Origin: Candidatus Eiseniibacteriota bacterium
GTDB taxonomy: Bacteria; Eisenbacteria; RBG-16-71-46; JABDJR01
Assembly: GCA_963783375.1 (NCBI GenBank)
Contig: CAWANH010000029.1
Location: 640,001 to 704,000, forward strand
Direction of reading: 5' to 3'
Length of the DNA stretch: 64,000 bases
Positions 1 to 64,000 of this stretch are shown here, in pieces (the stretch's first letter is position 1; each line of letters begins with the position of its first letter). A program made the translations under genes and the position numbers. The notes beneath the pieces were generated by a model, which searched no databases, had not been told where the DNA came from, and was given only the letters and a program-made list of their open reading frames with translations.

Positions 1-1900
1 CGATCCCTCCCGGGGTCATGGTGATGGTGCTTCCCCCCACCTTGAGCTCGATCTTCCCGGAGTCCAGGGTGATGGTGTTGGCGGTGGCCTTGATCTCGAT
101 CTTTCCCGGGTCCACCGTCGTCCAGTTGTCCTTCACCCGGTGCTCGCTCTTCTCGGTGTCCTCCTGGTAGGAGGTCTTGGACAACCGGTAGTACTGCTTG
201 TCGACGATCACCACGCGGTTGTCGCCGTCCACGAACAGCTCGGCCGGTCCCTCGGACACCTTGATCGTCTGCTTGTTCTTCACGGTGATGGTCTGGTCGT
301 GGCCGACGTTCCGGTTCTCGTCGTTTCCGATGCTCTGGGACTCGTCGTGCTCCACCCGGGCCACCCAGTCCTTCTGGGCGTGCAGGAACACCTCCTCGTT
401 CCCGGACGCATCCTCGAACCGGAGCTCGTTGAACCCGTTGCTTCCCGGGGAGGAGGCGGAGCGGATGGTGCTCTTGGTCTTCTCGTCGGGAAGCGGATAG
501 GGGGGCGGGTTGTCCCCGTTGTAGACGCAGCCGGTGACCAGGGGGCGGTCCGGGTCGCCCTCGAGGAAGCTCACCACCACCTCCATGCCGACCCGGGGAA
601 TGAACATGGAACCCCAGCCCGGGCCGGCCCAGGTCTGCCCCACCCGGACCCAGCAGGAGCTCCGCTCGTCGTCCTGACCCTCCCGGTCCCAGTGGAACTG
701 GACCTTGATCCGGCCGAAGTTGTCCGGGTAGATCTCCTCCCCGGCCGGGCCCACCACCTTCGCGGTCTGAGGCCCCTCCAGGCGGGGCGGCGGGGTGATC
801 CGGCGGGGGCTCAGCGAATCGTCGGCGGGGATGCAGTCGAAGGTGTTGGAATAGACCGGCTCCCCTTCGGCCTGCCCCGACTCCTCGGCCAGGACCTGGG
901 GCTGGCTCCCCCAGTGGTTCACCCGGAGGAGCAGGTACTCCCGGTTGAAATCCATCCGGGGATGATCCTCCAGGGTGAAGCGGAAGCCGGGAAGGAACCG
1001 GCGGCAGTTGCTCTGGCCCTGGCCGCGATCGCGCTCGGTGCGGTGCTCGGACAGGCGGACCGTCGCCCGCTCCTTGGCCGCCGACACCTCCACGAAGCGC
1101 CCGGGATAGTCGTAGTCCTCGTAGCTCCCCTCGTCCCCGGGGTCGGACAGCTCGCCGGTGGCCGAGAGATCCAGGGTGGGTTTCTTGAAGTCGTAGTCCC
1201 GCACCATGGTCTTTCCGGTCCGGACCTCGCGCCGGACCCGCAGGCGGGAGATCTCCTTCCCCGGGACGGTTCCGAACTCGGTTTCCCGGTACACCAGGGC
1301 GGGATCGCCGGCCAGATCGGGGTGGCACTCCGGGGCGTCGCCGGTCACCAGCACGTGGGAATTCTCGGTGTGGCGGAAGAAGTAGTGGATGCCCTCTTCC
1401 TCCAGGAGCCGGCTCAGGAAGTCGAAGTCGCTCTCCCGGTACTGCACGCAGTACTCCCGGGTGGCGTAGGTCCCGTTGAGCTGGGGATCGTAGAGGTCCG
1501 AAGGGATCCCGGCCTGGGTCAGCACCTCCTCCACGATTTCCGGAACGCTCATGTCCTGGAAGATGCGGCTCTGCCGGCGGAGGCGGAGCAGCCACAGTCT
1601 CGGCACCAGACGAGCCCGGTAGTAGGTGTACATCCGCCCCCGGCCGAGCTGCTCGAAGCGCGCGATCATCCCGTGCACCAACCGCTCCCCGAACTGGCTC
1701 TGGAGGGAGAGCAGCGCGTCCTTCCCCACCACATCGTCGAAGTCCATCCCCGGGTCGCGGGAAGCGAGATCCATCTCGAACCGATAGAGGTTCGAGACCC
1801 CCTCGTGGCCGCTGAACCGGGTGATCAGGAACTCGTCGGCGGGGAGGCCGTCCACCTCGAGGGAGAAATCGGCCTGCCGAGTGGACCGGATGATCGCCAT
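1..1900 (-). CDS. vgrG: T6SS spike protein VgrG/TssI (3' end runs off the window)
   Basis: Hand-translated, absent from the ORF track because no stop falls in the window. ATG at 1900 gives MAIIRSTRQADFSLEV...REYCVQYRESDFDFLSRLLEEEGIHYFF...GRIKVQFHWDR...SCWVRVGQTWAG...IPRVGMEVVVSFLEGDPDRP...NELRFED, which are canonical VgrG motifs. Confidence 0.96.
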   Translation of the reverse strand, partial: MAIIRSTRQADFSLEVDGLPADEFLITRFSGHEGVSNLYRFEMDLASRDPGMDFDDVVGKDALLSLQSQFGERLVHGMIARFEQLGRGRMYTYYRARLVPRLWLLRLRRQSRIFQDMSVPEIVEEVLTQAGIPSDLYDPQLNGTYATREYCVQYRESDFDFLSRLLEEEGIHYFFRHTENSHVLVTGDAPECHPDLAGDPALVYRETEFGTVPGKEISRLRVRREVRTGKTMVRDYDFKKPTLDLSATGELSDPGDEGSYEDYDYPGRFVEVSAAKERATVRLSEHRTERDRGQGQSNCRRFLPGFRFTLEDHPRMDFNREYLLLRVNHWGSQPQVLAEESGQAEGEPVYSNTFDCIPADDSLSPRRITPPPRLEGPQTAKVVGPAGEEIYPDNFGRIKVQFHWDREGQDDERSSCWVRVGQTWAGPGWGSMFIPRVGMEVVVSFLEGDPDRPLVTGCVYNGDNPPPYPLPDEKTKSTIRSASSPGSNGFNELRFEDASGNEEVFLHAQKDWVARVEHDESQSIGNDENRNVGHDQTITVKNKQTIKVSEGPAELFVDGDNRVVIVDKQYYRLSKTSYQEDTEKSEHRVKDNWTTVDPGKIEIKATANTITLDSGKIELKVGGSTITMTPGGI

Positions 1901-1902
1901 GA

Positions 1903-4614
1903 CTACGCCTCCTTCGTCGCCGTTCCCCCGAACTCCAGGGCAAAGCCTTCGTCGTCACCCACCGTGACCCGCACCCGGTCGGGAAGCGGACCTTCCGACA
2001 TCCGTTCCAGGAGCGCGGTGGAGAGCATGGGGAGCAGGGTCTGCTGGATGATGTGATCGATGTTCCGGGCCCCGGTTTCCACCTCGGTGCACCGGGCGGC
2101 GATCACATCCTCCACCCGTGGATCGGTCTCCAGGAGCATGCGGTGGCTGTCCCAGAGCCGGTTCACCACCTTGCCCATCTTGAGCCGGATGATCTCCTTC
2201 AGGAAGTCGCCGGCCAGGGGGTAGAAGGGTACGATCTCCATCCGGGCCAACAGCGCCGGTTTGAAGTGCTGGGAGAGGACGGGCCGGATGGCCCCGGTCA
2301 CCTCCTCCAGGGTGGGAGGCACCGGGCCCCCGCACATCTGCATGATCACGTCCGAGGCCAGGTTGCTGGTCAGGAAGACCACGGTGTTCTTGAAGTCGAT
2401 GACCCGGCCTTCCCCGTCGGCCAGCATTCCCTTGTCGAAGACCTGGTAGAAGAGGTTCAGCACCTCGGGGTCGGCCTTCTCCACCTCGTCCAGGAGCACC
2501 ACCGAGTAGGGGCGCTGCCGGACCGCCTCGGTGAGCACCCCCCCCTCGCCGTAACCCACGTAGCCGGGAGGCGACCCGATGAGGCGGCTCACGGTGTGCT
2601 TCTCCTGGAACTCGGACATGTTGATGGTGGTGAGGAACCGCTCCCCGCCGAACATGAGGTCGGCCACCGAGAGCGCAGCCTCGGTCTTTCCCACCCCGCT
2701 CGGACCCACGAACAGGAACACCCCGATGGGGGTGCCGGGGTTCTTGAGTCCGGCATGGGACGCCCGGAGCCCCCGGTCCACCGCCTCGATGGCGTGGTCC
2801 TGCCCCTTGATCCGCTCCGCCATGCGGCGATGGAAGTCGAGAACGCTCGCGGCCTGGTCCCGCACCATCTTCCCGGCCGGGATTCCGGTCCAGTCGCTGA
2901 TCACCGCCGCGATGAGCGCGGCGTCGACCTCGACCGGAATGAGGGGGTTCTTGCCCTGGAGCTTACCGAGCCCGGCCAGGGCCTCGTCCAGCTCCCGCCG
3001 GGTCACCTTGGCCGGGGCGGGCGCGGCTTCGCCCTCTCCGGGCTTTCCCGCCGCCGGCTTGGCGCTCGCGTCCTTGCCGTCCCCGGTCTTGGCCGGAACG
3101 TCCTTGCCGAGATAGATCCGGCGGAGGTCGAGGAGCCGGTTCACCGCCTCCCGCTCCTTCTCCCAACGCGCGGTGAGCTCGGTGCGGCTGGTGTCGAGCG
3201 CGGCCAGCTCCTTCTCCAGCGCCCCGGCCCGGTCCTTCTTCGGGTCCCGTCCCAGCTCCTCGTCCTCGGCCAGCGCCTTCCGCTCCCGATCCAGGGTCTG
3301 GATCCGACGCTCCACCGCGTCCAGGGCCTCGGGCTTCGTGGCCTGGGCGATCTTCACCCGCGCCGCCGCGGTGTCGAGGAGGTCCACCGCCTTGTCCGGG
3401 AGCTGGCGCCCCGAGATGTAGCGGCTGGAAAGGCGGGCCGCCGCCTCCACCCCCTCATCGGTGATCCGGACTCCGTGGGCCTCCTCGTACTTCGAGCGAA
3501 GGCCCCGCATGATGAGGATGGCGTCCTCTTCCGTCGGCTCATCCAGCTTCACCAACTGGAAACGGCGGGCCAGGGCGGGGTCCTTCTCGAAGTACTTCTT
3601 GTACTCGGACCAGGTGGTGGCGGCGATGGTGCGGAGCTCGCCCCGGGCCAGGGCGGGCTTCAGGAGGTTGGCGGCGTCGCCTCCGCCCGCCGAGCCGCCG
3701 GCCCCGATCAGGGTGTGGGCCTCGTCGATGAAGGTCACCACCGGGGTCGGCGATCCCTTGACCTCGCTGATCACCGCCTTCAACCGGTTCTCGAACTCCC
3801 CCTTCACCCCCGCGCCGGCCTGGAGGAGCCCCAGGTCCAGGGTCAGGAGCCGCACGTTCTTGAGGAGGTCGGGCACGTCCCCCTCGACGATGCGGAGCGC
3901 CAGCCCCTCCACCACCGCCGTCTTCCCCACCCCCGGCTCCCCCACCACGATGGGGTTGTTCTTCCGGCGCCGGGCCAGGATGTCGATCATCTGCCGGATC
4001 TCCCGGTCGCGTCCGAACACCGGGTCGATCTCCCCCTTCCGCGCCCGCTCGGTGAAGTCGATCATGAACCGCCCGATGGCCGTTTCGTCGGCGGGACGGC
4101 TCGGACCCTGGGTCCGGGGCTCACCCTCGCCCGGGGCCTCGTGTTCGCTGCTCGAGGCGGTGATGCGGTAGAGATCGCGCTTGAGCTCGTCCTTCCGGAT
4201 CGGATCCAGGTAGCCGGAGAGATCCTCGTCGGTGAAGCGGTCGGGCTTCTGCACCAGGACCAGGAAGAGACCGCCGGAGCGGACCCGGTCCTCGCCGTAG
4301 TCCACCGAGGTCGCGAGCCAGGCGTCCTGGATCCAGCCCAGGAGGAGGGGCGAGAAGACCGGGCGGCCGGTGTTCCCCGCCCGCACCCGATCCAGGACGT
4401 GCTGCACCGTCTTCAGGAGCCCCGCGGGGTTGATCTCGAAGTGGCGGAGGATCGCCTGGACGTCCCCGGAGGGATCCTCCAGGAATTGCATGAGCAGGTG
4501 CTCCGCCGTGACCTCGTAGTGGCCGCGGGAGACGCAGTTTCCCGCCGCGGCCTCCAGGGCCCGCCGGGTGGGACCGTTCAGCTTGTTGATAAGGCCTTTG
4601 ATGTCCACGTCCAT
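1903..4614 (-). CDS. tssH: T6SS AAA+ ATPase ClpV/TssH
   Basis: Two Walker A motifs (GEPGVGKT, GPSGVGKT), KPALARGELRTIAATT and a ClpV-type N-terminus (MDVDIKGLINKLN...CVSRGHYEV). Start set at ATG 4614 behind GAAGGAGAA. Confidence 0.96.
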   Translation of the reverse strand: MDVDIKGLINKLNGPTRRALEAAAGNCVSRGHYEVTAEHLLMQFLEDPSGDVQAILRHFEINPAGLLKTVQHVLDRVRAGNTGRPVFSPLLLGWIQDAWLATSVDYGEDRVRSGGLFLVLVQKPDRFTDEDLSGYLDPIRKDELKRDLYRITASSSEHEAPGEGEPRTQGPSRPADETAIGRFMIDFTERARKGEIDPVFGRDREIRQMIDILARRRKNNPIVVGEPGVGKTAVVEGLALRIVEGDVPDLLKNVRLLTLDLGLLQAGAGVKGEFENRLKAVISEVKGSPTPVVTFIDEAHTLIGAGGSAGGGDAANLLKPALARGELRTIAATTWSEYKKYFEKDPALARRFQLVKLDEPTEEDAILIMRGLRSKYEEAHGVRITDEGVEAAARLSSRYISGRQLPDKAVDLLDTAAARVKIAQATKPEALDAVERRIQTLDRERKALAEDEELGRDPKKDRAGALEKELAALDTSRTELTARWEKEREAVNRLLDLRRIYLGKDVPAKTGDGKDASAKPAAGKPGEGEAAPAPAKVTRRELDEALAGLGKLQGKNPLIPVEVDAALIAAVISDWTGIPAGKMVRDQAASVLDFHRRMAERIKGQDHAIEAVDRGLRASHAGLKNPGTPIGVFLFVGPSGVGKTEAALSVADLMFGGERFLTTINMSEFQEKHTVSRLIGSPPGYVGYGEGGVLTEAVRQRPYSVVLLDEVEKADPEVLNLFYQVFDKGMLADGEGRVIDFKNTVVFLTSNLASDVIMQMCGGPVPPTLEEVTGAIRPVLSQHFKPALLARMEIVPFYPLAGDFLKEIIRLKMGKVVNRLWDSHRMLLETDPRVEDVIAARCTEVETGARNIDHIIQQTLLPMLSTALLERMSEGPLPDRVRVTVGDDEGFALEFGGTATKEA

Positions 4615-4679
4615 GGGAACTTCTCCTTCAGGAAGCCGCCCCGGGTCCGGCCGCGGCCGGACCGGGAGCGGAGACTGCG

Positions 4680-5743
4680 TCAGCGCGCCGGGAGTGGGCC
4701 CGCCGTCCCGGCCACCGGGTCGGCGCTCCGCGTGGAGAGGACCACCAGGCCCTCCTCGTCCCCCCGAGGCACGATCCAACTCATTTCTCCCAGCGGTCGG
4801 CTCTCATCCCCCCCCAGTCGGAGGGGGGAACGGCCTCCGGCTTGACCCGGAGCGCCACGTCGAAATCAAGGGGGTCGCTCACGAAGTAACGGGCCAGGCG
4901 CACCAGGCGCCGGAACTCCTCACCGCCGGGAAGAAAGCGCGAGGCCTCGTCGGCCTCCAGCGGCCCCAGGACGACCCGAAACGAACCGGTGCGGTCCTGG
5001 ATTCTCTCCCCCAGGCAGGCGGAGTCCCCCAGGAGCGCGCTCGCCGACCCCAGGCGGAGGATCTGCTCGGCAGGGATGGGCACCGTCCGCTCGCGAAAGG
5101 ACTCCACCTCCACCGGCACCCCTTCGAACTGGTCTCCCAGGAAGCCTTGGAGAGAGGAGGCGGAACGGGCATGCCCGCCCAGCAGTCCGGCCCCGCGAAG
5201 CAACAGGGGGAACGGGATCCCCAGGGCTTCCTTCATCCCCGCCGTCCCCAGGCCGACCAGGCAAAGCATGCGGTCGGTGAAAGGATCGTCCCCCCCGACG
5301 CCGTATTGCACCGGATAGCGGTACTTCACCCAGCTCCGGTACACGAAGGAGATCAGCCGGTGGTTGAAGAGATCGAGGAAATCCCTCAGGCCCTGCGCGT
5401 CGATCCCGTCCCACAGAAGGTCCTCGGTGAAGTGGTTGGGCATGGGCGAGGAAGGCCCGTAGAGCCCGAAGAAGTTCACCGTCACCTGGTAGCGGACCGG
5501 GATCTCCGCCGAAGCGTCCTCGCTCCGCTCCACCGAAGCCACGTCGGCGTCGGGGAAACCCAGGCTCAGGGCGGGCCGAAACCGCACGGTCTCCCGCCCG
5601 GGAGGGCCTCCTTCACCGGGAACCACCGCCCCTTCCCGGCGATCCAGGAGCAGGCGAACCAGCTGGGGGAACGAGAAGCGGTAGGGCTCCTCGAAGATCA
5701 GCCGGTTCAGATCAGCGTTTTCTGTCCGATCTTCGACGGCCAC
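4680..5743 (-). CDS. tssG: T6SS baseplate TssG, with an apparent 1-nt frameshift near the 3' end
   Basis: GTG 5743 gives ...EEPYRFSFPQLVRLL...VNFFGLYGPSSPMP...DFLDLFNHRL. The frame stops at 4781 as assembled. One extra C in the run at 4823-4828 restores VPPLRLGG...LGEMSW to TGA at 4680. Confidence 0.88.
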
Positions 5744-7467
5744 GTGGTCTCCTCGCCGCGTTGAATCCCCCGCGTGCGGAGTCGGGTGAAGGAATTGATC
5801 GAGGCATGGAGGCTCAGGAACTCGTTCACCAGGGTGGCGAACAGGAACAGGTCGCCGTCCCCGGCGTAGTGGTCCTCCAGGAGGTCCAGTTCCACCTCCC
5901 ATCCGCGAATCGGCGCCCCCCGGACCAGGACCTGGGCGGGCCGGCTTCGCACCCGCTCGATGCCGCGGATACGCATGGCGTTGGCCCGCGCCGCCCGCGG
6001 GTCGCGCAGGGCCTGGAAGTTGTAGAGATCGAGGATTCCCCGGAGGGCCTCCACGCTGGTCAGGGAGACGTAGTTCAGGGACAGGTGCGAGATCAGCCGC
6101 CAGTGGAGGTCTCCCTCCAGGGGAGGGGGCACCGACGGGGTGGGAATGGTGAGGTTCTTGAACCGCACGAACTCCGGGGAGGAGTCGGTGGGCACGCTCA
6201 CGTCCCCCACCCGGAGGGCCTCGGGCAGACGGCGGTTGGTGACGGTCAGATCCACCGCGATGGTCTCCACCGGCGGGATGGCGCTGGCGCCCTGGACGTC
6301 CATGAAGGACAGGTAGTGCTCGGACCGGTCGTCCACCACCGACTCGCGGATGCGGTCGTGGTAGAAGGTGGACTCCCCCGTCTCCCGACCGTGGCGGAAG
6401 GCGTAGAAGGGGGGGATGACCCGCTCCCGGGCGGTCCCGGGGAGCACCCCGGTCACCCGATCCACGGTGAAGACCTCGTAGTGGAGCGCGTCGGAGCCCG
6501 AGGGGCGCAACCGGTACTCCGCCTGGGTCCGGTCGATCCGGAAGGGGTCGGCCTGGTGTTCGAACAGGTTGGCGATCGGGGTGCAGTAGAGGCGGATCTG
6601 ATCCTTGGTGGGACGGAGGCTCACCGGCAGGGTCCGATCGAAGCGAATCTCCACCTGGAACCGGTCCTCCACCGGGAGGGCGGCGAGCTTGTCCAGGCCC
6701 ACCAGGTCCAGGAAGAGGAACTTCTCCGGAAGGGAGAAATACTCCTGGAGCAGCCGGTAGCCGGGAAAGGCCCGGGGCGGATATGGAAGCAGCGCCTCGG
6801 AGTCGTCGAACCCCGCCGCCTCCAGGGTCACCGGGACGCGCCCCCCGGGGGCCGCTTCGCCGCCGGGCGCCGCCGCGGGCCCGGCCACCGCCTCCCGCAC
6901 CTGTCTGCACAGGGCGTGATAGAGCGTGAAGCTCACCGCGGGATCGCCGTGGAGGTAGAGGCGTATTCGCCGGAGGTCCAGGGAATCCAGCCGGGCCTGG
7001 TTCCAGACCCGAAACTCGAGAAACAGTCGCGAGGGTCCCGCGGTCCGGTCCTCCAGGGTCACCTTGTCCAGGGAGATCGGGTTCAGGAGCACCTCGGTCG
7101 AGGTGCGAAAGCGGCACGGGGTTCCCTCCACCGGCACCGACTGGACCTCCACCCCGCGGGGAACCCGCTGGGACTGGCGGAGCGCGGCCAGAACCGGGGA
7201 GAACTCGAGCACCGACATGGCGGGCACCGGCCGGAGGTAGTGCGGCCAGAGCATTCCCAGGAGGGAATGGGTGATCTCGGGAAGCTCGTCGTCCAGCTTC
7301 TGGCGGATCCGGCCGGAGAGGAAGGCGAATCCCTCGAGAAGCCGCTCCACGTCGGGATCGCTTCCCACCTGGCCCAGGAAGTGGGCGGCGGCGGGATGGG
7401 CCCGGGAGAACTCCTCGCCGAGCTGCCGCAGGAACAGAAGCTCGTCCTGATAGTACTTGTTGAACAT
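5707..7467 (-). CDS. tssF: T6SS baseplate TssF
   Basis: MFNKYYQDELLFLR...DPDVERLLEGFAFL...WPHYLRPVP...GYRLLQEYF...WRLISHLSLNY; 586 aa. Confidence 0.96.
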   Translation of the reverse strand: MFNKYYQDELLFLRQLGEEFSRAHPAAAHFLGQVGSDPDVERLLEGFAFLSGRIRQKLDDELPEITHSLLGMLWPHYLRPVPAMSVLEFSPVLAALRQSQRVPRGVEVQSVPVEGTPCRFRTSTEVLLNPISLDKVTLEDRTAGPSRLFLEFRVWNQARLDSLDLRRIRLYLHGDPAVSFTLYHALCRQVREAVAGPAAAPGGEAAPGGRVPVTLEAAGFDDSEALLPYPPRAFPGYRLLQEYFSLPEKFLFLDLVGLDKLAALPVEDRFQVEIRFDRTLPVSLRPTKDQIRLYCTPIANLFEHQADPFRIDRTQAEYRLRPSGSDALHYEVFTVDRVTGVLPGTARERVIPPFYAFRHGRETGESTFYHDRIRESVVDDRSEHYLSFMDVQGASAIPPVETIAVDLTVTNRRLPEALRVGDVSVPTDSSPEFVRFKNLTIPTPSVPPPLEGDLHWRLISHLSLNYVSLTSVEALRGILDLYNFQALRDPRAARANAMRIRGIERVRSRPAQVLVRGAPIRGWEVELDLLEDHYAGDGDLFLFATLVNEFLSLHASINSFTRLRTRGIQRGEETTWPSKIGQKTLI

Positions 7468-7469
7468 CC

Positions 7470-7886
7470 CTATCCCTTGACGTCGACTTCGCCGGAGGCG
7501 TCGATCCGGGTCTCGAACCAGACCGACGCCCGCTCATCGGCGGTGGCCAGCTCGGCGGTGATCTCGAAGCGCAACGCCAGGGGGTCGTCGTCGGTCTCCA
7601 CGTACTTCACGTTGACCCGGCGGAGCCGCGGTTCGTAGGTTTCGATGGTCTCCTTGATCGCCCGCCGCATCCCCGTCACCCCCTCCGGGAAGCTGGCGGT
7701 CAGGTCCACCATGTCCGGAATGCCGTAACCGGGCTGGGCGGGGGCGATCCCACGACGGGAATTGAGGAGGTTCCGCAGGTTGGAAAGCACCGACTCCGCC
7801 AGGCGGCTGGTGTTCTCGTGGATGGTCCGGGAACCCTCGGCCCCCGGATCGCGCAGACGCTCGAACAGGCTTCGATCCCGCGGCAC
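7470..7886 (-). CDS. tssE: T6SS baseplate TssE (gp25-like)
   Basis: SLFERL...NLRNLLNSRRG...YGIPD...IETYEPRL; lies between hcp and tssF. Confidence 0.93.
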   Translation of the reverse strand: MPRDRSLFERLRDPGAEGSRTIHENTSRLAESVLSNLRNLLNSRRGIAPAQPGYGIPDMVDLTASFPEGVTGMRRAIKETIETYEPRLRRVNVKYVETDDDPLALRFEITAELATADERASVWFETRIDASGEVDVKG

Positions 7887-7922
7887 GGACCCTCCCGGCG
7901 AGGTTCAGGGGACGGCAAGGAC

Positions 7923-7955
7923 GGCCGGGAGGGCGCGATCCGCGTCCTCCCGGCC
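7923..7955 (-). other. GC-rich stem-loop downstream of hcp (mRNA stability element or partial terminator)
   Basis: GGCCGGGAGGGCGCG-ATC-CGCGTCCTCCCGGCC near-perfect inverted repeat with no U-tract. Confidence 0.5.
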
Positions 7956-7981
7956 CTGCCCGATCGGTTCCCGACGGAGGC

Positions 7982-8473
7982 CTAGGCCTGTTCCCGCCAG
8001 CTATCCTGATGCATCGACCCGCTGGGCTCGAAGGTCCAGGAGATGGTCTCGAACATGACCGAGATCTCCTCCAGCGGAGGATGGGTGGAGGAGGCCGGAT
8101 CGATGCTGTCCGGGCTTACCGCGGTGAAGCTCGAAATCCGGCCGCCCTTGACCTCGATGGTGTAGAACTGCTCGGTGGTGCCGTCCCCGTCCGGGTTGGG
8201 CCGGTAGAACTTGAAGGTCCCCTCGATGACCTCGTTGTTGACCAGAGCCCTGTAGAGAAGCGGGGTGGCCTTGTCGATCCGCTTACGGAACACGATGGGT
8301 TCGTAGGACCGGCGGCCGGTTGACATGCCGCTCCCCGCCTCGCGTCCGGTGCGGACGGCGGACTGGAAGAACACGCACTCGATCGAGTCCTCGCGGTCCA
8401 TGGACGTGATCGAGCTGTCGCCCGGGACGTCGGCCCCGTTCGCCTTGAGCCACAAGTGGACATTCTGCGCCAT
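7982..8473 (-). CDS. hcp: T6SS tube protein Hcp/TssD
   Basis: REDSIEC...TGRRSYEPIVFRKRIDKATPLLYRAL...FYTIEV...LEEISVMFETISW; 163 aa. Confidence 0.95.
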   Translation of the reverse strand: MAQNVHLWLKANGADVPGDSSITSMDREDSIECVFFQSAVRTGREAGSGMSTGRRSYEPIVFRKRIDKATPLLYRALVNNEVIEGTFKFYRPNPDGDGTTEQFYTIEVKGGRISSFTAVSPDSIDPASSTHPPLEEISVMFETISWTFEPSGSMHQDSWREQA

Positions 8474-8589
8474 TACCCTTTGCCTCCTGGGTGACGGTGA
8501 ATCGCGAGAGGATCGGGCGGGTCACCTTGCCGCCGGATCTGCATCCTCTCCAGGATTGAATCTGCGTTCGGACAGAGCCGGACCAGGAC

Positions 8590-10077
8590 CTACTTCTTGT
8601 CCAGCTTGCCCACCAGGGACAGGGTGAAGAAGGCGCCCATGTACTTGAAGTGGGGGCGCACCTTCAACCCGACCTTGTACCAGCCGGGATCCCCTTCCAC
8701 GTCGTCCACCACGACCTCCGCCTCCCGCAACGGCCGGCGCCCCTTGGTGGCGGCGCTGGCGTTGTCCATCTCCGACACGTACTGCCGGATCCACAAATTG
8801 AGCTCACGGTTCAGATCGGACTTCTCCTTCCAGCTTCCGATGTTCTCCCGCTGGATGACCTTGATGTAGTGGGCCAGCCGGTTGACGATGAACATGTAGG
8901 GAAGCTGGGTCCCGAGCTTGTAGTTGGCCTCGGCGTCCTTCCCCTCCTTGCTGTTCCCGAAGAACTTCGGCTTCTGGCAGGAGTTCGCGGAGAAGAAGCA
9001 GGCGTTGTCGCTCCCCTTCCGCATGGTGAGGGGAATGAAGCCCTCCTCGGCCAGCTCGAACTCCCGACGCTCGGAGATCAGCACCTCGGTGGGGATCTTC
9101 TGCTCGGTGGTGCCCATCGCCTTGTAGGTGTGCACCGGAAGGTCCTCCACCGCGCCCCCGCTCTGGGGACCGATGATGTTGGGGCACCACCGGTACTTGG
9201 CGAAGCTGTCGGTCAGCCGGGAGGCGAAGGCGAAGACCGCGTTCCCCCACAGGTACTTGTCGTGGTTGCCCGCGACCTGCTCGTCGTAGTTGAACTCCTT
9301 GACCGGCACCGTCTCCTCGCCATAGGGGAGCCGCAGAAGGAACCGCGGCATGACCAACCCGACGCTCCGGGCGTCCTCCGACTCGCGGAAGGAGTTCCAT
9401 TTCGCGTAGGTCGGCGACTCGAAGATGGAGTGCATGTCCTTCAGGTTCGGGAGCTGGGTGATGTCGTCCACCCCGAAGAACTTGGGGCTGGCCGCGGCGA
9501 TGAACGGGGCGTGGGACATCGAGGCCACGCTGGCCGCGTACTGCAGCAGCTTCATGTCCTGGGGATGCGCCGAGAACTCGTAGTTGGCGATCATGGCCCC
9601 GATGGGCTCACCGCCGAACTGTCCGTACTCCGCGGTGTAGACCTGCTTGTAGAGGCCCGACTTCACCACCTCGGGGGAGTCCTCGAAGTCGTTCAGGAGA
9701 TCGTCCTTGGAGACGTTGAGGATCTGGATCTTCGTGTTCTCCCGGAAGTCGGTCCGGTCCACCAGCATCTTGAGGCCGCGCCAGGTGGATTCCACCTTCT
9801 GGACCTCGGGATGGTGGAGCACCTCGTCGATCTGGGAGCTCATCTTCTTGTCCAGCTCGGAGATGATCCCGTTGATCACCGACTGGTGGACCTTGGGGGT
9901 GGTGACGCCGGGGCGGACCAGTTCCTTGATGAAGGCCTCCAGCCCCCGCTTCGCCACCGCGTAGCTCTCGTCGCTGGGTTTCACCTTCGTGGTCAGGACG
10001 ATTTCATCGAGCAGCGAGCCGCCGGCCTCCTCGGCCTGACCGGACGCGGCCTGCGCTTGGTTTTCCATTTCAGACAT
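8590..10077 (-). CDS. tssC: T6SS sheath large subunit TssC/VipB
   Basis: VLHHPEVQKVESTWRGL...YTAEYGQFGGEP...YLWGNA...ISERREFELAEEGFI...LPYMFIVNRLAHYIKV. Confidence 0.97.
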   Translation of the reverse strand: MSEMENQAQAASGQAEEAGGSLLDEIVLTTKVKPSDESYAVAKRGLEAFIKELVRPGVTTPKVHQSVINGIISELDKKMSSQIDEVLHHPEVQKVESTWRGLKMLVDRTDFRENTKIQILNVSKDDLLNDFEDSPEVVKSGLYKQVYTAEYGQFGGEPIGAMIANYEFSAHPQDMKLLQYAASVASMSHAPFIAAASPKFFGVDDITQLPNLKDMHSIFESPTYAKWNSFRESEDARSVGLVMPRFLLRLPYGEETVPVKEFNYDEQVAGNHDKYLWGNAVFAFASRLTDSFAKYRWCPNIIGPQSGGAVEDLPVHTYKAMGTTEQKIPTEVLISERREFELAEEGFIPLTMRKGSDNACFFSANSCQKPKFFGNSKEGKDAEANYKLGTQLPYMFIVNRLAHYIKVIQRENIGSWKEKSDLNRELNLWIRQYVSEMDNASAATKGRRPLREAEVVVDDVEGDPGWYKVGLKVRPHFKYMGAFFTLSLVGKLDKK

Positions 10078-10164
10078 TGTCGTTCCTCCCGGTCACGCCG
10101 GCCGGACCTTCGGCCGCGGCGACCCATTCCAGGGATTTCATCCTCCGGTAGCCTGTTCCGGCGG

Positions 10165-10725
10165 CTAGGCGCCGCTCTCGGGACTCGGGGGCTCTCCGCC
10201 GCCCTCCGGCGGCGCCGCCGCTTCCGGAGCCGGCGCACCGCCCTCGCCCAGGCCCAGCTCCTTCATGATCTTCTCCCGTTGGGTCGGATCCTGGAGCAGG
10301 GCCTCGATCTTCTTCCTGAACGCGGGGACGTTGGCCAGCGGACCCTTGAGCGCGGTGAGAGCCTCGCGGAGATCGAGGAGCTTGTTCAGCTCCGGGACCT
10401 GCCGCGCCACCGCCGCGGGCTCGAAGTCCTTGAGGGTCTTGAACTGGAGCTTCGCGCTCAGCTCCTCTCCCTCGCCGCCGGTCAGGGTATTGGGGACGTT
10501 GATGGCCACGCCGAGCTTCTGCTGCCCCATCACGTCGTTGAAATTGTCCTTGTCCACCGAGAGCGCCTTGCGTTCTTCCAGCGCCGTCTCGTCCTCCCGG
10601 TTGGTGAAATCTCCCAGGACCATGAGCTTGAGCGGAAGCTCGATCTCCGCCTGGGCCCCACCGGTGGCGGGCTTGTAGACGATGTTCACTCGCTCCTTGG
10701 GAGCTACCGATCCTTCCTTGGCCAT
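10165..10725 (-). CDS. tssB: T6SS sheath small subunit TssB/VipA
   Basis: SVAPKERVNIVY...ELPLKLMVLGDF...DFEPAAVARQVPELNKLLDLREAL. Confidence 0.97.
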   Translation of the reverse strand: MAKEGSVAPKERVNIVYKPATGGAQAEIELPLKLMVLGDFTNREDETALEERKALSVDKDNFNDVMGQQKLGVAINVPNTLTGGEGEELSAKLQFKTLKDFEPAAVARQVPELNKLLDLREALTALKGPLANVPAFRKKIEALLQDPTQREKIMKELGLGEGGAPAPEAAAPPEGGGEPPSPESGA

Positions 10726-10843
10726 GGTCCTCTCCTTGGCGTTGATGACAACGAGGGCGGCGCCGTCTCACGAGGCCGGAACCCTCCGGCCTCCCGGTCC
10801 CGCCGGGTCTCCGTCTCCGAACAACCGGGCGCGGCTTCGGGGA

Positions 10844-12415
10844 TCAACCCCTTCCGTCCGCGTCCAGGGCCGCCGGCACGTCGAGTCGATAGAGCCGGCT
10901 CAGGAGGTCGCGGTTTCGCTCCACGGCCTCGGGTCCGGTCCCCCGTCCCGCCTTGCGGCGACAGGCGAGCAGGGCCTTGAGAACCTCCGCCCCCAGCTCG
11001 GGGGCCCAGTCCTCGTAGGTGGTCCGGGCCAGCTCCCGGTCCAGGTTGTCGAGCAGCGCCTCGCCCGCCCCGGGCTGCCCGCGATCCAGACACAGCCGGG
11101 CCGTCTCGAGCTTCCACTGGACCCGCGCCCGGACGGTGCCGGCGCGGGCCGCTCCGTCTTCCAGGAGGCGGAGCGCTTCGGGAAGGCGCTTCTTCCCGGC
11201 GAGTTTCCGGGCCTCCTGGCGCGCCTCCTCGAACCCCTCCATCTCGGTCTCGTCCCCGGCGGAGACGCTCGCCGGAGCGGGCTCGGGCGCGCCCCCGCCT
11301 CCACCCAGGGCGCCGGCCACCCGCGTCTGGATCCAGGTCCGGGTGGCGTTGTCGGCCAGGGGCGTCCCGTCGGCGAAGCGAAGGTCCTTGAGCTCCGGCA
11401 GGCGCTTGAGCAGGAGGGCCAGCTCCTCGCACACCGCCTCGGCGGCCGGGACGAATTCCTCCCCCATTCCCTCCAGGGCGCTCACCGCGAATCGGTGGAG
11501 GTCCAGCCAGAAGATCCCGGTGGAAAGCTTGTCCTCGGCGCGGGTGAGCACGCCTTTGAACTCCCCGCGGCCGAGCGCCGCCTCGAGTTCGGCACCGAGA
11601 TCCCCGGGGGACGGAATCTGGGTCTGGCCCCCGGTGCTGGGCGGCGCACCGGCGACCCGGGCCCACACCATCTGCCGGGGCAGCCGATAGGCCAACGGGT
11701 TGGTCGGCTCGCTCTCCCGGAGCACCGCGGCCGTAGCCAGGGCCAGACGCCGGATCTCGGTCAGGGCCTTCTGGGCTTCGTCGGGTGAACTCACCGTCCC
11801 CACCGAGGAACCACCCCCCGACGCAGCCGGCGTTCCCCCGGCCGGCGTGGCGGGTTGGGGCGGAGGAGCCGCCCGCATCGCCGCCTCGTCGAGAGCCCGC
11901 CGAAGCTCGGACAGGAGCGTCCCCCCGTCCGGGACGCGCTCGGCCAGGAGCGCGCCGATCTCCTTCAACCGCTCCAGGCAGGTGGCGAGATCCTCCGGGC
12001 TTCCGCGCTTTGCTCCCGGGGCGGACACCTGCTTCGCGCCGCGCTCGCCCAACCACTCGATGGCCGCTACCCGGCCGCGCATGCGCTTCATCGGCGGGAA
12101 CAGGGTTTCCCAGAAGTTGCTCACCAGATCGCGAAGAATGGTAAGCCCGGCGACCAGGCCGGCGAAGCCGTCCCGCTCGTACAGGCCGACGCAGAGCCAG
12201 GCCGCCACGAGGAGATCCTTGGATCGCGTCTCCAGGATCGCCCCCGCTCCCTGGACCACGTCCCCCCATGCCACCTCGGGCAGGGTGGGGAGCTCCAGCT
12301 TCCGGATTTCCTGCTGAATGCTCTCGTATTCAGGATCGTCCCGCGCCGAATCTCCGGCGGGGGCGTCGTCTCGAATCGGTTTGGACCCGAGGTCCAGGAG
12401 CTCGGCTACGCTCAC
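10844..12415 (-). CDS. tssA: T6SS TssA, long form (ImpA N-domain plus VasJ-like region)
   Basis: PAGDSARDDPEYESIQQEI...SKDLLVAAWL...FWETLFP; C-half AYRLPR..W, FWLDLHR, FADGTPLAD, WAPEL. Confidence 0.92.
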   Translation of the reverse strand: MSVAELLDLGSKPIRDDAPAGDSARDDPEYESIQQEIRKLELPTLPEVAWGDVVQGAGAILETRSKDLLVAAWLCVGLYERDGFAGLVAGLTILRDLVSNFWETLFPPMKRMRGRVAAIEWLGERGAKQVSAPGAKRGSPEDLATCLERLKEIGALLAERVPDGGTLLSELRRALDEAAMRAAPPPQPATPAGGTPAASGGGSSVGTVSSPDEAQKALTEIRRLALATAAVLRESEPTNPLAYRLPRQMVWARVAGAPPSTGGQTQIPSPGDLGAELEAALGRGEFKGVLTRAEDKLSTGIFWLDLHRFAVSALEGMGEEFVPAAEAVCEELALLLKRLPELKDLRFADGTPLADNATRTWIQTRVAGALGGGGGAPEPAPASVSAGDETEMEGFEEARQEARKLAGKKRLPEALRLLEDGAARAGTVRARVQWKLETARLCLDRGQPGAGEALLDNLDRELARTTYEDWAPELGAEVLKALLACRRKAGRGTGPEAVERNRDLLSRLYRLDVPAALDADGRG

Positions 12416-12547
12416 AAATGCACTCGTTCCTTACCAGGCACCAGAAAAACCGAACCGTCCTGGGTGAGATCCGGGAGGCTCCGGCGGAAATAGGCGGCGC
12501 CCGGCCGGATCGGCTTCCGGAGTGATCCGGTCGGGTATGGCTCAGCG

Positions 12548-12576
12548 AGTCTAGAGGAGGTGGGGCCCGGATTCAA
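12548..12576 (-). promoter_or_regulatory. sigma70-like promoter for the tssA-vgrG segment
   Basis: TTGAAT-17 nt-TAGACT on the minus strand in the tagF-tssA gap. Confidence 0.55.
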
Positions 12577-12658
12577 GCCCGGCATGAATCTCACGGTCGC
12601 CCCCCCTTCCGGACGGAGGCCGAACCGGGGGGCTCGCGTACAAATCGATCCACGCGAC

Positions 12659-13633
12659 TCACGAGCCCCCCCCCAGGAGGCCCAGCGCGTCACCGAGGGT
12701 GGCCCCGGGACGGCCCGAGAGCTCCACCACCGCCGCCGCCCAGGACCCGGCCGCCGGGCCGGGACGAGGAGGGTCCGCCTCGTCGAGGGGATACAAGGTG
12801 TCGCTGTCCAGATCCGGATCCACCAGGTGGAGAAAGGCGGTGGTCCCCGGCGGACGGAAGTAGAGATCGAGGGTTCCCGCGGCGTTCTCTCCGCCCGCCG
12901 ACCAGAAGAGCGCCCGGGGCGAAGCCAGGGCGCGGCCGGTCAGCTCCACCCAGAAGCGCACCCACCCCGCCGCCTCGGGACCGCGACCGGGAACCGGCGC
13001 GCGAAGCCCGTAGGCCGGGGTCCGCCCTTCTGCCGCCCCCACCCGGGTCGCCACCTCCAGGAGATTGGCTCCTACCCGGGAGAGGACCCGCGTCGGTCCG
13101 GATCCATCCGGTCCGGACCAGCTCCCCATCGCGGGCCAGGAGGGCGTCTCTCCGGCCGTCGCCGGGAGAGCGGCGGGAAGCCCGGCCACCGCCTCGGCCA
13201 CCGGTTTGAGGGGCGCGGGGCCGGGCACGTCGCTCAACTCCAGGAGCCGGAGCGCCTCGCTCTCCGCCCGATCCAGAAACGGGACCAGCCCGGCGAGATG
13301 CGTCGCCGGACCCGTGGTTCCCCCGGCCTGGAAGCCGGTGAAGAGAACGAAGGGAAATTTCCGGCCGCTCCGGTCTCGGCCCGCCACCATGACCCCGGCC
13401 AAGCTCTCCCCTTCCCCGCCGGGGGTGAGGAGGAACCGCCAGGCCGGCATCCGGGGGAAGCTCGCGTCCCAGGCGCCCCCCAGCCGGGCGTGGCCCAATC
13501 CCACCCCTTCCTGGAGCCATTCGGTGAAGCCGCGCACCCCGGGGCCGCCCGCGTTCACCGACACGAAATCGGCGGCCAGGGGGAGCTTCCCGAACGCGCC
13601 GGGGCGGGGATCGGGAACGGGTCCGCTCACCAC
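12659..13633 (-). CDS. tagF: T6SS-associated regulator TagF/ImpM
   Basis: FGKLPLAADFV...WLQEG...WRF...GVMVAGRDRSGRKFPF; directly downstream of tssM. Confidence 0.88.
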   Translation of the reverse strand: MVSGPVPDPRPGAFGKLPLAADFVSVNAGGPGVRGFTEWLQEGVGLGHARLGGAWDASFPRMPAWRFLLTPGGEGESLAGVMVAGRDRSGRKFPFVLFTGFQAGGTTGPATHLAGLVPFLDRAESEALRLLELSDVPGPAPLKPVAEAVAGLPAALPATAGETPSWPAMGSWSGPDGSGPTRVLSRVGANLLEVATRVGAAEGRTPAYGLRAPVPGRGPEAAGWVRFWVELTGRALASPRALFWSAGGENAAGTLDLYFRPPGTTAFLHLVDPDLDSDTLYPLDEADPPRPGPAAGSWAAAVVELSGRPGATLGDALGLLGGGS

Positions 13634-13640
13634 GTCCCCG

Positions 13641-16600
13641 TCATCGCCGCGCCGCCACGATATGGGAGGGAAGGCTGAAGCGGAAGAACCCGTTGGAGAG
13701 CGGATGAATCGAGGAGAGACCGCTCACGTTCATGGTCACCGTCACCGGGGACGGCTGGGCGTTGAGGGTCCAGGCAAGGGTGACCTGGTTCGATCCGCCG
13801 GCCTGGATCCGGCCCTGGTCGAGGAGATGGAAGAATCCCCAGGCCCCGGAGAAGCTCAGGGACGGGATCACCGCGGTGTCTCCGGCGTCCAGGCGCAGGT
13901 CGGCCCCGTTCTCGGGATTCGGACCCGGCCAGGTCATGGGGGTCCAGGTGCGCTGACCCATCTGATAGATGAGGGACTGCCCGCCGAGGTCCAGGCGCAC
14001 CCCGCGCATGACGATGGAGCTTTCGCGCTGCACCTGGTCGGGCTGGATGGAGAACCCGAAGCCCGCCTTCTTTCCCCCGTCCGGGAACATCCCGCGACGG
14101 ATCCGGTAGGCGGTTCGCAGACAGTCCAGGAACGCCGGGGACAGGTGGACCCTGGGGTTGGGAAGCTCGTGTCCGTCCTCGGAGACCAAACCGGAGAGCG
14201 ATTCCTGGTAGAATGTCCAGAAGGTACCGTTCGGCCCGAAGAACTGCTCGAAGTCGGCCAGGGAACAGTCCGCGCCGCCGGAGGCCAGGGGAAAGCGACC
14301 GGCCAGGGTGGACTGGTAGTCGCGGAGCACCCGGCTCCAGTTGCTCTGGACGTCGCGTCCCGCCTCGGCTCCCACCGAACCGGTGACCAGGCGCGCGGGG
14401 AGCTTCAGCACCCGGGCCATCTCCTGGGACGCGGGGCTGGTCTCGGTGTTCGGGATGCGCGTATCCACCCAGCTCACCAGCCCGAGCACCGGTTCGCTCT
14501 GGGCGGGGTCGCCGCCCGAGGCGACGGCGGCGTACCCGTTGGCCAGGGCCTTCACCTTGTCGATGTAGTCGAGGTACGGAGCCTGGCCGCCGGAGTCGCC
14601 TCCGTGGAGGAACTTGAACGGCCCACCGCCCCCGGGAGCGCGGAAGAACTCGTGGAGGGCGCCGAATTCGGTTTCCACCGCGATGAGCCCCGGGGCGGAC
14701 TCCTGGTCGAACCGCGTGTTCTGGTCGACCGCCCGGAGCACCTTGAGCACCGGCCCGCTCTCGCCGGCGGCGCGCTCGAGGAAGGAGCGGGTGGCCTCGG
14801 GGTCGGCCCCCGGCTCCACCCGGATCGCGGCCATGAAGTCCTGCCAGTGCGCGCCGTAGTCCCGGCCGTACCGGGTGAGCACCGCTTCCCGGATGCCGGG
14901 AGGGGTGCCGTTCCAGCACTCGCGAAGCACCCAGTCTCCGCGCACGGTCTCCAGCCAGTCCATGTAGTCGGTGACCGGACCCTTCCATCCGTCCTCGGTG
15001 TAGGCGCCGGGGACGGCCACGTCCCCGTACACCCCGACGTCCGCGCCCAGGATGCCCCCCACGGTGATCGACGGGACGGCAGCGCCGGCCTCGCCCACCC
15101 CGGAGTAGACCCCGTCCGCCGACCAGTAACGCTGGATGGCCCGGCGGGACACGTTCTCCACGTGCTCGTCCCGGTAGGGCGCGGGGGGGAAGAGATCGGC
15201 CAGGATCTCCGGGTACCGGGCGGCGTAGGCGATCTGCTTGACGAAGAGCCGGTCGAAATCCTCGCGGTCTTTTCCGTCGGGCACCCCGGTCACCGGAGCC
15301 CAGTAGCCGGAGAGCTGGGCGGCCACCGGCTCGGCGTCGGCCGGGTCCAAACGCGCCGCCGGATCCTGGAGAATGCGCCAGGTCCGGTACCAGCCGTAGT
15401 ACCGGGGAAAGGTCACCCCGAGGCTGTCCGCGTGCTGGACCAGGTTCCGGGCCAGGTAGGGCTGGACCGGCGCCATCACCGCGTCGTGGAGCGAGGCCAG
15501 GTAGAGCCGTCTCGCCGCCTCGGCCGCCTTCTCCCCCTGATAGGTGCCGAGGAGAACCGCCTTGGTCACCGGCCGGCCCCGGTCGTCCATGGCCTCGAGC
15601 TTGGAGCGGAGCGACTCCAGGGTGTGGAGATCGTCCACGGTGAAGTCGAGCGATCCACGCTGCGCCGAGGCCGCCGCGCGATCGCTCAGGGACTGCACCT
15701 GGTGGAGGAGGCGCCGGTTGCCGGCGGAGAGCACCACCAGGGCCACGGTCAGGAGCGCCAGCCCCACGCAGCCCGCGGCGAACACCTTGGCCCGGCGGGA
15801 CCGCCGCCGGCGCTCCCCTTCCGCCGAGGGCCCGGCCACGTAGCGGTCGGGGAACACCACCTTGGAGAACGCGTTCTCGATGAAGTAGCTCTTGGTCTGG
15901 CTGGGCGCGACGGTCATCCCCTCCTCGGAGGCGGCGATCCCGAAGCCCCGGAGCATGGCGTTGATGACCTGATCGATGGGCCGCCCTTCCTGGGTGCCGC
16001 TGGTGAAGTAGAACCCCCGGAAGATCGGACGTTCGTGGTACGGGTTCTCGCGGAACAGGATCTCCACGAACGTGGCCAGACGCTCGGTCAGGGCATGGAA
16101 CTGAAGGGGGAAGAACAGGATCTCCGGACGGCTCTCCGGGTTGGCCGCCTCGGCGGTGCGCGGCACCCGCGCCTGTCGGAGCGCCCCGGTGAGCTTTTCC
16201 ATCTCCGCCCGGAAGATGCCCTCGGCCGGCTCCCGCGCGAACCGCTCCCGGGCGATGGTGGCCCCCCACACCGCCGCCCGCTCGGTCTTGGAGAGGTCCC
16301 CGAAGAACTCCACGAACCCGCGGATGAGATCGCACTTCGTGAACACCACGTAGATCGGGAAGCTGATCCCCAGGCGCTGGATGAGTTCGTCCACCCGGGC
16401 GCGGATCTTCTGGGCGTGGCTCTCGACGTCCTCCTCGCCGCCCATGACCAGGTCCTGGATGGACACCCCCACGATGAGGCCGTTGATGGGCTTCTTCCCC
16501 CGGTGCTTGCGGAGGAGATCGAGGAAGGCCAGCCACTCCTGGGTGTCGTCGGCCTCCACCGGAAGCACGTAGCGTCCGGCGGTGTCGAGGATCACCGCCT

Positions 16601-17132
16601 CGTCGGCGAACCACCAGTCGCAGTTCCGGGTCCCTCCCACCCCGCGCACCGAGGGGCGGTTCCGGCCGGGATCGAGGTAGGGGAAGTTGAGCCCGGAGTT
16701 GGCCAGCACGGTGGTCTTGCCCGACGCCGGCGGGCCGATGATCATGTACCAGGGGAGCACGTAGAGGGCGCCCGCGCCGCCCTTCGACTTCCCCATGCGG
16801 GAACTCTTGAGCGCCTGCACCGCCTCCAGGAGCTGGGTCCGGAGGTGGTCGATCTCCTCCTCCCGGCCGGGACGGCTGGAGACCAGCTGGGACTGGGCCT
16901 GATCCTCCAGCGATTTCTCCAGCGCCGCCCCCGCCCGCTGGGCCCTGAGCCGGAGCAGGAACATGACGATGAGCCAGAGGAAGAGAACGGCCAGGATGCC
17001 CAGGGCCAACCACGGTCCACGGATGCCGAACTGCGGGCCGACCCAGACCAGGATGAGGATGAGGCCCGCGGCGCCGCCGGTCATCAGCGATCCCGGACGG
17101 AGGAGGCGGGACAAGAGGCTCATGAACATCAT
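13641..17132 (-). CDS. tssM: T6SS membrane complex TssM/IcmF
   Basis: LYVLPWYMIIGPPASGKTT, GGTRNCDWWF, LDTAGRY, PINGLIV, RGFYFTSGTQEG; N-terminal TM helices; 1163 aa. Confidence 0.96.
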   Translation of the reverse strand: MMFMSLLSRLLRPGSLMTGGAAGLILILVWVGPQFGIRGPWLALGILAVLFLWLIVMFLLRLRAQRAGAALEKSLEDQAQSQLVSSRPGREEEIDHLRTQLLEAVQALKSSRMGKSKGGAGALYVLPWYMIIGPPASGKTTVLANSGLNFPYLDPGRNRPSVRGVGGTRNCDWWFADEAVILDTAGRYVLPVEADDTQEWLAFLDLLRKHRGKKPINGLIVGVSIQDLVMGGEEDVESHAQKIRARVDELIQRLGISFPIYVVFTKCDLIRGFVEFFGDLSKTERAAVWGATIARERFAREPAEGIFRAEMEKLTGALRQARVPRTAEAANPESRPEILFFPLQFHALTERLATFVEILFRENPYHERPIFRGFYFTSGTQEGRPIDQVINAMLRGFGIAASEEGMTVAPSQTKSYFIENAFSKVVFPDRYVAGPSAEGERRRRSRRAKVFAAGCVGLALLTVALVVLSAGNRRLLHQVQSLSDRAAASAQRGSLDFTVDDLHTLESLRSKLEAMDDRGRPVTKAVLLGTYQGEKAAEAARRLYLASLHDAVMAPVQPYLARNLVQHADSLGVTFPRYYGWYRTWRILQDPAARLDPADAEPVAAQLSGYWAPVTGVPDGKDREDFDRLFVKQIAYAARYPEILADLFPPAPYRDEHVENVSRRAIQRYWSADGVYSGVGEAGAAVPSITVGGILGADVGVYGDVAVPGAYTEDGWKGPVTDYMDWLETVRGDWVLRECWNGTPPGIREAVLTRYGRDYGAHWQDFMAAIRVEPGADPEATRSFLERAAGESGPVLKVLRAVDQNTRFDQESAPGLIAVETEFGALHEFFRAPGGGGPFKFLHGGDSGGQAPYLDYIDKVKALANGYAAVASGGDPAQSEPVLGLVSWVDTRIPNTETSPASQEMARVLKLPARLVTGSVGAEAGRDVQSNWSRVLRDYQSTLAGRFPLASGGADCSLADFEQFFGPNGTFWTFYQESLSGLVSEDGHELPNPRVHLSPAFLDCLRTAYRIRRGMFPDGGKKAGFGFSIQPDQVQRESSIVMRGVRLDLGGQSLIYQMGQRTWTPMTWPGPNPENGADLRLDAGDTAVIPSLSFSGAWGFFHLLDQGRIQAGGSNQVTLAWTLNAQPSPVTVTMNVSGLSSIHPLSNGFFRFSLPSHIVAARR

Positions 17133-17148
17133 GTCGATGACTCCCCGG

Positions 17149-17916
17149 TCACCGGCCCATCCCGGCCATGAACTGGCGGATGGAATCGGCGGTGTTGCCG
17201 GCCGCCCCGTGGGCGAATAGCGCGAAAACCAGGATCAACAGGAGGGCGCCGGGCACGAAGAACGCCGCGGTCACCCACATCGGCACCCCTTCCCCCACCG
17301 CCTCGGAGAAGTCGTCGGGGCGCTTGCCGTGGGGAGAGAGCCCCTCCACGCTCCACCCCTGGCCCCGGGCCAGTTCCCGGGAGAGCTCGCCGATCAGGAC
17401 TTCCAGCTTCTCGCGGCCGAAGAGCTTGAATCGCCCCTCGAACCCCAGGGCGAGACAGTCGTAGTAGATCTCGAGCACCTCGCGGTTCTCGTCCAGGTTC
17501 TGCCGGAGCCGCTCCAGACGGTTGAAGAATTCCTCTCCCGCCACGTTGATCTTGAGGAGCTCGAGCTGGAGCGGGGTCACTCTCCAGGTGTCCTTCCCCG
17601 GCCAGGCGGAGTTCAGGACCGCCTCATCGAAGAGGGCGACCAGGGCGAACCGGGCCTCCTCCACCGCGACCGAGGAGACCCCGGCCTTGCGGGCATCCTC
17701 CTCCATCTTCTCCACCATTTTCACCACGCGCTTGCGGAACTCGGCGGGGTCGCCCAGATCCACCGCCGAACGGAGGGAAAGCACCAGGGAGAAGAGATCG
17801 GCGGCGGCTCCGCCGAGGGAGGTCACCTTGTCCGAGGCGGGCGGCGGGGCCGCCCGCGAAGGGACCGGCGTCGCGCCGGGATTTCGGTTCGCGGATTTCG
17901 AGAACGGGAGTTTCAT
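17149..17916 (-). CDS. tssL: T6SS TssL/DotU (no OmpA domain)
   Basis: ARFALVALFDEAVL...W...LQLELL..NVAGEEFF...LEIYYDCLALGFEGRF plus a C-terminal TM; start at ATG 17916. Confidence 0.92.
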   Translation of the reverse strand: MKLPFSKSANRNPGATPVPSRAAPPPASDKVTSLGGAAADLFSLVLSLRSAVDLGDPAEFRKRVVKMVEKMEEDARKAGVSSVAVEEARFALVALFDEAVLNSAWPGKDTWRVTPLQLELLKINVAGEEFFNRLERLRQNLDENREVLEIYYDCLALGFEGRFKLFGREKLEVLIGELSRELARGQGWSVEGLSPHGKRPDDFSEAVGEGVPMWVTAAFFVPGALLLILVFALFAHGAAGNTADSIRQFMAGMGR

Positions 17917-17921
17917 GGTTT

Positions 17922-19274
17922 TCAATCGTTGAGCGCGATGAGCTCGAGCTGGATGTTGGGGAATTCGGGTGGAGCGTAGAGGGCGATGGCATGGGACCCG
18001 GCCACCAGGTCCCACACGTCCCCCGATTTCTCCACCTGGAAGTAGACGTATCCGGCCTGCACCGGGAGCGAGGCGGGGGCGGTCTGCACGTGACGCACCG
18101 ACACTCCGGTCAGCGCGTTCGAGATCAGGAACTCGATCCGGTCCGGGGTGGCGATCTTGATCTTCTGGGGAAGGCTGGTCTGGATCTCGCCGGTGGGCAT
18201 GGAGGCATAGACCCCCAGGTAGAACCCGACCTTGGGGGCGAGCAGGCGGTCGTCCTCCAACCGCCCGGCGAAGACCTCGTTGGCTCCCTTCTCCAGCGGG
18301 ATGCGGGTGTAGTGCCGCGGCAGCACCGTCTCCATGAGCTTGGGAATGCGGGTCCCGAGATCGGCGAAGGCGGCCTCGGGACGCTCGTGCTCGTAGACCG
18401 CGATGTCCCGGACGTCCTTGTCGCTCATGGTGGTCAACGTGCCGGCCAGCCGGGCCAGGGAGGTGTAGACGCGCTCGGGATGGGCCACCGCTCCGCGCAG
18501 ATAATGGGAGATCTCGGGAATGGCCGCGTTCACCACCCCCAGGAGCCAGAACCCGGCCACGTCGTCCCGGCCGAACTCGGCCACCCCCTTCCCGCTGTGG
18601 CGGCGCCGCTCGGAGAGCTCGCGGGACTTGGCCACCAGGAGTTCCAGGAGCCTCCGCAGGGTGCGAAGAACCGCGTCCGAGGCCCCGATGCTCAGGCAGG
18701 GGGGAACGTGGTCCTCGCGGTAGGCGAACCCCCCCTCGGGCTTCCGCACCACCTCTGCGATGGGAAGGTGGTCGTAGTTCCCCAGGGTCTCCCCCGGGAG
18801 GAGAAGCCGGAAGTTGCGGTGCGAGACGACGATCTCCCGCTCGTTCTCTCCGCTGGTCTCGTCCATCGCCCGCAGGGTGGCCTCCCGGTACCGGGTCTCG
18901 GCCCGGTCGCCGTCGCCGGCGCCGGCCACCTCGCGCTCCCCCGGCCGGTGGATGCGAAGTCCCAGGTAGAGCGGCAGCCGGCTCTCGCTCAACGGGAAGC
19001 GATCCTCGATGTTCAGGCCGGGAGGGGCTTCATCCCGATCGGGGATGGAGAAGGCGCCCCCCAGGGGAAGCACCCCCGCGGCCGAATGGACGACCACCTG
19101 GCCGTTGTGGATGGCGTCCCGGTCGAGCTCGAGAGAGGTCAACCCCCACCCGAAGGGACGGGCGGAGCGGAAAAGCTCCACCGCGGTCTCCTCGTGGTAC
19201 CGATCGAGATGCTGGAGGTGTTGGGGAGTGAGGAGCAGGCCCTCGTTCCACACCAGACGGGTGCGTTTGCTCAT
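17922..19274 (-). CDS. tssK: T6SS baseplate TssK
   Basis: LVWNEGLLLTPQHLQHLDRY...WG...HPERVYTSL...ALTGV...LPVQAGYVYF. Confidence 0.95.
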   Translation of the reverse strand: MSKRTRLVWNEGLLLTPQHLQHLDRYHEETAVELFRSARPFGWGLTSLELDRDAIHNGQVVVHSAAGVLPLGGAFSIPDRDEAPPGLNIEDRFPLSESRLPLYLGLRIHRPGEREVAGAGDGDRAETRYREATLRAMDETSGENEREIVVSHRNFRLLLPGETLGNYDHLPIAEVVRKPEGGFAYREDHVPPCLSIGASDAVLRTLRRLLELLVAKSRELSERRRHSGKGVAEFGRDDVAGFWLLGVVNAAIPEISHYLRGAVAHPERVYTSLARLAGTLTTMSDKDVRDIAVYEHERPEAAFADLGTRIPKLMETVLPRHYTRIPLEKGANEVFAGRLEDDRLLAPKVGFYLGVYASMPTGEIQTSLPQKIKIATPDRIEFLISNALTGVSVRHVQTAPASLPVQAGYVYFQVEKSGDVWDLVAGSHAIALYAPPEFPNIQLELIALND

Positions 19275-19296
19275 CGTGCCCGGGTCCTTCCGGCGG

Positions 19297-19812
19297 TCAT
19301 GGCGCCGCCGACTCGATGCAGTGTTCGCTGCAGTTCAGGGTGACCTTGGACGGGATCTCGGCCAGGGGGCGGATCCAGCGCCAGCAGTTCCCCTCCGATT
19401 TGCAGAAGTTCCCCACCACGGCCAGGTACTGGGCCCCGGACGTGGGATGCACCTCGAACGGCACCTTGGCCCCGGGCTCCAGGATCAGCTCCGACTTGTC
19501 CACCAGCTCCTTCCCGAGCTCCGCGTTCTCGTTCCCCCACAGGGTGCCGAGGGCGGACATGGAGATCCGGGCGTCGCCGGAGAGCTGGTAGACCCGCAGG
19601 GTGAGCGCGTTCCCCACCCCCTCGTCGCAGGAATTCAACAGGTCGACGGCGGCGAGGTTGAGGGTCACCGTCTTCGGCCCCGGCGGGGCTTCGGGCTTGT
19701 CCCCGCCCCCTCCGAATATCGCGCACCCCCCGATCAGCGCGGCGGCGCCGATCCCCCCGATCACCCCGAGGACCGGCCGCAGCCGGCCGGCTCCGCGTCG
19801 TTGCATGCTCAT
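19297..19812 (-). CDS. tssJ: T6SS outer-membrane lipoprotein TssJ
   Basis: Lipobox LIGGC, LTLRVYQL, LILEPG, YLAVVGNF..W. Start may be 19806, 19812 or 19854. Confidence 0.85.
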   Translation of the reverse strand: MSMQRRGAGRLRPVLGVIGGIGAAALIGGCAIFGGGGDKPEAPPGPKTVTLNLAAVDLLNSCDEGVGNALTLRVYQLSGDARISMSALGTLWGNENAELGKELVDKSELILEPGAKVPFEVHPTSGAQYLAVVGNFCKSEGNCWRWIRPLAEIPSKVTLNCSEHCIESAAP

Positions 19813-19850
19813 CTCCCTCTGGTCCAGGCGAACCGGGTCCGCCGTCGACC

Positions 19851-20525
19851 TCATGCGGTGTCCGGGTCGCCGGTTTCGGAGCGGCGCCCCAATCGTGCCT
19901 CACGAAATCCGCGGTAGCCGCGGCGAAATCCGTCCCGGTGGAAGCGTTCGTAATCCGCCGGGGCCAGGGACCGGAGCCCCGCGAAGCGGCGGAGGAACTC
20001 CTCCCAGACCACCTGCATCATGACCGGACGCCAGCGGCTGGGCAACTTGAGCGGCCCCACCTCGATCCCGGTCCCCGCGTACTCCCGGCGGATGGCTTCC
20101 GGGTCCAGAACATCGAGGAGCCGGCGCGCACCCTCGTGGGCCGCCTCCTGGTAGCCCTCGAGGAGACCGGCCTGATGCACCTTGATTTCCTGCACCGCCT
20201 CCTGGAGGCGAATTCGAACCTCGTCCCCCTCTTCACCCAGAAGCCGGGCGGCCACCTCCGCCGCCGAGGGATCACCCGCCCCGGCGTCCGGTCCGGGGAT
20301 TCCGTAGGCCTTGCGGAACTGCTCCATCCCCCGCTGCATGTCCAGAAAAAAACCGAGGAGCATGAGGGTCACCTCGGCCGTACGACCGGCGAACCGTTCA
20401 AGCTCCTCTGCGTCCTTGAGCGGGGGCTTCCCCGGGCCCCGGAGCTCCAGCATGTGCCGAAGGGCGGCCAGAACCTCCGGTGACACCGGCGTTCCTCCCG
20501 GACGTGCCGACGCTTCACCGTTCAT
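19851..20525 (-). CDS. TagH/Fha C-terminal-domain-like protein lacking an FHA domain
   Basis: AVQEIKVHQAGLLEG...LLDVLDPEAI...WEEF...FRRGY resembles the TagH C-terminal domain; occupies the fha position upstream of tssJ. Confidence 0.65.
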   Translation of the reverse strand: MNGEASARPGGTPVSPEVLAALRHMLELRGPGKPPLKDAEELERFAGRTAEVTLMLLGFFLDMQRGMEQFRKAYGIPGPDAGAGDPSAAEVAARLLGEEGDEVRIRLQEAVQEIKVHQAGLLEGYQEAAHEGARRLLDVLDPEAIRREYAGTGIEVGPLKLPSRWRPVMMQVVWEEFLRRFAGLRSLAPADYERFHRDGFRRGYRGFREARLGRRSETGDPDTA

Positions 20526-20578
20526 CGTGCGCCCCCTTTCCCCGGGATCGGCGCTGAACGGACGCCGAGCGGCCATGT

Positions 20579-20607
20579 TTGACCCCCACGGCGAAGGCCG
20601 CTACTAT
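20579..20607 (+). promoter_or_regulatory. sigma70-like promoter for the divergent PEGA/CsgG operon
   Basis: TTGACC-17 nt-TACTAT on the plus strand. Confidence 0.55.
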
Positions 20608-20726
20608 GTAAAAGCATGATTGCCCGGTGGTCAAGGCCGGGGTGAGATCCATGGTCGATTCCTTCCAACCGAGTCCGTGCTCCGGACTCATGAACCCGTC
20701 GAGGACGCGGCTATACGCACCCGCCG

Positions 20727-20924
20727 ATGGTAACTGATCCGCTCCCATCTCTCATCACACCTCGACGCTCCCCGAGGACCGGGGGCGGGAACGCCCATTG
20801 GCTTCCGGTAGCCCTCGCGCTCGTGTTCCTGGTGGCCGCGGCGTGGTTGGCCTGGGCGGGACCCTCGGCGCCCCTGGGGCGCCTCGACCGGGTCCTCACC
20901 CCCGATTCCGGCGGCGCCCGGTGA
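20727..20924 (+). CDS. Small single-TM hypothetical protein (65 aa)
   Basis: Hydrophobic stretch WLPVALALVFLVAAAWLAWA; stop overlaps the next GTG (GTGA). No clear RBS. Confidence 0.45.
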   Translation: MVTDPLPSLITPRRSPRTGGGNAHWLPVALALVFLVAAAWLAWAGPSAPLGRLDRVLTPDSGGAR

Positions 20925-21937
20925 GCCTTCCCGTCTCTTCGTCCACCGCCGACCGGGTGGCGCGGATCGGCCCCGGCGCCCTCCTGGCCCGTAGCGCCGG
21001 AGTTCTGCTGTGGGGCCTCGCCCGGCCGGAGAGCCTGCCGGTGCCCGAACCTGGCGCCGAGGCCACCCCGGCGCAGAGACTCCCCGCCGCGGGAGGAGCC
21101 CTCCCCCGGATCCTGGCCGGAGGACTCGCCGTGCTGGCCCTGGCCGTCCTCGCGGTCGGCTACACCGCCTGGCACGCCACCCGGGCCGCGGTGACCGAAT
21201 TCGTCCACACCACGCCCGGCACCCCCCTCACCGTCACCGCGGACCGGCTCTCCAATCGCCTGGACGGGTCCTGGTGGACGATCTTCTACCCCGGGTTCCC
21301 CGGCCGTCTCGACCGGGCGGCGGAGCGCATCCGGGAGGGCGAGACGGACCTCGAACGGCTGGCCGCGACGTACCGCTCCGAACGCGACGCGGTCAACCGG
21401 CGCGGGCTCCCCGCCCGGATCCTCGCGGGACCGGATTTCCTGGCTCCCCTCGATTCCGCCCTGGCCGCGGTGCGCTATCCGTGGCACCGGGGAACCCTGG
21501 TCTACTCCGAGATCGAGCAGGCGGTTCGTCCCTATCGGGACGCGGCCGGCGGCGAGCCGGCCAAGGTGACGGCCACCCTGGTCCAGGCTCCCCCGGACCA
21601 CGCCCTGGTGGTGACGGTGACCGGACCCGACGGGAGCGCGCTCTTGGCCAGCCCTCCCCTCGAGGTGGGAAAGTCGATCACCGTCCCCCTGGTGCCGGGG
21701 TCCCGGGTGGGCCTCACCACCCTGCTCCGGCCCGCCCCGGGTGCGGCCTACCGGGTGGAAACCGAGACGTCCTTCCCCCTCGCCGCATGGCCGTCGGGGG
21801 AGCTGACCGTCCCGGGAGGCGGCGGGTTCCAGTTCCGGTTCGACCCCGAGGCGGCGCGATCGGCTCCCCCCCTTCCCGCTCTGAGCGGGGCGGCGGAGTC
21901 GGAGATCCAGCTCCCCGGGGGAGCGAGCCGACGTTGA
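20921..21937 (+). CDS. Membrane-anchored hypothetical protein
   Basis: GC3-biased frame, TM segment ILAGGLAVLALAVLAVGY, helical then beta-rich extracytoplasmic part. Start inferred from the GTGA overlap. Confidence 0.65.
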   Translation: MSLPVSSSTADRVARIGPGALLARSAGVLLWGLARPESLPVPEPGAEATPAQRLPAAGGALPRILAGGLAVLALAVLAVGYTAWHATRAAVTEFVHTTPGTPLTVTADRLSNRLDGSWWTIFYPGFPGRLDRAAERIREGETDLERLAATYRSERDAVNRRGLPARILAGPDFLAPLDSALAAVRYPWHRGTLVYSEIEQAVRPYRDAAGGEPAKVTATLVQAPPDHALVVTVTGPDGSALLASPPLEVGKSITVPLVPGSRVGLTTLLRPAPGAAYRVETETSFPLAAWPSGELTVPGGGGFQFRFDPEAARSAPPLPALSGAAESEIQLPGGASRR

Positions 21938-22004
21938 CACGGGCCACCCCTCCCCCGGAGAATCGGGGACCGGACGTCGCCGGTTTCCCTACCTGGAGAA
22001 TGCC

Positions 22005-23174
22005 TTGAGCCCGATCCTTCCCTTCATCCGCCTGCGCCCGCTCGCTGCCGCGGGAATCGTGATCCTCTCGCTCCTTTCCGCGCTCGGCTGCGGAAAATCG
22101 GCCGAACTCACCGTGGACGTGCGCGACGGTGCCAACCACCCGATCGCGGGGATCGAGATTCGCCAGGTCGGAAACGACAAGCGGCTCGGGGTCACCGGCG
22201 CCGACGGCCGGGCCTCCATCAGCCCCGCGGTGAGCGGGGACGCGGTCCGGGTGCGTCTGACCTCGGCCGCCGACGCGGGCGGTGGAGAGACCCTGCTCCT
22301 CCAGAACCCCTACACCATCGACCAGGACGCCCTGAAGCGGGGCTACAAGCTCTTCCGGCTGGACCGCGGCGCCAGGGCCCCGGTCGACAGCACCGCGACC
22401 CTGGAGGTCGTCTCCGTCCCGCCGGGGGCGCGGATCCTCCTGGGGGGCTCCCCCCGCGGCGCCACCCCCGCCGTCCTCGATTCTCTGGCCCCCGGTCCGG
22501 TGACCCTGGAGCTCCAGCTCGACGGGTGGCATACCCACCGGGTGGATCTCTACCTCACCCCGGGACGGAACAGCTACAACCACGAGCTCACCCGCGAGGA
22601 GGTGACCACCGCCTCCCTCCAGGTCCTTTCGGATCCCCCGGGAGCCAAGGTCAGCCTGAACGGAAAGGCCTCGGGAAAGACCACCCCCGCCTCCTTCCTG
22701 TCGCTCCCCGCCGGCACCTACCGGGTGCGGGTGACCCGATCCGGGTATCGGACCTGGGAGACCCGGCTCGACCTGGAGCCGGGACGGAAGGGCGTGGCCG
22801 ACGCCGGGCTCCTGGTCTCGGCCGCCCCCTCGCCGCCTCCGGCGAAGAACCGCTCCACCCCCAAGCCACCCTCGGGCCGGACCGAGACCCCCCCCCCTCC
22901 ACCGAGCAATTTCCGTCAGACCTACAGCATCAGCACCGCCCCCGGCTTCACCGAGGTCTACGTGGACGGCGCGACCATCAACCGGAACCAGACCGGGAAC
23001 TTCAAGATCACGCTCACCGCGGGGGACCATCGATTCCGTCTGAAAAACGAGAATGCGGGCATCGACCTGGTGCTTCGCTATACGGTCAAGCCGGGCGATA
23101 CGAACAACGTTCTCATCCTGAACTACGAGAACCGGAGAGTCGCCGCCCGCAATGATCCACGAGCCGGCCGTTGA
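22005..23174 (+). CDS. PEGA-domain lipoprotein
   Basis: Lipobox LSALGC; two PEGA repeats (LEVVSVPPGARILLGG..RGATP; LQVLSDPPGAKVSLNG...GKTTP..LPAGTYRVRVTRSGY), a Pro-rich linker and a third degenerate repeat. Confidence 0.85.
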   Translation: MSPILPFIRLRPLAAAGIVILSLLSALGCGKSAELTVDVRDGANHPIAGIEIRQVGNDKRLGVTGADGRASISPAVSGDAVRVRLTSAADAGGGETLLLQNPYTIDQDALKRGYKLFRLDRGARAPVDSTATLEVVSVPPGARILLGGSPRGATPAVLDSLAPGPVTLELQLDGWHTHRVDLYLTPGRNSYNHELTREEVTTASLQVLSDPPGAKVSLNGKASGKTTPASFLSLPAGTYRVRVTRSGYRTWETRLDLEPGRKGVADAGLLVSAAPSPPPAKNRSTPKPPSGRTETPPPPPSNFRQTYSISTAPGFTEVYVDGATINRNQTGNFKITLTAGDHRFRLKNENAGIDLVLRYTVKPGDTNNVLILNYENRRVAARNDPRAGR

Positions 23175-23223
23175 GGCGATCCCGTTCCTCGGCGGCCGCA
23201 TCCCACCAACCAGGGAGGTAACC

Positions 23224-24330
23224 ATGCACGTCCTTCCCGCCCTCCGTCGACGTCTCCACATCACGGTCGTCCCCGCCGCCGCCGTCCTCCTGGCCGCGGT
23301 GTTCGCCGCCCCCCCCGGCCCGGCCCGGGCGGATTCCAACGCGGTCTGCACCGCCTACCACGACCAGGATTACGACCAGGCCCTGGCCCTGGCCGCCAAG
23401 GCGCTCGCCGCCGACCCTTCCGCCCCCGACAAGATCGACGTCTACAAGTGCCAGACCTGTACCTACGTGGCGCTCATGAAGCAGACCGACGCCAAGGGCT
23501 CGGTGGCGGGGATGCTCCAGACCGATCCCACCGCCCGGTTCTCCCCCGAGTACAACTATCCCCCGCCGGTGATCGACATCTACAACGTCGTCCGGGACAG
23601 CGTCCTGGGCGGAGGGGGGGGGCCCATCGACGCCAAGACGGTGGCCATCGGGGACTTCGAGGACAACTCGGTCTACACCGGGAAGTTCAAGAACTACGAT
23701 TTCTCGCTGTTCAAGGACGCCTTGATCCACACCGTGACCGCCGACCTGGCCGAGGCCACCGATCTCAAGATCGTCGACCGCCAGCGCACCCAGAAGATCC
23801 TCGACGAGATCCAGCTCTCCCAGTCCTCCTTCGCCGATCCCGAACAGGCGGTGAAGGCGGGAAAGCTCCTCGGGGCCCAGACCTTCATCTTCGGCCAGTA
23901 CATGGTGCTCTCGGCCAAGAAGGTCCGGATCGACGCCCGCGTGGTACGCACCTCGACCGGCGAGGTGCTGCTCACCAAGCAGGTGACCGGTGAGTTCTCG
24001 GGGGACCCGGAGAAATTCCTGGAGATCGAGAGGTCCCTGGTGGAGGCGCTGGCCCAGGGGATCGACCAGGTGTTGAGCCAGAACGGGGACGACCCTAACG
24101 CCGCCGAGGGGGTCGCGAACCGGTTCGCCTCCCTGGAGAAGGGGATCGGGAAACGCAATGGCTACGTAGAGGCCAAGTTCCTCACCGCCGAGGCCCTGGA
24201 ACTGGAAGACCAGGGAAAGTACTCCGATGCGGTCAAGAAGTGGCAGGCGGTCAAGAAGATGGATCCGGCCAACGACGTGGCCGACGCCCGGCTGAACGCG
24301 CTCACCGGCTTCGCCATGAACACCAACTGA
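23224..24330 (+). CDS. Exported TPR plus CsgG/TolB-N-like domain protein
   Basis: Signal peptide after GGAGG; TVAIGDFEDNS...KIVDRQRTQKILDEIQLSQS...AVKAGKLLGAQTFIFGQY...RIDARVVRTSTGEV, flanked by TPR-like helices. Confidence 0.8.
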   Translation: MHVLPALRRRLHITVVPAAAVLLAAVFAAPPGPARADSNAVCTAYHDQDYDQALALAAKALAADPSAPDKIDVYKCQTCTYVALMKQTDAKGSVAGMLQTDPTARFSPEYNYPPPVIDIYNVVRDSVLGGGGGPIDAKTVAIGDFEDNSVYTGKFKNYDFSLFKDALIHTVTADLAEATDLKIVDRQRTQKILDEIQLSQSSFADPEQAVKAGKLLGAQTFIFGQYMVLSAKKVRIDARVVRTSTGEVLLTKQVTGEFSGDPEKFLEIERSLVEALAQGIDQVLSQNGDDPNAAEGVANRFASLEKGIGKRNGYVEAKFLTAEALELEDQGKYSDAVKKWQAVKKMDPANDVADARLNALTGFAMNTN

Positions 24331-24345
24331 TCCCTTCGTCCGGAT

Positions 24346-24372
24346 CGCGAGCCCTCCGATCGGGGGGCTCGC
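24346..24372. terminator. Hairpin between convergent genes
   Basis: GCGAGCCCTCCG-AT-CGGGGGGCTCGC between the stops at 24330 and 24373. Confidence 0.5.
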
Positions 24373-25761
24373 TCAGGCGGCGGGGAGCAGGACCCGGTAG
24401 GCCTCATCGGGATCCCCCGGCGGGGTCGTCTCGAACCGGCCCTGGTGGCGGTCGAGGATGCGGTTGACCACGCCGAGGGCGGCCTCGACGGACTCGGTCT
24501 CGCTCTCCCCCGCCCCACCGGTCACGGCTTCGCGGGGAGTCCGGAGTTCGATGGTCACCGTCTTCCGGCGGTCGTCGACAAAGGTCCGGATCTCCAGGTT
24601 CCGCATGGCCGGACCGGCGCCCGGCCGGTCGGCCATCCGCCCGAAGAGGGTCAGGAGGACCTGCTGGATCTGGCCGGGATCCATCTCCACCGGGGGAAGA
24701 TCGGGGTCCAGCCGGAAGGCGAAGCTCATCCCCCGGAACCGGGTCTGGGGACGGACGAAGTCCACCGTCTTCTCCACCAACTCGTTGAGCCCGCACGCGG
24801 AGCGCTTCACTTCCCGATGGGAGAAGTCCATGAGGCCCCGGGCCAGCTCCGCCATCTGGGTGGAGAGCTGGCGGATGCGCTCCGCCTCGACGGTGAGCAC
24901 GTTGCCGGCGGTGTCGCCCAGGTTCCGGATGAGGAGCTGGGCCCGTCCCGAGACCGCGGCGAGGTAGTTGTTGAGTTCGTGCCCGATCTCCGCCGCCATC
25001 TCGCCCTTGGCGGCCAGCCGCTCGTTCTGGATGAGCTTGGCCTGGGCCGCCTCCAGCTCGAGGTACCGCCTCGAACCGTCGCGCACGAACAGGATGGGCA
25101 TCACGCAGAGCAGGAGCCCGCGGTAGCCCAGGATCTCGTAGCAGAAGACCGCCAGCCCCCCCACCGTGATCATGGCTGCCGAGGTCACGAGCTCGGTCTC
25201 GGTTCCATAGGCCCCCAGCCAGGCGCGGATCGGGTCGACCCCGCGCCGCCTTCCGGTAACCAGGGCGCGCACGCCCTGGCTCACCACCAGATACGCCCCC
25301 CCGGCCACGATGAGCCAGAATATCTGCCGGGGATGGAGCAGCACGAACGCCGCGCTCAATCCCCGCTCGGTGACCGGAATGTGGGTTCCGGTGAGCACCA
25401 GCACCTCCAGCGCGGCCACCGAGGGGACGACGGAGGCGAGCGCCCACCCGAGCGCCTCCCGCGGTTTCTCGCGCCGCCACAGGAGCCCTCCCGCCAGGCA
25501 TGAAAGGGGAACCAGGAGAAGGCTCCAGGGAATCGGGAGCACGGCCACTGCGGCCAGATGGGCGGCGGGGGCCATGGTCAGGACAGTGGTCTGGTCCAGC
25601 GCGGGGTGCCAGAGAGCTTCGGCGGCGAGACAGGCGGCGAACCACGTGGCCAGGACCACCGGGAACGGTCCCAGGGACCGGTTCGAGGCCAGGAACAATC
25701 CCCCCAACAACCCCACCACCAGCAGGGTCATGAGGTGTACGTTTTGAAAGCGTTTGGGCAT
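24373..25761 (-). CDS. Multi-TM sensor histidine kinase-like protein with a degenerate ATP-binding domain
   Basis: About 7-8 TM segments, QAKLIQNERLAAKGEMAAEIGHELNNYL H-box; the HATPase-like region lacks N, G1 and G2 boxes. Start uncertain. Confidence 0.8.
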   Translation of the reverse strand: MPKRFQNVHLMTLLVVGLLGGLFLASNRSLGPFPVVLATWFAACLAAEALWHPALDQTTVLTMAPAAHLAAVAVLPIPWSLLLVPLSCLAGGLLWRREKPREALGWALASVVPSVAALEVLVLTGTHIPVTERGLSAAFVLLHPRQIFWLIVAGGAYLVVSQGVRALVTGRRRGVDPIRAWLGAYGTETELVTSAAMITVGGLAVFCYEILGYRGLLLCVMPILFVRDGSRRYLELEAAQAKLIQNERLAAKGEMAAEIGHELNNYLAAVSGRAQLLIRNLGDTAGNVLTVEAERIRQLSTQMAELARGLMDFSHREVKRSACGLNELVEKTVDFVRPQTRFRGMSFAFRLDPDLPPVEMDPGQIQQVLLTLFGRMADRPGAGPAMRNLEIRTFVDDRRKTVTIELRTPREAVTGGAGESETESVEAALGVVNRILDRHQGRFETTPPGDPDEAYRVLLPAA

Positions 25762-25802
25762 GGTTGTCCCCGGAGCCGTGCGGTGTCCCCTATCCTCCAC
25801 TA

Positions 25803-25830
25803 TTTTCGGCGCTTGCCCGGACGATCTTGA
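25803..25830 (-). promoter_or_regulatory. sigma28 (FliA/WhiG)-like promoter
   Basis: TCAAG-15 nt-GCCGAAAA upstream of the kinase-like gene. Confidence 0.45.
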
Positions 25831-25924
25831 GGGCGGGAAGGCTGCCGGGCCGGTTTCCGGGATCCCGTCGGTAACGGCCGAGGCCCCGGCTCGAGGAAAC
25901 CGGGGCCTCTCTCCAAATTGCTTT

Positions 25925-25950
25925 AAACAGAGACGGTAACTTCTCTGTTT
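25925..25950. terminator. AT-rich inverted repeat downstream of csp (terminator or operator)
   Basis: AAACAGAGA-CGGTAACT-TCTCTGTTT. Confidence 0.45.
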
Positions 25951-25977
25951 TCAAAAAATTCCAGCCGGAGTGCTCGC

Positions 25978-26193
25978 TCAGAAACCGACGTCGACCAGGG
26001 AAACCCGGCGAGCTTGAGGACCCTCGGGGCTGTCCTCGACCTCGAACTCCACTTCGGTTCCGGGCTCGAGGGTCCGGTAGCCGTCCATCTGGATCGCGGA
26101 GTGATGGACGAACACGTCGGGGCCCTTGACCCGCTCGATGAACCCGTAGCCCCGTCGCTCGTTGAACCACTTCACGATGCCGGTATGCTCCAT
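25978..26193 (-). CDS. Cold-shock domain protein (Csp family)
   Basis: [19 protein letters not shown]...[17 protein letters not shown] (RNP1/RNP2 motifs); RBS AGGAGG; 71 aa. Confidence 0.95.
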
Positions 26194-26287
26194 GTTCGCC
26201 TCCTGATTCGATTTTCGGGGATTCACACGGTCACGGACCCCCTGGACCGGGGACGAGCCCCACTTCCCGGGACCGCTTCCCGGGCAC

Positions 26288-26310
26288 AAAAAAACCGCGC
26301 AAGGGCGCGG
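26288..26310 (-). terminator. Rho-independent terminator between oppF and csp
   Basis: CCGCGC-CCTT-GCGCGG followed by T7 on the minus strand. Confidence 0.75.
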
Positions 26311-26388
26311 CGGACGGGTGGACTCGGTTGTTCCGAAACGTGGGCATAGGCCGGATCCTCCGAGGGAAAACGGCTGCTCGTCCTCCTC

Positions 26389-26417
26389 ATGGTACTCCCC
26401 CATGGGGGGCGGGTCAA
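26389..26417 (-). promoter_or_regulatory. sigma70-like promoter at the oppF stop
   Basis: TTGACC-17 nt-TACCAT. Confidence 0.55.
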
Positions 26418-27823
26418 CGCGTGGATCGGGTCTGGATGTCCAGTCCCCAGGGAGGCAGATCGGGGACCCGGTGGCAGGCCACCCAGTGCCCGGGCTCGAC
26501 CTCGGTCAGGACCTGGTTCCGCTCGGCGCAGGCGGGACGGGCCTCGGGGCACCGTGGGTGAAACCGGCATCCGGAGGGAGGGCGGGCCGGGCTCGGCACG
26601 TCCCCGCGCAGGATGATGCGCGCCTTGGCCATGGCCGGATCGGGAACCGGCACCGCGGAGAGAAGAGCCCGGGTGTAGGGATGGAGGGGGTTCCGGTAGA
26701 TGGCGTCCCGCTCCGCCAGCTCCACAACCCGTCCCAGGTACATGACCGCCACCCGGTCGCTGATGTGCTCGACCACATTGAGATCGTGGGCGATGAAGAC
26801 GTAGGTCAGGTTGAACCGGCGCTGGAGGTCCTTGAGAAGGTTCACGATCTGGGCCTGGATGGAGACGTCCAGGGCGCTCACCGGCTCGTCGCAGATGAGG
26901 AGCCGAGGCTCCACCGCCAGGGCGCGGGCAATGCCGATCCGCTGGCGCTGCCCTCCCGAGAACTCGTGGGGATAGCGGCGGGCGTGGTAGGCGGAGAGCC
27001 CCACCGTCTCCAGGAGCTCCCCCACCCGGCGCGAGGCATCGCGACCCCGGGCGATGCCGTGAATGGCCAGGGCCTCCTTGATCATCGACTCCACCGTCAT
27101 GCGCGGGTTGAGGCTGGAGTAGGGGTCCTGGAAGATGATCTGGATCTCCTTCCGCATGATGCGGAGCTCGGAGGTGGTGAGCTGGGCCAGGTCCACCCCG
27201 CGATACCGGATGGCTCCGGCGGTGGGCTCGAGCAGGCGGAGCACCAACCTTCCGGTTGTGGTCTTGCCGCATCCGGATTCCCCCACCAGGCCCAGGGTCT
27301 CGCCCTCCCGAACCTGGAGGTTCACCCCGTCCACCGCGCGCACCGCGCCCACGGTGCGGTTCAGGAACCCCTTATGGATCGGGAAGTGCTTGGTCAGCCC
27401 TTCCAGGACCAGGAGCTCCCCATGAACGTCGACCCGGCGACCCATCCGCTCGGCCCGCCCCAGGATCCGTTTCACGGTGAGGCGGGGACGGCGTGCCACG
27501 TAGGCCAGCTGGAACCCCAGCCAGAGCGCGCCCCCGGTGAGGATCGCCACCAGCGGAGCAACCCTCGCGAGGACGAGAATTTCCGCGGAAAGCGCGGCGA
27601 CCAGGCCCGCCGCACCCCAGACCCTCGGAGCCCCCAGCTCCCGCACCCGCGCGTCCCGCGTCACCGAGGACGCGTAGTAGCCGTAGAGCCCGAAGCCCAG
27701 AAGGAGGCCTCGGGCCAGGATCGGGGACATTCCGGCATCCCGGGCTTCCCGCGCCACCCGCGTCCCCAGCGGCAGGGCCAGAAGGATGAACACCACGTGG
27801 GCCACCAGGAGATTTCCGATCAT
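26414..27823 (-). CDS. oppF: Peptide ABC ATPase OppF/DppF with an N-terminal membrane extension
   Basis: [59 protein letters not shown] 27823 overlaps the oppD stop. Confidence 0.9.
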
Positions 27824-28848
27824 CAGAAGCTCACCCCCTCGCCGCGGAGCGCCGGAACCTCGCGCCAGCGATGGCAGCGCACCTGGTGGCCGTCGCCGCA
27901 CGCCTCGAGCGCGGGCTCCTCCCGCCGGCACCCATCGTCCAGGAAGGGGCAGCGCGGATGGAAGGTGCAGCCCGGCGGGAAGGCGGTGGGCGGGGGCACC
28001 GTCCCCGGGATCACGCTCAGCCGCTCCTTCCGCTCGGTCATACGGGGGATCGATTCGAGGAGGCCGATGGTGTAGGGATGGCGCGGGGAGGCGAAGAGGG
28101 TGCGGATGTCGGTGTATTCCACCACTTTTCCCGCGTACATCACCGCCACCCGGTCCGCGGTCTCCGCGATCACCCCCAGATCGTGGGTGATGAGGATCAT
28201 GGCCATGCCCAGCTCGGCCTGAAGGCTCTTCAAGAGCTCGAGGATCTGGGCCTGGATGGTGACGTCGAGGGCGGTGGTGGGCTCGTCGGCGATCAGCACC
28301 GCGGGATTGCAGGAGAGGGCCATGGCGATCATCACCCGCTGGCGCATCCCCCCCGAGAGCTGGTGAGGATACTCGTCCACCCGCTGGTCCGGGGAGGGAA
28401 TCCCCACCTTGGCCAGCATCTCCACCGCGCGCCGCCGGGCCTCCTTCTTTCCCACCCTCTGGTGGAGGCGCACCGCCTCCATGATCTGGTCCCCGACGGT
28501 GTACACCGGGTTGAGGGCGGTCATGGGCTCCTGGAACACCATCGAGATCTCGTTTCCCCGGATCCGCCTCATGGCGTCGTCGTCGAGGGACAGCAGATCG
28601 CGACCGCGGAACAGCACCTGTCCCCCGGCGATCCGCCCGGGGGGCGACGGAATCAGCCGGAGGATGCTGAACGCGGTCACGCTCTTTCCGCAGCCCGACT
28701 CCCCCACCACCCCCAGGGTCTCCCCCGCCCTCACCTCGAAGGAGACCCCGTTCACCGCCTGCACCTCGCCATCGTCGGTGTCGAACACCGTGCGGAGGTC
28801 CCGGACTTCCAGAATGGGGGCGGGCCCGGAGGTCGGATTCGGGGTCAC
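27823..28848 (-). CDS. oppD: Peptide ABC ATPase OppD/DppD
   Basis: [46 protein letters not shown]; GTG 28848 after AAGGAG. Confidence 0.93.
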
Positions 28849-28892
28849 GGAAACTCCTTGGCCGCGGTCGGCGGCCGGATCGCGGGGGGGCA

Positions 28893-30026
28893 CTATTTCC
28901 CCTCCACCTTGCGGGGATCGAGGGCGTCCCGCAACCCATCCCCCAGGAAGTTGAAGGCGAGGACGGTCAGGAAGATGAAGATTCCCGGGGTGAGAATCCA
29001 GGGGAACGAGGTGAGCACCCGGATGCTCTGGGCCTGCTGGAGCATGTTCCCCCAGGAGGCCACCGGCTCCTGGATGCCCGCCCCCAGGAAGGAGAGGGCG
29101 ACCTCCCCCAGGATGTACCCGGGCACGCTCAGGGTGGCGGCCACGATCACGAAGGAGGCGGTGTTGGGGAGGATGTGCCGGACGATGATCCGAAGCGAGG
29201 ACATGCCCAGGGCCTCGGCCGCGGTCACGTACTCGTTCTCCCTGAGGCTCAGCACCATGCCCCGGATGATACGGGCCAGGGAGGCCCAGAGCACCAGGGA
29301 GAGGATGAGAATGATGATCAGGTAGAGAACGTCGGAGCGCATGTCGGCGGGGAACGCGGCCCGAAGGGCCAGGATCAGGTAGAGGGCGGGGATGGACATC
29401 ATGATCTCGGAGAGGCGCATGAGGAGGTTGTCCACCAGCCCCCGGTAGTACCCGGCGATGCCCCCGAACAGGAGCCCCAGGGTGTAGGTGATGATTATGC
29501 CGAAGAGCCCCACCGAGAGGGAGATCCGCCCTCCGAAGAGGAGCCTCGAGAACACGTCGCGGCCGAACTGGTCGGCCCCGAAGAGGAAGACCTTCCCCGG
29601 TGGCTCCACCCCGAAGAGATGGATGTCGGTGGGGATGAACCAGAGGAGCTTGTAGGGCTCGCCGCGGACGAGGAGCTTCACCGGATAGCGCCGGGAGGTG
29701 TCGTCCTCGTAGACGATCCGGAGGCGGTCGGTGAGCCGGGTGCCGTAGACGAACGGGGCGTGCCACCCGCCCTGGGCGTCCTGCAGGTGGATTGCGGTGG
29801 GGGGGTGGAAGAACCGTTCCCGGTCCTGGGTCTCCATGGAGTAGGGAGCGACGAAGGGGGCGAACAGGGCGGTGAGGTAGAAGATGACGAGGACCACCCC
29901 TCCGGCCACCGCGAGCTGGGCCCGCCGGAAGTGCCGCCAGAACACCCGGTAAGGGCTCATCCGGAAGGGAGCGTCCGCCATGCCTTCCGTCCCGGTTCCG
30001 GAGACCCGTTCTTCCAGGGTGGCCAT
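28893..30026 (-). CDS. oppC: Peptide ABC permease OppC/DppC
   Basis: [22 protein letters not shown]; EAA loop [12 protein letters not shown]; [15 protein letters not shown]. Confidence 0.93.
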
Positions 30027-30027
30027 G

Positions 30028-30993
30028 TCAGACCTCGATCCGCGGGTCGACCAGGGCCAGGAGGATGTCCGCCACCAGGTTTCCCAGAATGAGCAGGGTC
30101 GAGGCCATGAGCACCGAACCCATGATGAGGTAGAGATCCCGGGCTACCAGAGCGTCGATGGTGATGCGTCCCAGGCCCGGCCAGGACATCACCACTTCCA
30201 CCAGGAACGCCCCGGACAGGAGGCTTCCCAGGGTGTAGCCGAAGAGGGTGATGAGAGGGTTGATGGCGTTTCGCACCGCGTGCTTCACGATCACCGTCCG
30301 CTCGGGGAGGCCCTTGGCCCGGGCGGTGGTCACGTAGTCGGCCCGGAGGACATCGAGGAGGTTTCCCCGCATCTGCCGCATGCGGCTGGCCAGGGGCACC
30401 GTGGCCAGCACCACCGCGGGGAGGAACAGGTGCCTCCCCACGTCCAACATCTTCCCCCACCAGGAGAACTGCTCGTAGTTGAGGCTCTTCATCCCCCCGG
30501 TGGGGAACCACCCGGTCTTGGCCGCGAGGAGGATGAACAGGAGAGCCAGGAAGACCTCGGGGACGGAGATTCCAAGGAAGGCCACGGTGGACGACAGCTT
30601 GTCCAGCCAGGAGTTCTGTTTCACCGCGGCCACGATGCCCAGGGGGACCGCGAACGCCCAGGTGAGGATCGCGGCGGCGGCGGCCAGGATGAAGGTGTTC
30701 AGGAGCGCGGTGCTCAGCACCCCGAACACCGCCTGGTGGCGGGAGAAGGATTCACCGAAGTCCAGGTGCAAAAAGATGTTCTTGAGCCAGGTCAGGTACT
30801 GGATGTACCAGGGTTGATCCAGGCCGAACCGGGCGCGCATGGAGGCGATGGTGGCCTCGCTGACCTGGGGATTGAGCTCCATGGTGGAGAGGAAGTCCCC
30901 CGGCGCGAGCTGCATCACCATGAAGGTGAGGAAGGAGATCCCCAGGAGCACGGGGATCATGTGCAGGAGCCGCTTGACGATGAGCTTGATCAC
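30028..30993 (-). CDS. oppB: Peptide ABC permease OppB/DppB
   Basis: FGLDQPWYIQY, DFGESF, DYVTTARAKGL, NLVADILLALVDPRI. Confidence 0.93.
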   Translation of the reverse strand: MIKLIVKRLLHMIPVLLGISFLTFMVMQLAPGDFLSTMELNPQVSEATIASMRARFGLDQPWYIQYLTWLKNIFLHLDFGESFSRHQAVFGVLSTALLNTFILAAAAAILTWAFAVPLGIVAAVKQNSWLDKLSSTVAFLGISVPEVFLALLFILLAAKTGWFPTGGMKSLNYEQFSWWGKMLDVGRHLFLPAVVLATVPLASRMRQMRGNLLDVLRADYVTTARAKGLPERTVIVKHAVRNAINPLITLFGYTLGSLLSGAFLVEVVMSWPGLGRITIDALVARDLYLIMGSVLMASTLLILGNLVADILLALVDPRIEV

Positions 30994-31002
30994 GTCCCCG
31001 GG

Positions 31003-32868
31003 TCAGTTCCCTGCGCGCTGGGCCGCTTCCCGGTGCGCCCGCTCGGGATCGTAGCTCACCGTCTCGCTCTGCCAGAGCACCCAGGGCCTGAGGACGGTCG
31101 GCTCGAGGCCGGTGAAGTTGTTGCGGACGGCGATGAAGCCGCGTCGGCTCACCGTGTAGATCATGGGAACCTGCTGGGAGATGATGAGCTGGACCTGGTC
31201 GAACACCGCCTTCCGGGCCGCCGGATCCATCATGGACACCTGGGCGTTCATGAGGCTGTCCACCTGGGCCTCCCAGGCCAGGTGCGGATGCTTCTGCTCG
31301 GGGTACCAGAAGTGGGTCTTCCCCGAGGACTTGAACACGTTGGAGGACATGATGGGATCGGGGGGGACGCCCCCGGTGAGGCCCAGCAGAATGGCGTCGT
31401 AGTCGAAGGAATCCCGGAGCTTGGTGATGATGGCGTTGAACTCGCTGGGGGCCATGGTGGCCTTGATGCCGATCTTGGACAGATCGTCCACCAGGATGTT
31501 CCCGGTGGCCACCCGCTCGCGGCTGTCCGCGTTGGTGTAGATCACGAAGGAGATGGGGTGTCCCCCGGCGTCCTCCCGCACCCCATCCCCGTCCCGGTCC
31601 TTCATTCCCGCCTGGTCCAGGAGACTGCGCGCCTTGTCGAGGTCGTAGGTGAATTTCTGGATGTTGGGGTTGTACCACTTCTTGTTCACCGGGGGGATGG
31701 GTCCGTAGAGGGGGTCGGCGGTGCCGTAGTACACCGTCTCGGCGATGGACTTCCGGTCCACCGCGTGGGCCACCGCCCGCCGGAAATCGACGTTCTGGAA
31801 CCAGGCCTCCTTGACCGGGTCCACGTAGGGTTTCCCGGACTTGGGATTCTTCCCGGTGTTCAGGTTGAACCAGACCATGTTCGACCCCATCTCCATTCCC
31901 AGGTCGTACACGGTGTAGTTCCCCGCCTGCTCCCCGTCCTTCATGTGGGCGTAGTCCTCGGCCCGGAAGTAGATCTCGTCCGACTCGCCGCCCTGGAACT
32001 TGAGGACCTCGGCGTTCTGGTCCGGCACCACCATGTACACCAGCTCGTCCAGATACGGAAGTCGGTGACCGGCGGGGTCGTACTCGAAGAAGTAGGGGTT
32101 CGGCTTCAGGATCACTTTCTGCTGGGGGACCAGCTCGGCCAGCCGCCACGCACCCGAGGTCACCACCTCCGAAGGGGAGGAGTTCACCCCGTAGGCGGAC
32201 TCGAAGTTCCCGGATTCGTAGGCTGATTCGAGCATGTGCCGGGGCATGACCGGCGCGCTCCCGATCACCGACAGGAACGGGCCGTAGGGCTCGGGAAGGG
32301 TTATCCGCACGGTGAAGCTGTCCACCTTCTCGAAGTGGAAGGGCTTCCCCCCCACCATGCACAGCTCCTGGGCTGAAGGGTGGATCTTGGCGTCGTAGAG
32401 GATGCGCGAGGTGAACATCACGTCGTCGGCGGTGATCGGCGCCCCGTCCGACCAGCGGGCCCCCGGGCGGAGATGGAAGGTCCACACCAGCCCGTCCTCG
32501 CTCCGGTCCCAGGAGGAGGCCAGGGCGGGTTCGGTCTCCTGGGTCTTGTTGTTGAAGGAGACGATCCCTTCGAAGAGGAGGTTGGTGATGTCGGTGGTCG
32601 AGGTCTCGTTGGCGACGATCGCGTTCCAGGTCTTGGGGTCGGAGCGCACGGTGGCCACGTAGCGCCCTCCGTAGACCCCCGAGGCGTTCTCCTTGACCAT
32701 CGCCCCCGCCGGCCGGGGAAGGGTGTCCGGACGCGCGACGCCTGCGGCGGGGGAACCGGTCCCCCGCTCATGGGCTTTCTCCTCCCCTCTCCCGCACCCG
32801 ACGGCCCCAAGGGCGGCCAGGCCGAGGAAGAGCGTCATGGCCAGGGTGAAGGGACGGGAAACGCGCAT
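31003..32868 (-). CDS. oppA: Peptide ABC substrate-binding lipoprotein (SBP family 5)
   Basis: Lipobox LGAVGC; EPALASSW...WTFHLRPGARWSDGAPITADDV; FRRAVAHAVDR. Confidence 0.9.
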   Translation of the reverse strand: MRVSRPFTLAMTLFLGLAALGAVGCGRGEEKAHERGTGSPAAGVARPDTLPRPAGAMVKENASGVYGGRYVATVRSDPKTWNAIVANETSTTDITNLLFEGIVSFNNKTQETEPALASSWDRSEDGLVWTFHLRPGARWSDGAPITADDVMFTSRILYDAKIHPSAQELCMVGGKPFHFEKVDSFTVRITLPEPYGPFLSVIGSAPVMPRHMLESAYESGNFESAYGVNSSPSEVVTSGAWRLAELVPQQKVILKPNPYFFEYDPAGHRLPYLDELVYMVVPDQNAEVLKFQGGESDEIYFRAEDYAHMKDGEQAGNYTVYDLGMEMGSNMVWFNLNTGKNPKSGKPYVDPVKEAWFQNVDFRRAVAHAVDRKSIAETVYYGTADPLYGPIPPVNKKWYNPNIQKFTYDLDKARSLLDQAGMKDRDGDGVREDAGGHPISFVIYTNADSRERVATGNILVDDLSKIGIKATMAPSEFNAIITKLRDSFDYDAILLGLTGGVPPDPIMSSNVFKSSGKTHFWYPEQKHPHLAWEAQVDSLMNAQVSMMDPAARKAVFDQVQLIISQQVPMIYTVSRRGFIAVRNNFTGLEPTVLRPWVLWQSETVSYDPERAHREAAQRAGN

Positions 32869-32936
32869 GAAGGTGTCCTCCGGACGGGGGTCTCTGGCCC
32901 TAAACACATGGAAAGAGGGGAGGTAGCCGGTGGTCG

Positions 32937-32966
32937 AGTATAGAAAGCGGCTCAGGGGGCTGTCAA
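32937..32966 (-). promoter_or_regulatory. sigma70-like promoter of the opp operon
   Basis: TTGACA-18 nt-TATACT. Confidence 0.7.
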
Positions 32967-33053
32967 CGCGACCCGACGATGCCTCGGGTCGCGGCGCCGG
33001 CCGCCGGGACCTCCGACGGCGCCCTGCCCTCCCGGGAACGGGCCCGGGCGCCA

Positions 33054-33769
33054 TCAATGGATGAGCCGGAAGCCGAGCCAGTCCGAGAACAGGAAGCGCA
33101 GGCGGTCCAGGGCCAGGGAGATGCGGGCCATGACCGTGAAACCGTAGGAGGCCCCGAAGGAGATCATCAGGTAGTAGATCCCGAGGCGAGCGGCGCCCCC
33201 CCCACCCCCCGGTGTTCGGCGGAGAAGAAGAAGTAGTACAGGGTGGTGACGAGACCCAGGATCAGCACGGTGTTGGAGAGCACGCCGAGGACCGCCATCA
33301 GGCCGGCGGTAAATCCGTGAGCGGCGGTGAGGGTACCCCAGGAGCCGGGCTGAACCAGGGGCATGAGGTTCGAGCGGATCTGCTCGATGAGGTCACCCTG
33401 GGCGAAACCGATGACCGCCAGGCCGGAGTAGGCTCCCACCATCACCCCGATCGCCCAGCGGGAGAGCCATGAGACCCGCGGCACGAAGCGGGCGAACATG
33501 AACACCCCCAGAACCAGGGCCCCGACCCGGACCAGCCCGGTGGGATCCGGGGTGCCGCCGAACAACCCCGACACCCCCCTCGAGACCGGCTGGAACAGGT
33601 TCGGAACCAGCACGTTGTCGTACTGGATGCTCAGGTAGTAGCCCGAAGCCACCCCCACGAAGAGGTACTCCGCGGTCTTGTAGATCGGGTTGTCCTTGTA
33701 CAGGTACGAGAGGATGGCCAGGGTACAGAGCGCGGCCACCCAGACCCACGGATCGCTGCTCACGTGCAC
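33054..33769 (-). CDS. Multi-TM hypothetical protein of the DUF6754 cassette, with an apparent 1-nt frameshift
   Basis: SYLYKDNPIYKTAEYLFVGVASGY... The frame stops at 33167 as assembled. One extra G in the G8 run (33196-33203) continues into ARLGIYYLMISFGASYGFTVMARISLALDRLRFLFSDWLG to TGA at 33054. Confidence 0.8.
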
Positions 33770-33781
33770 GGGATCGAGCTC

Positions 33782-34657
33782 CTACTCCGCTTCCGGGCGG
33801 CGGCGGCGGTTCAGGTAATAGACCACGTTACCCAGAATGATCAGGACGATGATGGTGACGTGGCCGAGACTCTGGGCGGACATGCCGGTGGTGGCCCAGG
33901 CCGGCCGGCCGATGAGCTGCTCGTACTCCGCGGCCCCGGCCAGCCCCCCCAGGAGTCCAGATAGCTGCCCCGACTGGACGTACGGGTAGTACTCGGGAGC
34001 GCTCACCGCGGTGACTCCGGCCACGATCGGAATGTCGTAGCGGCTTCGCACCTGCTGCACCCATTCCTTGGTCCCCGGGTAGCCGGCGGAGATGTTCACG
34101 ATCAGCTTCACGTCCCGAAAGTTGTCGACGGTCCAGCTGCCGCCGGGCTTCTTGGCGCTCAGAAGGGGCAGACGATCCACCGGGGTGCCGTAGTAGTCGT
34201 TCGGATAGACCCCTCGGAAGGATTTCCCGAGCTGGACCATCACGTTCTCCTTGCCCTCCTTGAACCCCAGGTTCACGAAGTCGGTGCCGTAGATCCGGTG
34301 GTAGGTCCCCTCCCCCACGGTCTTCAGGCCCCGCTCCAGGAGCGGCGCCCCCGCCGGCCACAGGGTGGCCCCCACGATCTTCACGTTCTTCCGGAACAGC
34401 TGGTCCAGGGAAGCCACCAGCATCGGGTCGAGCTCGGGCTTGGACCCCGGATCGTAGTCCGCGGCGAAATAGACCACGTCGCCGGGCTTCAGGTTCTCGA
34501 TGGCCTGGTAGTAGCCCCGAACCGGCTCGCTCACCCGGATGGGGAGGTTCATCTTGACGAAGAGGGGGACGGAGATGGAGATCAGCATGAGCAGGAACAC
34601 CCAGCGGCGATCCAGCTTCTCGACCTTCTCCAGGAAGGTGCGCTCGGCGGCGGCCAC
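33782..34657 (-). CDS. Hypothetical membrane protein (TM, alpha/beta domain, TM)
   Basis: DRRWVFLL...DYDPGSKPEL...YGTDFVNLGFKEG...PYVQSGQLSGLLGGLAGAAEYE...AQSLGHVTIIVLIILGN; 291 aa. Confidence 0.85.
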   Translation of the reverse strand: MAAAERTFLEKVEKLDRRWVFLLMLISISVPLFVKMNLPIRVSEPVRGYYQAIENLKPGDVVYFAADYDPGSKPELDPMLVASLDQLFRKNVKIVGATLWPAGAPLLERGLKTVGEGTYHRIYGTDFVNLGFKEGKENVMVQLGKSFRGVYPNDYYGTPVDRLPLLSAKKPGGSWTVDNFRDVKLIVNISAGYPGTKEWVQQVRSRYDIPIVAGVTAVSAPEYYPYVQSGQLSGLLGGLAGAAEYEQLIGRPAWATTGMSAQSLGHVTIIVLIILGNVVYYLNRRRRPEAE

Positions 34658-34660
34658 CGG

Positions 34661-35341
34661 CTAGTCGCTCCCCAGGAAGTTGCGCTCGATGCCCAGAATC
34701 ACCTTGAGACCGGTGGCGATCGCCCCCAGCGCCGCTCCGATCAGGATCGCCCGCTTGGCCGCGAGCTGAGGGACATTCATGATCCAGTCGGTGATCTGGG
34801 GGAGGCCGGTCCAGATCTTCTCCCCCAGGGGCACCCGCCCGATCATCACGATCACCGCGGCCAGGGCGAGGAGGGTGGCGTCCACCGTCCGCACGCGGAA
34901 GGCCCGGAAAGCGGCCGAGGCGATGTAGAAGGCCAGGAGCGCGAACATGGTGGCCTGGAGCGGGACGTACATCCGGTTGTAGACCCGGTCGAAGAGGGTG
35001 CCGTCGGTGACCCCGGTGAGGCGGAGGCTCCCGATCATCCACTCCCCCTTGGCCCCCACCGCCCACTTCAGGATGGGAAGCCCGGTGCCCAGGAGCATCA
35101 TCGCGGTCAGTCCGAACAGGAGCACCACCGCGTAGGGCCACTCCCGGTCCCGCCGGCTCACCTTGAGCAGGTTGATGCGGGCCACGTTGGCCACCCCCAG
35201 CACCGCGGCGAACGCGGTCATGATGATGGCCCAGTTCTGGATCTCCGTTCCCACCGGCTCGGTCAGCGGCACGAAGAAGTCGGCCACCATGAACCAACCC
35301 ACGATCATGGTGAGGAAGAGCGGCACTTCACGACGCAACAT
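34661..35341 (-). CDS. Hypothetical integral membrane protein
   Basis: About 6-7 TM; PLQATMFALLAFYIASAAFRAFRVR...KRAILIGAALG...LKVILGIER. Confidence 0.85.
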   Translation of the reverse strand: MLRREVPLFLTMIVGWFMVADFFVPLTEPVGTEIQNWAIIMTAFAAVLGVANVARINLLKVSRRDREWPYAVVLLFGLTAMMLLGTGLPILKWAVGAKGEWMIGSLRLTGVTDGTLFDRVYNRMYVPLQATMFALLAFYIASAAFRAFRVRTVDATLLALAAVIVMIGRVPLGEKIWTGLPQITDWIMNVPQLAAKRAILIGAALGAIATGLKVILGIERNFLGSD

Positions 35342-35344
35342 GGA

Positions 35345-36418
35345 TTAGTCCAGCCTGAGGAAGTTGGTGAGGGCGTGGATCCCGAAGGTTTCGAGGAGGG
35401 TCCCCAGAACCAGGTAAGCCAGGATCACCACCTTCATGTAGTCGGTTCCCTTGAGCGTTCCCACCAGCTTGGGCTCCCGGGCCAGGTAGGCCGTCGCCGC
35501 GTAGAACTCCTCACCGATCAGGGTGTAGTCACACGCCACCACGAAGAACGGGAGCTGGTGGATGTTGGCGGTGCCGGCGATCTGGATGGCCCCGGTCTGG
35601 AAGCCGGTCTCGGCCAGGATCAGGCTCTCCGCGAAGAAGGAGCCCAGGAAGAGGTTGGCCGCCGGCTTTTCCCGGAGCATGATCCCGTCCACCCCGGCGG
35701 TGAAGGCGAACTGCTCTTCGGAGAGATAGCGGATGTTGTTGGGATTGTAGGCGTCGGGGACCCCGGCGTCGATGTACGCCTGCTTCACGGTTTCTTCGGC
35801 CAGGGGGACCACGAAGGCGCGGGCCAGAGGCACGATCAGCGGGGTCTCGTACTTGGCCACGGTCCGGGCCACGTTCCCCAGGATGATCATCGAGTAGATG
35901 GTCTGGATGTTGTTGACGTCGTCGATCCCGGGAACGTAGAGGACCGGCTTCCCCATCTCGGTGGCGCGCCCCACCGCCTCCTCCACCGCGTCCAGGCCGG
36001 CGATCTTCCGGATGAAGAACTGCTTCCCCCCCTCCGCCCGGAAAATGGCCCACAGGAAGAGCGCGCCGAACAGGGCGAGCCCGACGAAGACGGGGAAGAA
36101 CGTGAAGTCGAAGAGCTTCTGGCCGAAGGTCTTCGGTCCGGGCTCCGAGGCCTCGGCGCCTTCACCCCCCGGAACGGAGAGCGGAGGGGGCGCGGTTCCG
36201 AGGACGAGGGTGTCGGTCGCGCCTCCCGCGGCGGGCCCGGCGCCGGCCGAAGCCCCCGCGCTGTCCCCCGGAGCGGGTTCCGCCCGGACCCCGGCGGCCA
36301 TGACCAGAAGCGCCAGCCCCAGGACCGTGGTCCGGAGGACATTGGACAACCTGGATGTGGCGCGGCCTCCCGCCGGCGCCGGGCGCAGGCGGAGGTTGGG
36401 TACCGGAGCGGTCCACAT
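35345..36418 (-). CDS. DUF6754-like membrane protein
   Basis: FIRKIAGLDAVEEAVGRATEMGKP...QLPFFVVACDYTLIGEEFYAATAYL recalled as DUF6754, not searched; signal-like N-terminus with a low-complexity linker. Confidence 0.75.
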   Translation of the reverse strand: MWTAPVPNLRLRPAPAGGRATSRLSNVLRTTVLGLALLVMAAGVRAEPAPGDSAGASAGAGPAAGGATDTLVLGTAPPPLSVPGGEGAEASEPGPKTFGQKLFDFTFFPVFVGLALFGALFLWAIFRAEGGKQFFIRKIAGLDAVEEAVGRATEMGKPVLYVPGIDDVNNIQTIYSMIILGNVARTVAKYETPLIVPLARAFVVPLAEETVKQAYIDAGVPDAYNPNNIRYLSEEQFAFTAGVDGIMLREKPAANLFLGSFFAESLILAETGFQTGAIQIAGTANIHQLPFFVVACDYTLIGEEFYAATAYLAREPKLVGTLKGTDYMKVVILAYLVLGTLLETFGIHALTNFLRLD

Positions 36419-36460
36419 GGGGATAGACGGTTCCTTGTAAGTGTCGGAAAAGATTTCAGA

Positions 36461-36489
36461 ACGCTACCAGAGGCCCCCACCGCGGTCAA
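36461..36489 (-). promoter_or_regulatory. sigma70-like promoter of the four-gene membrane cassette
   Basis: TTGACC-17 nt-TAGCGT with a TGn extension. Confidence 0.5.
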
Positions 36490-36535
36490 TGAAGAAACCG
36501 GACAACGAAGGTCGGATTAAACAATCGGCAGGTTG

Positions 36536-37810
36536 TCAGACCGCCGGCTCGCGGCGGGTGCGCCAGCGGGAGACCGTCCCCCGCCGGGGCGGGACGGCCA
36601 GGCCCATGGGGGTGGCGATCACCGTCACCACCGCCATCAGCAGCCAGTAGACGATGGGGTAGAACACCGCCACGTAGAAGTAGTGGGAGAGGGTGCGGTC
36701 GTAACGCCGCTCCAGGAGCACCCCGGCCAGGAGCTGAAGCAGGCAGGTGGTGCCGATCAGCATTCCCCACCAGGTGGGAATCGGGGAGACCCCCAGAACG
36801 GGAAGCCCGGCCGCGCGGAAGAGGATCCAGAGCGCGATGAGCCCCACCATGACGTAGGCCCAGGTGATGGACAGGACGGCCTCGATCAGGACCGGCCAGT
36901 GCCGCCGGTGGCGGCGATCGAACAGGAGATCGCGGTTCCGATGAAGCACCTGGGCCAGGCCCTTGGCCCAGCGGATGCGCTGGCGGAAGAGGCCCCCCAG
37001 CCCGGACGGCACCTGCATCCAGACCAGGGCCCGCGGCTCGTAGCGCACGTCGTAGTGGGCGCGCTGGAGCTTCCAGGTCATGTCGATATCCTCGGTGACC
37101 ATCTCGGGGCTCATGAGCCCCACGTCGATCAGGGCGGACCGGCGAAACGCCCCCACCACCCCGCTCATGGTGAGGATCCGTCCCCAGACCCGCTGGGACC
37201 GGCGAAGGAGGCTCACGATCGATGCGAACTCGATGAGCTGGAGCTTGGCCAGGAAGCTGTGCCGGTTGGCCACCCGGGGGTTTCCGGTCACCGCCGCCAC
37301 CCTCGGGGAGCGGAAGTGGGGCACGATCCAGCGCAGCATCATGGGGTCGGGATAGGCGTCGGCGTCCATGATCATCACGATCTCGCCGTTCACCAGGGGA
37401 AGGGCGTCGTTCAGGGCCATGGCCTTCCCCTCGTTGACGCGCTTTCGCACCAGGCGCACCTGCCCCCGCTCCACGTAGGGGGCCAACGCGGCCACCGTCC
37501 CGTCCGGCGAGGCGTCGTCCACCACCACGATTTCCTTGAACGGGTAGTCCAGGGCCAGGATCCCCTCCACGGTGCGGGCGATCACCCGCTCCTCGCCGTA
37601 GGCGGGCACCAGCACCGTCACCAGGGGATAGATCTCGATGTCGTAGAACCTGGGAAGGAGATGGCGTTCCCACCGCCAGTAGTAGAGGAGGGAGGTGGAA
37701 ACCCACACCAGGCTGGAGAGCACCGGATAGAACGCGAAGAAGGTCAGGGCCGCCAGGTACGGCCAGGATCCCTGTACGGCGGCGGCGGCCTCGGCCGGGC
37801 TCACGTTCAA
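36536..37810 (-). CDS. pgaC: GT2 processive glycosyltransferase, PNAG synthase PgaC/IcaA-like
   Basis: VVDDASPD, GKAMALN, MDAD, AVTGNPRV, MVTEDID, QRIRWAKG (D,D,D,QxxRW) and C-terminal TMs. Confidence 0.82.
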   Translation of the reverse strand: MNVSPAEAAAAVQGSWPYLAALTFFAFYPVLSSLVWVSTSLLYYWRWERHLLPRFYDIEIYPLVTVLVPAYGEERVIARTVEGILALDYPFKEIVVVDDASPDGTVAALAPYVERGQVRLVRKRVNEGKAMALNDALPLVNGEIVMIMDADAYPDPMMLRWIVPHFRSPRVAAVTGNPRVANRHSFLAKLQLIEFASIVSLLRRSQRVWGRILTMSGVVGAFRRSALIDVGLMSPEMVTEDIDMTWKLQRAHYDVRYEPRALVWMQVPSGLGGLFRQRIRWAKGLAQVLHRNRDLLFDRRHRRHWPVLIEAVLSITWAYVMVGLIALWILFRAAGLPVLGVSPIPTWWGMLIGTTCLLQLLAGVLLERRYDRTLSHYFYVAVFYPIVYWLLMAVVTVIATPMGLAVPPRRGTVSRWRTRREPAV

Positions 37811-38232
37811 AACGCCCGGTAGATCTTCCGCCCCGAGGCGGGATCGAGGTCGATCTCCACTTCCGGGGCGTTCTGAAGGGCTTCCCAGTCGGGGCCGGCC
37901 ACCGGACGGCCGAGGGCGTCCCGGCTCCAGTCCGCCTCCGCCTCCGGCACCGATCTCCTCCGAAACGCGTACCGCCGGGAGAGAACCAGGTTGTGCCGGA
38001 TCCAGGCCGCAGTGAGGCTCACCGACACCAGAAGCAGGACGACGACCACCAGAACCCCGGCCGCGCTCTCGGCCGGCGGGGTGCGGCAGAACACCTCGTA
38101 CCAGAAGACCCCGAACGCCACCCAGGCGGCCAGAGCCCCCAGAAGGTGCATGGCCGCGCCCAACCTCCCCGTGTGGGTCAGGGGGGGGCGATAGCGCGGG
38201 TCATGTCCGCTGGTGGGGCTCACCGAGGCCAC
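37807..38232 (-). CDS. Two-TM protein, PgaD-like accessory subunit
   Basis: 141 aa with two TMs followed by WIRHNL...RYAFRRR; 4-nt overlap with pgaC. Confidence 0.55.
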   Translation of the reverse strand: MASVSPTSGHDPRYRPPLTHTGRLGAAMHLLGALAAWVAFGVFWYEVFCRTPPAESAAGVLVVVVLLLVSVSLTAAWIRHNLVLSRRYAFRRRSVPEAEADWSRDALGRPVAGPDWEALQNAPEVEIDLDPASGRKIYRAF

Positions 38233-38280
38233 GTCTCCCGGGTTGGATCCTCCGAGGGCGAAGCTCGCCCTCTTCGGGGT

Positions 38281-38307
38281 TTATCGGCCGGCGGCGACCC
38301 GGGTTGA
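38281..38307 (-). promoter_or_regulatory. sigma28 (FliA/WhiG)-like promoter
   Basis: TCAA-15 nt-GCCGATAA, with a perfect -10 element. Confidence 0.55.
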
Positions 38308-38315
38308 AGGAAGGG

Positions 38316-39050
38316 TCAGATGTCGAAGGAGGAGAGGCGCTCGTCGTGGCTCGGCTTTCCCCAGTACTCCTCTTCGGGGGTGCCGATGGACGGCACGGCC
38401 AGGAGCACCGCGGCGAGGTACAGGTAGAGGGCGGCCACCAGGGCCAGGGCCACCCAGGGGGGGACGGGGCCGATCCGCATGCTCCGGTAGAACGAGTAGT
38501 CCCCCTCGATCACCCCGGGATGCATGAGAAGCTTCGACACCCAGCTCCCCAGGAGGAGCAGGAAGAGCGCCCCGTAGTTGCGTTTCAATCTCGCGCGCAC
38601 CGCCTGCTGATAGGTGATCTTGAATCGGGGCCGCAGGAGATCTTCGGCCACCAGTTTCCCCCAGTTGGCGACCGGGCTCCGAAGATCGCGGCGGAAGATC
38701 GGCCCGAAGAAGTTCTCTTCCAGCATGTGCACCCGCGCGCGCCAGACGTCGAAGAACCGGAAGCGCCGGGCTTCGATCCCCAGGAACGTGAACACCAGGA
38801 GCATGCCGGCCAGGATCCCCACGTGGGAGTGGGAGGGCTCGCCGAGGCTGAAGGTGACGAGGCCCATCACCGAGAGGATGGCCCAGTTGGTGGTGTTGTC
38901 CAGCCGCAGGCGCCACTGGGTGGCCCGGTCCAGCTCCCCCCGGTAGAAGTGCACCAGGGCCGAGATGTACTCCGACCGGCTGAGCGGGGTCTCCTCGTAG
39001 CTGGGAATGGGGATCCGGGTCTTCTCGCCTGGGTACTCCCGCTCGGTCAT
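38316..39050 (-). CDS. DUF2270-like integral membrane protein
   Basis: ALVHFYRGELDRATQWRLRLDNTTNWA...IEARRFRFFDVWRARVHMLE...RLKRNY. Confidence 0.85.
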   Translation of the reverse strand: MTEREYPGEKTRIPIPSYEETPLSRSEYISALVHFYRGELDRATQWRLRLDNTTNWAILSVMGLVTFSLGEPSHSHVGILAGMLLVFTFLGIEARRFRFFDVWRARVHMLEENFFGPIFRRDLRSPVANWGKLVAEDLLRPRFKITYQQAVRARLKRNYGALFLLLLGSWVSKLLMHPGVIEGDYSFYRSMRIGPVPPWVALALVAALYLYLAAVLLAVPSIGTPEEEYWGKPSHDERLSSFDI

Positions 39051-39053
39051 CGC

Positions 39054-40175
39054 TCAGCCCTCGATCATTTCCACGTTCGCGCGGGGCACGATGACGTCGT
39101 CCCCGTCGGCAAGCTTCACCCGGAGCACCCGCACCTTGGCCTCGGTTTCCAGCGCGACCAGCTCGGAGGGGAGCGCGGTCACCTGCCCCAAACGTCCGAA
39201 GTAGGGCTCGCGGATCACGCGAATGACCATGCCCACGTCGAGACCGCCCTGGAAGGTGTCCGGCGCCTCGTCCCTCCCCCGGCTCTCCTCCAGAGGGACG
39301 ATGATCTCCGGGCGAAGCACGCCGGCCCGGATCTGGGTGGCCCCGTTCACCGAGGCCTTCTTGCCGTTGAGACGGGTGAGGAGTTCGAAGGTCTTGTCGG
39401 CCATGGTGAGGGCACCGAATCCCTCGGTGACGATCACGGTGAGACCCAGATCCTCGCTCCCGGTGATGGCCACCCCGAGGTCGTACCCCAGGAGCTTTCT
39501 CAGGTCCTCGTCGGCCATCCCCCCGGCCACGATCGCCGCCGCGCCCTGCTTGCGGGCCTCCTGGATGAGAAGGTAACTGGCCTGGGTTCCCACCACCACC
39601 ACCTTCCCCTTGGAGTCCTTCAGGGCCTCGAGGCCGGCCTGCCGGTCGGGAGCGTCCACCGCGAGGTGCAGGATGCCCACCCCCTCTCCCCCGATCCCGA
39701 AGATGCCCTGGATCAGGGCGCCGCGGGTCTCGACCACCACCCCCTCCTCGGGCATGACCTCCTTCACCGTGCCGTCCACATAGGCCGCCATCTCCACCGG
39801 GAGAGCGGGTTCGCGAAGGGTGACCTGGCCGGTGACCTCCGAGACGTTTTCCAGGGTGCCGGAGGTGTTGGCCCGGGCGGTGGACTTGAGGAGGCCGAAC
39901 AGGGACTTGGCCCGGGCGATCGGCTCCCCCTCCTTCACCGACTCCCCCGACTGCTTGAGCATGCAGCCGGCGATGTCCGCGGGGGGAACGCCGAGGATGT
40001 TGGCCACGTTGACCGTCTTCACGTTTCCCGGGAGAGCGGTTCGGGCCACCACGTCCTCGGCCCGGACCGAGTCCCCCTGCTTCACCGCCACCTCCCCCTT
40101 CAGGGGAAGGCGGCGGACCTTGTCGATCACGGTGTGGCCGGTGACCCGGAGCCCCGGCGTGTATGCGTGTGCCAC
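39054..40175 (-). CDS. Hypothetical protein with barrel-sandwich-hybrid-like repeats and a C-terminal KOW/SH3-like domain
   Basis: GTG 40175 after an AGGAAAGGAAG RBS; VKQGDSVRAEDVVA, KQSGESVKEGEPIA, LGVAITGSE, VGMVIRVIREPYFGRLGQV. Confidence 0.8.
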   Translation of the reverse strand: MAHAYTPGLRVTGHTVIDKVRRLPLKGEVAVKQGDSVRAEDVVARTALPGNVKTVNVANILGVPPADIAGCMLKQSGESVKEGEPIARAKSLFGLLKSTARANTSGTLENVSEVTGQVTLREPALPVEMAAYVDGTVKEVMPEEGVVVETRGALIQGIFGIGGEGVGILHLAVDAPDRQAGLEALKDSKGKVVVVGTQASYLLIQEARKQGAAAIVAGGMADEDLRKLLGYDLGVAITGSEDLGLTVIVTEGFGALTMADKTFELLTRLNGKKASVNGATQIRAGVLRPEIIVPLEESRGRDEAPDTFQGGLDVGMVIRVIREPYFGRLGQVTALPSELVALETEAKVRVLRVKLADGDDVIVPRANVEMIEG

Positions 40176-40197
40176 GTGCGCTTCCTTTCCTCGGTTC

Positions 40198-42033
40198 CTA
40201 TTCGGCGGCCGTCGCGGACGCGGGGTCCGCATACATGTCCACGGCCCGGTTCCAGCGACGGAGCGCCTCCACCCGCCGGGCGCGGTCCGCGGGGAGCCGG
40301 AAGGGACGGCGCCCCCGGGCGTCGAGCAGAACCCCCACCACACCCCCCTTCAGGGTCCGGGTCGCCGCGCGTCCCTTCCCCTCGCCGAAGTCGAGGTGCT
40401 TCGAAGGTTCAAGATGGGCCTCGGCCTCTTCCCCCACCCCCAGGGGAAGGAGCAGGAGGTCGCCGTAGTTGAGGGTGTGGGCCTCCTCCCGCCCGCCGGA
40501 GAACTTGATGCGGGCGGTGAAGGCCGGCTGGCCCGTCTTCCCCTCTCCCCACGGGGCCACGGTGGTGCCCAGGCGGATCATGCAGTCCTTCTCGAACACC
40601 TCGGTGGCCACCGCCGGATACCGGGTGGAGAGCACCCCGAGGTGCGGCATCATGAAGATCGAGTCCACCGCCATCTCGGTGATCCCCTCGGGGAGGAAGG
40701 CGTCGGTCATCATCAGCATGGCCTGCTGGCGCCGGGGGGCGTGGGACAGCACCCCTCCCGAGCCCACCACCAGGGCCAGGGAGTCCAGGCTCACCAGGGT
40801 TTCCCCCGAGGTGGTCTGCTCGAAGGTGTCGGAGATGGTGCGCTCCTGCTGGACCCCCTTGAGCCCCACCGCCAGCGCCTTGTGCTGGGCGAAGGCCAGC
40901 CGCAGGGCCTCCCGGGCCAGAGCCTGCTCCACCATGAGCTCCTGCCGGGTCTGGGGGATGGTGGTGGGGCGGATCATCTTGTTCTTGACCCGGTTCCGGA
41001 GGTCCGCCTCCTCCAGCTCGAAGGGGACCCAGCGCATGACGTTCTCCACCCCGGCCTCGGCCAGGACGTTGGAGACCGAATAGGACATGCCGAGGTTGGC
41101 GGACACGGTGCGGTTGAAGACCTTGGAGAATACCGAGAACACGTCGGTGGTCGCCCCCCCGATGTCCACCCCCAGGACGTCGATCCCCTCCTGCTCCCCC
41201 ACCGACTCGATGATCCGGCCCATGGCCGCCGGGGTGGGCATGATCGGGACCGGGGTCCAGGACATGAGCTTCTTGTAGCCGGGGGCCTGGGCCATCACGT
41301 GCTCCATGAAGAGATCGTGGATGGCGTGGCGGGCGGGCATGAGGTTCTCGCGCTCCATGGTGGGGCGGAGGTTGTCCACCACCGAGAGCGCGGTCTTCTC
41401 GCCGAGAATCTCCTCGATGTTCCCCCGGGCGTCGGTGTTCCCGGCGTAGATGATGGGAAGCTTGTAGGAGAGCCCCAACCGGGCCTTGGGGTCGGCGGCG
41501 GAGATGAGCTCGCCCAGCTCCACCACGTGCTTGGTCGTGCCTCCGTCCACGCCCCCGGAGAGAAGGATCATGTCCGGGCGAAGCTGGCGGATGCGCTGGA
41601 TCTTCTGGTAGGGGAGCCGTCCGTCGTTGGAGGCGATCACGTCCATCACGATCGCGCCCGCCCCCAGCGCCGCCCGCTCCGCCGACTCCCCGGTCATGGT
41701 CTTCACCACCCCGGTCACCATCATCTGGAGCCCGCCGCCGGCCGAGGAGGTGGAGAGGTAGATGTCCACCCCCTTGTCCCCCACCTGGGGGGTGATGATC
41801 GTCTCGCCGTCGAGGATCTGGCGGCCGGCCAGCTCCTCCACCTCGCGGACGGAGTTCAGAACCCCCTTGGTCACGTCCTCGAAGGGCGCCTCCACCGTGG
41901 TGGGAGCCTCTCCCCGGACGATGAGACGGTACTCGTCCCCGCGCTTCTCGATCAGGATGGCCTTGGTGGTGGTGCTTCCGCAGTCCGTGGCCAGGACGGA
42001 CCGCACCTCCTTCGGCAAGGTCGGTTCGCTCAA
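40198..42033 (-). CDS. GlmL (glutamate mutase L)-like ASKHA/actin-fold ATPase
   Basis: Phosphate motifs ATDCGSTTTK and VDIGGATTD, STSSAGGGL, PDMILLSGGVDGG, MPTPAA and adenosine motif GSGGVLS. Confidence 0.85.
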   Translation of the reverse strand: MSEPTLPKEVRSVLATDCGSTTTKAILIEKRGDEYRLIVRGEAPTTVEAPFEDVTKGVLNSVREVEELAGRQILDGETIITPQVGDKGVDIYLSTSSAGGGLQMMVTGVVKTMTGESAERAALGAGAIVMDVIASNDGRLPYQKIQRIRQLRPDMILLSGGVDGGTTKHVVELGELISAADPKARLGLSYKLPIIYAGNTDARGNIEEILGEKTALSVVDNLRPTMERENLMPARHAIHDLFMEHVMAQAPGYKKLMSWTPVPIMPTPAAMGRIIESVGEQEGIDVLGVDIGGATTDVFSVFSKVFNRTVSANLGMSYSVSNVLAEAGVENVMRWVPFELEEADLRNRVKNKMIRPTTIPQTRQELMVEQALAREALRLAFAQHKALAVGLKGVQQERTISDTFEQTTSGETLVSLDSLALVVGSGGVLSHAPRRQQAMLMMTDAFLPEGITEMAVDSIFMMPHLGVLSTRYPAVATEVFEKDCMIRLGTTVAPWGEGKTGQPAFTARIKFSGGREEAHTLNYGDLLLLPLGVGEEAEAHLEPSKHLDFGEGKGRAATRTLKGGVVGVLLDARGRRPFRLPADRARRVEALRRWNRAVDMYADPASATAAE

Positions 42034-42437
42034 CGTTTTCTCCTCTCGGTCTTGTCCGTCTTCTTCCCCCCACCCTTCCGCTTCGCGGTCTTGGCCGCGC
42101 GCTCCTTCTCCCGATGGGCCTCGTCCGCCGCCTCGATGCGGCGAAGAAACTCCTCCATGTTGTCCCGCTCCTCCATGATGGAGGCGAACCGGCTGTAGCT
42201 TCCACCGTGGATCACCGCCCGCACCACCGGCTCGAAAAAGAACATCGCCTGGCTCCCCACGAAGTTCAGCGGCTTCACCGACTCCAGGAAGAGCACCGCC
42301 GGCACGGCCAGCCGCCGTTCGGCGAGCCAGGCCGCCATCCGGTCCAGAAGGGCGGCGTCCTCCCCGCTCAGCCCCGGCTCGTCCTCCCGGGGCTCCGGTG
42401 GGCCATCCCCCGGCGGCCGGCGGCCGAAGATCCCCAT
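42030..42437 (-). CDS. Small hypothetical protein
   Basis: ATG 42437; RRLAVPAVLFLESVKPLNFVGSQAMFFFEP; 4-nt overlap with the glmL-like gene. Confidence 0.78.
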   Translation of the reverse strand: MGIFGRRPPGDGPPEPREDEPGLSGEDAALLDRMAAWLAERRLAVPAVLFLESVKPLNFVGSQAMFFFEPVVRAVIHGGSYSRFASIMEERDNMEEFLRRIEAADEAHREKERAAKTAKRKGGGKKTDKTERRKR

Positions 42438-42439
42438 CG

Positions 42440-42871
42440 TCACTCCCCGTCCCCGCCGGGACCGAACCGGCTCACCCAGTCCAGAATCTCGTCCCGGTGC
42501 TCGCCGTAGCGAAGCATGACGCTCCGATAGGGCTCCAAGGGGTGCCGGCCCCGGAACGGGCTGAGGCTCACCCCCCTCTCCCCCACGTAGGCCTGGCGGA
42601 AATCCCGCCACGGCCGGGCCGTCCGCTGGAAGGCGGAACGCACCTCCACCCGGTCCGGGGTGAGCCGGTAGGAGGTGGAGACGAAGAACGGCCCTACCCC
42701 GCCCACCAGGATCAGGGCGGCGAAGAGGCCGATCACCAAGCCTCCCAGCACGAAGCTGGCGTAGATCGCGCCGGCCACCACGGCCAGCGCGGATATCCCC
42801 TTGGCCCGTTCCGCGTGGAACGGACGCACCCGCCACGTGAGCTCCACCTTATCGGTGGCCCTCTCCGTCAC
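42440..42871 (-). CDS. Two-TM hypothetical protein with a possible PH-like soluble domain
   Basis: LTWRVRP, two TMs, then PFFVSTSYRLT...RPWRDFR...GVSLSPF; overlaps the gcvPB end. Confidence 0.75.
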   Translation of the reverse strand: MTERATDKVELTWRVRPFHAERAKGISALAVVAGAIYASFVLGGLVIGLFAALILVGGVGPFFVSTSYRLTPDRVEVRSAFQRTARPWRDFRQAYVGERGVSLSPFRGRHPLEPYRSVMLRYGEHRDEILDWVSRFGPGGDGE

Positions 42872-44315
42872 CGGGCATCCACCTGAGCTTGAGTTTTCGG
42901 GCGGCCCGAGCCTCGTCCGGCCGGGCCACCGGCGTGGTATGGGGGGCGGTCTTCACCCGCTCCGGCTCCTCCTCCGCCTCCCGGGCGATGGTCTGCATGA
43001 TCTCCACGAAGCGGTCCAGGGACTCCTTGGACTCGCTCTCGGTGGGCTCGATCATGAGCGCCTCCTCCACGATGAGGGGGAAGTAGGTGGTGGGGGCGTG
43101 TACCCCGAAATCGAGCAGGCGTTTCGAGATGTCCGCCGCCCGGACCCCCTGCTTCTTCTGCTTCACCGCCGAGAGCACGAACTCGTGCATGCAGGGCCCG
43201 GGATACCGGAGGGTGTAGTCCCCCCGGAGCCGGGCCAGGAGATAGTTGGCGTTCAGGATGGCCCCCCGGCTCACCGCGGAGAGCCCGGGAGCCCCCAGGC
43301 TCATGATGTAGGCCATGGCCCGCACCAGGACCCCGAAGTTCCCGAAGAATCCGTGGACCCGGCCCACCGACTTGGGACGGACGTACTCGAAGCGGAATCC
43401 GCTCTCGTCCTCGGTGAGAACCGGGTAGGGCAGGAACGGCCGCAGGTCCTCCCGGACCGCGATCGGGCCCGCTCCCGGTCCCCCGCCCCCGTGGGGGGTG
43501 GAAAAGGTCTTGTGGAGGTTCAGGTGCATCATGTCGAAGCCCATCTCCCCCGGCCGGCAGAGACCCACCAACGCGTTCATGTTGGCCCCGTCCAGGTACA
43601 TGAGCCCCCCGGCCCGGTGCACGATCCCGGCGATGTCCTCGATCTCCGTCTCGAAGTTGCCGAGGGTGTTGGGGTTGGTGAGCATCATGGCCGCGGTGCG
43701 GGGTCCCACCGCCTTCTCCAGGGCCGCGAGATCCACCCGTCCCCGGGGGTTGGATTTGATCTCCACCGCCTTCATGCCGGCGATCCGCACCGAGGCCGGG
43801 TTGGTGCCGTGGGCGGAATCGGGGATCACCACCTCGTCGCGGACCTCGCCGCGGTCGGCGTGCCAGGCCCGGGCCACCAGCATCGCGGTCAGTTCCCCCT
43901 CGGCGCCCGCCGCGGGCTGGAGCGACACCGCGGGGAGCCCGGTGATTTCGGCCAGGGCGGTCTCCAGCGCCTTCAGAAGCTCCAGCGCCCCCTGGCAATC
44001 CCCTTCCGGGGTCAGGGGATGGAGGCCGGCGAAGCCGGGGAGGGCGGCCAGGCGGTCGTTGATCTTGGGGTTGTACTTCATGGTGCACGACCCCAGGGGA
44101 TAGATGGCCTTGTCCACGTGGTGGTTCAGCACCGAGAGATTGGTGAAGTGGCGCACCACCTCGGGCTCGCTCACCTCGGGAAGATCGAGGGGCTTCACCC
44201 GCCGCAGGCTTTCGGGCACCCAGTGGGCGGTTCCCCGGACCGGAACGTCCATCTCGGGAAGGATCGCTCCCCGCACCCCCGGCCGGGAGTGTTCAAAGAT
44301 GAGCTTCTCAGCCAC
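42849..44315 (-). CDS. gcvPB: Glycine dehydrogenase (decarboxylating) subunit 2
   Basis: YPLGSCTMKYNPK, PDSAHGTNPAS, HLNLHKTFSTPHGGGGPG (PLP lysine), MIEPTESE. Confidence 0.97.
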   Translation of the reverse strand: MAEKLIFEHSRPGVRGAILPEMDVPVRGTAHWVPESLRRVKPLDLPEVSEPEVVRHFTNLSVLNHHVDKAIYPLGSCTMKYNPKINDRLAALPGFAGLHPLTPEGDCQGALELLKALETALAEITGLPAVSLQPAAGAEGELTAMLVARAWHADRGEVRDEVVIPDSAHGTNPASVRIAGMKAVEIKSNPRGRVDLAALEKAVGPRTAAMMLTNPNTLGNFETEIEDIAGIVHRAGGLMYLDGANMNALVGLCRPGEMGFDMMHLNLHKTFSTPHGGGGPGAGPIAVREDLRPFLPYPVLTEDESGFRFEYVRPKSVGRVHGFFGNFGVLVRAMAYIMSLGAPGLSAVSRGAILNANYLLARLRGDYTLRYPGPCMHEFVLSAVKQKKQGVRAADISKRLLDFGVHAPTTYFPLIVEEALMIEPTESESKESLDRFVEIMQTIAREAEEEPERVKTAPHTTPVARPDEARAARKLKLRWMPGDGEGHR

Positions 44316-45672
44316 GGGCCGCCTCCTTCACCGCGTCCACCAGGGCGTCCAGGTCCTCTCGGGAATGCTTTTCGGTGACGCAGACCAGGAGCAACCGGTC
44401 CGCCCCCTCCGGGCCCAGATCCGCGAATCGGCCCAGGTTCACCCCGGGAATCACCCCGCGGGCCAGGCACCCCCGTACGATCTCCCGGGCCGGGCGCGGG
44501 CACTCCAGCACGAATTCGTGGAAGAACGGCGCGGCGTGGCGGAGGCGGAAGCCGTCGAGGGCGTCCAGCCGCTCCGCCGCATGGTGCGCACGCTCCAGGC
44601 ATTGCTCGGCGGTTTCCCGCATTCCCTCCGGTCCCATGAGGGAGAGGTAGATCACCGCCCGAAGAGCCAGAAGTCCCTGGTTGGTGCAGATGTTCGAGGT
44701 CGCCCGCTCCCGGCGAATGTGCTGCTCGCGGGTCTGCAGGGTCATCACGTAGGCGCGCTTCCCGTCCCGGTCCAGGGTCTCGCCGATCAGCCGGCCGGGG
44801 ACGTAGCGAACGAACTCCTCCCGGGCGGTGAAGAGACCGAGGGCCGGCCCTCCGAAGGAAGGGGCGGTGCCGAGCGAGATCCCCTCCCCCACCGCGAGGT
44901 CGGCTCCCATGGAGCCCGGGGTCTTGTAGAGGGCGAGGGCGTGGGGCTCGAAGACCTGGATGGCCCGTGCCCCGGCGGCTCGGGCCTCGGCGAAGAGATC
45001 GGTCAGGTCCTCCACGATCCCGAAGAAGTTGGGTCCCTGGGCGATCACCGCCGCCGGCTCGCCTCCCAGGGCGTCCCGCACCCACTCGCGTCCGACCGTT
45101 CCATCGGGGGCGGGATCCGCTGCGATGGAGATGTCCTGCCCCTGGCAGAAGGTCGTGAGCACCTGGAGGTAATGGGGGTGAAGCGGACCCGCAACCACCA
45201 GCCGCTTCCGCTTGGTCACCGAGACGGCGAGAAGGGCGGCCTCGGCCAGTGCGGTGGCCCCGTCGTAGAGCGAGGCGTTGGTGAGGTCCATACCGGTGAG
45301 CTCGGCCATCATGGTCTGGAACTCGAAGGTGGCGATGAGGGTCCCCTGGGACACCTCGGGCTGGTACGGGGTGTAGGCGGTGTAGAACTCGGAACGGAAG
45401 GACAGGTGATCCACCGCGGCGGGGACGATGTGGTCGTAGATCCCCGCGCCCAGGAACACCCGGCGCCGGTCGGTGTGCCCGTTCTTCTCCGCCATCGCCC
45501 CCAGGCGGCGAGCCACCTCGAACTCGCTCTTGGGACCGGAGAGGTTCAGGGGTCGGCGAAGGCGGAACGCCTCCGGCACCGGGGCCAGAAGCGCCTCGAA
45601 GGAAGAGGCGCCGATGGCGGCCAGCATCGCCTCCTCTTCCCCGTCGCCGCGGGGGACGTAGGGGGATTTCAA
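44308..45672 (-). CDS. gcvPA: Glycine dehydrogenase (decarboxylating) subunit 1
   Basis: FLGAGIYDH, EFYTAYTPYQPEVSQGTL, NASLYDGATA, LQTREQHIRRERATSNICTNQ; probable TTG start at 45672. Confidence 0.97.
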   Translation of the reverse strand: MKSPYVPRGDGEEEAMLAAIGASSFEALLAPVPEAFRLRRPLNLSGPKSEFEVARRLGAMAEKNGHTDRRRVFLGAGIYDHIVPAAVDHLSFRSEFYTAYTPYQPEVSQGTLIATFEFQTMMAELTGMDLTNASLYDGATALAEAALLAVSVTKRKRLVVAGPLHPHYLQVLTTFCQGQDISIAADPAPDGTVGREWVRDALGGEPAAVIAQGPNFFGIVEDLTDLFAEARAAGARAIQVFEPHALALYKTPGSMGADLAVGEGISLGTAPSFGGPALGLFTAREEFVRYVPGRLIGETLDRDGKRAYVMTLQTREQHIRRERATSNICTNQGLLALRAVIYLSLMGPEGMRETAEQCLERAHHAAERLDALDGFRLRHAAPFFHEFVLECPRPAREIVRGCLARGVIPGVNLGRFADLGPEGADRLLLVCVTEKHSREDLDALVDAVKEAARG

Positions 45673-45673
45673 C

Positions 45674-46060
45674 TCAGTTCCCCTCCCCCACGTGGGCGGC
45701 ATAGGCGTCGGCGTCCATGAGCTTGTCCAGCTCCGAGGGATCGGTGACCTCGAGCTTGAGCATCCAGCCGTCCCCGTAGGGCGACTTGTTGATGTGCTCG
45801 GGGGCGTCGTTCAGGGCGGAGTTCACCTCGATGACCTTTCCCGACACCGGGGACATGAGGTCGCTCACCGTCTTCACCGCCTCGATGGTCCCGAACACCC
45901 CGCCCTGCTCGACCTCGGTGCCGGTCCCGGGAAGCTCCACGAACACGATGTCCCCCAGCTCCCCCTGGGCGTAGTCGGTGATCCCCATCACCGCGGTCTT
46001 CCCGTCCAGCCGCACCCACTCGTGGTCCACCGTGTACTTCAGATTCTTGGGCGTCTCCAT
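45674..46060 (-). CDS. gcvH: Glycine cleavage H protein
   Basis: YTVDHEWV, GITDYAQGELGDIVFVELP, IEAVKTVSDL (lipoyl Lys), SPYGDGW. Confidence 0.97.
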   Translation of the reverse strand: METPKNLKYTVDHEWVRLDGKTAVMGITDYAQGELGDIVFVELPGTGTEVEQGGVFGTIEAVKTVSDLMSPVSGKVIEVNSALNDAPEHINKSPYGDGWMLKLEVTDPSELDKLMDADAYAAHVGEGN

Positions 46061-46091
46061 GCCGTCCTCCCGTTCCTCTCGGTCCTTGGGG

Positions 46092-47216
46092 TCATGCCGT
46101 CTTGCGGGGGGCCTTCCGGCTCCCGCGGGTATAAAAAGGCAGGGGGGTCACCGCGGCGGCTTCGCTCCGGCCGCGCACGTCGATGGCCACCCCGGTCCCC
46201 GGCGCGGCGTGGGCGGCGTCGACGTAGCCCATGGCCAGTCCCCGCCCCAGCGAGGGGGCGAAGGAGCCGCTGGTCACCATGCCGGCGGGGCGGCTCTCCG
46301 CGCTGATCGCATATCCCCTCCGGGGGATCACCTTTCCGCCGGCCGGGGTAAGGCCGACCAGCCGGCGCGGGATCCCCGAGGTTTTCTGGGCGAGGAGCGC
46401 CTCCTTCCCCATGAAGTCGTCCTTGGCCATCTTCACCGTCCACCCCAGGCCCGCTTCCAGGGGCGAGGTGGTGTCGTCGATGTCGTTTCCGTAGAGGCAA
46501 TAGCCCATCTCGAAGCGCAAGGTGTCGCGGGCGGCCAGTCCCACCGGGGTGATCCCCGCCGTCCGTCCCTCGTCGAGGAGCCGATCCCAGAGTTCCGTGG
46601 CCCGGGAGTCGCCGACATAGAGTTCGAAACCGTCCTCGCCGGTGTACCCGGTCCGCGAGATCAGGACATCGACCCCGGCCACCTCTCCCGCCCGGGCGGT
46701 GTAGGTGTCCATGGCGGCCAGATCGGTCGTGGTGAGCCGGGAAAGGAACGCCTCCGTTCCCGGCCCCTGCACCGCGATGAGCGAGGTCTCGTCGGACTCG
46801 TTCCGGAACGCCACCGACCGCGGCAGGCGCTCCCGCACCCAGGCCTCGTCCTTGGCCAGGTTCGCCGCGTTCACCACCAGGAGCACCGAATCCGGCAGGT
46901 GGTAGACGATCAGGTCGTCCACGATACCCCCGTCCTCCCGGCACATAGGGGAATACACCGCCTGGCCGGTCGCCGTGCCGGTGACGCGGTTGGTGACCAG
47001 GCGGTCCACCGCGGCCAGCGCCCCGGGTCCGGTGAGCCGGAACTCTCCCATGTGGGAGAGATCGAAGATCCCCAGGCCCCCGCGCACCGCCTCGTGCTCC
47101 GCGATCTGGCCGGAGTACTGGAGCGGCATCAGGTACCCCGCGAAGGGCACGATCTTGGCCCCCAGCTCCCGGTGGCGATCGTAGAGGGCGGTCTCTTTCC
47201 CGTCGGTGGCTGTCAT
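46092..47216 (-). CDS. gcvT: Glycine cleavage aminomethyltransferase T
   Basis: FAGYLMPLQY, FDLSHMGE, SRTGYTGEDGFE, GLAARDTLRFEMG; ATG 47216 after GGAGAAGG. Confidence 0.96.
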   Translation of the reverse strand: MTATDGKETALYDRHRELGAKIVPFAGYLMPLQYSGQIAEHEAVRGGLGIFDLSHMGEFRLTGPGALAAVDRLVTNRVTGTATGQAVYSPMCREDGGIVDDLIVYHLPDSVLLVVNAANLAKDEAWVRERLPRSVAFRNESDETSLIAVQGPGTEAFLSRLTTTDLAAMDTYTARAGEVAGVDVLISRTGYTGEDGFELYVGDSRATELWDRLLDEGRTAGITPVGLAARDTLRFEMGYCLYGNDIDDTTSPLEAGLGWTVKMAKDDFMGKEALLAQKTSGIPRRLVGLTPAGGKVIPRRGYAISAESRPAGMVTSGSFAPSLGRGLAMGYVDAAHAAPGTGVAIDVRGRSEAAAVTPLPFYTRGSRKAPRKTA

Positions 47217-47338
47217 GATCCTTCTCCTCCCGATCCCCGGTTCCGCGCCGGCCGGGCCGCCCGAGACACGGCCGCTCCCGGCGCCCGACCCCGGCAACCG
47301 CGCTCCTCGCGTCAACTTGCGCGCACGGGGGCCCAAAG

Positions 47339-47358
47339 CTTGTGAAGTCTATCACAAG
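47339..47358. promoter_or_regulatory. Rex- or CRP-type operator overlapping an extended -10 upstream of gcvT
   Basis: CTTGTGAAGTCTATCACAAG palindrome; the minus strand reads TGA-TAGACT inside it. Confidence 0.7.
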
Positions 47359-47456
47359 GCCTTCGCCCCCGATCGCGGTCCCCGGCGGCGGGAAATCCGC
47401 CCCGACCGCGTCTTCTACCGGCGCGACCGGGGCGGCCCCACCCGGGCCGGGCGGGA

Positions 47457-49118
47457 CTATCCCCGCTTCTTCTTCGCCGCCTTCTTCCGCGCGCGCGGCT
47501 TCACCCCGCCGACCTTCGGCTCGGGAGCCTGGAACGCTCCCGGCAGATCCTTGGGGAGGCTCCGGAGCGAGGTTCTCGACCCCGGCGACGGACCGGTCCC
47601 CTTGGGCTTCTTCCAGTTGGTGAGGAGTTCGGCCAGGATCCGGACCCCGGCCCCGGTTCCCCCCGTCGTCATGTACGGCTTGGACGGCGGGTTCCACGCC
47701 ACCCCGGCGATGTCGATGTGAGCCCACCGGTACGCGTTGGTAAAGGCGCCGAGGAACGCGCCGGCGGTGATCGCCCCCGCTTCACGACCGGCGGTGTTCT
47801 TGATGTCGGCCACGTCGCTCTTCACCATCTCGCGGTACTCGGACCAGAGGGGGAGCGGCCAGGCGCGCTCGCCGGCGGAACTCGATGCGTCGTGCACCGC
47901 GTCGAGGAGCCACTCGTCGTTTCCCATGAGGCCCGCGGCATGGCTCCCCAGTGCGATCACGCAGGCCCCGGTCAGGGTGGCCAGGTCGACCACCGCGTCC
48001 GGCTGGTAGCGCTCGGCGTAGGCCAGGGCGTCGGCCAGGACCAGCCGCCCCTCGGCGTCGGTGTTCTTGACCTCGATGGTGACCCCGGCCAGGGAGGTCA
48101 GCACGTCCCCCGGCTTGTAGGCATCGCCGTCGGGGAGGTTGTTGGTCGAGGCCACCAGCCCCACCACCTTGAGCGGCACCCGGGTCTCGGCGGCGAAGCG
48201 CATCGCGCCGATCACCGCCGCCGCGCCGCCCATATCGAACTTCATGAGTTCCATGTCCGCGCCGGGCTTCAGGCTGATCCCGCCGGAGTCGAAGGTGATC
48301 CCCTTCCCCACCAGACAGACCGTGCCCCGGGGGCTTTTACCCTCGTATTCCATGATGATGAATTTCGGGGGCTCCTTGGCTCCGCGGGCCACCCCCATGA
48401 ACGCCCCCATCCCCATCTTTTCGCACTCAGCCCGCTCCAGCACCTTTACCTTGAAGCCGTACTTGCGGCCGAGCTGCTTGGCGGTGTCCGCCAGGTGGGT
48501 CGGGGTGCAGAAGTTGCCCGGGCCGTTGGCCAGCTCGCGGGCCTGGTTGGCCGAGCCGGCCACCGCGCTCCCGTGGGCGATTCCGGCCTGAATCGACTTG
48601 AGGCTCCCCTTCCGGCCCTCGAGAACGGTGAGCTCCTCGAGCACGAAGGGCTCGGCCCGGCCGTCGCGGAACCAGTTGTCGTAGCGGTAGGCCCCGAGCA
48701 GGAATCCCTCGGCCAGACCCCGCGCCAGCTCGCGAACCGGCCTCCCGGATCCTCCGCCGTGGACCACGGTGGCCGCCCGCTCGACTTTCAGTTTGCGAAG
48801 GACGCCGGCCAGGACGCCGCCGACCCGCCGGGCCGCCTCGGTGTCGAACGAGTCCTTGGCGCCCAACCCCAGAAGGATCACCCGCTCGGGAACGCCCTTC
48901 CCCGTCTCCTTCGGATAGAGGACCAGGACTTCCTCGAGCTTCCCCTTGAAGTCCCCGGATTCCAGCGCCCGGGTGATGACTCCGCCCGTCGCCTCGTCCA
49001 CGGCCTTGGTGGCCCCACCCGGTGTCGTCACCCCGTCGAAGAGATTGACCGCCACCGCCGGCCCCCCGACCGAGGCGATGTCCCCCTGCCTCACGCTGAG
49101 CTTCACGTCGACTTCCAT
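47457..49118 (-). CDS. pepA: Leucyl aminopeptidase (M17 family)
   Basis: VGKGITFDSGG, MKFDMGGAA, NTDAEGRL, DLATLTGA, WAHIDIAG. Confidence 0.96.
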   Translation of the reverse strand: MEVDVKLSVRQGDIASVGGPAVAVNLFDGVTTPGGATKAVDEATGGVITRALESGDFKGKLEEVLVLYPKETGKGVPERVILLGLGAKDSFDTEAARRVGGVLAGVLRKLKVERAATVVHGGGSGRPVRELARGLAEGFLLGAYRYDNWFRDGRAEPFVLEELTVLEGRKGSLKSIQAGIAHGSAVAGSANQARELANGPGNFCTPTHLADTAKQLGRKYGFKVKVLERAECEKMGMGAFMGVARGAKEPPKFIIMEYEGKSPRGTVCLVGKGITFDSGGISLKPGADMELMKFDMGGAAAVIGAMRFAAETRVPLKVVGLVASTNNLPDGDAYKPGDVLTSLAGVTIEVKNTDAEGRLVLADALAYAERYQPDAVVDLATLTGACVIALGSHAAGLMGNDEWLLDAVHDASSSAGERAWPLPLWSEYREMVKSDVADIKNTAGREAGAITAGAFLGAFTNAYRWAHIDIAGVAWNPPSKPYMTTGGTGAGVRILAELLTNWKKPKGTGPSPGSRTSLRSLPKDLPGAFQAPEPKVGGVKPRARKKAAKKKRG

Positions 49119-49127
49119 GACTCCTCC

Positions 49128-52001
49128 TTACCTCCCGCTCGCCAGGCCCCTCGCCGCGACGTGGTCGCGGGGCCGCTTGCGGTCCTTGATTCCCAGTGCG
49201 TCCCTTAGCGCCTGCCCGGTATAGGAACCGCGGCTGGCGGCAACCTCCTCCGGCGACCCGACGGCCACCACCCGTCCCCCTTCATCGCCCCCCTCGGGGC
49301 CCAGATCGATCAGATGGTCCGCGGTCTTCACCACGTCGAGATTGTGCTCGATCACCACCACGGTGTTGCCCCGGTCCACCAGCTGGTTCAGGACCGCGAG
49401 GAGTTGCTCCACGTCGTGGATGTGGAGGCCGGTGGTGGGCTCGTCAAGAATGTAGAAGGTCCGCCCGGTGGCCACCTTGGCCAGTTCCGAGGAGAGCTTC
49501 ATGCGCTGGGCCTCGCCCCCGGAGAGGGTGGTGGCGGGCTGGCCGAGATGGATGTATCCGAGCCCCACCCCCTGCAGCACGTCCAGCCGGCGGCGGATGG
49601 TGGGGATGGTGCCCAGGAACTCGAGCGCCTCGTCCACGGTCATCTCCAGCACGTCGTCGATGTTCTTCCCCTTGTAGGTCACCTCGAGGGTTTCACGGTT
49701 GTACCGGCGCCCCTGGCAGACGTCGCACTTGACGTAGACGTCGGGAAGGAAGTGCATCTCGATCTTCACCACGCCGTCCCCGGAGCAGGCCTCGCACCGC
49801 CCCCCCTTCACGTTGAAGGAGAAGCGTCCCGGCTTGTATCCCCGCACCTTGGACTCGGGAAGCTCGGAGAAGAGGCTCCGGATCTCGGTGAACACCCCGG
49901 TATAGGTGGCGGGGTTGGAGCGCGGGGTGCGCCCGATCGGGGACTGGTCGATGTTCACCACCTTGTCCAGGTGCTCCAGCCCCGCGATCCCGCGGTGTCG
50001 CCCCGGGGGATCGGCGGCGCCGTAGAAGTGCCGGGCCAGTCCCTTGTGCAGGATATCGTTCACCAGGGTGCTCTTTCCCGAGCCGCTCACCCCGGTCACG
50101 CAGGTGAACACCCCCAGGGGAAACCGCACCTCGATCTTCTTCAGGTTGTTCTCCGCGGCCTCGTGCACCACCAGCGCCTTGCCGTTCCCCTTCCTCCGCG
50201 CGGCGGGGACGGGTATGGCGTCCCGGCCCGACAGATACCGGCCGGTGAGGGACGTGGGGTGCGCCTCGATCTCGGCGGGGGGACCCGAGGCCACCACCGT
50301 GCCTCCCAGCTTCCCCGCCCCCGGCCCCAGGTCCACGATCCAGTCCGCCGAGCGCATGGTGTCGAGATCGTGCTCCACCACCAGCACCGTGTTCCCCAGG
50401 TCGCGCATGGCGGTCAGCGTCCGGAGCAGCCGCTGGTTGTCCCGGTGGTGCAGGCCGATCGAGGGTTCGTCGAGAACGTAGAGAACCCCCATGAGCCGCG
50501 ACCCCACCTGGGTGGCCAGCCGGATCCGCTGGGCCTCGCCCCCGGACAGGGTGCCCGCGGAACGGTCGAGGGTCAGGTAGTCGAGGCCCACGTCGGCCAT
50601 GAACTGGAGCCGCTGGCGGATCTCCTTCAGAACCTGGGCGCCGATGGCGCGTTCCCGCGGGGTCAGGTCGAGCGAGTCGACCCATTCCACCGCGGTCTTC
50701 ACCGAGAGCGCCGCCGTCCCGGCGATGTTCGCGCCGTGCACCTGCACGGCCAGGGACTCCGGCCGGAGACGGGTTCCGCCGCAAGCCTGGCAGGCGGTGA
50801 TCCCCATGAAGCTCTGGATGTGGTCCCGTACCTTGGCGCTGGACGAGTTCCGGTAGCGCCGCATCAGGTTGGGGATGACCCCCTCCCACTCCTTCTTGTA
50901 CTTGACCGCGAAGCGGGAGTCCTTGTAGACGACGTCCAGCTCCTTCCCCCCCGCGCCGTAGAGGATCACCTTGCGCAGGCGCGCCGGGAGCTTCTTCCAG
51001 GGGGTCTTGAGGTCGAACTTGTAGGCCTTGCCCAGGGCTTTCATCTGGGCGCCGAGCCAGGAGTTGTCCACCCGGCTTCCGTAGGGGACGATGGCCTCGG
51101 CGGCGATGGACAGGCCCGGATCGGGGACCACCCGCTCCGGGTCGATCTCCATGCGGGTACCGAGTCCGTCGCACTCCGGGCAGGCCCCGTAGGGGGAATT
51201 GAACGAGAACATGCGGGGCTCGAGGTCGGCGTAGGAGATCCCGCACACCACGCAGGTGGCGTGCTCGTTCAGGACCCGGTCCTCCTCCCCTTCCACCACC
51301 ACGGTAACCAGCCCCCCCGAGAGGCCCAGGGCGGTCTCCAGGGAGTCGGCCAGACGTTGGCGGGCGTCGGGGGCAGGCTTCAGCCGGTCCACCACGATCT
51401 CGATGGTGTGCTTGCGCTTCTTGTCCAGCTTGGGGGCCTGATCCAGCTCGCTCCAGGCCCCGTCGATCCGAACCCGGAGGAACCCTTCCCGCTTCATCTC
51501 GGCCAGTTCCGCCCGGTACTCCCCCTTTCGCCCCCGCACGATGGGAGCCAGGATCTGGGTGCGCTTCCCCTTGGCCGAGACCAGGATGAGGTCGGTCATC
51601 TCCTGCACGGTCTGCCGTGAGATGGGACGGCCGCACTTCATACAGTGCTGCTTCCCGATCCGGGCGAACAGGAGACGCAGGTAGTCGTAGATCTCGGTGG
51701 CGGTGGCCACGGTGGAGCGCGGGTTCCGGGCCGCGGTGCGCTGCTCGATGGAGATGGCCGGCGAGAGCCCGTCGATGTGGTCGACGTCGGGCTTCTCCAT
51801 CTGGCCCAGGAACTGGCGGGCGTAGGCGGAAAGGCTCTCCACGTAGCGACGCTGGCCCTCGGCATAGATCGTGTCGAAGGCCAGGCTCGATTTGCCCGAG
51901 CCGGACACGCCGGTGATCACCACCAGCCGGTCCCGGGGGATCTCCAGGCTCAGGTTCTTGAGGTTGTGCTCGCGGGCGCCGCGAACGGAGATGTTCTGCA
52001 T
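49128..52001 (-). CDS. uvrA: Excinuclease ABC subunit A
   Basis: [33 protein letters not shown], zinc fingers, two LSGGEAQR motifs; start ATG 52001. Confidence 0.98.
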
Positions 52002-52315
52002 GAGGACGATTCGACCATCCACTTCGAGAACCGGCGCGCTCCCCGCGGGAGCGGGGCGCCGCAACCGCGGCGAGGGGAGGCCGCGGACGCCGTGCGCCGG
52101 AAGCTCGACCCAGGGGGCGTCCAGGCCGCCCCCGCGGGGGCGTGCCGGGGGCCCGGCAAAAAAAGGAGGCGCGTGGATGGACGATTCCGTGCGCTCCGTC
52201 GGCGGCGCGGCTCGCGCCCCTAACCGGATCTCCTCCTGCCCCACGTCCCTCCCCCCGCCGCACGGACGGCTCGCCAGAGCCCCGGCGCCGTCGCGACATC
52301 TTCGGAAAGCAATAG

Positions 52316-52344
52316 AGGTTAGGGCTCCCGCGGCACCCTGTCAA
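52316..52344 (-). promoter_or_regulatory. sigma70-like promoter about 310 nt upstream of uvrA
   Basis: TTGACA-17 nt-TAACCT. Confidence 0.6.
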
Positions 52345-52440
52345 GGAAGGGGCCGATCCCGGCCCCGCCGGCGGAGCCGGACGCCCGCGGCGCGCTCCGG
52401 AGGTCCCGGACGACGCGTGGGGGAGGCTCCGGCCGACCGC

Positions 52441-53685
52441 CTACTCGTACCGGAGCGCCTCTACCGGGTCCAGACGCGCCGCCCGCACCGCGGGCCAGAT
52501 GCCGAAGAAGAGCCCCACCCCGACCGACACCGAAATGGCGGCCACGTAGGCCCAGATGGGAACGTAGGCGGGAAGCGGGGTGAGGAGGTCCACCAGCTTC
52601 CCGATCCCGAGCCCCAGGAGAATCCCGATGATCCCTCCCGCCCCGGTCAACACCGTGGCCTCGGCCAGGAACTGGTTCAGGATCTGGCGGCGGGTGGCGC
52701 CGAGGGCCTTGCGGATCCCGATCTCCCGGGTACGCTCGGTCACCGACACCAGCATGATGTTCATGACCCCGATCCCCCCCACCAGGAGGGCGACCGAGGC
52801 GATGGCCAGCACCACCACGAAAAAGGCGCCGGTGATCTGGTTGTACAGGGAGAGAAGGTTCTCCTGGGTGACCAGGGCGAAGTCGTTGGGGTCCTGGGGA
52901 CGGAGGCCGCGGGTGCGCCGGAGCGACTCGGTCACCTGCTCCAGGGCCGCCGGAACCAGCTCGGGTTGCACGGGGCGGAACGAGATCTGGAGCCGCATGC
53001 GAGGTTCCCCGAAGAACCGCTTGAGGGCGTCCTTGGGGATGATCACCTGGTTATCGAGGCTCTGGCCCACGAACTTTCCGCGGGAGGCCAGGAGCCCGGT
53101 GACCTCGAACTTCTGGTTCCCGATCTGGAGGGGCTGCCCCACCGGGTCCACCCCGCCGTAGAGCTGCTCGACCACGTCGGACCCAACCAGGGCCACGCGC
53201 GCCCCGCTCTGGATCTCGTTCTCGGTGAAGGGGCGCCCGTCGGACAGGTCCCGGGCCTGCACCATCAGGTAGTAGGAGTCGATCCCCATCACGTCGGTGA
53301 GCCGGGTGTCCGTCCCCCCGTAGCGGAGGCGCTGCCGGGTATAGTACCCCTCGGTGACCGCCAGCACCGCGGGACAGGTCTCCCGGATCCCCTCCGCGTC
53401 CTGGTGGTCGAAGTCCTTGCGTTTGCGCAGGGAGTCGGGGAGTTCCCCCACGAACACGCCGGGATCGAACCGCCTTACGCGGATGGTGTCGGAACCGAGG
53501 GCGGCGAGCTGGTTCTTCATGGAGCGGTTCAGCCCCTCCACCAGGCTCACCATCCCCACCACCGAGGTGATCCCGATAACGATCCCCAGCACGGTGAGCC
53601 CGCCCCGCATCTTGTGGGCGGTGAGGCTGGCCAGCGCCAGCTTCACGATCTCCGCTTCGCTGCCGGTGCGTTTCCAGAATTTCAT
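52441..53685 (-). CDS. MacB/FtsX-family ABC permease
   Basis: [56 protein letters not shown]. Confidence 0.93.
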
Positions 53686-53694
53686 CGTCGCGTC

Positions 53695-54918
53695 CTACTC
53701 GTAACGGAGCGCGGTCACCGGGTCGAGCCGGGAGGCCCGCATGGCCGGGAAGATGCCGAAGAAGATCCCCACCGCCCCCGACACCCCGAACCCGAGCGCG
53801 GTGGCCTCGGGGGTGATGCGGGCGGGGAAACCGGTGGCCGCGGACACGATGAGGCTCAGCGTGAACCCGATGAGGATGCCCACCATCCCGCCGGTCAGGG
53901 TGACCACCATGGACTCCATGAGGAACTGGTTCAGGATGTCCCGCCGGCGCGCCCCCACCGACTTGCGCACCCCGATCTCCCGCGTCCGTTCGGTGACCGA
54001 GACCAGCATGATGTTCATGATCACGATCCCCCCCACCACCAGGGAGATGCTACCCACCCCCACCAGCACCGCGAAGATGCCGCCGGTGAGGCTCCGGTAG
54101 AGATCCATGAGGGCGTCCGAGGAGTAGACCTCGAAGTTGTCCTTGTCCTGGGGACGGAGCCCGCGCACCGAGCGCAGGATCCAGCGCACCTCGGCCTGGG
54201 CCTCCTCGGTGGGAACCCCGTTCGCGGGCTGGGCGAGGATGGTGAAGAAGCTCTTGTCCCGGAACCAGCCCATGAGCTCGGTGAGGGGGAGGGCCACGAA
54301 GTTGTCCGTGCTCTGGCCGAAGATCTTCCCCCGCTCACCGAACACTCCGATCACCTGGTAGCGGCGGCTTCCCACCCGGATGTCCTGGCCCACCGCCGCC
54401 CCGGCCGGGAAGAGTTCCCGGGCCACCTCGCTCCCCAGGATGGCCACGTTCCGCCGGGTCCGAAGATCGGTGTCGCGGAGCGCCCGTCCCTCCACCAGGG
54501 GGTAGGGATCGAAGAACGGGGAGTCGGGGGTGAGGCCGACGATGCCGATGCCGCTGAGTTTGCGGTTCCCGTGCTTCACCCGGGCGTTGGTCTGAAGAAC
54601 CGCCCCCACCGACTTCAGGGTCTCGTTCCGCTCCACCACCGCCTCGTACTGGCGCACGTCGAGGTCCGGCCGCTTCAGGCGGTTGAGGAAATCCTCCTCG
54701 TTGAAGGCCAGCCCGATCTTGTCCACCTGGAAGAGGTTGGCCCCCTGGATCAGGATCTTGTCGGAGACGTAGTGGTTCAACCCCTGGATCAGGCTCACCA
54801 GGGTGATCACGGTGATCACCCCCATGATGTGGCCGAGCAGGGTGAGAAAGGTGCGGAGCTTGTGGGACCACAAGGATCCCGCGCCCAGCTTGAGCCCTTC
54901 CCACAGGAGCCGCATCAC
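53695..54918 (-). CDS. MacB/FtsX-family ABC permease
   Basis: [53 protein letters not shown]. Confidence 0.93.
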
Positions 54919-55601
54919 GAGACCCCGTCGGAGGTGTCGCTCTCGATCCGGCCGTCGCGCAGGCGGATCCGGCGCCGGGCGTGGGCGGCGATATCCTCTT
55001 CATGGGTGACCAGGATTACCGTGTTCCCCTCGGCGGAGATCCGGTCGAAAGCGATCATGATCTCGGTGGAGGTCCTCGAATCGAGGTTTCCGGTGGGTTC
55101 GTCGGCGAGGATGAGCGACGGATCGTTGACCAGGGCCCGGGCGATGGCCACCCGCTGGCGTTGCCCGCCCGAGAGCTCGTTGGGGCGGTGGTGGGCCCGG
55201 TCGGCGAGACCCACCAGGTCGAGGGCTTTCCGCACCCGTTCCTTCCGCTCGGGACCGGGGATCCCGGCGTAGATGAGGGGCAGCTCCACGTTGTGGAAGG
55301 CGTCGGAGCGGGCGAGGAGGTTGAAGGTCTGGAACACGAACCCGATCCGCCGGTTCCGGATGGCGGCCAGCTCGTCGTCGTTGAGATCGGAGACCTGCTC
55401 CCCGTCCAGGACGTAGCCGCCGCTGCTGGGGGTGTCCAGGCAGCCGAGGATGTTCATGAGGGTCGACTTGCCGCTTCCCGACGCGCCCATGACCGCCGCG
55501 TACTCGCCTTCGGCGATCCGGAGATCCACTCCGTCCAGGGCGCGCACTTCCACCTCGCCCATCTGGTAGACCTTGGTCAGATCGTCGATCTCGATCAGCA
55601 C
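54915..55601 (-). CDS. ABC ATPase of the LolD/MacB-NBD type
   Basis: GTG 55601; [44 protein letters not shown]. Confidence 0.93.
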
Positions 55602-56899
55602 TAGTTCTTGTCTTTCCCGTCCGACCGGCTCGAAGACTCCTTGATGCGAGTGCCCTGCTTGAGGTCCCGAAGGATGGTGTAGGGCCCGCTCACCACCCGG
55701 TCCCCTTCCTTCAGGTCGCCGGTCACCTCGATGCGAACGTCGTCGGCGATGCCGGAGGTGACGGGGACGAACTCCGCCTTGTCGTCGGTGATCCGGTAGA
55801 CCCCCTCCACGATCTCCTTCTCCCACTTCTGCCGGGCCTCGGTGTCCAGGCTGTCCGAGGGCGAGACGGTCTTGCCGGCCTTGTGCCCCTCGCGCCGGGC
55901 CACCGCCTTCCGGTCCCGTTCCAGGGTGCCCCGGCTCCGGGCCACCAGGGCCTGGATGGGCACGGTGAGCACGCTGTCCCGGGTCTGGGTGGATACGTCC
56001 ACGTCGGCGGTCATGCCGGGCTTGAGCCTCGGGTCGAAGTGATCGAAACGGACCTTGACCTCGAAGTTGATCGCTTCGTCGGCGGTCCCCAGCCCGCGGC
56101 CCCGCCCCGAGCTCCCCACCGTGGCCACCGTCCCCTGGAAGGTGGTGTCGGGGATGGCGTCCACGCTGATCTTGGCTTCTTGTCCCGGTTTGACGTGAAC
56201 CACGTCGGTCTCGTCCACCTCCGCGTCCACCTCCATCCGGCTCAGGTCGGCGATGGACATCACCACCGTTCCCGGGTTGTTCATGGTCCCCACCACCACG
56301 ATTTCCCCCTCCTCGATGTTGAGGCGGGAGACGATTCCCGAAACCGGGGCGCGGTACTCGGTCTTCTCCAGGTTGTCCCGGGCGTCCTGGACCGAGGCAT
56401 TGGCCCGGCTCACGTCCTGGCGGCGGGCCTCCACGTCCGCGGTCTGAACCGCGAAGTCGGTGCGCGCCTGTTCGAGGGCCTGGGCGGAGGCCAACCCCTG
56501 CTCGGAGAGCGCCTCCTGCCGCGCCTTGTCCTTCTCTATCTTGTCCAGGCGGGCCTGGGAGAGGGCGAGGTTGGCCTTGGCGCTCCGCACCGCGGCCACC
56601 GCCTGATCCACCCGGCTCTGGTACTGGTTGTCGTCGAGCCGGAGGAGGAGATCCCCCTTGGTGACGGAATCCCCTTCGGCCACGTAGAGCTTCTCCACCC
56701 GACCCGGCACCTCGGCGCTCAGGTCCACCGAAGCCACCGCCTGGACCTTTCCGGGCGCGGTGATGCGGGAGGTGACGTCGGCGCGCTCGACCTTGGACAG
56801 CCGGGCCTTCACGGTGGGGACGTTGGACCGAGTGAGGTTGACGACGAGGATCACCCCGAGCACCACCACACCGGCACCTATCAAGATCCACTTTCTCAC
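55601..56899 (-). CDS. MacA-like periplasmic adaptor (membrane fusion protein)
   Basis: N-terminal anchor, [16 protein letters not shown], coiled coil, APVSGIV, EVDETDV, LKPGMTA. Confidence 0.92.
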
Positions 56900-56922
56900 G
56901 AGTCTTTTCCCCCTCGAACCGG

Positions 56923-58422
56923 CTAGCGCGGGAGCGGCGCTCCCCGGGCCTTGTCCACCGCCGCCTCGCTGATCCTGAGCCCGGTCTGGGCGTTGACCAG
57001 GTCGTTACGAGCCCGGGTCAAGTTGACCTGGGACTCCAGCAGCTCCAGCACCGTTCCCAACCCTTGGGTGTAGCGTTCCTCGGAAAGCCGGAGATCCTCC
57101 TGCGCCGACTCCAGGCCCTGCTGGGCGGTCTCGATGGCCTGGATCGAGGCCCGGTAGTTCAGGATGGCCTCTTCCAGCTCCTGCTGGACGGCGAGTTCCG
57201 CCGCGTCCATCTGGTACTCCGCCCGCCGCTTGTTGGCGTGGGCCCGCTTGTGCTGCCCCATGTTGAGGAAGGCGTCGAGGCTGATCGAGGCCCCCACCTG
57301 GAACGACCACCCATCGCTGGCGCTCTGGGAGTTCACCGGAAAGGTGATCAGCGCCGACGTTGTGTCGCCGGGAGAGGGCGAGTTCGGAACCTGGACCTGG
57401 GTGAGCTGATCCCCGCTCGAGGCCCCGGTGTTGTTGCTGACGTTGAAGCTGGCGAAAAGGCTGGGGAGGCGCGAGGTGGCCGCGGCCTTGTACGCGTTCT
57501 GCGCGCTCCGGAGATCCTGGCGGGCCTGGAGGAGATCCGGACGTTCCATGGCCTCCCTCACCGCCTCGGAGCTGTCGATGGGGGCCGCCTGGCTGGTGAG
57601 ATCGCCCGAGACCTGAAGGTCGGTGTCGGCGGAGAATCCGAGGAGCGTGGATAGCCGTGACTCCTCGATGCTCACCTGGTTCTGCTGCTGGATCAGGGTG
57701 AGCCGGGCCTGGGAAACCTGGACCTGGGACTTCAGGACATCCACCTTGGCCACCGACCCCAACTCGAACATGCTCTGCACACGGTTCAACTCGTCCTGGG
57801 CCAGCTTCAACGCCTCCTGCTGCACGGTGAGGAGGTTCTGGGCCCGGAGCACCAGGTAGAACTGTTGGCGCACGCTGAAAGCCAGGGTCTGCCCGGCGGC
57901 ATCGACGCCGTGCCGGGCGCTCTGGACGCTGGCCTGGGCGCCGCGGTACCCGTACCAGAGGGGCAGGCTCAGGTTCTCCCGCAGGCTCAAGCCGAACCCG
58001 GTGCTGTGGGAGTCGCTGGTGAGATCCACGTCCCCACGCTTGAGCACCCGACCATCGGGATACTGGGAATTGGGCTGTAGGACCTGGATATCCAGGTCCT
58101 TGAGGGTTCGGGTGTTGTTGTTCTTGCTGTAGCTGTAGGAACCGCTGGCCGAGGGGAGCAGACCCGCCATCGCATCCAGCCGGGAACCCGCCGCGGCGCT
58201 CAGCGAGGCCTCGGCCTGGCGATACCCGAGATTCTGGGCCAGGGCGATTCGCACCGCCTCGTCCACGGTCAGGGGACCCGAAGGCGGGGGAACCGCCTCC
58301 GCGACTCCGGTCAGGACCACCGCCAGGGCTGCCGCCGTCAGGAGGGCCCGGCGGCTCTCCCGCCCGGGCGCCCTCTTCCTCCGGACGATCCGTCCGAGCA
58401 CCAACGCCATGGATCGAGTCAT
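56923..58422 (-). CDS. TolC-family outer-membrane efflux protein
   Basis: [46 protein letters not shown] (OEP repeats). Start uncertain. Confidence 0.9.
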
Positions 58423-58533
58423 CAACAAAGCCTCCTCGCCACGTGGACGCACAGTCACCCCCTTGCATCCTTCCGTCCGTTCCTACGCGGACCGGGGCCT
58501 GGGGGTTGCATCGATCGTTCAACCGGGACGGGC

Positions 58534-58563
58534 ACTATGAGAACCCACCTCGGGGGGTGTCAA
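58534..58563 (-). promoter_or_regulatory. Possible sigma70-like promoter of the exporter operon
   Basis: TTGACA-18 nt-CATAGT, with an imperfect -10. Confidence 0.4.
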
Positions 58564-58747
58564 GACCGCGCGGCGGCCCGCCGCCGGTGCTTCCCGGGAT
58601 AGGAATGTCTTCGCCTCGCCCCCGGCCGGCGCGGGGGTCGAGGGGACTGGGAGGGTGATTCGGGCCAACACTATAGCGCACTCTCCCCCAGCCGTCCCAC
58701 CCAATCGGTCCTCCCGGGACATCCTCCCCTCCGGCTCCGGAAGCCAC

Positions 58748-58776
58748 AAAAAAAGGCACCCGGCCAGCCGGGTGCC
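58748..58776 (-). terminator. Rho-independent terminator after tonB
   Basis: GGCACCCGG-CTGG-CCGGGTGCC followed by T7 on the minus strand. Confidence 0.85.
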
Positions 58777-58808
58777 CCGTCGTCTCGCCGCGCCGCGGTC
58801 GACGTCGA

Positions 58809-59462
58809 TCAGGAATGGAGATGGAACTCGAAAGGAATGGCGATCCTGGCTTTCACCGGCACGTCCCGCTGCTTGGCGGGGGTGAAGAGCCAGTCCATGG
58901 CCGCTTTGCGGGCCGCCTCGGCCAGGCTCGAGATCGTGGTGGACTTGATCACCCGGGCCGCGATCACCCGACCGTTCTCGTTGATCGTGACCTCGATCAG
59001 GACCGTCCCCTCCGCTCCGGCCTGGCGGGCCATGTCGGGGTATTCGGGAGCCACGGTCTTGATCGGGGTGGGCGGAGTGTCGAAGGCGTAGAACGCTTCC
59101 CCGCCCCCGGTGTCTTCCTGCATCTCCGGCGGAGCGAACGGGTTGAAATCCGTCTCGGGAATCGTCTCCTCCATGCTCACATCCTCGGAGACCTCGAGCT
59201 CGGTGGGGAGCGCCGGCCGCTCGATCTCCTTGGGGGGAGGCGGAATCACGATCTCGTCCGGAATGTCGATCGCCTGCATCTTCTTTTCTCTCAGCTTGTA
59301 GGGCTGGATGTCGATCGGCGGCACCGAGAAGATGACGATGAGGTGGATGGCCAGAGCGATCAACAGCGCGTATTCCAGCGTGCGCAGGTACTTCGATTTG
59401 AACGCGAAGTTCGCGCTCCCCATCTGGGTGCCGCTCAGGGTATCCACGGAGGGCGTGGTCAT
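58809..59462 (-). CDS. tonB: Energy transducer TonB
   Basis: TM segment with ALAIHL, PPPP linker, [16 protein letters not shown]...WLFTPAKQ C-terminal domain. Confidence 0.9.
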
Positions 59463-59872
59463 TGTTTCTTCTCCCGGTCCGTGGTGAAGGAGGCGTTCAG
59501 GGCCTGGGCTTCCTTCATCATCTCGATCACCTCCGAGGCGATCTCCCAGGGAACCGCCTTGTCGATGTTCAGACCCACGATGAGCGCGGGGTTCTCGGCC
59601 AGCTTGGCCCGAAGCATGGGCACGATGTCCACCAGGGTGATGATGTTGTCGTCGATGGTCATTTCGCGCGCGTTCATCACCCAGATGTGGGCGACCTTGT
59701 TCCGAGGCACCCGCTGGCCGGCCTCCGCCCGGGGCAGGGTCACCGGCAGGCCCTCCTCCATCTTGAAGATGGTGGTGGCCATGAAGAAGATCAGGAGCAG
59801 GAAAGCGATGTCGGCCATGGACGAGGTCGGGATCTGGGCCGGCACGCCGATGGTTCGATGGATCTTGGCCAC
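59459..59872 (-). CDS. exbD: ExbD/TolR family protein
   Basis: [18 protein letters not shown] (essential Asp), VTLPRA. Confidence 0.9.
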
Positions 59873-59873
59873 G

Positions 59874-60284
59874 CTACTGCCCCTTCGTCTTCAGCGAGAT
59901 ACGACTGGCCCCGGCCAGCTTCAACTCGTCCAGGATGTCCACCATGGCGTTGTACGGCGCGCCCCGGTCCGGCTCCACCGACACCACCAGCTTCTCGTTG
60001 GCCGCCTCCCGCTCCTTGACCAGATCCTTGATCTGGTGAAGGGGGGTGGCCTGATCGTCCACGAAGAAGATCTTCCCGGTGGGATCGGTGCTGATGATCA
60101 TCACGTTCTTGCGGTTGATCTGGGTATTCTGGACGCCGCCCTTGGCGGGCAGGATCAACGACAGCCCGAACTCCTCGGCCACGGTGGTGGTGGCGATGAA
60201 GAAGATCAACAGCAGGAAGGCGACGTCCGCCAACGAGGAGTCCGGGATCTTGTCCTCGGGGCGGATTCTGTGGATTTTGGCCAT
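59874..60284 (-). CDS. exbD: ExbD/TolR family protein
   Basis: [18 protein letters not shown]...[14 protein letters not shown]. Confidence 0.9.
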
Positions 60285-60412
60285 GTGTGTGCTCCTAAAG
60301 CCCGGGCGATCCTGACGCTCGCGCGCCCCGGGATGCCCCTGCGCTCCGAAAGCCCTGGATCAAAGCCTTGGTTCGCTCGACCTGGCGACGCGATCCGTTC
60401 GGTGAGAGCGGA

Positions 60413-61312
60413 TCAGACCGCCTTGTGATGCACCTCCATGTCCACCAGAGTATCTACCAGTTCCACCGAGGCCTCTTCCATCTCCAGCACGAACCGGTCG
60501 ATGCGGGAAATGAAGTAGTTGTTCGCGATCTGGACCGGGATAGCGATGATGAGTCCGGTGGCGGTGGTGATCAGGGCCTCCGAAATACCGGTGGCCACCA
60601 GCTTGGCGCTCACCTGCTCGGCGGCGGCGATGGCCTCGAAGGCGTGGATCATCCCCGACACCGTGCCCAGGAACCCGAGCAGCGGAGCCACGTTGGCGAT
60701 GGAGGCCAGCACGATGAGCCCCTTCTGGAGGAAGGACATCTCGATGGTGCCGGCGGACTCGATCGCCTTCTCCACCGCCTCGGGCCCCTTCGACGCCCGC
60801 ATCAGGCCGGCGTGGAGGATGGCCGCGATGGGTCCGCGCGTGCGCTGGCACACCTCGATGGCTCCCTGGAGCCCTTCGCTCTTGAGCGCCCCGATCACCT
60901 GGCTCATGAGCTTGCGGGTGTTGACCCGGGCGCGGCTCAAGGTCCACGCCCGCTCCAGAATCACGCCGAGCCCGAGCAGGGAACAGAACAGGAGCGGCCA
61001 CATGAACACGCCGCCCTTTTCGAAGAACTCGATGAGGAAGCCCTGCTTCGGAAGCGTGGCTTCCGGCTCGTCCGACGACTCGGGGAGGGTCGGCAGGGCA
61101 TCGCTCATTGTGGCCGATCCGGCGGAATCCGCCGATCCGGGCATGTCTTGCTGGGCGGCCTCACCTTGATCCGCGGCGGTTCCCTGGTCCTGGACGGCGG
61201 GAGCGGACCCCTGTCCCTCCTGAGCCAGAACGGGAGAGGCGGGCAGGGCCACCAGGGCCAGAAGGCCGGCGAGGGCCAGGCCCCACCAGAGATTCCTAGA
61301 CTTCGCGACCAT
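60413..61312 (-). CDS. exbB: ExbB/MotA/TolQ proton channel protein with an N-terminal signal-like extension
   Basis: GGVFMWPL, APLLGFLGTVSGMI, GISEALITTATGL. Confidence 0.92.
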   Translation of the reverse strand: MVAKSRNLWWGLALAGLLALVALPASPVLAQEGQGSAPAVQDQGTAADQGEAAQQDMPGSADSAGSATMSDALPTLPESSDEPEATLPKQGFLIEFFEKGGVFMWPLLFCSLLGLGVILERAWTLSRARVNTRKLMSQVIGALKSEGLQGAIEVCQRTRGPIAAILHAGLMRASKGPEAVEKAIESAGTIEMSFLQKGLIVLASIANVAPLLGFLGTVSGMIHAFEAIAAAEQVSAKLVATGISEALITTATGLIIAIPVQIANNYFISRIDRFVLEMEEASVELVDTLVDMEVHHKAV

Positions 61313-61732
61313 CGACAGATCTCCTTAGACGAGAGGTTGTAGGCACCAGATCACGCTGCGATAGACCCGATCGAAGGCAACCACGGGCCCAGGTCCACCG
61401 ATCCACCCGGGAATCCGGAGGGCCGTCCCGTCTTGACGGCGGTTGCTCCGGAATCGCCGTTCGGCATTCGGGGCGCCGCACCCGTCGAAATCGACGCTCG
61501 ACGGGCGAGGATGCTCCGGGGAGCCGACTTTGAACTCGACGAGGCCATCATGGAAGAGGGAATCACTCCGGGTCCGGTATTCCCCCGCCGCCCGGGGCCG
61601 CTCCGGGCCTCGGACCGGGCGGACAACGCCGGATCCGAAGCCGGACCATGAGGGCCATCCGGCGGGATGTGACCGTAAGAGTGTCGGAGGAGGCAACGAG
61701 CGGTCCGCACCACCGACCGCCCAACCCGAAGG

Positions 61733-61761
61733 AGCATAGGCGCATGTAAAGATGCTGTCAA
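61733..61761 (-). promoter_or_regulatory. sigma70-like promoter (proximal) upstream of exbB
   Basis: TTGACA-17 nt-TATGCT. Confidence 0.7.
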
Positions 61762-62000
61762 GACCGTGGTCCCTCCCCGCCGGGAGTTCCGTTGTCGGCA
61801 CAACGCTCGACTCGGCAACGGTTTGCATCCCCGTCCCCCTCCCCTGCTCCGGCGCCGCCCCACTCCGACGGTCCCGCGAGCCTCTCCTCGTCCGGCCACC
61901 CTGCCGGCGGTAAAGGGGGACCCTTCTCAGGCCGATACCTGACGGGAGTCCCCTTTCTGGACTGGAGCGGGGAACCCGGAGACTGCAAAACGAAGCCAGC

Positions 62001-62029
62001 ACTATAGGTTGGGCGTCCCCCGGTGTCAA
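62001..62029 (-). promoter_or_regulatory. sigma70-like promoter (distal) upstream of exbB
   Basis: TTGACA-17 nt-TATAGT, near consensus. Confidence 0.72.
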
Positions 62030-62054
62030 CCGAGGGGTGCCGGGAGGCAGAGGC

Positions 62055-63950
62055 ATGCGGCTCGTCGCTACATTGAGCGTACTCTTACTGGCCCTGGCGG
62101 TTCCCGCGCCGGCGACTGCGAGCCCGGCAGACACCCCCGGGATCTACTCGGCCACGACCGGAGATCTCTCCGATCCCAAGGCGGTGCTCGACGCGATGCG
62201 GGACATCGGCGCCAGCGAATTGAGCGCCGAGGCCCTGGCCCTCTACCAGGAAGGCATGCAGGCCGCGCGATCCGGACAGAAGACGGCGGCGCTGACGTAC
62301 TTTGAAACCGCGGCGGAAATGGATCCGACTTTTCCCGAACCGTACCTGGCCCTGGCCCGGATTCACCTGTTCTCCTCGCCCGAACAGGCGTTCACCAACC
62401 TGTGGCATGCGTCCCGGGCCGCCACATCGTCCTTCGGGGCCCAGCATCTCCTCCTGGTCAACGTGGTCTTCGGGTTCTTCATCGTGGTGGCCCTCGGTGG
62501 AATCCTGACCACCCTCTACGCTGCCCTGCGAATCATGCCGCGCGTCCACCACACCCTGAGCGAGCTCCTTCACCGATGGTTTCCTCCCTTGCCCGCGGCG
62601 CTCATCGCCCTGGTGATCCTGGCCGCGCCCGCCCTGTGGCGGGTGGGCCTGGTCCCGGTCATGCTCCTCTTCGCCGGAATCATGTGGGCGTGGATGGACA
62701 AGGGGGATCGCCGGTGGGCGATTACCCTGGCCGCGGTCACCGTGGCCGCCCCTCTCGTGCTTTGGGGATTCTCCCCGATCCTCTACTCCCCGCTGGATCC
62801 CTCGAGCCGGCCGTTTCTCCTGAATCGGGCGATGTCGGCCCCCTATTCCACCGCTCTCGAACAGTCGCTCGCCGACGCCGTGGCCCAGAGTCCCGAGGAC
62901 GCCGACCTTCATTTCGCCCTGGGCATGGTGGAGAAGCGGGGACGCCACCTGGACACCGCGGAGTCGGCGTACGAGAACGCGCTCCGCTTCGGCGCCCCCG
63001 AATCCGAGGTGTACAACAACCTCGGGGTGATCGCCTTCCAGAGGAATCAGCACGACCGGGCCCTGGAGTTCTTCCAGAAGGCGATCGAATCCGGCAACAA
63101 GCAGGCCGCCCCTCACTACAACCTGAGCCAGGCGTACGCCAAGAAGCTCCTGTTCGAGAAGGCGGACCAGGAGATGCTGGAGGCGAACCACCTCTCGTTC
63201 AACCGCATCCGGGCCGTGCTCCGACACGGCTCCGGCGGCGGCGAGAACCCGCTCATCGACGAGACCCTGCCCTCGACGGCCATCTGGCACGCGGCGTGGT
63301 CCGCGCCCCGGCGGATGCCCGGTCTTCCGGACTGGATGAAGCTCTGGTTTCCGGGATCGCTGGTGGCCCTGCCCATGATCTCCCTGCCGCTGTTCGTCCT
63401 GGGACTCCTGGCCGGATCGCGCCTCTACCGGGCCCTGGCCAGTTTCGCCTGCGCCAACTGCGGTCGGGCGGTTTGCCGCCGGTGCCTGCGCCGCATCCGC
63501 CGCTCCGCCTATTGCACCTCGTGCGGGGACGCGCTGCTCAGGATCCAGAGTGCCGCCTACTCGCGATTGGTCCTGGATTCGCGCCTCCGGCGAAATCGGG
63601 GCATGACCTCGATCTTCCCCAGGCTGGCAGCGTGGCTCCTGCCCGGCTACCACGCGTCCTGCGTCGGCCACGCCGATCTGGCCGCCGCCCTGGCCATGGG
63701 CACCGCACTGGCCTCCATGGGGCTCGTGCACGACCGTCTTCCGGTCACCCGCCTGGCCTGGCTCGAAAACGGGCCGGGCCTCTGGTGGCCGTTCATTCCG
63801 CTGGCCATCCTGGCCACCGTATTCCTGTTGTCCTGGGTGACCGTCCTCAAGCTCCGAGCGGCCCGTCTGACGGACCGGGAGGAGGAGTCCGGCCTGCCCG
63901 ATGACGTGCCCGCCGACGGGCCCCATCCGGCCCCTCGCAGGGCCGCCTGA
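62055..63950 (+). CDS. TPR-repeat integral membrane protein with a Cys-rich zinc-finger-like motif
   Basis: Signal peptide, TPRs (YNNLGVIAF, HYNLSQAY), several TMs, CANC-x4-CRRC-x9-CTSC. Confidence 0.85.
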   Translation: MRLVATLSVLLLALAVPAPATASPADTPGIYSATTGDLSDPKAVLDAMRDIGASELSAEALALYQEGMQAARSGQKTAALTYFETAAEMDPTFPEPYLALARIHLFSSPEQAFTNLWHASRAATSSFGAQHLLLVNVVFGFFIVVALGGILTTLYAALRIMPRVHHTLSELLHRWFPPLPAALIALVILAAPALWRVGLVPVMLLFAGIMWAWMDKGDRRWAITLAAVTVAAPLVLWGFSPILYSPLDPSSRPFLLNRAMSAPYSTALEQSLADAVAQSPEDADLHFALGMVEKRGRHLDTAESAYENALRFGAPESEVYNNLGVIAFQRNQHDRALEFFQKAIESGNKQAAPHYNLSQAYAKKLLFEKADQEMLEANHLSFNRIRAVLRHGSGGGENPLIDETLPSTAIWHAAWSAPRRMPGLPDWMKLWFPGSLVALPMISLPLFVLGLLAGSRLYRALASFACANCGRAVCRRCLRRIRRSAYCTSCGDALLRIQSAAYSRLVLDSRLRRNRGMTSIFPRLAAWLLPGYHASCVGHADLAAALAMGTALASMGLVHDRLPVTRLAWLENGPGLWWPFIPLAILATVFLLSWVTVLKLRAARLTDREEESGLPDDVPADGPHPAPRRAA

Positions 63951-63972
63951 CCAAGGTCGGAGAGACAAGCGC

Positions 63973-64000
63973 ATGGCGATTCGTGGGGGTCTTTCAGAGT
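63973..64000 (+). CDS. 5' end of the next gene, possibly DUF4388-like (partial)
   Basis: ATG 63973 gives MAIRGGLSE, resembling the MAL.G.L.. start of DUF4388 proteins. Only 9 codons are visible. Confidence 0.35.

Follow-up and report, generated by a model that had tools for sequence, protein, structure and literature searches.

The locus considered here raises the question of whether eight genes, encoding a GlmL-like protein and a set of membrane proteins within a 64,000-nucleotide stretch of a Candidatus Eiseniibacteriota genome (the window), form a single system and, if they do, what work such a system could perform.

The eight genes and their surroundings

The genes lie in two blocks (Table 1), which a preliminary description had called tight; the re-measured coordinates and gaps (2, -4 and 22 nt in block A; 3, 3 and 12 nt in block B) agree with its figures. 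All eight are encoded on the minus strand and show coding-type GC3, and they are real genes. The reading frame of B4 is broken in a homopolymer run near 33195, a frameshift overlooked in the preliminary description. Since an extra base occurs at this point in one near-identical contig (run X1) and in one more distant contig (run X4), and since both B4 parts share a single frame in all three of the closest relatives fetched, the split is a one-base assembly error. A Pfam scan returned no matches at E≤0.1 for A1, A2 (for which the longer ORF 42030-42836 was used), B2, B3 or B4.

The insert between the blocks, which contains a gene that we take to be PgaD-like, is outside the system and unrelated to it. 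Its synteny is absent in 80 distant loci (a single weak GT2 match), and one genome, G087, retains pgaD/pgaC although blocks A and B are both missing.

Table 1. Positions in the window of the eight genes and of the insert that separates the two blocks
Feature	Position	Strand	Length	Remarks
A1	42440-42871	minus	143 aa	block A
A2	42030-42437	minus	135 aa	block A
A3	40198-42033	minus	611 aa	block A
A4	39054-40175	minus	373 aa	block A
Insert between blocks A and B	36536-39050	minus		DUF2270, PgaD-like (presumed), PgaC-like glycosyltransferase
B1	35345-36418	minus		block B; DUF6754
B2	34661-35341	minus		block B
B3	33782-34657	minus		block B
B4	33054-33769	minus		block B; frameshifted as assembled

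A conserved system, jointly gained and lost

The eight genes constitute a conserved system that is gained and lost jointly. Among 151 genomes of its own phylum, 137 carry both the long ATPase (A3) and DUF6754 (B1), 12 carry neither and 2 are discordant; the two thus agree in 149/151, and the system is retained in 138/151. In a second phylum, where the distribution is patchy, DUF6754 occurs in 18/151 genomes and accompanies the long ATPase in 17/17. DUF6754 was also present in 50/50 genomes chosen by presence of the ATPase (50 of the 80 loci, those on longer contigs, were searched at genome level). The phyletic patterns of blocks A and B are therefore not independent, and the proposal that the blocks form one system is borne out by a pattern common to both in two phyla.

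Joint loss is seen in G087 (same family, 3 contigs, 93%), in which both blocks are gone and DUF6754 is absent genome-wide, with the flanking gcv, pgaDC and opp genes retained. Two near-complete genomes have DUF6754 without the ATPase: G133 (98%, 20 contigs) has A2 and B1-B4 and lacks A3 and A4, and G247 has DUF6754, with A3 and A4 not found in it. The cassette can therefore persist without the ATPase. Genomes have 1-9 DUF6754 matches as against mostly one close ATPase. A4 is near the ATPase in 62/80 loci and A2 in 31/80, while A1 adjoins A3 in 23/80; A1, A2 and A4 are retained even when scattered across a chromosome, A1 being present elsewhere in 5/5 genomes where it is unlinked to A3, and A2 likewise in 5/5 (three of these matches contain stops). 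The system is widespread, occurring in many bacterial phyla and probably in archaea.

The preliminary description found no B12-dependent glutamate or ornithine mutase subunit in the window, and this extends to the whole genome (97% complete), where neither GlmE nor the PF09043 aminomutase subunit was detected by searches that gave matches in other genomes. The point bears on a reading in which A3 serves a B12 mutase as an ordinary accessory protein or reactivase and is linked only incidentally to the membrane genes. A3 does belong to Pfam MutL (PF13941; E 3e-128, 428.8 bits against a gathering cut-off of 27), GlmE or PF09043 is present in 7/50 carrier genomes, and no GlmL-like gene was matched in the two aminomutase regions fetched (L124 and L125), so that A3 may have a role there. 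However, 43/50 carriers have neither mutase, and three GlmE genomes bring their own short GlmL beside GlmE; in the second phylum GlmE occurs in 0/17 long-ATPase carriers, and the sole GlmE genome there has a short GlmL only and no DUF6754. A3 also scores far under every NCBIfam equivalog cut-off (score/cut-off: NF040745 232/475, NF040744 225/600, TIGR01319 171/204). The long clade does not track a B12 mutase, the eight-gene system is independent of these enzymes, and the accessory reading, now largely refuted, is barely credible.

The genes found beside the system differ from one lineage to another (tol-pal, ribosomal genes, gcv, opp) and point to no particular cargo. The flanking gcv, pepA and opp genes had been offered as functional evidence, which proved weak: gcv adjoins the ATPase in only 9-10/80 loci, GcvP is present in 11/12 genomes without the system, gcv and oppA still adjoin in 3/4 of the gcv regions fetched from genomes of this kind, and oppA is served by a consensus promoter of its own. 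The amino-acid context drawn from gcv and opp is also weak, since both persist where the system is missing, and a requirement for glycine cleavage is ruled out by the retention of gcv where the system was lost. Beside the cassette are Opp genes, both in the window and in loci of the Riflebacteria type, and an OPT gene occurs close to the second cassette as well as close to a fusion paralogue; peptides or amino-acid derivatives may, at a weak guess, be the leading candidates for a cargo. The suggested restriction to anaerobes was not supported, as heme-copper oxidase subunit I was matched in 3/5 carrier genomes tested, including the present one.

The predicted ATPase and its soluble partner

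A3 is a predicted ATPase of the ASKHA type, as judged from its sequence. Three core motifs are invariant in 73/73 rows of the long clade and a fourth is conserved in 70/73; residues 17-24 and 290-297 are invariant in all 73 rows and residues 424-431 identical in 70/73, in agreement with the earlier observation of intact actin-fold ATP motifs. We take these motifs to include those named phosphate-1, phosphate-2 and adenosine. In Hsp70 and MreB a catalytic acidic residue precedes phosphate-2; the stretch that we take to be its equivalent is PTP in the long and the fused proteins and also in the short GlmL. A PDB sequence search gave no relatives of A3. GlmL/MutL and Or-4 proteins (PF13941; NF040745, NF040744, TIGR01319) have the Pfam family and the core motifs in common with A3 and are 27-32% identical to it over ~460 aa; A3 differs from them in a C-terminal extension of ~120 aa, in its scores below the cut-offs, in having no glmS or glmE beside it and in tracking DUF6754. 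In a quick tree, which has long branches, the branch that divides the long ATPase (62-76% identical across phyla) from three short GlmL has full support.

A4 is naturally fused to A3 in paralogues. Its structure model (pLDDT 87.3) and fold matches point to a barrel-sandwich hybrid, a swivelling beta/beta/alpha domain and a C-terminal KOW/SH3 fold; Pfam gave only sub-threshold barrel-sandwich matches and a PDB sequence search only sub-threshold domain hints. The barrel-sandwich hybrid matches NqrA (Z 8.0, rmsd 2.2, 64 aligned) and also RnfC, the terminal fold is NusG-like (Z about 8), and the swivel resembles the phosphohistidine domains of rifampin phosphotransferase (Z 9.3, rmsd 3.4, 111 aligned) and PTS enzyme I (Z 9.1, rmsd 2.9, 102 aligned). 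The swivel likenesses, the invariant polar motifs of A4 (46 rows) and the next-best Pfam matches of A3, to Hydantoinase_A (E 2e-4, below cut-off), would suit a membrane enzyme or group translocator in which A3, a kinase or hydantoinase-like activator, phosphorylates the arriving substrate and A4 acts as a swivelling carrier. However, no alignment column has His in at least 40/46 rows, and the hairpin Lys varies (K in 33/46 rows at position 90 and 26/46 at position 97), so that a role of this kind is very unlikely. The lack of a conserved His rules out A4 as a PTS-like phospho-His carrier, and the non-invariant Lys, with Pfam matches below cut-off, rules it out as a lipoyl or biotinyl carrier.

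A further parallel to the pair is the glycerol/diol dehydratase reactivase, whose Hsp70-like ATPase domain and swivelling domain bind and release a partner subunit (PMC7674605). A3 and A4 have the same two fold types as its large subunit (PDB 1NBW), split here and fused in paralogues; however, the reactivase has a soluble B12 enzyme as its client, whereas the only constant companions here are membrane proteins. No reactivase structure was present among the best 50 fold matches listed for A4, the DDR Pfam family had no match in A3 nor among the families listed for A4, and a search of 50 genomes turned up no reactivase gene; a kinship with the reactivase may nonetheless exist.

The membrane cassette and its possible functions

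Block B had been described as consisting entirely of membrane proteins, and hydropathy supports this, with the amendment that B1 and B3 each comprise two helices and a large soluble domain. B1 is a full member of DUF6754 (PF20539, E 3e-111), a Pfam family without assigned function, and a literature search for DUF6754, PF20539 and PF13941 that covered few subscription journals found no publication on the system; the present analysis makes the family one subunit of a cassette of four genes that is linked to an ATPase. The protein has an exported variable N-terminus, a helix, a predicted cytoplasmic Rossmann-like domain and a second helix. A PDB sequence search matched its N-terminus to FN3/titin, and among 74/150 representatives, mostly picked by length, Pfam identified a PQQ-type beta-propeller in the ectodomains of 14/74 and fn3 in 2/74. 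B2 is a six-helix integral membrane protein with a predicted N-in orientation, B4 has about six helices and is predicted N-out, and in B3 a predicted outward-facing soluble domain of ~225 aa lies between two helices. B3 homologues fall into at least 3816 clusters, and of the 120 clusters listed every one that has a name is called hypothetical; PDB sequence searches with B2, B3 and B4 gave no relatives, and an ESM Atlas search gave unnamed clusters only. Hydropathy and the positive-inside rule predict opposite topologies within the cassette; in profile-profile comparisons neither the pair B1 and B3 nor the pair B2 and B4 showed homology (probability <2%), so that a possible pseudo-symmetry is one of predicted topology.

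The Nqr/Rnf redox pumps have an inverted NqrD/E pair with conserved intramembrane Cys ligands. The present system resembles them in the NqrA/RnfC-like fold of A4 and in two six-helix subunits, B2 and B4, of predicted opposite orientation; it differs in that B2 and B4 have no conserved Cys (no column at ≥70% over 51 cassettes) and in that no redox-cofactor family was matched by Pfam in the eight genes.

The B1 model (pLDDT 95.6) matches generic Rossmann folds (best Z 10.3, rmsd 3.4, 147 aligned), and within genomes the paralogues are 66% identical in the cytoplasmic domain of B1 and 42% identical in the outward domain of B3 (18 pairs). A variable outer and a conserved inner face could belong to a transmembrane sensor or gated channel, with ectodomains binding a signal, B1 as an RCK-like gate and A3-A4 as a nucleotide-switch relay; RCK/Ktr/Trk domains are among the tied fold matches of B1 (Z 9.0-9.5), and the NusG-like end of A4 would also fit. 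We consider this distinctly unlikely, as the RCK matches are not above those to other Rossmann folds, the neighbourhood of the ATPase in 80 loci has no recurrent regulator or output domain, and two six-helix subunits would seem to exceed the needs of a receptor.

Retention in 138/151 genomes, together with the high identity of the ATPase across phyla, looks like housekeeping, and the large exported beta-propeller or FN3 ectodomains would suit an envelope biogenesis or export machine that inserts, flips or exports proteins, lipids or polymers, with A3-A4 as a reactivase-like remodelling chaperone. An ATPase with a swivelling domain is also the architecture of the glycerol dehydratase reactivase (PMC7674605), and tol-pal follows A4 in 13-19/80 loci. 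The tol-pal link, however, is limited to loci labelled Zixibacteria or Ignavibacteria, the clean joint loss in close relatives shows the system to be dispensable, and up to nine diverged cassettes are equally compatible with substrate diversification; an envelope machine is thus unlikely.

Contact between the two blocks was addressed by complex prediction. A3, the swivel piece of A4 and the B1 domain gave a score of 0.53, the best of three controls, which included one with A3 replaced, giving 0.00; runs agreed in at least 97% of contacts, and partner pLDDT was at least 73. The mark that this score passes is reached by 116/157 solved pairs and 2/215 mismatched pairs, but scores of 0.60 or less comprise 18 of the passing solved pairs and both mismatched ones, a range that includes 0.53 and in which, according to the tool, errors outnumber correct predictions except where the contact was likely beforehand. 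The single ATP-driven machine proposed in the preliminary description has therefore gained a passing interface in an error-prone range, and the model weakly suggests a contact between the ATPase and DUF6754.

On the best reading, the cytoplasmic actin-fold pair A3-A4 would use ATP to power the four-subunit membrane unit B1-B4. The pair likely drives the cassette, most likely as the shared energiser of a non-ABC importer, an interpretation to which we give about an even chance. In this reading, B1/B2 and B3/B4 would lie in opposite orientations and build a pore or moving core that has one soluble domain on either side of the membrane; substrate would be captured by the parts that face outward and vary, namely the B3 domain and the FN3 or beta-propeller ectodomains of B1, and a single A3-A4 module would serve all cassettes by docking on the cytoplasmic domain of B1, which is conserved. 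The ATPase-plus-swivel unit may work by ATP-driven binding and release, like the dehydratase reactivases. A1, a small membrane protein with 2 predicted helices, a basic C-terminal domain and weak PH-like hints (bPH_6 in 2/18 rows, best E 0.023), and A2, which belongs to no known family and has a conserved amphipathic core and no full transmembrane helix, may be accessory anchors or assembly factors.

In group II ECF-type ABC transporters the energiser is shared among membrane modules. One A3-A4 for many cassettes would correspond to one ECF energiser for many S-components, and the likeness is that a single ATPase module goes with numerous membrane modules dispersed over the genome. The eight genes differ in having no family match to a P-loop ABC ATPase, EcfT or S-component; ABC_tran had no match in them in the same Pfam scan that detected the neighbouring Opp ATPase. 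To our knowledge, primary transport is powered by P-loop, P-type or rotary ATPases, and we know of no solute transporter energised by an ASKHA-fold ATPase. It is conceivable, with a likelihood somewhat short of even, that the system represents a primary active transporter of a new class, in which the motor, in place of a P-loop ATPase, is an ATPase of the actin/Hsp70 fold with a swivel partner like that of the reactivases; this one motor would be shared by up to nine interchangeable, antiparallel four-subunit permeases and would dock on their DUF6754 domain.

Many annotations as 'glutamate mutase L' are wrong and are not evidence of B12-dependent glutamate fermentation. The double deletion, the cassettes without ATPase and the fused ATPase-partner paralogues are natural experiments. 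A multi-subunit membrane system so highly conserved (138/151 genomes of one phylum, 62-76% ATPase identity across phyla) and yet without a function on record represents a substantial gap in what is understood of physiology in uncultured lineages.

Composition and inheritance of the system

The eight genes lie on the minus strand in two tight blocks (Table), as the preliminary description had them. In a Pfam scan the predicted ATPase A3 matched MutL (GlmL) and the membrane protein B1 matched DUF6754, A4 gave weak barrel-sandwich matches only, and no family was found for A1, A2, B2, B3 or B4. A frameshift within a homopolymer run interrupts the B4 reading frame; since one extra base occurs there in a near-identical public-run contig and in a more distant contig, and the frame is intact in three close relatives, we regard this break as an assembly error. 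DUF2270, PgaD-like and PgaC-like genes, unrelated to the system, separate the blocks. The PgaC-like glycosyltransferase scores 397.5 bits against TIGR03937 (cut-off 422.3). The organism's gene order recurs at loci labelled Ca. Eisenbacteria (L077, L080), which suggests that it belongs to that phylum. The organism's own genome (97% complete) has a single A3 copy and a second intact cassette, 35-67% identical to the window cassette in matched stretches.

Features of the system and its surroundings
Feature	Location	Strand	Remarks
A1, A2, A3, A4 (block A)		minus	intergenic gaps 2, -4, 22 nt
B1, B2, B3, B4 (block B)		minus	intergenic gaps 3, 3, 12 nt
B4 homopolymer frameshift	near 33195
oppA consensus promoter	32966-32937	minus	directly after B4
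PgaC-like gene and PgaD-like neighbour	36536-38232		retained in G087, which lacks both blocks
OppF-like ATPase	26414-27830		apparently about 130 hydrophobic residues in frame ahead
Presumed type VI secretion gene cluster	1900-19900		ClpV-, TssF-, Hcp-, TssB/C-, TssM- and TssK-like ORFs, recognised by eye in translations
Second intact B1-B4 cassette	G000:C1:193473-196550 (L119)		own genome
645-aa GlmE-matching ORF	L123:7018-8955 (G036)		in polysaccharide gene cluster
265-aa protein between A3 and A4	L044:2657-3454		also at 24 other loci

When GTDB was scanned with A3, at least 575 relatives were confirmed. The best 80 (62-76% identity) belong to records that bear the labels Zixibacteria, Poribacteria, Ignavibacteria, Riflebacteria, Cloacimonadota and Latescibacterota, among others. 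A4 lay no more than 10 kb from A3 at 62 of these 80 loci, B1 and B2 at 44 each, B3 at 42, B4 at 40, A2 at 31 and A1 at 23; many of the contigs are shorter than this distance. DUF6754 was present in all 50 whole genomes searched from this set. A stronger test of coupling than such ATPase-picked genomes is given by two samples of 151 genomes, each from one phylum and chosen, the centre genome excepted, independently of the system genes. In the window's phylum 137 genomes have both ATPase and DUF6754 (including G116, with a weak DUF6754 fragment match and B3 present), 12 have neither and two have one only; of the 12 with neither, 11 also lack B3. In the second phylum, sampled around G027, DUF6754 occurs in 18/151 genomes and the long ATPase in 17/151, all 17 among the 18. 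The two blocks thus share their phyletic pattern. Related genomes are not independent, but losses are spread over six families. G087, a three-contig genome of the window's family, has lost both blocks and keeps gcv, pgaD/pgaC and opp in their order. Where system genes are dispersed over the chromosome, A1 (5/5), A2 (5/5) and A4 (4/4 ATPase carriers) are still present. Neither A3 nor A4 was found in G133 (98% complete), where B1-B4 follow directly on A2 (L133, contig C10), or in G247, another DUF6754 carrier; these two genomes argue against strict coupling of ATPase and cassette. In G163, which has the ATPase without DUF6754, a contig end falls inside A4. The eight genes form one jointly inherited system, independent of mutases.

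Relation to B12 mutases and to neighbouring genes

MutL/GlmL is described in a figure legend of PMC4682846 as a chaperone reactivating glutamate mutase. A3 scores far under the NCBIfam GlmL and Or-4 cut-offs, and the lack of a B12 mutase, initially noted for the window, extends to the own genome, where neither GlmE nor a PF09043 aminomutase subunit was found. Nor does the A3 clade track the mutase elsewhere: GlmE occurs in 5/50 carrier genomes, PF09043 in 6/50 and neither in 43/50. In three GlmE genomes examined, a separate short GlmL (484-505 aa, 27-28% identity to A3) adjoins glmE, and a quick tree of 34 rows places these short GlmL and the A3 clade on opposite sides of a fully supported branch. 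The second phylum's single GlmE genome has short GlmL copies only and no DUF6754. That the system helps a mutase is accordingly very improbable. The GlmE-matching ORF of G036 has a B12-binding-like N-terminus and no GlmL beside it.

The flanking gcv, pepA and opp genes had been said to fit a role in amino-acid catabolism, but as functional evidence they are weak: gcv adjoins A3 at 9-10 of 80 loci, GcvP is retained in 11/12 system-less genomes, and oppA has its own near-perfect sigma-70 consensus promoter (11/12). In other lineages tol-pal, ribosomal-protein genes or opp adjoin the system. Heme-copper oxidase genes in 3/5 carriers tested, the own genome among them, indicate that the system extends beyond anaerobes, the setting first proposed for these families. 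Genes for peptide uptake are found repeatedly in the vicinity of cassettes, opp here and at Riflebacteria-type loci and OPT by the second cassette; this is a faint hint as to cargo. The second cassette is divergently oriented from M48 peptidase and OPT oligopeptide transporter genes. The apparent extension of the OppF-like ATPase is possibly a fusion or a further frameshift error; G087 has a single 860-aa ORF across the opp ATPase region.

At Zixibacteria- and Ignavibacteria-labelled loci, the 265-aa protein has a signal-peptide-like start and no match in a Pfam scan, and a tol-pal operon follows; it is a possible ninth component. An envelope biogenesis or export machine is rather unlikely in our estimation.

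ATPase module and membrane cassettes

The actin-fold motifs of A3 are invariant or near-invariant in 73 long-clade sequences. Three fold types were matched by the A4 model (pLDDT 87). Its swivelling beta/beta/alpha domain resembles those of rifampin phosphotransferase (Z 9.3), enzyme I (Z 9.1) and RraA (Z 8.7), its barrel-sandwich hybrid that of NqrA (Z 8.0), and its C-terminus a KOW fold (Z about 8). A conserved His or hairpin Lys is absent from A4, and we consider a membrane enzyme or group translocator quite improbable. As PMC7674605 describes it, glycerol dehydratase reactivase joins an ATPase to a swivelling domain, and ATP-driven action releases its partner subunit; A3-A4 may be alike by analogy, at the level of fold type. 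Matches to A3 and A4 share one ORF in 3/5 fetched second-paralogue regions (L111, L112, L114), and in a fourth (L113) A4 motifs were recognised by eye. Counted from their first start codon, these divergent fused paralogues (L111-L114) are 855-1011 aa long; they lack the KOW domain, and their host genomes carry many cassettes.

In the model of the B1 core (pLDDT 96) a Rossmann-like domain lies between two helices, and its fold matches are generic only (best Z 10.3). Hydropathy and the positive-inside rule predict the soluble domain of B1 inside and that of B3 outside; B2 is predicted to have six helices, N-in, and B4 is probably N-out, with four helices called by script and two more inferred from long loops. 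The membrane unit would thus be antiparallel, and no homology was detected between its supposed halves (B1 vs B3, B2 vs B4). B1 homologues form 2135 clusters at 50% identity, and their exported N-termini reach about 1000 extra residues, with beta-propellers in 14 and fn3 in two of 74 scanned. A sensor or gated channel seems unlikely to us. The four subunits co-diverge over 51 cassettes (r 0.78-0.91); between within-genome paralogues the inner B1 domain is 66% identical and the outer B3 domain 42%. Each genome gave 1-9 DUF6754 matches and, in most cases, a single close ATPase. The system consists of a paired or fused ATPase module and multiple membrane cassettes.

A possible mechanism

In the proposed mechanism A3-A4 would use ATP and dock on B1. 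The interface expected between the blocks found weak support: when A3, the A4 swivel piece and the B1 domain were modelled together as three chains, the score was 0.53, whereas none of three controls (one with A3 replaced) exceeded 0.00; contact agreement between runs was at least 97% and partner pLDDT at least 73. Just 18 of the 157 solved complexes score at this level, as do both false passes among 215 mismatches, so that the odds of an A3-A4-B1 contact shift modestly.

The system does not qualify as ABC/ECF, PTS or Nqr/Rnf, nor does A3 as one of the GlmL equivalogs. No published description was found in the literature searched, largely that outside subscription journals. There is an even chance, in our judgement, that the eight-gene system is an ATP-driven importer with a shared energiser.
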